Shown: positions 1 to 39,659 of the stretch, piece after piece
Position numbering within the stretch: the first letter of the stretch is position 1
Layout of the letters: each line of letters begins with the position of its first letter
Source of the DNA: a virus
Taxonomy: Duplodnaviria > Caudoviricetes
Length of the DNA: 39,659 nucleotides
Virus record (IMG/VR): IMGVR_UViG_3300029448_000113
Location: 1-39,659 of that record
Reading direction: 5' to 3' (one strand)
Made by a program: the position numbers and the translations under genes
Notes under the pieces: model-generated
Database searches by the model: none
What the model was told of the DNA's origin: nothing
Seen by the model: the letters and a program-made list of their open reading frames with translations, nothing else

Positions 1-2700
1 TGGCTGGAAATCTAATCCGGTGATGCTTCTATTACTACCTGAACCCGCATACGTCAGTACATCAAAATTCTCTGCTGGCGTAACGGTTGGGGCAGCGAGA
101 TTGCTGGTGTTCAGGCTTTTGAATCCGGTGGGAATCTCATATGCAAATTCAGCGTTGTTTGGTGTGCCTGTAAACTGCCCAGCAAATGTGTTGTCCTGAC
201 CGAAGTTCCAAGTACAGGGGTTTCGATAGGTTTGAACAAAGTAGTATTCTGCTGCCGTTATTGAAGTGCCTCCGCTAGACCCCACCGTACCGACCCAAGT
301 ATCGTTCAACCCCCACCAGACTGTGTTGCTATCTAAATCCAACGCAATCTGTAATATGTCACCAGAGGAGATGCTAGAGAAAATACTGGTAGTGCTACCG
401 TTGTGGTACATCTGTCCGGTTGTGCGGTAGATGACGTACCCGAAAGCTGAACTGCTCTGGCCGATGTAGTTAGAGGTATTCTCTAAACAATCAACCCTCC
501 CGATACCAGCCATTTGGCTGCCAGCAGAATCATATCTAACCTCGGCATACCATTTACCAGAGCTAACTGCGATTGTTGACGCAGCCTTGTTGTATGCGTG
601 AGAGGGGCTTAACGTAAGGTTGCCTTCGCTGAAAGTATTAGACCCAGATGCGACTACATCAGAAACCGGATTTAACGTAGCGTAATTCTTCGGGTACGGC
701 ACATCCAGCATGACATCGTGGCTACTGATATTCGTCGGCGTGAAATGATTCTTGTTGCCGCTTTGGTCGCCTCCGATATAGACGGGGTTTAGCTCTAGCG
801 GGGCTGATGGCGCAGTAAAGCTGGCCGTGTGTCCTCCAGAATTGCTCCAACGATAATCAAATAGGTAGCCAGCGTAATTGTTGCTACCTGAATAGCTACT
901 GGCATATACCCGACCTACCCTAGCAACCAAGCCGCTGTTTGTCGGGGTAAACGATATTGAACCAGAGTCTTCTAAATTCCCGTCAACAAACAGATAAAGA
1001 GTAGACCCCGTGCGAGAAACTTCAACATGATGCCAATCGGTGTCATCGTTCGTGTAAGTTAATGAAACCACATTGTTTGATGACGAACTGTCCCGCAAGG
1101 AGACGCTCACGCTAGTAGATGAAACATTGGCGGTTAAGCCGTCATATACATTTCCATCATTGACGTTTGAAAAAACAGTGCCAGTGGATGAGCCATTTGG
1201 CTTAAACCAAAAATCTAACGTGAAGTTGTTTGTGGTTGTCCTGAAATCAGAGGTGGTTCCAATGTTTAGGTAATCCCCGCTACCATCAAAATACATCGCA
1301 GTTGATTTCGCTGCGGCTTCGTAGTGAGTGGAGGCTGTGCGGGTTACTGTGCCGTTTTCTGTGACACCGTGACTGTTGTGAGATTTATCTACATCATCCC
1401 AATCAGAGTCACTGTTGTCAGGCTGAAGGAGTAATTCAGTGTCAGAGTCATCTGTAAACTTTTCGGTGGGGACATCGAAGGTGTCGGTGTAACGAATGCT
1501 GGAACTAATTCGCGCATCGTACGCATAGCCGTCTCCCCAATAGCTTGAGCCGAAGCCCTGTAAAGTCCCTAAATGCAAGGGGTAAGAGGAAGAAAAGCTA
1601 TAGGTTTGAGATTTTGTGCCTTGCGCGACCAAAACACCATTCAGCCACAATTTGTTATTATATGTCCCCCCGCTAGAGTCGTACGTTACTGCAACGTGAT
1701 TCCATTTATTATGCTCCCAATCTACGCTTGAAATAATTTGCAATCCGTCATTGTACCACGCTAACCCATAAGTTGAGTTGATATACAAAGTAAACCAATC
1801 TGGCCCTTTATGACCAAACAAAGTACAATAACCCACAGTGTTTTTTGTGTAGTACCAACCTTCCAGCGTGTAGTCTCCGGTCAGGTTGTAATCACCAGTA
1901 GAGCCGTCCCATATCTCTAGGTAATTCGATGTGCTACTTCCAAAGTCGATGGCCCTACCGTCACCAGTGAAAGGATTGCCAACCTTGATGCTATGCTCTG
2001 TACCGCCAGTGGCAGTAATCGTATGCCCCGCTGCCACATCAACAAAAGTCGTGTCGCCATCGTTGCGACCCACGGAGGATACGAGGAGGTCTGCATCGTG
2101 GGCTGGCTGGGCGTCGATATGGAATCCGTTTGTGCCGAATGAGCCGGTGTAGGCTTTTGGTTTTAAGCCGCCATAGTCGTTTGATTCCGTAAACGAGGTG
2201 TGGTCTAGTGCGCTACCCTCGATGCCGTATATGTCTGCAAGGTATCCACTGAACTTGTAGCTATTGTTTCCGCTCCATCGCCCGAAATAAACATTGCCCC
2301 ACGCCGCGTATGAATCTGTTCTAGTTAAGGTTTGTGAAGTCCCGTTAACGTAAAGTGTTATTGTGCCAGCATTGCACGAGATACAAATATGATACCAACT
2401 TGCTGTATCCCTAAAAGCAGCGGAAGAAATGCTGTAAGGAGAGGAGCCGTCCCATAGTGAAATTTTGTCATTAGCGTCAAAGTTAATTCCATCATCCCCA
2501 CCCCAGCTAAAGAAGTATTGCAGCGATGACAGCTTGGAACGCTTAACCCACATCGAAACAGTCCACGTTGTGTTGGTGCTTCCAGTTGCTTTGTATAGGT
2601 CATCGGTCGCATTAAACCGCAGTGAGCGGGTGACAGGGTCTTCGGCTGGGGTTGAGTCAGCCGCTGCGCTTCCTGCTGGCAATATGAGGTTAGCTCCCAT
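1..2700 (-). CDS. Large tail fibre / receptor-binding protein, N-terminal 900 aa (three LamG/ConA-like domains plus SPRY-like domain); runs off the left end
   Basis: Absent from the ORF track because it has no stop in the window. Manual translation from ATG 2700 (MGANLILPAG...VTRSLRFN) stays open to base 1. LamG motifs: WTVSMWVKRS, WYHICIS, YTLEGWYY..WNHVAVT, FTLDFWFKP..WHHVEVSR. SPRY-like GKWYAEVR..IALDLDSNTVWWG. Ends ...GLDFQP. Confidence 0.88.
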   Translation of the reverse strand, partial: MGANLILPAGSAAADSTPAEDPVTRSLRFNATDDLYKATGSTNTTWTVSMWVKRSKLSSLQYFFSWGGDDGINFDANDKISLWDGSSPYSISSAAFRDTASWYHICISCNAGTITLYVNGTSQTLTRTDSYAAWGNVYFGRWSGNNSYKFSGYLADIYGIEGSALDHTSFTESNDYGGLKPKAYTGSFGTNGFHIDAQPAHDADLLVSSVGRNDGDTTFVDVAAGHTITATGGTEHSIKVGNPFTGDGRAIDFGSSTSNYLEIWDGSTGDYNLTGDYTLEGWYYTKNTVGYCTLFGHKGPDWFTLYINSTYGLAWYNDGLQIISSVDWEHNKWNHVAVTYDSSGGTYNNKLWLNGVLVAQGTKSQTYSFSSSYPLHLGTLQGFGSSYWGDGYAYDARISSSIRYTDTFDVPTEKFTDDSDTELLLQPDNSDSDWDDVDKSHNSHGVTENGTVTRTASTHYEAAAKSTAMYFDGSGDYLNIGTTSDFRTTTNNFTLDFWFKPNGSSTGTVFSNVNDGNVYDGLTANVSSTSVSVSLRDSSSSNNVVSLTYTNDDTDWHHVEVSRTGSTLYLFVDGNLEDSGSISFTPTNSGLVARVGRVYASSYSGSNNYAGYLFDYRWSNSGGHTASFTAPSAPLELNPVYIGGDQSGNKNHFTPTNISSHDVMLDVPYPKNYATLNPVSDVVASGSNTFSEGNLTLSPSHAYNKAASTIAVSSGKWYAEVRYDSAGSQMAGIGRVDCLENTSNYIGQSSSAFGYVIYRTTGQMYHNGSTTSIFSSISSGDILQIALDLDSNTVWWGLNDTWVGTVGSSGGTSITAAEYYFVQTYRNPCTWNFGQDNTFAGQFTGTPNNAEFAYEIPTGFKSLNTSNLAAPTVTPAENFDVLTYAGSGSNRSITGLDFQP

Positions 2701-2704
2701 TCGA

Positions 2705-4105
2705 TTAGCTCACGTTCAGTTGACGGCCCACTTCGAGTAGGTTTGTGCCGTCTCCTCGGAATACGAGAATGTCTTTCGCACTGGCAGTTGTAGTCAGCGT
2801 AGGAGCCGTTCCCCCAGCCCATTTAAACACTGCATCCCAAGCTGCGGTGCGACTTCCCGTGCCATCTTGAATAATTGTGATTGAGTAAAACCCACCGTCC
2901 TGAATGCTGGTAGGTGCATCAAAGGTGGTGTTATTTGTGAGGGTTAGCTGGCAGACTTGATTAGTGCTTAAATCCCAATCCTGCGTAGCATCAAAAGTTA
3001 GCGTAGTGCTGTTGAAGTTTTGGGCGGCAGACCATTCCGTTGATACATCAGTTTTGCTGGTGTCGGCATCGTAAGCTTGAACACCTCCAGCAGTGTCGAA
3101 GGCTTTTTCTGCTGCTGCGCCTAGCCCTAAATTGGTGCGGGCCGTGGATGCGTCACTGGCGTTTGTTCCGCCATTAGCAATAGCTACTGTACCGCTCAAC
3201 TGAGCTACACCGATTATTTTGTTGGTCAGTGTTTGGGTGGCAGATGCGCCAACGATCTCCTGATCAGAGCCAGCAGGAAGCGTGAGCGTGTTGGTTACAG
3301 TGGCCGAATGCGGTTGGGCAATAATAGTCTGCCCGTGACTGTTTGATTCGCAGTTCAGCTTAATTGCCCCAGCGTTGGTATTGCCCTTAAACACCGTTGC
3401 ACCTGTGCCATCTGGAGCAATTACGATGTTGCCGTTGGCAGTGCTAGTGTTTACTTCGTTAGCACCAACATCTAAATTGCCACCTAGCTGCGGTGTGGCG
3501 TCTTCGGATACGTTAGCAATCTTCCCGTTCCACGTTGATGCGCTGGCTATATTGCCGTCCGGTAGGTTGCCTGTTACGTCAGCAGTTAAATCAATTTGAG
3601 CTAGAGTAATCTCCTGACCGCTCAGAGTTAAATAGTCCGGTGTTCCTGCTAGGGTTACAGGGGTTGAGTTGTCTGTTCCAGCAGCATCAGCAGTGCTAGT
3701 AAAAGTAATCTTATCTCCATCCCTAGCAATAGTAAGGCCAGTGCCAGCCTCTAGAACTATGTCATCTGTGGCTGAGTCGCTACCAGTTAGTCTAATCTTT
3801 TCCTCGTCAGTGTTATCACCATCAACAGCCGACACACCGTAAGTGGTGTTAGCGTCAGTGGTCATGTCATCCACAACAAAGTTTAACTTACCAGCCGTAT
3901 CATCGTAGGTAACAGTGCATCGAGTCTCAGTGCCACCGTCAACCATTGCGCCAACGATGTCCTCAACTGTTTCGGTAAGCAGGTTAATAGTTACTGCACC
4001 GCTCGTACCTCCGCCGTCTAGATTAGTGCCAGCAGCAACAGCAGTAATGTCGCCACTACCTCCACCACCGCCACCAAGGCTCTGACCTAATTGACTTTGA
4101 CTCAT
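2705..4105 (-). CDS. Tail fibre / fibre-associated structural protein (466 aa)
   Basis: G/T/A/D-rich. Contains TPQLGGNLDV, VAIANGGTNAS..ARTNLGLG and the C-terminal IQDGTGSRT..FKWAGGTAPTLTT motif typical of phage fibres. Confidence 0.8.
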   Translation of the reverse strand: MSQSQLGQSLGGGGGGSGDITAVAAGTNLDGGGTSGAVTINLLTETVEDIVGAMVDGGTETRCTVTYDDTAGKLNFVVDDMTTDANTTYGVSAVDGDNTDEEKIRLTGSDSATDDIVLEAGTGLTIARDGDKITFTSTADAAGTDNSTPVTLAGTPDYLTLSGQEITLAQIDLTADVTGNLPDGNIASASTWNGKIANVSEDATPQLGGNLDVGANEVNTSTANGNIVIAPDGTGATVFKGNTNAGAIKLNCESNSHGQTIIAQPHSATVTNTLTLPAGSDQEIVGASATQTLTNKIIGVAQLSGTVAIANGGTNASDASTARTNLGLGAAAEKAFDTAGGVQAYDADTSKTDVSTEWSAAQNFNSTTLTFDATQDWDLSTNQVCQLTLTNNTTFDAPTSIQDGGFYSITIIQDGTGSRTAAWDAVFKWAGGTAPTLTTTASAKDILVFRGDGTNLLEVGRQLNVS

Positions 4106-4446
4106 ACTATCACCCCCGTAAACCAGCAGTCTGCTGAAGATTTTGTTAAAGTTGTGTTTGTAGAAGAGAAGGCAACATATACGCCGCTTGTAAATCTAAG
4201 CCCCCTAACAGGAACCTCTAGGAAAAAGTTGTCTCCAGCCTTTACATATATCGGATGGATTGATGGCGCAGTACCGTCACTTACAGCACTAGCACTATCG
4301 AACACCATAACGTACTGGTCGGAAGATGCCTTACAAGAACCGAAAAGCCCCAGCAGGGAACACCCGCTAAGACTAACCTGCAATTCATCATCCCAAGTTG
4401 TGTTGCTTACTACCTCGCCTATGTCGGCAATATCTTTTCTAGCCAT
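4102..4446 (-). CDS. Small beta-rich virion protein (possible capsid decoration or spike base)
   Basis: 114 aa beta-strand pattern (QYVMVFDSAS, GLRFTSGVYVAFSST). Translationally coupled between the capsid block and the fibre gene. Confidence 0.55.
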   Translation of the reverse strand: MARKDIADIGEVVSNTTWDDELQVSLSGCSLLGLFGSCKASSDQYVMVFDSASAVSDGTAPSIHPIYVKAGDNFFLEVPVRGLRFTSGVYVAFSSTNTTLTKSSADCWFTGVIV

Positions 4447-4700
4447 TAGTCACTCCACGCTTTTTTAATTTGTTTCTTGCTGTAGTCGGACTTCCATCTC
4501 CCACCCTTGCATTCTTGATCGTAGTAACCCTTGAGAACACCGTCTTTCATGTTCGTAGGGTTGGAAGCGTTTCCTGTAAAAGACATTGCCTGTGGCTCCT
4601 TCACTCTTGAGTATCCAGCAGGGCATCGGTCTTTGTCCTTGGCGAGTCGTATCTCTTCTATCCTCTCGCCCTTATCATTTTCATAAACATATATCGGCAT
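4446..4700 (-). CDS. FmdB-like (MPIY-type) small protein with degenerate zinc ribbon
   Basis: N-terminus MPIYVYENDKGERIEE resembles MPxYxYxCxxCG FmdB proteins, but only one ribbon Cys (DRCP) remains. Confidence 0.5.
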   Translation of the reverse strand: MPIYVYENDKGERIEEIRLAKDKDRCPAGYSRVKEPQAMSFTGNASNPTNMKDGVLKGYYDQECKGGRWKSDYSKKQIKKAWSD

Positions 4701-4720
4701 CTTACACCAATCTGTAAAGC

Positions 4721-4758
4721 GGAGGGAGCAGGGCTTTTTACTTCCCCACCCCCTCCAT
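4721..4758 (-). terminator. GC-rich hairpin after the capsid stop (weak terminator or mRNA stabiliser)
   Basis: Minus strand reads GGAGGGGTGGGG-loop-CCCTGCTCCCTCC, followed only by GCTTTAC (short U tract). Confidence 0.55.
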
Positions 4759-4767
4759 TGTTATTGT

Positions 4768-5775
4768 TTAGGCATACGCGCTCTTAGAACGCAACACCAC
4801 GAACCAGTTCTCATTAAGAACCTTAGCGGTGTAGTATGCTTTCCAGCCAATCGTGGTGGTCTGGTTGAGTGGATCGCTCTTGTCAGGAGTGTCAGTAATG
4901 ACAATCGAAGGCGACTTAGGTGACTCACCGGATAAGGCAGGTACACCAAACGCCTGACCACCCATCACGAAGGAGGTGAAGATGTCACCAGAGGCACTGT
5001 AAGTACCCTTGGCTCCACCGGACGCCTCAATGAATGGGTTGGTATCTTCGATGACTTTAACTCCGTGGAAGGAGCCGACCTCACCCTTGAACAATCCTTG
5101 GACTGCGCTGTACTTGTGAGCTTCCAGCCAATCAGTGTTGTTCATCAGATCACGAGTCACTTGCGGGGAAGCAACCATAACGTACTGACCGCCAATCTGC
5201 GGGGCACGGTTGATCTTCAGTTGAGTCACGCTGTCCAACAGGTCAGTTGCACCAATTTTAGTATTGGGAACCGTGTCGGCAGCTAACTCAGCCCAAGTAG
5301 GAGTAGCATCACCACCAGAGTAACGCTTGGTACGGCTGTCGCTCTCGTCGCTGTCGGTCTTGTTCACCAACTCGTCACGGATAAGGTCATCCATGTAGAG
5401 GGCAGCATCTTCGCCATTAGTCTTAATAGCTTGCTGCATGATGTTCAGGAGCGAGGTAGCGTTGAGAACGTCAGTCACGCCGATCACCTGACCGATTTGG
5501 TTCAAGGTGGCATCGACGTAGCCGAGCGATAACTCACGGTAGTTGCTGCTGCTAACGGCAGTACCCTCAGTCAAGTCCTGCACACTGGCAGTAGAAGGCT
5601 CACCGAAACGGAAGAACCGAATGGATTGAGCCCCCGCGTTCTTGGGGAGTGCTGCGGTTTGAGCGAACTCAGCCTTGCGTAAAGACTGAACGGCGTAGTC
5701 TAGCAGTTGCTTGCTAAAGTACGTTTGGTATTGATCCGCCATTGTGGACGGATTCGATGTGCTTTGAATAGCCAT
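4768..5775 (-). CDS. Major capsid protein, N4-gp56 family (335 aa)
   Basis: Motifs YFSKQLL, LPKNAG..IRFFRF, LTEG, GEVGSFHGVKVIE and DKSDPLNQ..TIGWKA. Lies directly downstream of the scaffold gene. Confidence 0.92.
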   Translation of the reverse strand: MAIQSTSNPSTMADQYQTYFSKQLLDYAVQSLRKAEFAQTAALPKNAGAQSIRFFRFGEPSTASVQDLTEGTAVSSSNYRELSLGYVDATLNQIGQVIGVTDVLNATSLLNIMQQAIKTNGEDAALYMDDLIRDELVNKTDSDESDSRTKRYSGGDATPTWAELAADTVPNTKIGATDLLDSVTQLKINRAPQIGGQYVMVASPQVTRDLMNNTDWLEAHKYSAVQGLFKGEVGSFHGVKVIEDTNPFIEASGGAKGTYSASGDIFTSFVMGGQAFGVPALSGESPKSPSIVITDTPDKSDPLNQTTTIGWKAYYTAKVLNENWFVVLRSKSAYA

Positions 5776-5798
5776 TGTTTATGCAATAAGTTAATCCA

Positions 5799-6755
5799 TT
5801 AGTAGCCTCCTCCTGCATCTACTTCCGCAGCGCGGCGTTCGAGTTCCGCAAACTGCTCTTCCGGTGTCAGTTCGTTAAATGAACGATCACCAGTTGGGGC
5901 AGACGGGTCAGAGCCTCCAATGGAGAGTTTTGATTTTAGACCAGCATTCTCTTCAGTGAGAGTGTTGATCTGTTCTTGAAGCGAGGTAGCTGATTCTGCT
6001 TTCTGCATATTGGCAACAATATCTGCCGCATCTATAATGCCTCCTGAATAAGTTGCTAAGACAGGCCGCTCTTGGAGTATTTGATTAACAGCTTTCCTGA
6101 AAGACGAATCTCCATCTTTTAATTCAGGGTAGGATTTAGCAGCTTCGTTGAAATTAGCAGACCATTCTTCTTTGAATTGCCCTTCATTTCTAGAAACCTT
6201 ATGATCCTGAGCCATACCTCTGACCTCTTCGGCTTGCTCTCTAGCCTTCTCAGCTAAACGCATTTCACCTTCAAGCTCAAAGTTTCTGGCTGCTGCTTCA
6301 TAGTCCTCCGCAGAGTTGCCGTCCGAATCAACAAATTCCTCTGGCTTGCCTCGGTCATTAAGCGATTGCCTGACTTCCTCAAGCTCCTGCCTTTGCCGTG
6401 CAATTTCAGATTTTTCGTCATTCAGTTTGCGCCAAGAATCGTTAAGCCGTTTTTCAGACTTAGTAGACTTGCTATCTGCTTCACTTTTCAAAGAACTGTC
6501 AGGCACTTCTGGAGGCCCAGCTTCTTTTTGCGGTTCAGGTTCGGCAGGTTTCTCCGGTTCCGCTGGCTTCGGCTCAGGTGCTTCAGCTTTAGGTTTCTCC
6601 GGTTCGGGCTGACTTTGTTCGTTCCGCCTCTGCTCGATATCAGCAGTGGGAACTTCAGCAGGGTGCGACCCCTCATCATAACCCGATAACCTGTCCTGTT
6701 CCGCAGCCATTTGCTGTAGCTGCTCCAATGTTACGCCCTCTGTTTCTTCACTCAT
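5799..6755 (-). CDS. Capsid scaffolding protein (318 aa)
   Basis: Acidic, with a P/E-rich disordered N-region and coiled coils. Lies between portal and capsid. Confidence 0.8.
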   Translation of the reverse strand: MSEETEGVTLEQLQQMAAEQDRLSGYDEGSHPAEVPTADIEQRRNEQSQPEPEKPKAEAPEPKPAEPEKPAEPEPQKEAGPPEVPDSSLKSEADSKSTKSEKRLNDSWRKLNDEKSEIARQRQELEEVRQSLNDRGKPEEFVDSDGNSAEDYEAAARNFELEGEMRLAEKAREQAEEVRGMAQDHKVSRNEGQFKEEWSANFNEAAKSYPELKDGDSSFRKAVNQILQERPVLATYSGGIIDAADIVANMQKAESATSLQEQINTLTEENAGLKSKLSIGGSDPSAPTGDRSFNELTPEEQFAELERRAAEVDAGGGY

Positions 6756-6863
6756 TTTTTATCTTTGTGCATTTTTTCAGATAAGCTCGCACGTTGCCTA
6801 CCTGTAGTGTGTCTTATAGTTTCGCCTAGGCCCGACACCAGCTTCGGCGTATTCGGGATGTCT

Positions 6864-7178
6864 TTACGTTTCGAGGTCGCTTGGCTCATCCCCTTCCAAG
6901 TCCTCGTAAAGTTCTTTGTTGGCAAGTGACTCTATCGCACTCACACAACCCTTAAAACCATTAGCAAACCCTGCGCTGAAAACAAGGTCTTTTTTATCCT
7001 CTAAGCAATAAGACTGATTTCTTATCACCATATTCGCAAGTGTTTTGGAAAACTTCTGCCCTGTATCACTCTCTAGGAATAATAGTAGTTTGACGGAATC
7101 TTCCTCTTTCCACTCCGGTTCGGTTGTCCATTGTACCTCTCTGGCGAACAGTAGCATCGCCCTTATCTTTCTAAACAT
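6864..7178 (-). CDS. Small head-assembly protein between portal and scaffold (104 aa)
   Basis: FLESDTGQKF..L and GFANGFKG..IESL pattern; position matches small portal-scaffold linker genes of podoviruses. Confidence 0.55.
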   Translation of the reverse strand: MFRKIRAMLLFAREVQWTTEPEWKEEDSVKLLLFLESDTGQKFSKTLANMVIRNQSYCLEDKKDLVFSAGFANGFKGCVSAIESLANKELYEDLEGDEPSDLET

Positions 7179-7726
7179 ATCTTACTTCCTTTTCTTAGGT
7201 TATCTCTTTTCCACATTGGCTTTAGGTTGCTGAAGTGCCAACAAGCTTCAAACTCTTTTTTATTCGATTGGTCGTGGGCGCATACTGGGATGTGGTGGTC
7301 AATGTGCCAGTGAGTGCCATAGTTCTTCCAGCTCATTCCTCTCTTAAATTGAACTTCAAGGTGCTTCAGGAAATGCTCCCTACTACATCCTAGTGTCTTT
7401 TCAGCTAACTTGCTCTTACCTTTTATTAACCTGCTTATTCTGCTTCTAAGGTTTGCTATAATTCTTAGGGCAGGGTTGCTAAGGAAAGCCTCTTTTCTTT
7501 TTTGGCTTATTATTTCTTTATACTTACTTTTGTAAGCCTTCTGCTGTGCTCTTATCTTTTTTCTGTTTTTCTTGTAATATTCTCTGCCTCTCTCATTATG
7601 CTCTTTTTTATTCTCCTCGTAATACTCCTTATACCACGCAGCTATCTTTTTCTTGTTTTTCTTTGCGTAGGCTTTTCTGGTTTCAGGGTAGTTATTTTCT
7701 CTACTGTTGTTGGATTTGTTCGGCAT
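7163..7726 (-). CDS. Free-standing HNH-type homing endonuclease
   Basis: C-terminal MSWKNYGTHWHIDHHIP..CWHFSNLKPMW..DNLRKG motif and a K/Y-rich helical-repeat N-terminus. Strongly A-rich; overlaps both neighbours. Confidence 0.85.
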   Translation of the reverse strand: MPNKSNNSRENNYPETRKAYAKKNKKKIAAWYKEYYEENKKEHNERGREYYKKNRKKIRAQQKAYKSKYKEIISQKRKEAFLSNPALRIIANLRSRISRLIKGKSKLAEKTLGCSREHFLKHLEVQFKRGMSWKNYGTHWHIDHHIPVCAHDQSNKKEFEACWHFSNLKPMWKRDNLRKGSKICLER

Positions 7727-9545
7727 CAGGAGCCCCCATTACCTGAGCCTGACGATCCATAGCCAATGATTCAGCAGACTCAGCGAGTTGTTTTCGTAGC
7801 TGTCTTGCTGCATTGGTATCAACCTGCTCGTATGCATCAAGTAGCTGGCTTATCCTTTGAACGACTAGTTGTTGGGTTGTTTGAGATATGGCATCATTAT
7901 CAGCCATCTTATTGTCTAAGTAACCTACAAGTGTGGCGATCCGAACTTCAAATTCCTCGTCACCACGCACCGGAACTGGCATACCCACCTCCATAATTCC
8001 GATGTTGTTAGCTTCCTCAAGAGATTCTGTTTGCTGCTTGAACTGCGGATCAATGTACATCCTGCGAACCAAAGACGGATCGTCCAGTTCCAGTATCGAG
8101 CGATCCAACTCAGCTTGGTTGATATAGGGTGAGCCAGCGAATAACTGCTTGCGCCCCATAGCTTGCTGTAGTTTGAGCCCTCGGTTCTGGCTGTCAGGCC
8201 CACCTTTAGGTTCTATCACATACTCACCGAAGAATGCGTCAGGTTCCAGTTGCCCGTTATCTTCACGGTATCGGAACTCCAAATCTTCCTTCTTGTACTG
8301 TAAGTATAGCGACCAAGACTGACGGTATAGAGAGCCAAGCGACAGGCGGAACACGCGAGCCCGTAAGTCATTGGACTCTGCCATAAGCCCACTAATAGCA
8401 TTGATCTCTGTGGCAGTTCGTCGATCTCCTTTACTGCTCATCGAGTTAACACCAAAGTCAGGCATACCGATCCGCTGCTCTGCAATGAACCGAGTAGTCT
8501 CAATCTCCTGATCGAAGCTGATAGGAGGCTGGGCCATCTGCACTGGTGCTAATCCAACTGGTAGAATTTGGGCTGGGGAAAGGCGAATGTTGCTGCTGTT
8601 GGGTACATCCCTGTCCGACTTGAACATAGGACGATTGTACAGCGTCATCGCATCGTGCTTGTCATTCCACATCTTACATAGAGATGCTTCAAACGGGGCG
8701 ATGATTTCGCATACCCCACGAGGAGAGAACCAGCCCTTATCTTTAATCTCATAACTGAAGTCTACAAACGGATACTCTCCGTGATTGTAGTCCAGTTCCA
8801 TTGAAGAGCGTATGTCCATTTCAGGAATCTCAGGGCAGAATGTTTCTACTATCACCTTGCCTTCGCTCTTGTGGTACACCTCCCAAAGGATAATGCGGCT
8901 CATATCTGAGGAGTAGTTGATTCCTTCTCGTCGATAGGTTGTGACCTCCTTCTCCGCGCTATTGCCAGCTTTATGCCTCTTGGATTGTACAAGTTCCACA
9001 TCCACGCCTGAGTATTTCGGGTCGTTCTCGAAAGCCTCGACACTCATCTGCATGATGTGAACTACCCTCTCGGAGTCTTGAAGATTCTTGGTGCGGTCTG
9101 GCACTACGATCATCATAGGGTCAATCGAATCGTACCTGACCTGCTTCTTGTCTGAGTCCCAATAAACCTTAATTGCAGATCGTCCCGTCATTAGTCCGTG
9201 GTCAATCCATGTAAGGCACTCAGTTAGGAAATTAGTTTTCTCTTTGGTCTGGTAATCAAACCACCGCTCGGCTGTTACAGTCATGCCGTTGTCCTGCTGG
9301 CGCATAGGAACGAACGAGGCAATCGTATCCATACCCACAACCTGCATATAGTAGAACGGCTTCAGTCTCTCGATAACTGAGTCGGCTAAGGGGAAGTGCA
9401 AGTCACTGGCGTTACGCCAAGGTTTGTTCTTACGGCGCAGACCATTGTGGCGCATCTCATACCACAGCTTTTGTCGTGTCTCCCAGCGGGAGCGGTCTTG
9501 TATGTCTACAGTGATCGCGTCACTTAGTTCCTGTCTATCAATCAT
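7701..9545 (-). CDS. Portal protein (614 aa)
   Basis: Size and position between terminase and scaffold; contains the RRTATEI motif typical of podovirus portals. Confidence 0.88.
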   Translation of the reverse strand: MIDRQELSDAITVDIQDRSRWETRQKLWYEMRHNGLRRKNKPWRNASDLHFPLADSVIERLKPFYYMQVVGMDTIASFVPMRQQDNGMTVTAERWFDYQTKEKTNFLTECLTWIDHGLMTGRSAIKVYWDSDKKQVRYDSIDPMMIVVPDRTKNLQDSERVVHIMQMSVEAFENDPKYSGVDVELVQSKRHKAGNSAEKEVTTYRREGINYSSDMSRIILWEVYHKSEGKVIVETFCPEIPEMDIRSSMELDYNHGEYPFVDFSYEIKDKGWFSPRGVCEIIAPFEASLCKMWNDKHDAMTLYNRPMFKSDRDVPNSSNIRLSPAQILPVGLAPVQMAQPPISFDQEIETTRFIAEQRIGMPDFGVNSMSSKGDRRTATEINAISGLMAESNDLRARVFRLSLGSLYRQSWSLYLQYKKEDLEFRYREDNGQLEPDAFFGEYVIEPKGGPDSQNRGLKLQQAMGRKQLFAGSPYINQAELDRSILELDDPSLVRRMYIDPQFKQQTESLEEANNIGIMEVGMPVPVRGDEEFEVRIATLVGYLDNKMADNDAISQTTQQLVVQRISQLLDAYEQVDTNAARQLRKQLAESAESLAMDRQAQVMGAPDAEQIQQQ

Positions 9546-9765
9546 CTTGTTTCCTTAGTTGGTACTCTAAATCGTTTACTGAGTGAAGTGCTTCCTTGGC
9601 CCAACGCTTCACAGCCTCCCCTGATCCTTTAACAGATTCAAACTCAGGCATCTCTGTTAGACGCTTAACATTGCCCTCTGGCAACCTAGTAGTTGGTAGC
9701 GGTCTGAGGCTACTGCAACTGGTCGTTAATATGATCAGCAGTATGCTTATGCACTTTAGCGGCAT
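9538..9765 (-). CDS. Lipoprotein, putative o-spanin (Rz1-like)
   Basis: Signal peptide with lipobox-like ILTTS-C followed by a Pro-rich segment. Overlaps the upstream TM gene in another frame. Confidence 0.55.
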   Translation of the reverse strand: MPLKCISILLIILTTSCSSLRPLPTTRLPEGNVKRLTEMPEFESVKGSGEAVKRWAKEALHSVNDLEYQLRKQDD

Positions 9766-9871
9766 CTTGTTCCTTTATTTCCTTTTTAGTAGCTGCCCTG
9801 TTATTAAGCCACCACAGCCAGATTGATAACCCAGCCCCAGCTATGCCTAAGATTCCTTCTATGTATCCCAT
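9710..9871 (-). CDS. Small N-terminal TM protein, putative i-spanin (Rz-like, 53 aa)
   Basis: From ATG 9871: MGYIEGILGIAGAGLSIWLWWL (TM helix) plus a short charged helix. The track's longer start at 9979 runs through a structured RNA region. Confidence 0.5.
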   Translation of the reverse strand: MGYIEGILGIAGAGLSIWLWWLNNRAATKKEIKEQDAAKVHKHTADHINDQLQ

Positions 9872-9877
9872 CGTTAG

Positions 9878-9959
9878 AGTACGGTGCTTTGTTTCAAGGG
9901 CTCCCAGAGAGAGGTGCGAGCCGTTACGGAATCTCTCCGCACACCATACGCACCGCACT
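9878..9959 (-). ncRNA. Structured three-way-junction RNA motif, copy B
   Basis: P1 AGTGCGGTGC/GCACCGTACT; junction GTATG; P2 GT-(G bulge)-TGCGGA-GAGAT-TCCGTA-AC; P3 GGCTC/GAGCC; junction CTTGAAACAAA. Same architecture as 14641-14744. Confidence 0.65.
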
Positions 9960-10023
9960 GTAGGAATTACTATTAGCATAAACGGAAAGATTCAAGTTTC
10001 TTATGTATCGGATATTTCGAATC

Positions 10024-10140
10024 GGAGAAAACCCCTGTCTGTAAGAAACTCATTTTATCCTTTCTCCACTTTCTCCGAGGTTCTCCAAAATACTCACACT
10101 AGAATATAATAGAATAGATTAGAGTAAATTACATTATATT
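10024..10140 (+). repeat. Origin-like element 1: inverted GGAGA, 3x TCTCC, AATACTCACA, eight degenerate A-x-A-x-T pentamers
   Basis: TCTCC at 10063, 10072 and 10082; AATACTCACA at 10089-10098; AGAAT ATAAT AGAAT AGATT AGAGT AAATT ACATT ATATT at 10101-10140. Confidence 0.7.
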
Positions 10141-10417
10141 ATCCTCTATAGTTTAGTCTCCAGAGAAGCTTAGAAATGTTAGCAGCAGTAGTATCAACCC
10201 ATTCCTCCTCGGAGCATTTATCTATAGACGGGTACTCTGCGTGTAGGCATTCATGTATCAATACCTCCAGCCTGTACCGCCCCTTGAGTTTAGGGCTTAT
10301 AGTTATGGACTTCTCCTTCTCCTTCGGCGGGTTATCCGAATCACAGCATAAGCCGTCTATGTCCTCTATGTGTATGTCAAACTTGCCCGTACTAAACTGA
10401 TGTGTCTTTACGCCCAT
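10139..10417 (-). CDS. Small HExxH zinc-metallopeptidase-like protein (92 aa)
   Basis: ITISPKL..RLEVLIHECLHA..EEEWV minimal zincin motif. Confidence 0.75.
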   Translation of the reverse strand: MGVKTHQFSTGKFDIHIEDIDGLCCDSDNPPKEKEKSITISPKLKGRYRLEVLIHECLHAEYPSIDKCSEEEWVDTTAANISKLLWRLNYRG

Positions 10418-11913
10418 TATCCAGCATCCATTCCTCCTACGCCGTGAGTGACACTGTATCCATCCCCCTCGTCAGGCCAGATCATATCAAACACGCTTTG
10501 CCTCCCGTGCTGTACAGTTGGGTTGTTTATACCTCCGCAGGTTAAGGCTCCTACAACCGCATCCCCTCTGTCCGGTGAGTTGATGCCACGGGACTTCATA
10601 TCGTCCTTGCTCTCCAGCATTAGCTTTCCCTTACTGTTTGTCTTACCTAATCTGGTGGTAAGCTGCTCAATAAGTAAATCGTCCTCCGGCAGTATAGCCT
10701 CTGCCTTCTCAATTATACGGGCCGACTCATACCACATCTCAGCCCCTCGGTTTCCGTAATGCCTGTCATCATAGGCTCTTGAACCATTGTTCACCCTGTT
10801 AACCGCCCATCCAGCTTCAGCCAAAGCGTCACACATAGGTATGCCCAGACCTCCAGCGTCAGCGTATATACAGCTTGGGTCTAGGTCTGCCTTCTTAAAC
10901 TCCATAATGAACCTACCCACAGAGCCCATAGTATTACGCTCCTTCCAGCATTTCAGCGGTAGAATCTCATTACCCTCACGGATACATAGCACATTCTCGT
11001 CACCCCCAGCCGCGAAGTCACAGAAGGCTACACGCTGACCCTTCCTCTTATGCGGTGGATTCTGATAACAGAACTGTAATGTGTTGTAAGGTATAACCAG
11101 ATTCTCAGAGCCCAAGTCCATGAACTCCCCGTATATCATAGACCGGATCAACGGATGCTCTGCACCCCACTTCTCCGTCTGCTCATCAATCCACGACTGC
11201 GGTATATGTGGACAGTCAAATGCAGTGACACTATGAGTTTTCCAGAAACTAGCCTCTTTCGTGAATGCTTTGTAGAACGCACCCTGCGGCCCTCCGGGAC
11301 TTGACATCACTAACAGTCTGCTTGGCTGGCAACGAGCGATAGCTTCATATATGGAATCAGGCACAGTCTTAGCCTCATCGACCACCATCAGCAGATTGTC
11401 TGTCGGCCCCTGCCTATGCCAGCCCTCAAACTTACCCGCATCATTCGTACTAAACCCAATCGCCCTGCTGCCATTATTGAACTCTAGCTCGTTACTTGTC
11501 ACCCTCCAGCCATCCCCTAGGTTCGCAATATACTTACGCAGGTTCGGCCATAGCTGATCTTCCACCTGCCGCCATACCCCAGCCGTTGTAATGGTCAGGC
11601 TTTCTGGGAATCTTATCATGTGCCACAGAACCGCGCTTGCTGCGACGAGAGAGGTCTTTCCTGAGCCGTTTGCTGCCTTCATGGCTACACGGGCCTCCTT
11701 GAAATTAAGATCGCTTAGAACGCGTTTCTGCCACTCATACGCCTTTAGCCCTAGGAATAGCTCTGGAAAGTTCTCCAGTTGGGCTGCTCTCTCCACGATT
11801 GTACGCTTTGTGAGCTTCTTTTCGCCCTTTTTGGCTACCTTAGACTGTACAGCATTGGTGATTTTGCGGGAAACTTTGGTACTTCTCAGGGGTTTCTTTA
11901 ACTTTAGGGCCAC
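10417..11913 (-). CDS. terL: Terminase large subunit
   Basis: Q motif (YEWQ), Walker A AANGSGKT, Walker B LMVVDEAK, coupling motif MSSP, nuclease motifs CDFAAGGD and SPDRGDA. Confidence 0.95.
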   Translation of the reverse strand: MALKLKKPLRSTKVSRKITNAVQSKVAKKGEKKLTKRTIVERAAQLENFPELFLGLKAYEWQKRVLSDLNFKEARVAMKAANGSGKTSLVAASAVLWHMIRFPESLTITTAGVWRQVEDQLWPNLRKYIANLGDGWRVTSNELEFNNGSRAIGFSTNDAGKFEGWHRQGPTDNLLMVVDEAKTVPDSIYEAIARCQPSRLLVMSSPGGPQGAFYKAFTKEASFWKTHSVTAFDCPHIPQSWIDEQTEKWGAEHPLIRSMIYGEFMDLGSENLVIPYNTLQFCYQNPPHKRKGQRVAFCDFAAGGDENVLCIREGNEILPLKCWKERNTMGSVGRFIMEFKKADLDPSCIYADAGGLGIPMCDALAEAGWAVNRVNNGSRAYDDRHYGNRGAEMWYESARIIEKAEAILPEDDLLIEQLTTRLGKTNSKGKLMLESKDDMKSRGINSPDRGDAVVGALTCGGINNPTVQHGRQSVFDMIWPDEGDGYSVTHGVGGMDAG

Positions 11914-11953
11914 TTTTTTGGTGCTCCGATAATTTGAGGTGGGTAGATAGTAA

Positions 11954-12373
11954 CTATACCGTGCCGTTGGGGGTGGTATCCCCCCGTGGTGTCACGCGTT
12001 CGGGTGCGGATTGGAGTGCTTTTAACAACTCCGGCGACACCGTGCCCTGCGTTTCCTGTTTTATTTCCTGTCGATCCGTTTTATTCCACTGGCCGTGGCG
12101 GCGTTCGAGGATGGCAATGGCCAATTTCCCGTCACGTTGGGATGCCTGAGTGGCGAGGGCGACGAGGTGATGCTCATGGTCAGCCGTTGCTTTGTCTATC
12201 CGCAATTTCAGGGCGGGATACATACGCGTCCACTTCTCAACCTGCGGCACGGATAACTCCACGAATTTCGCAGCGGATTGAACGGAGAGTCCCTCGCGGA
12301 TGACATCGCAAAGCTGGTCAATCTTTTCCTCGGGAATGGGCGGGAGTTTGGTTGGTTCGGCTATTTTAGGCAT
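11954..12373 (-). CDS. terS: Terminase small subunit (139 aa)
   Basis: From ATG 12373 (MPKIAEP). HTH IREGLSVQSAAKFVELSVPQVEKW and AIAILERR motif; lies directly upstream of terL. Confidence 0.8.
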   Translation of the reverse strand: MPKIAEPTKLPPIPEEKIDQLCDVIREGLSVQSAAKFVELSVPQVEKWTRMYPALKLRIDKATADHEHHLVALATQASQRDGKLAIAILERRHGQWNKTDRQEIKQETQGTVSPELLKALQSAPERVTPRGDTTPNGTV

Positions 12374-12702
12374 CTGGGGATTTATTTCAGTTGGTGGCGT
12401 ATGTATATGTGTAGAGGGAGAGGGAGTCAACTCCAAACCTCGGATGCAGTCGCGTCTACAAGCGTGGCGGGTCATCTCCTCGCATTGCGGGACACTCAAG
12501 TCCATCCTGAAGCGAGGCAGCGTGTAGGTTTCCACGAAAAAATTATTAGTTGAAACAGAGAGCCACTTCGGTGGGCGCGTCATATCAGGCGTGCGCGGCG
12601 TGGAGCGGGTCAGAGAATCAATAATCTGATCGCAGCTAAGAAACGCCACTCGCCTCTCATCTGGGTCACTGGCCTTAATCTAATCAAGAAAAAGGAAAAC
12701 CA
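12374..12702. promoter_or_regulatory. Divergent control region between the packaging/late arm and the early arm
   Basis: Strand switch. Contains an A/T tract followed by TTGAAA (about 12537-12555) and clustered hairpins, including CCAC-TTCG-GTGG. I found no canonical -10 at 17 bp. Confidence 0.55.
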
Positions 12703-13016
12703 ATGATAACAGAACAAATCAACCTGAACGGAATAGAAACACCAGAGCAAGCAATCAAACCTAAGGCTCCAAGTGAGGCGGCGGTGAAGAAAGCAGAGAA
12801 GGAAGCAGCCAAGAAACAGGAAGCAGAAGAGTTGCAGACTCAGCTAAACCTCAGGCAAGAAGAGGTCATTCGCTGGCATCGTAACAATGAACACTCACCT
12901 TGGCCTGAGTATCCGCAAGGAAAGCGCAAGGAAAACGGTGAGATCAAAGAGTACATCCAGCGTATCAAACGCAAGTAAGTAAAAAACCAATCCGGTCAGT
13001 GATCCAGATGAGAGGT
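12652..13016 (+). repeat. 23-nt imperfect inverted repeat (12652-12674 / 12994-13016) flanking ORF 12703-12978
   Basis: GCCTCTCATCTGGGTCACTGGCC pairs with GGTCAGTGATCCAGATGAGAGGT. All non-Watson-Crick positions are G-U on the plus strand. Confidence 0.85.
12703..12978 (+). CDS. First early protein, unknown function (91 aa)
   Basis: AAGGA plus A-rich leader; coherent helical K/E/A-rich protein. Confidence 0.7.
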   Translation: MITEQINLNGIETPEQAIKPKAPSEAAVKKAEKEAAKKQEAEELQTQLNLRQEEVIRWHRNNEHSPWPEYPQGKRKENGEIKEYIQRIKRK

Positions 13017-13084
13017 TGAACACCTTTCTTCAAGGCAACGGTGAGCCTCAATCACCATAACAAACTAATAAGAGAGTAGATACT

Positions 13085-13864
13085 ATGGAAAAAGTAACTA
13101 AGAAATCAGTCCGTAAAGCAGAGTTGTTCTTCGATCCCAAGCTAAATAGCAGCGGTGAGGTGAGCGGCGATGGCTTAGGTTTACACACTGCATCACTTCG
13201 TGGTCTAGAAAAGGACACCTTAACTAAGGCTCTGAATGGTGCAAAGATAAACAATATAGTCATGCGCGAGGTCACTTACAAGTGGCACAATCCTGACCAC
13301 AAGATGAAGCTAGATATTCTTGCGTCCAAGGGTGCAGAATGGATGGCTGATCCAAATCAGGAGAGCCAAGCTGATGCGGTTCAAGAGGTTAAGTTAATCC
13401 CTAACAACTACCGCAATGCTGCTAAGATGATGGACTTGGAACACCGCAAGATCACTCCAGACGCAGACGGAAACGTAGCTGAACTGGTTGACTTGCTGGA
13501 CAAGAACAAGAATCAAGTCATTGACCCCAAGACAGGACAGCCAAAGCAGGTCTGGAATAAGGCTGGCAAAACGCTGTTCTCATCTAAGGAACGTGAAGCA
13601 TTCTTCAATCTAGCGCACCGCTGCATCGAGTTAATGCCTGAGCTAGAGGGACAACACGGCGAAATCAGAGAGGACTTCATTGCCGAGGGTGGACGTACAG
13701 TGACCACGAAGGTAACGAAGGGCTCGATGGTTCAGACGTTAGTCAAGCCACGCAAGGGAGCAGCACCATCCAAGTCGTTCGACATTCAGGGAACTGAATA
13801 CTCATCGGCTGAACTGGAGCGTCTCGCTGCCGAAGGACTGATTCAAATCAATCAGCAGAACTAA
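13085..13864 (+). CDS. Early protein, unknown function (259 aa)
   Basis: Long ORF with an A-rich leader, followed by a terminator hairpin. No family recognised. Confidence 0.8.
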   Translation: MEKVTKKSVRKAELFFDPKLNSSGEVSGDGLGLHTASLRGLEKDTLTKALNGAKINNIVMREVTYKWHNPDHKMKLDILASKGAEWMADPNQESQADAVQEVKLIPNNYRNAAKMMDLEHRKITPDADGNVAELVDLLDKNKNQVIDPKTGQPKQVWNKAGKTLFSSKEREAFFNLAHRCIELMPELEGQHGEIREDFIAEGGRTVTTKVTKGSMVQTLVKPRKGAAPSKSFDIQGTEYSSAELERLAAEGLIQINQQN

Positions 13865-13874
13865 TTAGTAAACC

Positions 13875-13920
13875 AAGAGAGGGTCGGGGAGTAACATCCT
13901 CGGCTCTCTCTTTTTATTTC
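13875..13920 (+). terminator. Intrinsic terminator
   Basis: 16-bp stem AAGAGAGGGTCGGGGA/TCCTCGGCTCTCTCTT (3 G-U pairs) followed by TTTATTTC. Confidence 0.75.
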
Positions 13921-13945
13921 AAACCAAAGGAAGGAGGATAATCCC

Positions 13946-14101
13946 GTGAGCATAGAGAAACTTGAGAAGATTAAAGAAGAAATCAAGCAGAGCAATGAGG
14001 CTAGGATAGAGAAGGAGACGCAAGGCATGGTAGCAGCAGCCTGTTTCACTCTAATGCTAGTTGTCTGCACAATCCTGATCGTCATCGGAGCATTCAAATG
14101 A
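13946..14101 (+). CDS. Small membrane protein (51 aa, C-terminal TM helix)
   Basis: Not in the track. SD AAGGAGG, GTG start, MSIEKLEKIKEEIKQSNEARIEKETQGMVAAACFTLMLVVCTILIVIGAFK; ATGA overlap with the next gene. Confidence 0.7.
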   Translation: MSIEKLEKIKEEIKQSNEARIEKETQGMVAAACFTLMLVVCTILIVIGAFK

Positions 14102-14322
14102 GCCAAGATCAGCACATAACCGAGCTACTCTGCAAGATTCAGGTGCTAGAGAAGAATCTGCAATCATCCAGCAGGTGTAGCGTTAAGATGTATAGAAGCT
14201 TAGGTGAACGCATAGATAATATAGAGCAGTTCATTAACCTAAGATACAGTTCAGAAGAACCCCTCAGTGAGAAGGAAAAGGACTTAATGGAGGGACAATT
14301 CCAATTATTTAAGGAGGACTAA
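14098..14322 (+). CDS. Hypothetical coiled-coil protein (74 aa)
   Basis: Coupled to the upstream ORF by an ATGA overlap. Confidence 0.65.
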   Translation: MSQDQHITELLCKIQVLEKNLQSSSRCSVKMYRSLGERIDNIEQFINLRYSSEEPLSEKEKDLMEGQFQLFKED

Positions 14323-14325
14323 GCA

Positions 14326-14595
14326 ATGAAAATAGATAAAGTATCCAAGCTTGAGCAAGATATGATTCACACAAACCTAGGCATGAAGATGATTGTCGAG
14401 CGTGTAGAGAAGGAGTTACTAGCCATGAAACAATCCTTTGACCACATAAGGAGAGAAGAGAAGCTGATAAGAAAGCGGCTCACCTTGCTAGAGGAGGAGG
14501 TAAAAGCTGGCAGAGTGGAGACGGATTCCCAAAACACTGTCTCCAGTTATCTCCAGACATCTCCGCAATACTCACAAGAGAATAGAATAGAATAG
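14326..14595 (+). CDS. Hypothetical coiled-coil protein (89 aa) whose 3' end runs into origin-like element 2
   Basis: SD AAGGAGG. The C-terminus ...SQENRIE is encoded by the TCTCC/AGAAT repeats. Confidence 0.65.
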   Translation: MKIDKVSKLEQDMIHTNLGMKMIVERVEKELLAMKQSFDHIRREEKLIRKRLTLLEEEVKAGRVETDSQNTVSSYLQTSPQYSQENRIE

Positions 14596-14626
14596 AATAG
14601 AATAGAATAGATTATATATCTATATA
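14517..14626 (+). repeat. Origin-like element 2: inverted GGAGA, 3x TCTCC (10-bp period), AATACTCACA, (AGAAT)6 and AT tract
   Basis: TCTCC at 14540, 14550 and 14560; AATACTCACA at 14567-14576; (AGAAT)x6 at 14579-14608, then AGATTATATATCTATATA. Confidence 0.75.
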
Positions 14627-14640
14627 GTGTAAGGAGCTTT

Positions 14641-14744
14641 GAGCATATAAGGGAATGATGCTACGGGAGAGCCGTAGATATGTGTTTAGAGGGTTAGGTT
14701 TTTCCCTCTGTCATTGGCACACTTGAAACAAACCTTATATGCTC
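14641..14744 (+). ncRNA. Structured three-way-junction RNA motif, copy A
   Basis: P1 GAGCATATAAGG/CCTTATATGCTC (12 bp perfect); junction GAATG; P2 AT-(G bulge)-CTACGG-GAGAG-CCGTAG-AT; P3 TGTGTT/GGCACA with inner AGAGGG/CCCTCT; junction CTTGAAACAAA. Confidence 0.65.
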
Positions 14745-14757
14745 TCTCAATCTCGCG

Positions 14758-14819
14758 CTCCTGTCCGTCCTGCGACTCCTTTCAAATAAAAAAAATGCAG
14801 GTATCTAATCGGGCAGGAG
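14758..14819 (+). promoter_or_regulatory. Leader stem-loop following RNA motif copy A
   Basis: CTCCTGTCCG/CGGGCAGGAG outer stem and CCTGC/GCAGG inner stem. Confidence 0.5.
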
Positions 14820-14855
14820 ACAATTTCAAACCAAACAAGTAACCAAAGGAAACGT

Positions 14856-15089
14856 ATGCAAATACTAATGATGGGCGGCGAGGATGTTAAGTCCTTCCCT
14901 GCCAAATCAAAAGAGTGTCCGTTAAGGGCATTGATAGAAGCCACGATGGATTCACCTGAACTCAGCCCTATTCTGGTGACAGAGATAACAACAAGAGAGG
15001 GCAAGAGGCGGCTCAGGTCTGTGTACTCAGATGATTCAGTCGCTAAGGTGGCAAACGAAATACTAGATGAAAGGCATAACAATGAGTGA
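14856..15089 (+). CDS. Hypothetical protein (77 aa)
   Basis: AAAGGAAA leader; overlaps the next gene by 8 nt. Confidence 0.65.
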   Translation: MQILMMGGEDVKSFPAKSKECPLRALIEATMDSPELSPILVTEITTREGKRRLRSVYSDDSVAKVANEILDERHNNE

Positions 15090-15546
15090 GAAAATTATAG
15101 GCAAACTAGTTAAGGATGACATAGGTATTCAGCGATGGCGCGGTGGTGACATAACATCTAGTGGCGAAGCTCGCTATGACGTAGTGATAACCGATGGAGA
15201 CTCGGTGTGCTACTACCCATTGATGATGAGTATGACTGACTGCTGTAAGGAGATGGAGACTAAGCACGGAGTTAGCCCGCTAGATATTAAGTTTGAAAAG
15301 ACTTCCTATCGGTTGGGTTTAGAAGCAAGACATGAAAGATATGAAAAGAAAGAGAGAGAGAAGCTGGAAGAAAAAGAAAGAGAGCTACGGCATGACGCAT
15401 GGTCGGAAGTTCTGATAAGCGGCGATCTACGATTTGCTATGAGCCGCGAGGATGCAGATAATATATTCAATAGGCAATTGGAAATGCTGAGATTCTACAG
15501 GCGTAGAGAAAAGCAAAAGAAATGGAAGGGAGGCCGATGGGCTTAA
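15082..15546 (+). CDS. Hypothetical protein (about 154 aa)
   Basis: Open frame on the coding strand; start at 15082 (MSEKII) is likely coupled to the upstream gene. Confidence 0.65.
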   Translation: MSEKIIGKLVKDDIGIQRWRGGDITSSGEARYDVVITDGDSVCYYPLMMSMTDCCKEMETKHGVSPLDIKFEKTSYRLGLEARHERYEKKEREKLEEKERELRHDAWSEVLISGDLRFAMSREDADNIFNRQLEMLRFYRRREKQKKWKGGRWA

Positions 15547-15553
15547 ACAATAG

Positions 15554-15647
15554 GTAGCTTTTAGGCTACTGCAACACCGTTCATGGCTGGCTGCAATGCA
15601 GGGCTAGTCGTGGGCGGTATGCAGTTGCTTGATAGTATCAGGTAACT
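15554..15647 (+). promoter_or_regulatory. Long G-U-rich intergenic hairpins (candidate RNase III processing site)
   Basis: 16-bp stem 15576-15591/15603-15618 with 5 G-U pairs, closed by ACTGCA/TGCAGT; a second 11-bp hairpin at 15623-15647. Confidence 0.55.
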
Positions 15648-15658
15648 CAACTAGAACA

Positions 15659-16795
15659 ATGGAAGATACACAAGAAACCAAGATGGCTCATGACTTCAAA
15701 GTTGTGAGTGGAAATGCAATGTACCCCAGCGGCCCACAAGAAGGGCGTCCGATTGAGGGTTACAAAGCAATATACAGGGAGGACAATGGCTTATGTTTAG
15801 GTCAGCACTCAGATGACTACGGTATTGTACAATACACAGACCTCAAGGAGTGCGTAGACAATGCCATTCAGTTCTACCTAGGAGAGAAGGACATGGAAGA
15901 TGTTGGACTCACGTTCCAATCGCAGACGTTCCCATCTACGCGAGGTAAGATAGATGGAGGCAAGTGCATTATGAACTGGAGTCTGCCAATGTTCCAAGAG
16001 AAGGAGGTAGAGACAGGCGACATACTATCATGGGATGTTCGCATTAGGAGCAGTCACGATGGTAGCTGGTCTGTCGAACCTGAAACTGGTGTCACTCGTG
16101 TGGCTTGTATGAATGGCTGGACAACACGGTCAGTAGTCAAGCGAGCTACGCTCAGGCACACCAAGCACATCAACATAGAAACCGTAGTGAAAGCACTGAA
16201 CAATTCGTTAGAGGATTTCCGTATGGGAGTCAACGAGTACGGGTTTATGTTCAGAGACTTACGCACTCAAGTTACCTGCCAAGAAGGTCTTAACATGATT
16301 GAGAACCTGTTCGGTCACGGTAGGAAGAGCACACGCAAGGCCGTTCAAAGCATCTGGGCGCAGCCGACACGGTGGAATAACATACCGCTGGGTAGGCATC
16401 CCTTCAAGGACAAGACTTGGCACAACCACTTCCACGATAACAACAGGCTTGTTACTCTAGATGAGGGTACTAGCAGAGAGGAAGCATGGAAGTTCCCGCA
16501 GCGTACTGATCGAGAGTCTACCGCTGCTGTTGGTGATCTATTCAACTGCATCACGCAACACCTAACACATGAGGATGGATCACTGGTCAAGCGGTCAGTA
16601 GAAACCCAGCGTGTACTCAAGGAACTGATTGACTTCTGTGCTAGAGATGATGACAAGTTTGAGGACATGAAGCTCACTGGTCAGCGTGTTACCAAGCGCA
16701 AGTCAAACAGGACACCTAAGAGTGGCATCACTGGGTACGCTGTGAGAGAGCACCGACCTCTTGCTGCTGCCACACAGGAGACAACCAACAACTAA
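15659..16795 (+). CDS. DUF932 (phage/plasmid LGT_TIGR03299-like) protein
   Basis: Motifs AIYREDNGLCLGQHSDDYGIVQ, SSHDGSWS, RVACMNGW and LRHTK. Confidence 0.85.
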   Translation: MEDTQETKMAHDFKVVSGNAMYPSGPQEGRPIEGYKAIYREDNGLCLGQHSDDYGIVQYTDLKECVDNAIQFYLGEKDMEDVGLTFQSQTFPSTRGKIDGGKCIMNWSLPMFQEKEVETGDILSWDVRIRSSHDGSWSVEPETGVTRVACMNGWTTRSVVKRATLRHTKHINIETVVKALNNSLEDFRMGVNEYGFMFRDLRTQVTCQEGLNMIENLFGHGRKSTRKAVQSIWAQPTRWNNIPLGRHPFKDKTWHNHFHDNNRLVTLDEGTSREEAWKFPQRTDRESTAAVGDLFNCITQHLTHEDGSLVKRSVETQRVLKELIDFCARDDDKFEDMKLTGQRVTKRKSNRTPKSGITGYAVREHRPLAAATQETTNN

Positions 16796-16799
16796 AAGA

Positions 16800-16845
16800 A
16801 ATGGAGGGGCAGGGGGCTGATGCCTAATTTCCCTGCCCCTCCTTT
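16800..16845 (+). terminator. GC-rich hairpin after the DUF932 gene
   Basis: Perfect 12-bp stem GGAGGGGCAGGG/CCCTGCCCCTCC followed by TTT. Confidence 0.6.
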
Positions 16846-16900
16846 GACGTTACGAGCGAGGAGTCGTGAGAGTTGTAATGACTGAGAGGAGGTTAATCAA

Positions 16901-17179
16901 ATGAAAGATACTAGTCAAATATCACAGGTTATGCCCTACCGAGTTGAACCCATGCAAGTGAAGTTCATGGAACAAGATATACCTGACTACTACAAGTATC
17001 GTGTGGTAACAGTTAGTGGCAATCCCGCTGGGCCAAGGCTGCTAAAGAGTAACCCGCCGCCGTATGTTAAAAGCTGGGGGCCGTTCGATACATGGGAGGA
17101 AGCTGAGTCTTTGATGGACTTACTTACTAGCCACACAGAGAAAGCAGAAGAAACAAAATTCAAGAGGAGGAGAAAGTAA
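16901..17179 (+). CDS. Hypothetical protein (92 aa)
   Basis: SD GGAGG; TAATG coupling to the next gene. Confidence 0.7.
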   Translation: MKDTSQISQVMPYRVEPMQVKFMEQDIPDYYKYRVVTVSGNPAGPRLLKSNPPPYVKSWGPFDTWEEAESLMDLLTSHTEKAEETKFKRRRK

Positions 17180-17370
17180 TGCACTTAATAAACATCACCA
17201 ATGTAAAGAAGGAAGCAATAGAAACATCCAAGAGATTCAAGGGTGGCAAGTTCACTATGGTATCCAAGGAGTTTCTTAACGAGGTTGAGGAGGACGTTCG
17301 GTTGCTGGTGTACAAGAAGGTCATGGCCCACCCAAGTAAGGGCAAGACATTGCGAGCACTTCGAGGTTGA
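17179..17370 (+). CDS. Putative minimal histone-fold protein (63 aa)
   Basis: LINITNVKKEA / xVSKEFLNEVEEDVRLLV / GKTL pattern parallels the short prokaryotic histone alpha1-L1-alpha2-L2 arrangement. Confidence 0.6.
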   Translation: MHLINITNVKKEAIETSKRFKGGKFTMVSKEFLNEVEEDVRLLVYKKVMAHPSKGKTLRALRG

Positions 17371-17594
17371 CCTGTAAGTACAGGCGTACATATAATGCGC
17401 CCGTGCCAATCAAGATCACTAAGAAGGACAAGTACAAGGACGGTAAGAGACTCCGTTCCTATCGTTTATCAGACGCAACAGTCGAGAGGCTGGATGATCT
17501 AGCAAAGTCTACGGGTAAATCCAAGACCGAGGTAGTCGAAGAACTCATTCACTTAGCGGAGGTAGACGATGAACTCGAAACAGAAGGGAGCTAG
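17367..17594 (+). CDS. Ribbon-helix-helix (CopG/Arc-like) DNA-binding protein
   Basis: RSYRLSDATVERLDDLAKSTGKSKTEVVEELI. Exact start uncertain. Confidence 0.8.
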   Translation: MTCKYRRTYNAPVPIKITKKDKYKDGKRLRSYRLSDATVERLDDLAKSTGKSKTEVVEELIHLAEVDDELETEGS

Positions 17595-17910
17595 AGGCGA
17601 GAGGCTATGGCGTGATGTCATACGCTCTTATGGATTCGATGCAATCCGAGGGTGTCAGAACGCTGGCCGATTCGCAGGAGGGCAGGAGGCTCCCGATGTA
17701 ATAACAAACCTGCCCTTCCACTTTGAAGTTAAGTTCGTAGAGAAACTCAATGTGTCTAACGCAATGGCTCAGGCTAAGAATGATTGTGATGGCAAGCCAC
17801 CGTTAGTAGCACACAAGAAATCTAGAGAGAACTGGTTGGTTACAATGGAGTCCGACCTTTTCTTTCAACTAGTACGGGGCGAAATCCCCATTAACCAAGA
17901 AGGAAAATAA
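17569..17910 (+). CDS. Holliday junction resolvase-like PD-(D/E)XK nuclease (Hjc type)
   Basis: MNSKQKGARGER, APDV, HFEVK, QA..D and WLVTM motifs. Confidence 0.88.
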   Translation: MNSKQKGARGERLWRDVIRSYGFDAIRGCQNAGRFAGGQEAPDVITNLPFHFEVKFVEKLNVSNAMAQAKNDCDGKPPLVAHKKSRENWLVTMESDLFFQLVRGEIPINQEGK

Positions 17911-17912
17911 GT

Positions 17913-18461
17913 ATGAGCGAAGAGAACCAAGAGAGTGTTCCCGTTACTGCGGAACAGCAAGTAGATGCACTGAACAAGGTCATTGAGGAGATGGCCGAAC
18001 ACATGGAAGAACTGCAAGCCAAGGTCAAAGAGGGAGAGGATTGGTCAACATCCAGTACCGCTACCGGAAAGCTGGCTGCTGCACTATCCAAAGCTCAGGG
18101 TGAATGGGCTAAAGGTGTTATGGCTGGCGGCGACAACCCGCACTTCAATAGTAAGTTCGTTGAGCTAAAGGATGGTGTTAGTATCGCTGCCCCCGTGCTC
18201 GCTAAGAACGGTCTGTGCGTCACCCAATCAACTGTACCTAAGACCTGCAACGGACAGGACAGGATGTTCCTAGAGACTGAGCTATCCCACACATCTGGTG
18301 AGTGGCGTAAGTCTTACTGGCCCATGAGCCCCGAACGTAAGGGGCAACAGGCTATGGCTAGTGAGCACACCTATGCTTGTCGCAGGTCTTACCTTGGCTT
18401 GTTGGTTATCCCAGCATTCAAGGATGACGATGCAGAAGCTTCAGAAGGGAGAGGTAAATAA
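17913..18461 (+). CDS. erf: ERF-family single-strand annealing recombinase
   Basis: LAAALSKAQ, NPHFNSKF, LAKNGL..TQ, LSHTSGEW, Q..ASEHTYACRRSY and DDDAE motifs. Confidence 0.9.
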   Translation: MSEENQESVPVTAEQQVDALNKVIEEMAEHMEELQAKVKEGEDWSTSSTATGKLAAALSKAQGEWAKGVMAGGDNPHFNSKFVELKDGVSIAAPVLAKNGLCVTQSTVPKTCNGQDRMFLETELSHTSGEWRKSYWPMSPERKGQQAMASEHTYACRRSYLGLLVIPAFKDDDAEASEGRGK

Positions 18462-18640
18462 TGGCTAAGGACGCGTCCTCCAAACCGGAACACGGGGGGC
18501 GCGTCCCTACCATACGAGAATGCGATGAGTTTAATCGTGCCTTTAACAAGTGGTACAAGAAACGATTCGGAGGAACTTATGGGTATAACAAGCACAAAAA
18601 CACTAATCCCAGAAAATCTGGAAAAGAAAACAGCCCCTAG
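18461..18640 (+). CDS. Small basic hypothetical protein (59 aa)
   Basis: Not in the track. TAATG coupling to erf with SD GAGGT; MAKDASSKPEHGGRVPTIRECDEFNRAFNKWYKKRFGG... Confidence 0.55.
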   Translation: MAKDASSKPEHGGRVPTIRECDEFNRAFNKWYKKRFGGTYGYNKHKNTNPRKSGKENSP

Positions 18641-18788
18641 TCGGCATCACAAAACCCTATCACCATCCTCATTCCCCGCCCTTGAGGCTTGTCCTTGCTA
18701 CAAGTCTAGAGAAGGGGGGAGTAGTGCGGCTGCTGATAGAGGGAACGAACTACACGAACAACTAAGCGAGCTACTACAAAATGAGTAA
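18579..18788 (+). CDS. N-terminal fragment of a PD-(D/E)XK (Cas4/DUF2800-like) exonuclease
   Basis: SD GGAGG before ATG 18579. LSPSSFPALEACP..AADRGNELHE is the canonical N-terminal motif of this family. Confidence 0.7.
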   Translation: MGITSTKTLIPENLEKKTAPSRHHKTLSPSSFPALEACPCYKSREGGSSAAADRGNELHEQLSELLQNE

Positions 18789-19626
18789 GACTTACGAGAA
18801 AGAAATTGTAGAGGCTGCTGAATACATCAAGCGTGTGTCTGGCGATAACCCAATCGAGTCAGAGATAGAGGTCAAGCTGATGCGTGATGGTGAAGAGATA
18901 ACATTCGGAACCTATGACGCATATAGTAAAGGACATCTGTTCGACTTAAAGACGGGTCAGATGGAGAGGAACTATGTACCGCAGATGGCTGTGTATGCAG
19001 CAGCTATATGTCAGCGGGATAACGTAGAACAAATCACCTGCCACCTGATCTACTCTACTCTGGGTAAGATCGACCAGTTCACATTCAGCAGGGAGGAAGC
19101 TGAGACACTTGCGTTTCGTATTGTGGATTCAGTTAAGAACCCAACCAGATCACCTAACCCGTGTGACTACTGTAACTGGTGTCACCACACTGAGTATTGC
19201 ACCGCACTCAGGTCTACTGCAATGACGGTAGCCGAGAAGCAAGGGCTGATACTCAAGGAGAAGGTCGATGCAATCACGGACGGCAAGACAATGGGCGTGT
19301 TTAGTGACGTTGCTCAGGTCTGCGGTTCGTTCATTGAAATGGTTAAGAAGAAAAGAGATGAGTTCGACGAGGTAGATGGATGGTCAAAGTCTACCCGCAA
19401 GGGAACCAAGAAGATAACAGATATAACCGGAGCACTGATTCAGTCAGGAATGCCAGCCGCTGTATTTGTTAACGCCTGTACCGTGTCGTACTCAAAGCTT
19501 AGGAAACAATTTGCTGAACACAAAGGAGTCAGCGAGCAAGAAGCAGATAGGGAATTGTCCACCCTTATCTCTTCCGTAATAAAAGAAGGACACCCAGTTA
19601 AATACTGGAGAAAGGATAAAGCATAA
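18781..19626 (+). CDS. PD-(D/E)XK exonuclease, catalytic/C-terminal part
   Basis: E..GTYD..FDLKTG..QMAVYA motifs and Cys cluster CDYCNWC..C; partner of ERF. Confidence 0.85.
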   Translation: MSKTYEKEIVEAAEYIKRVSGDNPIESEIEVKLMRDGEEITFGTYDAYSKGHLFDLKTGQMERNYVPQMAVYAAAICQRDNVEQITCHLIYSTLGKIDQFTFSREEAETLAFRIVDSVKNPTRSPNPCDYCNWCHHTEYCTALRSTAMTVAEKQGLILKEKVDAITDGKTMGVFSDVAQVCGSFIEMVKKKRDEFDEVDGWSKSTRKGTKKITDITGALIQSGMPAAVFVNACTVSYSKLRKQFAEHKGVSEQEADRELSTLISSVIKEGHPVKYWRKDKA

Positions 19627-19630
19627 TACT

Positions 19631-19903
19631 ATGCCACAAGAAAAACTAGGTAACGGAGTTCTAATGAAGAACGGTTACAAAGAAGAGGGTGACAAGAAAC
19701 CAGAGTACACTGGGCCTTGCACGTTAATCGTTAACGGTATGGAGCAGGAGGCAGAGATCGCCGCTTGGGTTAAGACTGCATCGAAAGATACGGCACGGCT
19801 CAAGACAGGTGACAAATACTTCAGCTTCCAGATTAGCGAGAAGTTCAAGAAGGACATTGCCCCGCAGAGCAACGCACCTGCTGACGATCAGCCACCATTC
19901 TAG
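19631..19903 (+). CDS. Single-stranded DNA-binding protein (DUF736/Drc-like)
   Basis: GVLMKN..K..KKPEYTG..IAAWVK..YFSFQI motif and SSB-like acidic tail DDQPPF. Confidence 0.75.
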   Translation: MPQEKLGNGVLMKNGYKEEGDKKPEYTGPCTLIVNGMEQEAEIAAWVKTASKDTARLKTGDKYFSFQISEKFKKDIAPQSNAPADDQPPF

Positions 19904-19909
19904 GACGTT

Positions 19910-20341
19910 ATGAGCGAGCGAGCATCATACGCCCATAGGAAATGGGGCAAGGTTGGGATGTTAACTAACCCCGACAAAGAACAAGCTGCCGTTCTAGATA
20001 GAGCGATAGCTGCTGTAGCAATAGCCAGTGGAGTATCTCCAGCCAAGCTTGTCAACAAGGACAGGCGACCTGAAGTATGTGACGCTAGGTTTATTGTTTA
20101 TCATATCTGCATGAACGCAAACGTAGAGTTCTCTCGGAGCAGTCTGGGTAGGGCTCTTGGTAGGGATCACGGTACTATCATCAACGGTATTAACATTGTT
20201 GACGAGAGACTAGACCCTAATGAGAGAGCGTTTGCTGAGTTCCAGATGCTATACAAGAGGACTATGAAAGAATACGAGAAACTAAAACATGAGAAAGACC
20301 CCAAACGTATGGTACAGGAACTCTGTGTACATGATGGATGA
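19910..20341 (+). CDS. DnaA C-terminal (domain IV) HTH protein
   Basis: GVSPAKL..KDRRPEVCDARFIVYHI..SRSSLGRALGRDHGTIING matches the DnaA domain IV signature (RDHTTV). Confidence 0.85.
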   Translation: MSERASYAHRKWGKVGMLTNPDKEQAAVLDRAIAAVAIASGVSPAKLVNKDRRPEVCDARFIVYHICMNANVEFSRSSLGRALGRDHGTIINGINIVDERLDPNERAFAEFQMLYKRTMKEYEKLKHEKDPKRMVQELCVHDG

Positions 20342-21104
20342 CAAGGAAATGATCTACCTCCAGAAGCGTGACTGTGCTGGTTGCGCTGTATGGGAGTGGA
20401 TCAAGTCCGACTGCTGGAAACGCACCAGACCTGATCTCAGGGAGCTATCCGAGATAGAGAAGGAAGGTGTAGCCGAAGCTCTAGGTATGTTTACCGAAGA
20501 GGGGTTCGGAGACTCAGCCAGATTCGACAAGATCATTGAACTGTTTAAGAAACTTAAATGGATTAACGATGCTGGAGAGATCAAGGGCTGGGATAAGTGG
20601 CAGTCAGTCAACACCAGAGTAGAGGACGCAGCAAGAAAGCGTGTGGAATACTGGGAGAAACGTACAGAAGATTACGACACCCCAGAGATACCACCCCCGC
20701 TGGACACTGATGAGTTCAAGATGAAATGGGAAGAGTATGAGAAGTATCGTAGACAAAACGGTATGAAGAAGCTCAAGCCTATCTCAGTGAGCAAGATGTG
20801 GTCAGAGATGTGCGGGTGGGGCGGTGCTGAACCTGCTATACGAGCTATCGAGACAACCATGACAAAGGGATGGCAAGGTATATTTGCCCCCAACAATGGT
20901 AGTGGCGGTGGAACGCGTGGTGGTGGTAAGCCGCAAACCTACGCAGGTAAGCTGTGGGCTCTAGGAGAACACAAGAAAACACTCGTCGAAGAACGGAACA
21001 GGCTCAAGGAATGGGAGCCGACCAAAGTAGACGAGATCAAACAACTGAATATCAAGATCGGTAAGATCAATAAGTCGATCAAGGAATTGGAACCTGATAT
21101 TTAG
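20289..21104 (+). CDS. Phage replication initiator / replisome organiser
   Basis: N-terminal WYR..MDDKE, winged-helix end IKGWDKWQ..AARKR, and C-terminal F...WEEY..YR..AIE.TM.KGWQGIF domain. Confidence 0.75.
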   Translation: MRKTPNVWYRNSVYMMDDKEMIYLQKRDCAGCAVWEWIKSDCWKRTRPDLRELSEIEKEGVAEALGMFTEEGFGDSARFDKIIELFKKLKWINDAGEIKGWDKWQSVNTRVEDAARKRVEYWEKRTEDYDTPEIPPPLDTDEFKMKWEEYEKYRRQNGMKKLKPISVSKMWSEMCGWGGAEPAIRAIETTMTKGWQGIFAPNNGSGGGTRGGGKPQTYAGKLWALGEHKKTLVEERNRLKEWEPTKVDEIKQLNIKIGKINKSIKELEPDI

Positions 21105-21110
21105 TGCAAC

Positions 21111-24100
21111 CTACCTAACGGGCTCGGTAATGTAATCAGACATGGACTCACCGCGCATCGCCATCTTCTCCATTAAGACGTTGGCAACATCCTGAGTCAG
21201 TATCTTCTTACTAGCCAAGTCCGTTAGGTAGACCTTTACTTCTGCTGGCTGCAATCCCTGCATCTTCTTCAACACCACCGATGCCCGTGCGGCAGACGAT
21301 GAGTTCTTCAATCTTATTTCATCAGGCTCAAGGCCAAGAGCCATTTCCCTCAACCTTCTGATTACTGCCATGTTCACCAACTCCTCATTACTATTGCGAG
21401 GAACAGGCAACATCCTAACCCTATCCTGAATGGTCATCCCCCTAGTGTCCGTCATGAACTTGTCAACCACCCGCCGCCTCATAACACGCTGAGTAGCATC
21501 CAGCTTGTTCTCGTCGTTCAGTATCTCATCAAGCTCAGTCTCTTTCAGGAATGTGCTACGGGCTAACCTACTCAGCAGCGGCGTAGATGAAAGCGTCCGA
21601 CCGATAGGCATTGTTCCATCTTGGTTCGGTATGCCTGTGTTCTCAGGTGGCGTGAACTGCGTAAGCAATCCGGCGGTCAGTCCATTGACCATGTGCTCCA
21701 TCCTTAAAGCACCCAACCCAAAGTGTACGTTCCTGTATATGTTTGGTGTCTTGTCAAAGAACTGCTGGCTAACGTCTGCTCTCTCCAGTGAGGGAGGTAC
21801 GATTGGCTTGTGCCTAAAGAAGTTCCTGTTACTTAGAACCTCTATCGGGCCTTTCAGGATCGGGTTAAGGCTGGACATCACACTCTCACCTGTCTTGATA
21901 ACCTCACCATCAGTAACACCAGCAACATTAACTGGCATACTAGCCTCAACCCAGTGACCTAGCATTTCGCTAACCGCCTGTGGGTCTTTCTGATAGTACC
22001 AATCAAGAGCCTTCTCCATCGTGTAAGAGAACAAGCCGAATGTCTCCCTTCTGGGAATCCTGATGTAGTCAGCAACCATCTTACCTTCAATGTACGGATG
22101 CTCAAAGTATTCGCCTAGAGGGATGTGTATGTAGTTCTTCTTATCCTCGTCAGAAATCTGGTCGTAATCATCCTCACGATCCTCGTTCCTTCTGTTCATT
22201 GACCAAGCCCAGATCGTAGGCAGGACTGCGAATGCGGAAATCTTCATGCCGACCATCAGTGCCTCACCCTTCTCCTGAGATGTACCGCTAAACACCTTAG
22301 ATAATCTACTGAGGTCACGCTCAACACCCTGTATTCTAGCGTTAAAGAACAAGAACAGTATGTTCAGTGCCTCATTCTTTGTGACTTCACCTTGCCTCAA
22401 GAAGTCTGGGGAGCCAGCGAAGTTCCTTATCTCAGTGGCAATGAAGTCCATCTTCTCATCAATCTGATTCTTGATGGCTACCTTTGCGGCGGATGTCTTA
22501 GCCTTATCCATCTTGGATCGCAGCTTCTCTATCTCTTCAAAGCCCATCATCCTCTGCATCCCCACCATCTTAGATGTCTGCTCAAGAGTCTTACCAAACT
22601 GAGAGAGCTTTGCAGTGACAGCCGTTAACGGGTTCTTGCGTGACAACTTCTCTCCACTGAGAACGTCTCTTATGTGGTCAGGCTTGTGGAAGTATTCAGC
22701 AATGGTTGAACCCGCAGCACCGCTGTTAATAAACTCGCTGTAAAGATTGTCTAAGCTTTGAGTAAACTCAGGTGACTTCTCAGACATCAGGTTCTTGATA
22801 GAGTTAGGTGTAAGGTTGGCCCACGATGCTGCCATCATTGCTCTGATGTATTGCTGCGCCAGCACCCACGGGTTAAGACCTTTATCTCTATTCTTCATCC
22901 CAGCCCTAGATGTAGTCAGCAAGCGGATAGGGTCAAACATTGCAAAGTTAAATGCTTGGAAGAATATATTAACACCAGTAGCACCCATCTTAAATATATC
23001 ACCAAACACCTTCATTGCTCTGTGTGCTTGGGATGCACTCACTGGCGTGAACCTGTTAGCTACATCAGTAACGCGCTTGTCTAATCCAATGTAACGCTTG
23101 CGTCCGTTCTCGTAGAACATTAACGCACCCTTGCCTGAGCCTTCCGACAAATCTTCTGGGTCTATTATCCTAGTGATGTGATTGCCGTCAGGATCAAAGT
23201 CATTTCTCCATAGGTCTATCTTCTTTATGTATTCATTCTTCTCCGCTCTCAGCGTACTGTAGTAAATCTTAAACCTACCAGCATCCATCGGCTTAACGAT
23301 AGTCTCACCTACGTCAGTGATTCCCTTAATGGTCTGGCCGAACGTGTCCTCTGGGTTGCGGTTAAAGTACCTAACAACATAGAATGGAACGTAGAATGAT
23401 GTGCTTCTCTGTATGGAGTTGTACAGTGTGGGGCTGAGTACGCCAGCCTGACGCAGCTTCATTAGTGCTCCCTCCATGTGCGAGTGATACTGTTCCTGCG
23501 CGTCAACAAACTTACCAGTAACCTCACCGTTCACCATATCAAGAACTTCAGGGTCAGCTATCTTATCCTTGAGGAAGTTAATGCCTGAGTAATAGTCATC
23601 CTTGAATGAGTTCCAATCTTTGTACGGTGCAACTTCTTTCGAGATGCCAAGTATTCTAAGGTACTCCATCTCAAGTTCATCCCTAGTCTTTTTAATACCA
23701 TCAACTACCCAGAAGTCTTGGTTATCATCCCTGAGATCAAACTCAATCGGGTCGCCCTTCTCATCCAGAACCCAGTTGCTCTTATCTTGGAACTGTCTAA
23801 GCCTAGGCTCTAGCTCACCCATCTTAGTCTGCTGATCTATTAGGCGAGACTTGATCCGCTCAAGGATAATAAAGTCAGACCACTCATCATCTATCATTCC
23901 ACTCGCTCTGCCCAAAGCACCTTCTACATCACGCTCCATAACCTGAACATCCCAATCAGCTTTAGGTGCAGCACCAGCTTGGAGTTCCGCTAGATGAGCT
24001 AGGTTTGTTTTCCCTTGCAGTGATGTCTTATCAACGACCTTCTGTAATACCTCCCAAGGATGCTGAGAACTTACGAATGCGCTCTTAAACTTATCCCAAG

Positions 24101-27100
24101 TAGACATTGAGTTTTCTACTAGAGTCTTTGACTCCTCTGGAACTTCAGTCTTTGCTTTGATTATATCGAGGACTTCCTCGCCTGATCTAGCCCCTCTCTT
24201 TCTGGCAAACGATCCGGTTATCTCTATGTCGGAGTCATCGAATATGACGTAGTTGTAGTTCCCCTCCCCCTTACTACGGCTTGCTCCGTCTAAGAATTTA
24301 TTACCACGAATACCGTGCTTGAGGAGCATAAGGGATGTGGCTTTGGCGGGCTTAGTTTGGTAATCCCCTTCATCGCGCATTTTATAGGCTAATAGCTGCT
24401 CGATTGTTCGATATATCTGCATACCGCTATTTAAGTTAACTGGAAGTAACTCGCCCAAGTCGTTCTCTAGATTGTCCAAAGATTGCTGAACCTTTTCGCT
24501 TTGCTTAACGCGAGGCTCGTCCAATAGGAGGTACTCATCTTCGGCTGGGGCTAGTTCAACTTTGTATCCTTGGCCTTTCTGTGGAAGTTCAAGCTCTAAA
24601 AACTTATGCAAGCTTTCCGCTAAAACATACCACTCAGGTAGCCAATTAGGGTCAGCAAAGCCTAACTCTTCTGGGGATTGTATCCTTCCGATTTCTTTGT
24701 GAATACGAACTTGCTTTGGTTCCAACAGTAATCCAAAAGCTTCCTCAAATTCCTCTTTAAGACCCGCGTCCATTCCAATCCCTAGACCCCTGTCGTAATC
24801 AATTCTCTCAAGCAAATCCCGCATTACACTTTCTCTTTGTGTATATATGCTGTCAACTGGTTTGGCTTTTAATGTTTGGTCAAAATCTTTTAGCACAGCC
24901 TGAACTATCGGCTCATCGTAACCAGCATAAAAAGCACCTTCCATCGGGCCTGTCCACTCATAATCAACTGTCTCACCCATGTATTTTGGCTCAACAAAAC
25001 CTTCACGATTTCTAAGATTCTTGTAATGCCCGGCAACGCCCTGTCGTGTAGAAAAGTACAGCCCCCAGCCAAACGCTTGAGCACCCTCACCTGTTCCCAT
25101 GAAGCCAGTGTCAAACCTGTCAAATCTTTCCCCCCTTGGTGAGCCGTGGTATGCAGCAGCGAACAATGCTAGGTCACTTCTAATTGCCTTCCAAACCTCT
25201 GGGCTGTACTCAATAACCAAGTTCTCGTTTATGCTAGACTTGCTCGCCTTATCCAGAACAAAGCTAGAACCATTAGCAAAGTATAGATTCTTGCTGTAGG
25301 TCAGAACCAAGCCGCTAGTCTTACCAGCAAACTGATTAACGTAAACCTTACCGTACCCTTCCGGTGAGCGTAATGGGATCGGAACTTTCTCGGCATTGAG
25401 TCTAGGTCTGCGAGAATAAGTAGCCCTCTTCCTTACTGATTCAGACAGGTGCAGTGCCACCTCTTCAAGTATACTACCGCGAGCAGCGTCTAACCCAAGG
25501 GCTTCTGATATAAGCTCAAGGATTCTATTGAAAGCCGTGCGGATTATACCCTGATCTCTAACCTGAATACTCGATAGTAACTCTTGGACTTGCGGGTCTG
25601 AGATAGCGTGAGCAATGAACTCCCTGTTGTCCTGCAAGAAGTACCTATCAATGTCTGACCCACGCTTGTCTAACTCAGCAGTTACCTGTTCCCGAAGCTT
25701 TGTGAGCCTAGAGTTTATACCCTTATCCTTGTGTACATCAAAGGTTACAGAGTGGATGAACTCCTCAAGAAGCGTGTCAAAGTTCTCTACATCATCACTT
25801 ATCCGTGTCGGGTCAATTACAATCTGGTCGTTTATCTGGTCGTACATACCAGCACCAGCAATAGGATTCTCCATGCTCGCTAGGAAAACATCTGGGCTGT
25901 GACCTTTCTCGAAAAGATATTTTACCAGCGGTTGAATCCTCTTGGCTCTCGCCCTAGCCTCACCCTTCAAGGGAGCGAAAACTGTGTCAAAGGCTTCTGA
26001 GATATTAAAGTTACCCTTCTGCTTGCCATACCTTACCAAAGAGTTCTCAGTGAACATATCGACGTATGGCCTGTTCTTTCTACCTCTTGAGAATAAACCA
26101 ACCTCGTCAAACGCTGTTCGCAAATCTTTCCTAGTAAGGAACACATCCTGAAACTCCCTTTGAGAATCATGGAAGGCACGGAGATACCTGTTCTCCATAT
26201 CAAGCATCATCTTACTGATCCGCTTATTGCTGTACTTCTTAGCAACTTTAGCGGCGGTCATCTTCGGGTCATAGCTTGCTGTCTTAGAACTAGGATCACC
26301 GATTGCGTTTAGGTAAGGAGGAACAGATTCCATTACCTCACCGTTAATCTTCACCTCAATGCCACGCTTGCTTCTTTCTACGCGACTATCCCTGACGCTG
26401 ACGATCTTGTTTATCTGCCGTCGGATTTCGTTCATCCGTGTCCCTCTGGACTTCTGACCTGCAAGCTCGTTGTTTAGCTTTTTAAGTAATACTTGGTTGC
26501 GCCAAATCTCTTTCTTAATCACAGACTGCCTAGCTAGTAGCTCGCCTAAATATTCCTTAACATTCCTCTCGACCCAGTTAGCTTTCTCAAAGCCCTTAGC
26601 ACCCTTAGCCCATTTAGGTCGCCTACTAGCTATGGTAAGAGGAACTGTCTGGTTGCCCCTTCGGATGCCCCACTGGAATGGCTGTCCTTTAATAACATTA
26701 CCACCCGTCTCTGGGTCTAGGGATACAAAGCCGCCACCTATCTGTGGGCCAGTGCCAATGCCTCCCATCTTTACTTTTATCTTAGTGTTAGCCTCAGATG
26801 CTACTACATTGTTTTCCTCAAAGCCCTCGAACTGAGCTTTAATAGCGTCATCACTCCACTTAATAAAATAACCAGACCACTTGGGGGATTCGGGGGTGGA
26901 TAGGTTTTGGGAAATCCAGTTAAGTGCTTCAGCGAATTTACCCTTAGACTCCTTGCCTAGCTCGCTATATCTGTTGGGAGATATTTCTGGGCCTAACTCT
27001 CTCAGGTTCATCATCTCGCTAAGAACCAATCTCCTAACGTGCTGCTTAAACCTTTTACCGTTAAGCTCATCTATCTTCTTACGAATCTGTATTGCTTCTT

Positions 27101-30100
27101 CCTTTAGCTGGTACAGATCAGACTCGACCTTTGGCCTATCCTTCTGGGCCTTCATCCTCCAATCAACCCTGTTGGCGAACTCAGGAATAATTACCTTAGT
27201 GTAAATATCTTGGTTGACCCTAGAGTAATGCCACCAAGGCTGATCCTTCCAGCCAGACAGAGACTCAGGAGACTCATCCTCATGCAACCTTTTCCTGAAG
27301 TCGGACAAGAAAGACCTTACAGCAATCTTGGTCGCCTCCATTGCCCGTATCTTTTTGCTCCCCATGCCAGACATCTCGGCACTACCGGAGTGGTATTCCT
27401 CTATAGCAAGGTCTAGCTTCGTAAGGTCTGCACCCTCGACTCCTGCTTCAGCCTCAACAAACTCTTCTCCATCAAAAATAATGTCTGGGTATCTTGAATC
27501 AGTTTCAGCCTCTCCGGTTATGTCAGCCCTAAATCCACCTTCCTCTCTAAGATCATCCCATCCGGTCATGCTGCCTTCTGAGAACTCACTCGCTGTACGG
27601 CTCGCTGTTACCCCTCCTGCTATGTTTCGGGACTCACCTCCTGCTACACGAATCTGCTTCTTAGACCTACGCTTGCGTTCCTGCTCTGAAAGCCTCTTAC
27701 CTTTAGTTGACTGACCTCCCTTAACTGACTCGATCCTAGCCTCCTCTCTTCGCCGTGCTCGAACCTGATCCAAGAAGTTTCTTTTTAGAATAGCCGCACC
27801 GGATATAGGTGCTTTGGTTCTGGCTACTCGCATTATGTCAGGGCTTAGAGCGGCTTGCTCAGGGGTAGCACCACGACTTATCTCGTTGTCCATTACCTCT
27901 TCTGCTCTGCGTCTTAGCTCCTCAATCATACCCGCCCTGAACTGAACCCTACCCTCTTCAGTTGTAGTTCCTTGAGCGTATGTGTTAAATCCGTGGAGAG
28001 CATCGTAAGCCATGTCGTATGCTTCATCTCCAAACTCTCTTACATTACCTGCCGCAAGCTTCAGTGCGGAACGACGAGCACCCTCAAAGTAATTTATCTT
28101 TTCTATGGCTCCCGTTTGAGGATCAATAGCATTCCAACGCTTGCCCCAGTTATTGCTTTCAATGCCCCAAGAACCGTAAATGGATATAGGGAAGTCCTTT
28201 GACTCAAGCTTTTGAAGTAACGGGTGAGGCTGTCTGCCTTTCATCTGGTTATCTTCTGCCATTGACTTAGTGTGAAGATTGCCAGTGAGAAGCTTGTTGA
28301 GTTCGTCAGGGGAAATCTCAAGCTCCTGCTCAAGAACTAAGTCCTCCCGCTCTGGCCTCTTGCCCTGAGTAAAGCCTAAAAGCTCACGCTCGGATGACTC
28401 GGCTGGGTCGGTAGACATTACCTGTTTGCCTATGCGTTGCTCTAAGCCCCTTATGTCACCTTCACCGCCATACTCTCTAGCGAACTGAGGTTGCCCACCG
28501 AAAATACCTTGATCGGGAATTTGGGCATCACCCCTCTTACCGACTCTGCGAACACTCCTCTTAGCTTGTGGCTTGTCAAGAGCCTCTGGGAACTCCTCAA
28601 ACATTGCGTCCTGCTGAGTAGCGGGATCACCTATCTGCCCCATCTCCTCCTCTGTAGGTCTTAGCTCATTAGGAAATAGCTCTGCTGGTAAAGAGTAGAA
28701 ACCACCGCCCTCACCCGAATCTTCTGGCGTCTCTGGCGCAAATAGATCGCCTTGATTAGGGTCGCCCTTCCTTCTCCTAGCAAACGCTACTGTGTCATCT
28801 TCGCTTGCTGGTGTAACCTTTTTGGCTATTCCTTTTAGAGCTTCATTTTCTAAGTGATCGCCTATAGTTACGATGGCGTTTGTCTCATCAGCAGTAAGGT
28901 TATCCTGCCAGAACGGATCGTTAACTACAGCCACGGCGGTTTCGTCAAAAGTATTATATTCAGCTAGTCCGTCATTTAAGTTTTTGATTAGCTCTTCAGC
29001 CTTATCCCCATCTAGCTCGGAAAGGTTTTGGTACTTTGTAATATCCTTCCAGCTTTTGATTTCTGAAAGAGCCTCTAATTGAGCGGCACGGGCCTCGGCT
29101 AACCTTTGCTCGCCCTTCTCGAAAGCTGCTTGTGGATTGAGCCCCTGTATAACGTAGCCTTTATCAGCTAGTTTTTTCTCGACCTCCTTACCTTTAGTTA
29201 GAAGAGATGCATCGTTTTCAATTTCAACACCGCCCTCTTCAAGAGTTTTATTCCTAAGTTCATCGGCGGTTTTCTCGTCACCCCCCTTTAAGGCAGACCT
29301 ATACTTGTTGATAGATGAGCGTTTCCCGATAATGTAATCAGTGCCTCGACGTTGGCTCTCAGATTCCCCTACCTGCTGACTCGGCCTGACGGGTGGGCCA
29401 TAACCTCGATCACCCATCCACATATTCAAAGCCCTGTTAGCGTCGGCTTTACTCATCCTGCCCATAGCACCCATCTCGCTTGGAGGGGTCTTGCCTTGAG
29501 CTTCTGACTCAAACACTTCATCTACATGGGTGTTAATTACATCGCCCTGTAACTGAGTGTAGTAACCTGAGTTAACTAGCTTCTGAGTTTCTGCCTTAAT
29601 AGAATCAGCGTCCACCCCAGCCTTTCGCCTATCCCTAATAATACCGTTCAGGGCTTTTGAGTGATCGGCAGACATATCTTTAGTCAGGTTAGCTGCGCCG
29701 ATCTCAAGCGGAGCCATACCAAACTCAGCGATGCCCTCTAGGAATACACTCTTCCAATCGTTAATCTTACCCTCGGAACTAAGCTGCCCGAAAAATTCCC
29801 CAGATGCTCCGAGTGTGCTTTGGAAGGCGAGCGGTGCAGCCATCGGCGCAGCTTTTTGTGTTCCCAGTAATCCTATCCTTGCCGCGTTATTTAGTAAGCC
29901 TTCCTTGCCTACCATAACCTTAGCCCTACTACCTGCGGCATTGGCAATTCTTACGCCAGCATTAACCCCTCTACCAGCTAGGCCCATAGATAGAGTGTCG
30001 AACATGGCAATAGGTATGCCGTACTTTGCTGCCTTGCTTCTGGCTTTCTTTAATGTTTCAGGATCATTGAGAGAATTAAACAAAGCTTCAGGGTCATCCA

Positions 30101-30836
30101 TTACGTTGCGACCAACCGTTGCTTCGATTGTCTCAAGAAACTTAGATGAGGCGGATAGGTCGTAAGATGTTTTACCTAATCCACCTGCTGCACCCCAAAA
30201 CGCACCGACACCCGCAGTAGCACCAGCAAGAGGCCCACCTATAGCACCAGCAGCAGCACCAGTAGCAGCACCAGTAGCAGCACCACCAGCAACATTCTTC
30301 CAGCCGTTGTGAAGTAGCGCAGCCATAGATTCAGTGACTACCTCACCTATAATGTAAGGGGTTTCTTTTAGCCCCCAAAACTCACCCCAAGATTTAATGA
30401 ACCCATCAGCCTCTTGGAACTCTCTAAACTCGTCAGATACTTCTAAGTCCTCTAACTCTTTTCTTATCTCAATTAAGTTGCGAGCGTCATCTACAGTAAA
30501 CTCTTTATTGACCCCAGAGAATGAAGTAACAATATCCGCTTGCTTAGACATTAAGATGCCACGTTTGGCTGGGTCTTTAAGCAGTGTGCCGAATATGCCT
30601 CGCTCTTCCTCTGGCTTCTCCATTGCTTGCTGGAAGCCCTGAACAGTCTGCCTATCGAAAGCAGCACCATTCTCCCTGTCCTTGATTCTCTGGTAAGAGT
30701 CCCTGTACTGGTTAAGCTCAGGGTGTGATCTCCAAGCGTCTGGGTCTTTAGTCAGAATAGCAATCCCAAGCTGGGCATCAGTGTACTCAGCTTGATCTGG
30801 ATACCGCTGCCGCCACCAATCAAATATAGAAGTCAT
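21111..30836 (-). CDS. Giant virion-ejected polyvalent protein (3241 aa) with zincin-like, ADP-ribosyltransferase-like and C-terminal LPD38-like modules
   Basis: N-terminal Gly/Ala hydrophobic ejection segment; TLLEEFIH..EFIAHA; AYHGSP..GTGEGAQAFGWGLYF..NYVIFD; C-terminal YIRIPR..PIEVLSNRNFF..PIVP. Last gene of the virion arm. Confidence 0.85.
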   Translation of the reverse strand: MTSIFDWWRQRYPDQAEYTDAQLGIAILTKDPDAWRSHPELNQYRDSYQRIKDRENGAAFDRQTVQGFQQAMEKPEEERGIFGTLLKDPAKRGILMSKQADIVTSFSGVNKEFTVDDARNLIEIRKELEDLEVSDEFREFQEADGFIKSWGEFWGLKETPYIIGEVVTESMAALLHNGWKNVAGGAATGAATGAAAGAIGGPLAGATAGVGAFWGAAGGLGKTSYDLSASSKFLETIEATVGRNVMDDPEALFNSLNDPETLKKARSKAAKYGIPIAMFDTLSMGLAGRGVNAGVRIANAAGSRAKVMVGKEGLLNNAARIGLLGTQKAAPMAAPLAFQSTLGASGEFFGQLSSEGKINDWKSVFLEGIAEFGMAPLEIGAANLTKDMSADHSKALNGIIRDRRKAGVDADSIKAETQKLVNSGYYTQLQGDVINTHVDEVFESEAQGKTPPSEMGAMGRMSKADANRALNMWMGDRGYGPPVRPSQQVGESESQRRGTDYIIGKRSSINKYRSALKGGDEKTADELRNKTLEEGGVEIENDASLLTKGKEVEKKLADKGYVIQGLNPQAAFEKGEQRLAEARAAQLEALSEIKSWKDITKYQNLSELDGDKAEELIKNLNDGLAEYNTFDETAVAVVNDPFWQDNLTADETNAIVTIGDHLENEALKGIAKKVTPASEDDTVAFARRRKGDPNQGDLFAPETPEDSGEGGGFYSLPAELFPNELRPTEEEMGQIGDPATQQDAMFEEFPEALDKPQAKRSVRRVGKRGDAQIPDQGIFGGQPQFAREYGGEGDIRGLEQRIGKQVMSTDPAESSERELLGFTQGKRPEREDLVLEQELEISPDELNKLLTGNLHTKSMAEDNQMKGRQPHPLLQKLESKDFPISIYGSWGIESNNWGKRWNAIDPQTGAIEKINYFEGARRSALKLAAGNVREFGDEAYDMAYDALHGFNTYAQGTTTEEGRVQFRAGMIEELRRRAEEVMDNEISRGATPEQAALSPDIMRVARTKAPISGAAILKRNFLDQVRARRREEARIESVKGGQSTKGKRLSEQERKRRSKKQIRVAGGESRNIAGGVTASRTASEFSEGSMTGWDDLREEGGFRADITGEAETDSRYPDIIFDGEEFVEAEAGVEGADLTKLDLAIEEYHSGSAEMSGMGSKKIRAMEATKIAVRSFLSDFRKRLHEDESPESLSGWKDQPWWHYSRVNQDIYTKVIIPEFANRVDWRMKAQKDRPKVESDLYQLKEEAIQIRKKIDELNGKRFKQHVRRLVLSEMMNLRELGPEISPNRYSELGKESKGKFAEALNWISQNLSTPESPKWSGYFIKWSDDAIKAQFEGFEENNVVASEANTKIKVKMGGIGTGPQIGGGFVSLDPETGGNVIKGQPFQWGIRRGNQTVPLTIASRRPKWAKGAKGFEKANWVERNVKEYLGELLARQSVIKKEIWRNQVLLKKLNNELAGQKSRGTRMNEIRRQINKIVSVRDSRVERSKRGIEVKINGEVMESVPPYLNAIGDPSSKTASYDPKMTAAKVAKKYSNKRISKMMLDMENRYLRAFHDSQREFQDVFLTRKDLRTAFDEVGLFSRGRKNRPYVDMFTENSLVRYGKQKGNFNISEAFDTVFAPLKGEARARAKRIQPLVKYLFEKGHSPDVFLASMENPIAGAGMYDQINDQIVIDPTRISDDVENFDTLLEEFIHSVTFDVHKDKGINSRLTKLREQVTAELDKRGSDIDRYFLQDNREFIAHAISDPQVQELLSSIQVRDQGIIRTAFNRILELISEALGLDAARGSILEEVALHLSESVRKRATYSRRPRLNAEKVPIPLRSPEGYGKVYVNQFAGKTSGLVLTYSKNLYFANGSSFVLDKASKSSINENLVIEYSPEVWKAIRSDLALFAAAYHGSPRGERFDRFDTGFMGTGEGAQAFGWGLYFSTRQGVAGHYKNLRNREGFVEPKYMGETVDYEWTGPMEGAFYAGYDEPIVQAVLKDFDQTLKAKPVDSIYTQRESVMRDLLERIDYDRGLGIGMDAGLKEEFEEAFGLLLEPKQVRIHKEIGRIQSPEELGFADPNWLPEWYVLAESLHKFLELELPQKGQGYKVELAPAEDEYLLLDEPRVKQSEKVQQSLDNLENDLGELLPVNLNSGMQIYRTIEQLLAYKMRDEGDYQTKPAKATSLMLLKHGIRGNKFLDGASRSKGEGNYNYVIFDDSDIEITGSFARKRGARSGEEVLDIIKAKTEVPEESKTLVENSMSTWDKFKSAFVSSQHPWEVLQKVVDKTSLQGKTNLAHLAELQAGAAPKADWDVQVMERDVEGALGRASGMIDDEWSDFIILERIKSRLIDQQTKMGELEPRLRQFQDKSNWVLDEKGDPIEFDLRDDNQDFWVVDGIKKTRDELEMEYLRILGISKEVAPYKDWNSFKDDYYSGINFLKDKIADPEVLDMVNGEVTGKFVDAQEQYHSHMEGALMKLRQAGVLSPTLYNSIQRSTSFYVPFYVVRYFNRNPEDTFGQTIKGITDVGETIVKPMDAGRFKIYYSTLRAEKNEYIKKIDLWRNDFDPDGNHITRIIDPEDLSEGSGKGALMFYENGRKRYIGLDKRVTDVANRFTPVSASQAHRAMKVFGDIFKMGATGVNIFFQAFNFAMFDPIRLLTTSRAGMKNRDKGLNPWVLAQQYIRAMMAASWANLTPNSIKNLMSEKSPEFTQSLDNLYSEFINSGAAGSTIAEYFHKPDHIRDVLSGEKLSRKNPLTAVTAKLSQFGKTLEQTSKMVGMQRMMGFEEIEKLRSKMDKAKTSAAKVAIKNQIDEKMDFIATEIRNFAGSPDFLRQGEVTKNEALNILFLFFNARIQGVERDLSRLSKVFSGTSQEKGEALMVGMKISAFAVLPTIWAWSMNRRNEDREDDYDQISDEDKKNYIHIPLGEYFEHPYIEGKMVADYIRIPRRETFGLFSYTMEKALDWYYQKDPQAVSEMLGHWVEASMPVNVAGVTDGEVIKTGESVMSSLNPILKGPIEVLSNRNFFRHKPIVPPSLERADVSQQFFDKTPNIYRNVHFGLGALRMEHMVNGLTAGLLTQFTPPENTGIPNQDGTMPIGRTLSSTPLLSRLARSTFLKETELDEILNDENKLDATQRVMRRRVVDKFMTDTRGMTIQDRVRMLPVPRNSNEELVNMAVIRRLREMALGLEPDEIRLKNSSSAARASVVLKKMQGLQPAEVKVYLTDLASKKILTQDVANVLMEKMAMRGESMSDYITEPVR

Positions 30837-30839
30837 TGC

Positions 30840-32822
30840 TTAATCTTTGCTCAGGGAGTCATATTCCTTCTGGAGTTTAATAACAAGTGCGTTGGCTTTC
30901 TTAACGTCTGCTTTGGTTACACCGCTCTTGCCGACAGGTGGCATTCTGGAAAGATCGTACTTAGCCTTATTAAGATTATTTAATGCTCTTTGTTTTTTTT
31001 CGTCGAACTCTTTCTGTGCTTTCTCTTCCTTGTTCATCTTCTCCCTGTACTCACGGCCCTTAGCAAAATCTTCTTCTGTAAGTCTTTCGCCTTTAATCCC
31101 CATAGGGACTCTAGTTTTACCATCCTCAAGGAGCATATAATCCACCCCCTCAATTGGCTCATGTGGGGTAGGTGCTGGTTGATCGGGCGGTGCGGCTGGC
31201 ACTCCGGTATTATTGTTTGGCAGAATCATTTCCGTTGGCCCCATTTGCTCACTTGTTGGCTGCTCAGAGCGAGGGGATTGAGAGGGTGAGGGGGCGAGGA
31301 ATGGGTTGCCAAGCTTCCATCCGTTAAGGAAATTAAATGTTTCTTGCGCGGTGGCTGGATCAAATTTCTCCCATTCGGTTTTAGGCACACCTGTAAGATT
31401 CAGTCCTGACGGGCTTATGATTCTTGTTTCACTGTAAGGTACGGTTTGTGGCCCCGTGGGCTCGTTAGCAAATGTAACACCACCACCGCCTTGGGAAACA
31501 ACCCTATCACCGTAAGTCATCTGAAACTGAGAAGGCCCGTACCTAGCTAGTGTGGATTTCTTTAAGTTCTCCCAAGCAGGAAGAGTTGCGCCCATATCAA
31601 GTACCATGTTCTTAATTGGTTCGCCTGTGTCCTTATTGAATAGCGTTTCCTCCTTGCCTTCCACAATATGAGTTCTATATGGCTTAGTCGGGTGCTCCAT
31701 GAATTTTAGAGCCCTTTGAAACTCAACATTATCAGGGTCTATTAAATGAGAAATACCATTCTTCCTTGCGTCCTCTTCTATAAAGAACCTAGTAATCATA
31801 CCATCGACACCATACTGCCCTTGCGTAGCTCTAATTTGCTCTAGCTCTGGGCCATATTTTTTTGCATCAATGGAAATTTTAGCAACAGCTACCATATCGT
31901 CGTACTTGAGCTTTGCCTTACCTGCTTCTGAGTTTTGTAATCTAGCAAAATGCTCCTTGAATCCAGCACCTAACTGTTCTCTTCTATTAGCGATGTGAGC
32001 CTGAGTAGAAGCATTCCCTCCCGTGTAAGTAGTAATACGGTCAAGCTCGGTAATGAGTCTGCCCCTAAAGTCAGGAAAGCTTTCGCCCTCTTTCGGCCCC
32101 GCCACCATGATTTCGTTAAAGGCTGTGGCTCCTTTTTCAAATTCCTCCTTGTGCTTGATGGCAGTGTCAGCACTCTTAGCACCTTCTTCAGCTTTGTTTA
32201 AGTTAAAAGCAGCAATTTTAAGATTAGCCTCCGATTGCTTTAATGAGGCAGCAGCTTCCTTTCGCTTTATGGCTCGATCCTGTTCAGCGTTTTTGTCGTA
32301 ATCATTAGCCTTAGCCAGAGCAAGATTTGCGTCAGCTTCCTTCTGTGTAGCTTCAGCCTTAGACTTTTTAAGGTAATCATCGGAAAGCTGCTGATACCCC
32401 ACATCATCAATACCAGAACGAATCTTCTTTGTGTGTTGGTTTTCTTGGGCTAGTTTATTTGCCTCCTGCTTGGCTTGCCTTGCCTTGGCTGCTCCCTCTT
32501 TAACGGCAGACTTTTCTTTCTTCTGGAACATACCCTGCAACGGCCCCTTTTCTTTCTTGAAATCTGACGCTAAATCTGGAACTGCATCAACTTGATCCTG
32601 CTGCTCTTGGGTTAAGGTCGGCGCAGCTTCATAGTAACCATCTCGCTCCCTAGCATCTTCCTCATTTTTCCTTCTGCGAGCCTCTTGCCTATTGACAGAC
32701 GCAGCGGCGTTGTTTGCTCTGCGGGAGGCTTTGTCATTTTTCTTTTGACGCTTATCTGTCCTGCGTTGGCGGGCTCTGTCCATAATGTCTTGCCCTGCTT
32801 TCCAGCCAAATTCAAAACTCAT
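30840..32822 (-). CDS. Internal virion / DNA ejection protein (660 aa)
   Basis: MSFEFGWKAG N-terminus and long K/A/E coiled coils; lies just before the giant protein. Confidence 0.65.
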   Translation of the reverse strand: MSFEFGWKAGQDIMDRARQRRTDKRQKKNDKASRRANNAAASVNRQEARRRKNEEDARERDGYYEAAPTLTQEQQDQVDAVPDLASDFKKEKGPLQGMFQKKEKSAVKEGAAKARQAKQEANKLAQENQHTKKIRSGIDDVGYQQLSDDYLKKSKAEATQKEADANLALAKANDYDKNAEQDRAIKRKEAAASLKQSEANLKIAAFNLNKAEEGAKSADTAIKHKEEFEKGATAFNEIMVAGPKEGESFPDFRGRLITELDRITTYTGGNASTQAHIANRREQLGAGFKEHFARLQNSEAGKAKLKYDDMVAVAKISIDAKKYGPELEQIRATQGQYGVDGMITRFFIEEDARKNGISHLIDPDNVEFQRALKFMEHPTKPYRTHIVEGKEETLFNKDTGEPIKNMVLDMGATLPAWENLKKSTLARYGPSQFQMTYGDRVVSQGGGGVTFANEPTGPQTVPYSETRIISPSGLNLTGVPKTEWEKFDPATAQETFNFLNGWKLGNPFLAPSPSQSPRSEQPTSEQMGPTEMILPNNNTGVPAAPPDQPAPTPHEPIEGVDYMLLEDGKTRVPMGIKGERLTEEDFAKGREYREKMNKEEKAQKEFDEKKQRALNNLNKAKYDLSRMPPVGKSGVTKADVKKANALVIKLQKEYDSLSKD

Positions 32823-32838
32823 AATAATATCTCCTTAT

Positions 32839-33804
32839 CTACCCTTTTAGAAAATTACCAAACCCCTTAGCGAAACTACCTTTAGCAGCACTGCCAGAAA
32901 TAGCAGTTCCTATTCCTCCGGTTACTGCGCCAAGACCGATATTAGCCACACCTCCCAGCACTGCACCGAATGGATCACTTTGGTTAGCCATCTGAGTGCC
33001 GTATATCTGAGCCTGTGTCCCAAATATGTTAGAGGCAAAGGAAGTAGCCTGAGCCCCAGCGTTAGCATTCAGACCGATACCAGCACCTAGCCCTTGTCCC
33101 ATCATAGGAGCAGCACCCTGTTGAGCACCTGCCACCTGACCGAACTGCGCTGTCTGCGGCTGACCCACATAAGAGCGAGCCATGTTCATGCGCTGAGTAA
33201 GAAGCTGTCGGCCCATGTTATACTGCGAGAGAGTCTCCTGAATAGCAGGGGCAGTTCCAAGCATAGGCCCACCGCGAGCAGCAGAGGATCGTCGGAATGC
33301 CTGTTCAGCAAACTTAACCTCTTCGTCAGACAACTGCGTACCCTTCTCTAGCTCACTCAATGTCATCTCAGCTAGTCGCCGCCGTACCTTAAACCCAACA
33401 GGATCAGACTCCTCAATACGTTTCAACGCTTGGTCAGCAAAGTCAGCACCGTACTTCTTCTGGATGTCCAAGGCAGTCTGAGCCATTGAGTCAGCACTCT
33501 GCCTGTAGGCTTCTAGGTTAGTTACCTGCTGGTCTAGGTCAGATATGCCACGGAAGTCGTACTCAATAGTCTCGCCACCTACAGTAATAGATCCGAACCC
33601 GCCCATCTTAGCCGCAGCTTCAATAGCTTTACGGGCAGGTAAGGTTCGGATGTCGGCCATGATACCTTCTCGGTTGGCCTCTGCATAATTAGGAGCGGCA
33701 GGAGGAGGTGGTGTGCCTTTGTTGACAGCATCAGCAGCAGCCCAATACCTTTCACGGTAAGAGTCTGTAATGCCCTTTGCTATTTCAAGAAGCTTGTTGT
33801 ACAT
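32839..33804 (-). CDS. Internal virion / pilot (DNA transfer) protein (321 aa)
   Basis: PPPPAAPNYAEA motif, SAARG, Q/A/G-rich body and a Gly-rich hydrophobic C-terminus. Confidence 0.7.
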   Translation of the reverse strand: MYNKLLEIAKGITDSYRERYWAAADAVNKGTPPPPAAPNYAEANREGIMADIRTLPARKAIEAAAKMGGFGSITVGGETIEYDFRGISDLDQQVTNLEAYRQSADSMAQTALDIQKKYGADFADQALKRIEESDPVGFKVRRRLAEMTLSELEKGTQLSDEEVKFAEQAFRRSSAARGGPMLGTAPAIQETLSQYNMGRQLLTQRMNMARSYVGQPQTAQFGQVAGAQQGAAPMMGQGLGAGIGLNANAGAQATSFASNIFGTQAQIYGTQMANQSDPFGAVLGGVANIGLGAVTGGIGTAISGSAAKGSFAKGFGNFLKG

Positions 33805-34138
33805 ACTGTTCCTCCCAAGAGTTCATTGCGTTGTCGTATAAGTTTCGGATTTGTGATTTGTCTAGTTCTACTAAATTCTCAATAAAGAGAAACTGTCCGT
33901 ATAGATCGCCGCCCCAGTATCCCGTTATGTATGCTTCCGCTATATCTGGCTGGTGATCGTTTATCCATACAAAGCTTCTTCCTAATTCAACGGCGTCTAG
34001 GCTACCCTGTTGCGAAGCAGTTCGGTACGCCTCCCCCACATACACTCCCACTGGCAGCGGGTTCTGCATCTTCACATTCGCTGTCGGAGGTTTGTTCTCG
34101 TACTGTCTCCCTTTTACAACTGTGCCTTTGACTATCAC
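33785..34138 (-). CDS. Diverged riboflavin-kinase-fold protein (117 aa)
   Basis: GTVVKG..PTANV..PVGVY..EAYI..GDLYG matches the RibF C-terminal/Flavokinase signature; SD GAGAGGA before the GTG start. Confidence 0.78.
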   Translation of the reverse strand: MIVKGTVVKGRQYENKPPTANVKMQNPLPVGVYVGEAYRTASQQGSLDAVELGRSFVWINDHQPDIAEAYITGYWGGDLYGQFLFIENLVELDKSQIRNLYDNAMNSWEEQYVQQAS

Positions 34139-34553
34139 TGAATATCCTCTCTATTAGTTGTTGTGAAAGTTCTCTTCTTTTACCATGTCTAAGAGCGAGA
34201 ACTCGCAACCTTCTCCAATCGGGAACCCTCTCCGCAAACTCATTGATACAAGTTGCGGTTGCCCATCTTTCAGAGCATATGATGTCCGACAAGTAGAAGC
34301 TATCGCCTTCTTGGTTGAAGGGTTGCCAATGCCGATCCAAGTCGTTTTCATTGATTCGGTATCCCACTCCCATCCCAACCAATACACCATCCTGCTCGAC
34401 GAGGCAGAGACTTCCATTTTGTTGATGGAACTTGATGTATATTTCCAAGATATTGTCCGGCCATCCACCGAAACAGAGCCCTCTGGTATCATATCGCCTG
34501 ATGAAGCTAATGACATCAGATACAGAAAATCGTTTGTGTTCGTCATTGGTCAT
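34002..34553 (-). CDS. GNAT-fold virion-assembly protein
   Basis: LCLVEQDGVLVGMGVG..SFYLSDIIC GNAT-like strands. Position after the tail nozzle is as in T7 gp13 / P22 gp14. Confidence 0.6.
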   Translation of the reverse strand: MTNDEHKRFSVSDVISFIRRYDTRGLCFGGWPDNILEIYIKFHQQNGSLCLVEQDGVLVGMGVGYRINENDLDRHWQPFNQEGDSFYLSDIICSERWATATCINEFAERVPDWRRLRVLALRHGKRRELSQQLIERIFSDSQRHSCKRETVREQTSDSECEDAEPAASGSVCGGGVPNCFATG

Positions 34554-36115
34554 CTCTCCAGAGCCATAGTGTTCATAAACGCACTGGTTTTAATCGACCT
34601 AACTAATAGTCTACCTGAGCTTGCCTTGATCTTAAACCTAGCCTCATTGAACTCACCCTTTGTGCTTAGGGAGAATGAGCGAGAGAACGGGCCAACAGCA
34701 GGTAGGGTAAACGGCAAAGTAACTGGGAGCGTAACCGATGTTGTCTGAGTAGGAATGTTGTTCTCGATCAATACGTCAGTAGCACCAGCTTCTTCATCAA
34801 GGGTTGCATATACTTCCGCGCAATGACAGCCAGCAATACTATTCTCAAACTCTATGTCTAAATGGTTCCCCAGCTTAGGCGATAAAAAGTCTCCGTAAAC
34901 ATGGCCCCTACTGATGAGAAAGCTTTCTATGTCCACTGAGTTGTCCTGATAGGTAGATGAAGCCAAGTTAGATTCACTAACGTAATCAAGCCATGTAAGA
35001 ACATTTCCGCTGTTGTCACCCATTATGAGCTTAGGGTAATTAGTAAAGCTAGACTCGGCGTACACGTTATTAGTCCACCCTGTCCAGTATCCGCTCCAAG
35101 ACCTAGTTACAGTATTAAATACAATAGTGTAGTCAGGGGTTGTGGCGTTATCTAAAGGAACACTAATAATGTACCTATTGTTCCAGAACTTAGCGCATGA
35201 GTTCTTAGCGTAGCCCCAGTTGATTCTCTGTATAATGTCATCAATAGGCGTAGAGATAGGCTCGGACACAGAACTCTGAGCACCTGAGAGAATAGTGCGT
35301 ACAGTACGGATACCATCTCTAGCCAAGAAGAACACATCAGACCCAGCCTGTGCTATAGTCCTGCCAGCAATACAACCAACAGTATTATCAATTCTATTAA
35401 CAGCCCAGCCACTAGCAGATGATTGAGACGGGTCAGTCACCACTACATGAATTGAGCGTTCCTTGAATACGACTAAATTAAAATTATACCAGCTTACTAT
35501 GCCAGTAATAGGATCACCTTCGCCGCCACCAACTCTAAACTGAAACCCAGTTCCCCAAGTAGTTCCGTCTAGAATACCGCTCGCCGCAACTTCATCGTCG
35601 TAGTTGTTATTGTTTGCGGAGAAAAGCCTGTTCGTGTGGGATATTAAGAACTTACCCCTAGGTATTGATGAGCCGGTTGCGGTGGGTTCGTCCGTAACTA
35701 CTGAACCGTTGTAGGAGTGCAAGTTACCGCTCCCGTCCGTCATAAACATTTTGTCCACTAACTGAGCGAACTCAACATTATTAGAGGCTGATGGGGTGTA
35801 CCCTGATACGCTAGAAAAGGTTGATCCAGTTGACTTATACAGAACACCATTAGATACAGCTAGAATCTCTTCGTAGGAAGGCGTGTCAAAAAAGGTTAGC
35901 CCCTTGATCGGATTCGTCAGAGTAGAGCCTACAATAGAAGTTCCCCGCCTAGTAGAAATAGCACCGAACTTGTCGATGTCCATATTCTTAGCTTCGTGGA
36001 ACTGGCCTTCCTTTAAGAGATTAGCGCGTACATTGCTTATCTGACCTCCGATAAAACTACCGGACAAGTCGTAAGCTAACTGGTCATCAAGACCATCGTT
36101 GTAGTGTACAGGCAT
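34550..36115 (-). CDS. Tail nozzle / tubular protein B (P22 gp10-like stabilisation protein, 521 aa)
   Basis: Beta-propeller-like pattern: GAISTRRG, LVVFKERSI, GCIAGRTIA, VFFLARDGI. Confidence 0.85.
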   Translation of the reverse strand: MPVHYNDGLDDQLAYDLSGSFIGGQISNVRANLLKEGQFHEAKNMDIDKFGAISTRRGTSIVGSTLTNPIKGLTFFDTPSYEEILAVSNGVLYKSTGSTFSSVSGYTPSASNNVEFAQLVDKMFMTDGSGNLHSYNGSVVTDEPTATGSSIPRGKFLISHTNRLFSANNNNYDDEVAASGILDGTTWGTGFQFRVGGGEGDPITGIVSWYNFNLVVFKERSIHVVVTDPSQSSASGWAVNRIDNTVGCIAGRTIAQAGSDVFFLARDGIRTVRTILSGAQSSVSEPISTPIDDIIQRINWGYAKNSCAKFWNNRYIISVPLDNATTPDYTIVFNTVTRSWSGYWTGWTNNVYAESSFTNYPKLIMGDNSGNVLTWLDYVSESNLASSTYQDNSVDIESFLISRGHVYGDFLSPKLGNHLDIEFENSIAGCHCAEVYATLDEEAGATDVLIENNIPTQTTSVTLPVTLPFTLPAVGPFSRSFSLSTKGEFNEARFKIKASSGRLLVRSIKTSAFMNTMALER

Positions 36116-36765
36116 TAGTTACTGAAATCGTTTAAGTCCCAAGACGCTTCTACTTGCGGGATAATCCTAGTGTCACTTGCTGATTGGTGAGTCTCCATGT
36201 CCTTAACTATCATTAGCTGGGCTGAAGCCTCTTGGAATTTAATCTGTGCTTTCTGGTACTGGCGCAGGTGCTCAAGCATATCCCCCTCAACAAAGCATAA
36301 AAGGGCGTTATCTACTCCATTTATCTCTGGGCGACCATCATCACCAAGCACGTTGATAAATGTCTTACCAAGAACTAAAAGCGTTTTAGCCTCCTTCGGC
36401 TTCCTGAGCAGCCTAATTTTTGCCTGACCCGTGGAGTCATTTGGAAGGACAATAAAATTGGCAACCTTACCTGTCTCAGAGAATAGTTTAGGGTCAGTCC
36501 TGAACACTGCGGAATAGTCAATAGGTGTAATTTCTTCATCATCCCAAGAAGCTGCTATAGGAAACTGAACCTGAGCGTGGAGGGTTACTTCTTCTGTTTC
36601 AGCGGTTACAGAGTAAGATGTTGTACCTAAAGACTCACGCCATATAGCAGAGTTCCAGATCATTTCATACCTACGGTCAATAAAAGACTTAATTAGATTC
36701 AGACTTCCCTGATCTGTTTTCTGTAGCTTGTCAGCAATAAACTGAGCCAAGTTAGATTTGGTCAA
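36115..36765 (-). CDS. Head-tail adaptor / tail tubular protein A (about 216 aa)
   Basis: Probable TTG start at 36765 after SD AAGGAG (MTKSNLAQFIADKL). Helical adaptor pattern; immediately upstream of the nozzle gene. Confidence 0.75.
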   Translation of the reverse strand: MTKSNLAQFIADKLQKTDQGSLNLIKSFIDRRYEMIWNSAIWRESLGTTSYSVTAETEEVTLHAQVQFPIAASWDDEEITPIDYSAVFRTDPKLFSETGKVANFIVLPNDSTGQAKIRLLRKPKEAKTLLVLGKTFINVLGDDGRPEINGVDNALLCFVEGDMLEHLRQYQKAQIKFQEASAQLMIVKDMETHQSASDTRIIPQVEASWDLNDFSN

Positions 36766-36796
36766 GCTCCTTCCGTAATATGGTATAGGTGTCATT

Positions 36797-37417
36797 TTAT
36801 GAGAAAACTGTATATCCCCAAGGGTTGTAGCTTGAGGCACTGGTTTCGGATTTGCTTAGGTCTGTATTGCAATAGCACGCCCTCACGACCCAATAGCTAC
36901 CAGAGTGGCTTCCTCCTCCGTGAAGCACGGGAGTACACGCACCATACTCACTTGCGTATGTTGAGCCGCCGCTATTGTAATCAGTAGGATGCGGTAACTT
37001 AAATGCGCCTCTAGCTTGATTTGCACTAGCATCCGCCATTCCGCTAACCCATCCAGTATCACTACTAAACCCGCCGCTTGCTTGAGAAACAGTAACCCTG
37101 CTCTCCCAACTACTAGAGCTAGTCAAGTCTCCGCCTACAAACTTAAACCAGCCTTGGCAGGAAGAAGAACTATTATCTCTAGACCTAAAGGTTAATGTTC
37201 CTAAATCTATTACCTCATTAAGCTCAGGATGCCACATAATCGGCTTCCACGTTCCAGAGACATTAGTCCACGCCTTTCGCACACGCTTAAACTCGCCAGA
37301 CGCATATACCTGCATTCCGTTGAGCCTGTCCCAAGTGCCGCTATCATTCACATACCAACGAGAAAACCCCTTACCACCAGTAGAGGTATCTGAATCCCAG
37401 TTAGATGTGGTCGCCAT
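36797..37417 (-). CDS. Fibre tip / receptor-binding protein (206 aa)
   Basis: Repeated W/Y-V-N-x-SG-T-W beta motif at the N-terminus, followed by a globular head. Confidence 0.6.
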   Translation of the reverse strand: MATTSNWDSDTSTGGKGFSRWYVNDSGTWDRLNGMQVYASGEFKRVRKAWTNVSGTWKPIMWHPELNEVIDLGTLTFRSRDNSSSSCQGWFKFVGGDLTSSSSWESRVTVSQASGGFSSDTGWVSGMADASANQARGAFKLPHPTDYNSGGSTYASEYGACTPVLHGGGSHSGSYWVVRACYCNTDLSKSETSASSYNPWGYTVFS

Positions 37418-37419
37418 TT

Positions 37420-37983
37420 TTAGTTGTAATACTGCAAGTGAATGTCACCGTCACTTCCGCCAGATGGAGTGCTGGTTGAGTAGGTGTAAGTCGGGCCAGA
37501 AACACTCCCCCAAGACGGAGTTGCTCCTGTACCGCCAGCGGTAAGTACCTGCCCATTTGTGCCAGTGCCTAGCAACTCAGGTGCTCCATCTGCGCCATAA
37601 ACTAATACGTCACCCTGAGTGCCGTCCCCTATTTTGGCTAGAGTAATAGAGTCATCTGCTATCTTTGCTGTAGTTATAGCAGAATCAGCTACCATGTCTG
37701 TGGCAACTTGAACCTCCCCTACCTCACCAGCCGTGGCTGCACCTAGCAATCTATTGTCAGTGGCAGTGTCCTGAATCTTAGCGTAGGTAACGGCGTCATC
37801 GGCAACCTTAGCTGTAGTTACATTAGCGTCCAGTATCTTTGTGGTTGTTACAGCACTATTGTTAATCTTAGCTGTTACTACTGCATTGTCGTTAATGGTA
37901 GCATTTCCTACTAGATTGTTAAGATCACCGTGAGTTACGGATTGACCCGATGTGAATGTTGTACCACCCGTTAAGTCTGGCAT
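37420..37983 (-). CDS. Short tail fibre shaft protein (187 aa)
   Basis: 10-aa repeats (IxDxAVTTAK), GTNGQVL, and STPSGGSDGDIHLQY C-terminus. Confidence 0.75.
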   Translation of the reverse strand: MPDLTGGTTFTSGQSVTHGDLNNLVGNATINDNAVVTAKINNSAVTTTKILDANVTTAKVADDAVTYAKIQDTATDNRLLGAATAGEVGEVQVATDMVADSAITTAKIADDSITLAKIGDGTQGDVLVYGADGAPELLGTGTNGQVLTAGGTGATPSWGSVSGPTYTYSTSTPSGGSDGDIHLQYYN

Positions 37984-37984
37984 T

Positions 37985-38167
37985 TTATTCTGCTTTCTTT
38001 TTAGCTAGTGCTGACCACACCAAGCCAATGATTGTAATTACTGCGCCAACCAAGGCTTCCACCTCAGTCTCCGCAACCATTCCTCTAGCTACTAATGCGC
38101 CTCCACCCGCTGTTAGGATGTGACGAATTATTCCGTTAAGGATTGAGTCTTTATTTTTAATATCCAC
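37985..38167 (-). CDS. Putative holin (two TM helices, 60 aa)
   Basis: GIIRHILTAGGGALVARG..LVGAVITIIGLVWS followed by a basic tail KKK. Confidence 0.65.
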   Translation of the reverse strand: MDIKNKDSILNGIIRHILTAGGGALVARGMVAETEVEALVGAVITIIGLVWSALAKKKAE

Positions 38168-38282
38168 TTTTGCTCCTTTTTTTTGCTTTTTTATTGGCAG
38201 TGGTTCTAGCCATTCCTTTTTTGCTTATGCGTTTCTTAAAGTCCGCCTTGCTCTCATTCTTGTATATTTTTTTATTTGGCAT
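38157..38282 (-). CDS. Very basic micro-protein (41 aa)
   Basis: Not in the track. MPNKKIYKNESKADFKKRISKKGMARTTANKKAKKRSKSGY; GGAGG SD; fills the gap between its neighbours. Confidence 0.6.
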   Translation of the reverse strand: MPNKKIYKNESKADFKKRISKKGMARTTANKKAKKRSKSGY

Positions 38283-38283
38283 A

Positions 38284-38502
38284 TTATCCTCCGAATATCT
38301 TACTTAACGCTAATCCTCCACCCGCTGATCCTGCGCCGACAGCCCCTAAGAGCCACCATTTGAATGTCTCTAACTTCTCAATTCTTACCTGATGGTCGTC
38401 TAATTGTCGAATCATTCTGTCAAGCTTATCTGTATTTCCTACCTGCCTCGCCTCCATGCGGGTTAGAATAGAGTCAATACTGTCTGGGTTGTATTCGTTC
38501 AT
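38284..38502 (-). CDS. Coiled-coil plus C-terminal TM protein (XhlA/holin-like)
   Basis: RIEKLETFKWWLLGAVGAGSAGGGLALSKIF. Confidence 0.6.
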   Translation of the reverse strand: MNEYNPDSIDSILTRMEARQVGNTDKLDRMIRQLDDHQVRIEKLETFKWWLLGAVGAGSAGGGLALSKIFGG

Positions 38503-38503
38503 A

Positions 38504-38788
38504 CTAGCACTTCCACCTTTTGCGGGCTTGATTGAGGCGAGAGTTTGGGTCTTTCGCTGCTTTTGGGAACTTCTTAGCTTGTCCCGCTGATCTAGCGCAG
38601 TAAGATTTTCGCCGCTTAGAGTCCTTGCTTCCCGCCTTAACTTTGCCAGTTACAGCAGTCTTTAGCTTTGATCCGGGATTTGCCCGTCGGTGAGCAGCTA
38701 CACCTTTCTTAGTCATTCCTGCCCCTGACTTGGTGGGACGGTAGTTAGCCCCCTTGCCCTTTGTGGTTCTGGCGATTGATTTAGGCAT
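38504..38788 (-). CDS. Basic phage protein (DUF6321-like, 94 aa)
   Basis: From ATG 38788: GMTKKG..RANPGSKLK..RRKSYCARS..DPNSRLNQARKRWKC. Confidence 0.75.
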   Translation of the reverse strand: MPKSIARTTKGKGANYRPTKSGAGMTKKGVAAHRRANPGSKLKTAVTGKVKAGSKDSKRRKSYCARSAGQAKKFPKAAKDPNSRLNQARKRWKC

Positions 38789-39245
38789 CCTTCTCCTCCT
38801 CTTCCCCAGCTTCCATCCGGTCACGCTCGGCCTGTTCGTTTGGATTCAGCGGCCATTCCTGTTTAATCTTGTCAAAATCTTTGTAGCTTTCGGCAGCGTT
38901 GTATTCGCCTTCCAGACGATCCGCCTCTGCAATCACTGCTGCACGGTATTCGGCCCAATCCTCTGCCACCGCTCGGCCACGCTCTACGCTGGCAATCACC
39001 ATCCAATCGGATTGAGCTAACATCTTCCCAGCAGTGTCTTTAGCCCGAACAATGCCGTCACTCTTCTCACGCTCCAGCGGCGCACGAACTACTGGCGGCT
39101 CTTCAGGCGTAACCCAGCTTATCCCTTGCGCTTCCTTGTCAGCCTCCGTGGACACCCGAAGCCAGTTGGCGGGGAATGAAATGTTGTTATGGCTGAACGC
39201 CTTGTCTAGCGGAAGTGCGCGTCCTTCTGTTGTAATATATGGCAT
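38781..39245 (-). CDS. Tail fibre assembly chaperone-like protein
   Basis: FPANWL and LAQSDWMV..WAEYRAAV..WP motifs; directly follows the fibre gene. Confidence 0.75.
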   Translation of the reverse strand: MPYITTEGRALPLDKAFSHNNISFPANWLRVSTEADKEAQGISWVTPEEPPVVRAPLEREKSDGIVRAKDTAGKMLAQSDWMVIASVERGRAVAEDWAEYRAAVIAEADRLEGEYNAAESYKDFDKIKQEWPLNPNEQAERDRMEAGEEEEKDA

Positions 39246-39254
39246 AGTAAATCC

Positions 39255-39659
39255 CTATCTGGCGTTGCTTGGTGCTGCGAACGGCTGTTCAGCCCACGAA
39301 CAAAACACATAATCGTATGCGGAATTGTTCATAGCAGTTGACTCCACATTGATTTGGAATCCGTTTGAAAGTATGTCTATTTTGTAGCCGGAGTTAGTTG
39401 TCTCTGATGTGCTGCTATTGGCCTGAAGGTAGTTAACCGTTTCATTGTAAGTATCCCTAACTGCATCAAACATCATCCAGCTACCTGATGTAGTTGTGTT
39501 TTTGAGCCAGACCATTTTCGGACGATGGCCCGTGTAAACGAAAACGCCATTGCTTCCCGCTCCTTTGTAGGAACCAAATTTGGAATAGCCCTCGACAGAC
39601 GCCCAAGCGTACATAATGTATTCTAACCCGTTTTCGTTTGCGTAATGCCCGTAACCGCC
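39255..39659 (-). CDS. C-terminal end of the large tail fibre (5'-truncated)
   Basis: Open from the window end: GGYGHYANENGLEYIMYAWASVEGYSKFGSY..FVYTGHRP..DILSNGF..AEQPF..NAR, the usual C-terminus of LamG/SPRY fibres. Confidence 0.85.
   Translation of the reverse strand, partial: GGYGHYANENGLEYIMYAWASVEGYSKFGSYKGAGSNGVFVYTGHRPKMVWLKNTTTSGSWMMFDAVRDTYNETVNYLQANSSTSETTNSGYKIDILSNGFQINVESTAMNNSAYDYVFCSWAEQPFAAPSNAR

Follow-up and report, generated by a model that had tools for sequence, protein, structure and literature searches.

A three-way-junction RNA family of phages, bacteria and archaea, with two copies in a tailed-phage genome, as candidate self-cleaving ribozymes

The window and its two RNA copies

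The stretch of DNA analysed here, called the window throughout, is a 39.7-kb tailed-phage record that is 98% complete and in which profile matches identify terminase, portal, major capsid, RusA, Erf, and exonuclease genes. The best capsid matches are ~30% identical. The minus strand also encodes a virion-type protein of 3241 aa (21111-30836), in which an LPD38 domain is accompanied by a weak ART-PolyVal match below the Pfam cut-off. On the same strand, the portal gene has an Endonuclease VII/HNH-like gene inserted immediately behind it (7163-7726). A 22-nt inverted repeat (12653-12674 and 12994-13015, 91% complementary) flanks a 91-aa open reading frame (ORF; 12703-12978) where minus-strand genes give way to plus-strand genes.

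Two copies of a small RNA, both of the long class defined below, lie on opposite strands. The features at both sites are listed here; the pairing register of copy A is that of the sequence and of family covariation, and copy B was placed by sequence and covariance model.

14641-14744, plus strand: copy A of the RNA
14641-14652 and 14733-14744, plus strand: copy A stem P1, 12 bp
14653-14657, plus strand: copy A junction J1/2, GAAUG
14658-14660 and 14678-14679, plus strand: pair A14658-U14679, bulged U14659, and G14660 facing A14678
14661-14666 and 14672-14677, plus strand: copy A stem P2, with loop GAGAG at 14667-14671
14681-14721, plus strand: copy A long P3
14722-14732, plus strand: copy A junction J3/1, CU-UGAAACA-AA
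9878-9959, minus strand: copy B of the RNA
9959-9950 and 9887-9878, minus strand: copy B stem P1, 10 bp
9947-9943, minus strand: copy B core AUGGU
9941-9936 and 9930-9925, minus strand: copy B stem P2, with loop GAGAU at 9935-9931
9922-9899, minus strand: copy B P3
9898-9888, minus strand: copy B J3/1
9966-9995, minus strand: promoter-like element read from the sequence, TTGAAT (9995-9990), 17 nt, TAGTAAT (9972-9966)
9710-9871, minus strand: small ORF with an N-terminal hydrophobic stretch and no family match
14540-14630, plus strand: three TCTCC units at 10-bp spacing and an AGAAT-repeat tract, just upstream of copy A
10063-10139, plus strand: second element of three TCTCC units and AGAAT, upstream of copy B and inverted relative to it
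14856-21104, plus strand: gene run downstream of copy A, with DUF932, a RusA-like resolvase, an Erf-like annealing protein, an exonuclease, and a DnaA-C-like HTH

Both copies are real, read as the original prediction had described them, and are the only two in the window. A joint pattern gave two matches, compared with none in 100 of 100 dinucleotide shuffles, and a covariance model trained on 83 family members, copy B among them but copy A not, returned exactly these two (E 1.6e-12 for A and 4.4e-8 for B). The predicted P1 pairing holds, and the stem is longer than first written, with 12 bp in copy A and 10 bp in copy B. Folding z-scores were -4.0 for copy A and -2.6 for copy B on the named strands, and -4.4 and -1.3, respectively, on the opposite strands; because the opposite strand of copy A scores -4.4, folding energy alone leaves its strand unfixed. 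Copy B occupies the same site in all 15 of the relatives retrieved through the upstream protein. A search of RNA sequencing runs gave a single run with 6% of the words, and neither copy is covered by the contigs of runs X1 and X2.

The promoter-like element stops 6 nt short of the P1 stem of copy B, which would thus be, to judge from this arrangement, the 5′ leader of the downstream operon. Similar promoter-like boxes with similar spacing occur at most orthologous loci and are absent from three (L506, L048, and L056). The small ORF at 9710-9871 has its ATG 6 nt past P1, without an obvious Shine-Dalgarno sequence, and opens a run toward the portal gene, a scaffold-like ORF, and the major capsid gene; by its position it may be holin- or spanin-like. 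On the other side, the last gene of the copy A run (20289-21104) is a putative replication initiator. Both TCTCC/AGAAT elements also carry ACTCAC, are kept in relatives, and appear origin-like. They are clade-specific, with the one pattern searched found near 8 of 344 RNA family members, all from the window's clade, and the element was not found in the putative initiator gene.

A covarying fold in a widespread family

Relatives were collected by a series of pattern scans, each of which fixed part of the core, so a position is called invariant here if it was free in some scan or was seen in neighbouring copies. The pattern taken from the two window copies gave matches at 57 viral loci, of which 43 have a paired P2 and 14 were dropped as chance. 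With the CTT and AA positions freed, the scan estimate rose to ~830 stretches in IMG/VR, and P2 was paired in 114 of the 121 loci returned (7 dropped), a pairing that the pattern did not ask for. Freeing the supposed bulge position gave 106 of 120 loci with a paired P2 (14 dropped as chance), and freeing the loop gave 96 of 120 (24 dropped as chance). The metagenome scan led to an estimate of ~4,200, with 77 of 119 sampled loci real and 42 dropped, and the genome scan to 36 paired matches among 122 loci, about three of them doubtful, most loci being dropped.

All pattern scans together produced 362 distinct cores, which come from phages, from a broad range of bacterial phyla, and from a single clade of archaea. 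Paired copies occur in genome records under the titles Acidobacteria, Actinobacteria, Verrucomicrobia, Spirochaetota, Gemmatimonadota, Bacteroidetes, Thaumarchaeota, and others, and phage genomes usually carry one or two copies each. Cultured carriers include Terriglobus (L371), Aeromicrobium (L396), and Streptomyces (L380). Short blastn searches of cultured phages and plasmids returned partial matches only, and none of the four records retrieved had the motif. Loci L371 and L449 have divergent upstream tandem copies, with an extra J1/2 base and a GGGAU loop or a C at position 20; the patterns missed these copies, and the family is wider than counted.

The consensus reads P1-(C or GN)-AUG-G[U bulge]R-P2-GAGAN-P2′-RC-P3-NN-UGAAACA(AA)-P1′, with ~16 near-invariant junction and loop bases set within freely covarying stems. 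In an alignment of 79 distinct rows fitted to a covariance model before pairs were counted, 95% of P1 cells and 99.5% of P2 cells are paired, with 486 double changes against 173 in shuffled controls. P3 is only 46% paired in this model-fitted alignment because its length varies. Mutual information in a hand-anchored alignment of 321 cores recovers at least nine pairs of P1, P2, ~4 pairs of P3, and the pair 22-40; the compensatory changes first noticed between two copies thus extend to all three helices across the family. Positions 22 and 40 combine as G·A (284), A·G (58), A·A (7), C-G (7), and U-A (4), the non-G forms being enriched by the scan that freed this position. Their covariation shows that the G originally taken for a bulge is paired with the A opposite and that the true bulge is the U before it. 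Likewise, the strand that had been called invariant, CTTGAAACAAA, is conserved in its UGAAACA portion, while the preceding CUU (CTT in the DNA) and the final AA vary in the family.

Two classes can be distinguished. In the short class a single C separates P1 from AUG; in the long class, to which both window copies belong, GN takes its place and UGAAACA is followed by AA. The GAGA(G/T) pentaloop proposed for the two window copies is present in both and becomes GAGAN in the family, occurring in 81 distinct cores of the loop-freed scan beside single GAAGA and GACGA forms. At positions 17 and 72, 354 distinct cores have A/A, 14 have G/U, and one has G/A; the A17G plus A72U variants, collected by a relaxed search of the known loci, come from two or three lineages. 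The linker between P2 and P3 is 0 nt in the consensus, and a long P1 closes both ends, with a median 5′ arm of 13 nt. The length of P2 is nearly fixed across the family, a hint that the P2 loop may dock on the P1 arm.

No pseudoknot pair appears among the top covarying columns of the 321-core alignment. A pseudoknot between the P3 loop and AAACA was considered, as TGTT/GTTT occurs in 108 of 362 P3 regions (shuffled mean 79, maximum 98), and was dropped for its absence from copy B and for want of covariation. A DNA cruciform was also rejected, given the sense bias described below and 126 G-U against 7 A-C combinations in P2, counted with a filter that treats G-U as paired and is thereby biased toward that result.

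Placement on transcripts

One orientation goes with a wide range of positions. Copies lie on the transcribed strand wherever the strand could be judged, and counts over 166 non-archaeal cores with long flanks, made with crude ORF calls and without collapsing related phages, show the sense bias family-wide, as had been predicted for the window. A sense stop codon lies at most 50 nt upstream of 64 of these cores (shifted controls 13-27) and a sense ATG at most 60 nt downstream of 34 (controls 6-12), while convergent stops occur at 28 (controls 10-15) and divergent starts at nine. The further claim that each copy stands ahead of a long gene run is correct for both window copies and fails as a family rule, in view of the 3′-terminal and convergent copies.

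Flanking genes vary, and no fixed neighbour emerged from 141 flank frames scanned, most of which had no match. Downstream lies a helicase, PAPS reductase, SRAP, or small membrane ORF, one or more tRNAs, or no gene; the helicase starts directly after P1 in three loci (L271, L305, and L397). In 12 of 19 cases with a downstream sense tRNA, the tRNA begins within 40 nt of the core, and P1 abuts tRNA 5′ ends. At L593 and L595, the copy fills the spacer between two tRNAs. At L730 and L757, the end of the RNA directly adjoins a pair of convergent tRNA genes to which ARAGORN assigns the unusual anticodon Phe(aaa). Tandem arrays comprise 24 distinct close pairs and one triple. In G002, G003, and G004, the copy comes after the last stop codon and before a bidirectional terminator-like hairpin, on whose far side the genes are convergent; copies of other clades end immediately ahead of a promoter-like site. 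Among all 362 copies, no U tract directly follows the closing stem, with T frequencies of 0.01-0.34 over the 30 positions after the core, which sets the RNA apart from intrinsic terminators. Seven of 11 loci from a single phage clade also have a type II hammerhead, located on the same strand 440-1155 nt further downstream; it comes immediately after a stop codon and precedes a start by ~25 nt.

Some copies lie inside genes. At L299, the reading frame of the terminase large subunit contains the motif, at a point between positions 466 and 476 of the profile. Of 61 terminase relatives, 22 could be parsed by pattern; the 15 with the motif have a linker of 42-61 aa and the seven without it one of 26-29 aa. 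In 22 related records, some of them incomplete, no copy is present anywhere. Two portal genes (L262 and L332) carry the motif in frame beyond the portal domain, and four further open frames with the motif have no family match. The P2 changes of in-frame copies keep the base pairs although they alter amino acids, which indicates that selection acts on the RNA; in-frame copies under such selection are unusual whether or not the RNA is a ribozyme.

The archaeal copies differ in number, at 3-17 per genome, and the pattern is present in 4 of 41 genomes around G050. Two archaeal metagenome-assembled genomes (MAGs) hold at least 17 and at least 16 copies (150 candidates scored in each), most of them 80-240 nt behind PQQ-domain paralogues on the sense strand, and the eRF1 and Rad51-like neighbours support the archaeal origin. 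A TATA-like box ~25-30 nt before P1 (-46 to -39 from the core) precedes 20 of 40 archaeal copies, which are paralogues and not independent, against 0-3 for intervals at other distances. In G050 and G051 (L406-L408 and L810-L839; MAGs of 1.7-1.9 Mb), 70 and 74 PQQ-domain matches fall in ~35 genes each, in dispersed and tandem arrays, many with the RNA in the 3′ flank; some RNA copies adjoin only the last codons of a PQQ gene. In G052, titled Bathyarchaeota, an HNH endonuclease gene comes at once after the copy (L447/L813), whose P2 resembles that of the terminase in-frame copies.

Relation to known RNAs and candidate functions

In Rfam 15, the window has no match at gathering score, searches around each copy gave only chance-level matches at E up to 10, and the motif went without a match in 88 further sources, in agreement with the first impression that it is no known riboswitch or ribozyme. 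The literature on ribozymes and phages that was searched, a set outside which most subscription papers fall, contains no description of it. Fremin et al. 2023 (PMC10690425) listed 8,495 unnamed candidate RNAs from IMG/VR, the same source collection and type of method as here, with no function assigned. Motif words are absent from the tables compared, and the RNA may well already be one of those anonymous candidates. To judge from the sequence, it would be a new fold whose activity is most likely of a known kind.

The hammerhead has a core of CUGANGA and GAAA strands and a UH cleavage triplet between three stems. The RNA here lacks a CUGANGA strand, and its P3 follows P2 with a 0-nt linker, which places it outside the hammerheads; it also differs from them in its fixed GAGAN loop, its in-frame copies, the lack of an Rfam hammerhead match on any copy, and the absence of permuted forms among those seen. 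Five pattern matches to circular permutations all proved to be tandem copies on inspection, in scans that could not collect permuted forms. The likeness is nevertheless considerable, since hammerheads (RF02276, CL00010; PMC3088659) also set three helices round a conserved core, occur in bacteria, archaea, and phages, and have varied flanking genes. They flank gene blocks in prophages and can sit just before a helicase start, one only 13 nt before it, as the RNA here does (PMC3088659).

Resemblance to the hairpin ribozyme is local. In that ribozyme, A38 and A24 are joined by a hydrogen bond (PMC8216279) and are invariant in 941 examples (PMC8216279 and PMC3672286). The J3/1 run G-A-A-A-C-A follows the order G21, A22, A23, A24, C25 of loop B, a bulged U is conserved, and the equivalents of A38 and A24, A17 and A72, covary in our family. 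These equivalents read U/G (A24/A38) in 14 of 369 cores, with most such bases fixed by the search patterns, and the RNA has three helices with neither loop A nor a four-way junction. Hairpin ribozymes set loops A and B on four helices with G+1:C25 docking, an architecture that does not fit this RNA; the resemblance is one of a single module and the RNA is no member of that class.

The HDV-like fold is a nested double pseudoknot. No pseudoknot pair is among the top covarying columns here, and the tRNAs lie 3′ of the motif, which separates it from the HDV-like theta ribozymes. These are also small phage RNAs set against tRNA genes, linked to tRNA 3′ ends (PMC10879173), whereas the RNA here abuts tRNA 5′ ends and has no covarying pseudoknot.

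We propose, tentatively and at somewhat below an even chance, that both window copies belong to a widespread three-way-junction family of candidate self-cleaving ribozymes that would cut their own transcripts. The last option of the original prediction, a new ligand-binding or catalytic motif, fits best, with catalysis the preferred candidate and a riboswitch disfavoured. As copies occur in several bacterial phyla and in archaea, with no protein shared by the 15 phage carriers compared, neither a bacterial polymerase nor a phage protein seems to be needed, and a host-independent activity fits best. The context-free sense placement resembles that of small self-cleaving ribozymes. By the same analogy, the tandem copies and those abutting tRNAs, starts, and stops may be counted in favour of self-cleavage, as may the downstream type II hammerhead in 7 of 11 loci, which represents one event. 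Across whole genomes, hammerheads are not enriched with the motif: they occur in 3 of 49 motif-bearing records, two of which had been knowingly selected, and in 1 of 46 controls. Sixty other flanks contained no known ribozyme, and twister-P1 was found in none of the 49 records nor in the controls.

Under this proposal, J1/2 and J3/1 would zip into an irregular extension of P1 in which A17 contacts A72, and the fixed-length P2 would lie beside that extension, so that its loop could dock there and form the active site. By cutting, the RNA would divide polycistronic transcripts, shorten tRNA leaders, and define 3′ ends, with a 5′-OH end left on downstream RNAs. In the window, two leaders would be remodelled, that of the portal-capsid operon through copy B and that of the recombination-replication operon through copy A. 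Ribosomes would shield in-frame copies, so that cutting of uncovered ones alone would lower terminase or portal output, and this ribosome-gated cutting is the weakest step of the candidate model. A more specific version, in which a new ribozyme class re-uses a hairpin-like loop-B module with a docking GAGA loop and the in-frame copies act as a translation-gated switch, is rather improbable.

Two facts weigh most against self-cleavage: constitutive cutting should be harmful at the in-frame terminase and portal copies, and the archaeal copies preceded by a TATA-like box suit a small RNA gene. Moreover, other RNA motifs near ribozyme-associated genes failed to cleave when tested (PMC6765202, section 5). 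If the RNA does cleave, it would form a new small self-cleaving class beside the nine natural ones given in PMC8216279, or about ten now known, and the role of such ribozymes in phages is largely open (PMC6765202, section 13). The RNA is short and abundant, with a clear consensus and natural double variants. If it does not cleave, it would be a context-free RNA module, extending from phage coding regions to archaeal chromosomes, that matches none of the described families searched.

The facts that count against self-cleavage are best accommodated by a position-independent binding or protective module, the main rival explanation, which we consider less likely but not negligible. Such a module would bind a conserved host protein or small molecule, as a decoy, sponge, or nuclease roadblock, and would work from any transcript, including coding regions, processed tRNA spacers, and its own small transcript. 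It would account for in-frame copies under structural selection, for the TATA-like boxes in half of the archaeal copies, for the long P1 that closes both ends, and, as dosage, for tandem arrays and the high archaeal copy numbers. Gene context suggests no partner or ligand, however, a 3′-end roadblock would be needless in 5′ leaders or inside ORFs, and binding alone leaves P1 abutting tRNA 5′ ends and start codons unexplained.

A cis-acting antitermination RNA like HK022 put or lambda nut, the first suggestion made for these copies, has become improbable as a general function. The two window copies do precede long operons, copy B follows a promoter-like element, in-frame copies sit in packaging genes, and 29 of 333 non-archaeal copies have a TAnnnT box whose end is 5-6 nt from the start of P1. 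The lambda boxB loop is GAAGA, and this is the loop variant found at L711. The likeness in general is that of small phage RNAs with two neighbouring stems and a pentaloop, some promoter-proximal. The put RNA (PMC9378689) has two adjacent stems and a short triple helix, binds the β′ zinc-binding domain, and has a G35-A9 pair and no closing helix, whereas the RNA here is a closed three-way junction, so it falls outside the put type by architecture. A put-type position upstream of terminators is seen for the window copies but not for 3′-terminal, convergent, or archaeal ones, many copies being at transcript ends, in tRNA spacers, or in archaea. Copies just before bidirectional terminators with convergent genes beyond, the convergent stops at 28 of 166 cores, copies immediately upstream of a promoter-like site, tandem arrays, and the lack of any terminator-like plus-strand site in the run after copy A all argue against it. 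So does the absence of a shared N-like protein: no protein is common to the 15 motif-bearing phage records compared, in which the largest cluster covers at most nine (BLAST E 1e-5, a threshold that short basic proteins may escape). An N4-type hairpin promoter was rejected, as the 3241-aa protein of the window has no RNA-polymerase match.

There is similarly little probability that the family represents selfish, non-autonomous mobile DNA of the REP, RPE, or SINE kind, in which a transposase or reverse transcriptase would recognise the conserved bases. Its spread is patchy enough, with a copy in one terminase clade and none in 22 related records, insertions are in frame in linkers, and archaeal copies travel with dispersed PQQ-domain paralogues, some beside a gene-end remnant only. 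Orthologous copies nevertheless keep compensatory, non-synonymous changes after insertion, the sense-strand bias and the usual one or two copies per phage genome are unlike such elements, and no RVT_1 match was found in the window or in G050, G051, and G052, MAGs that are incomplete. A riboswitch aptamer controlling a fixed gene class is highly improbable, since the junction-centred, aptamer-like conservation and the several downstream genes of DNA metabolism are outweighed by unrelated downstream genes without a constant class, by the lack of an expression platform or U tract after P1 (T frequency at most 0.34), and by archaeal PQQ genes that lie upstream of the RNA and not downstream.

A separate observation concerns eight loci (L001, L004, L009, L010, L027, L031, L043, and G038) with a variable small-gene cassette behind a putative lysozyme gene, bordered on one side by the RNA and a promoter-like site and on the other by a type II hammerhead.
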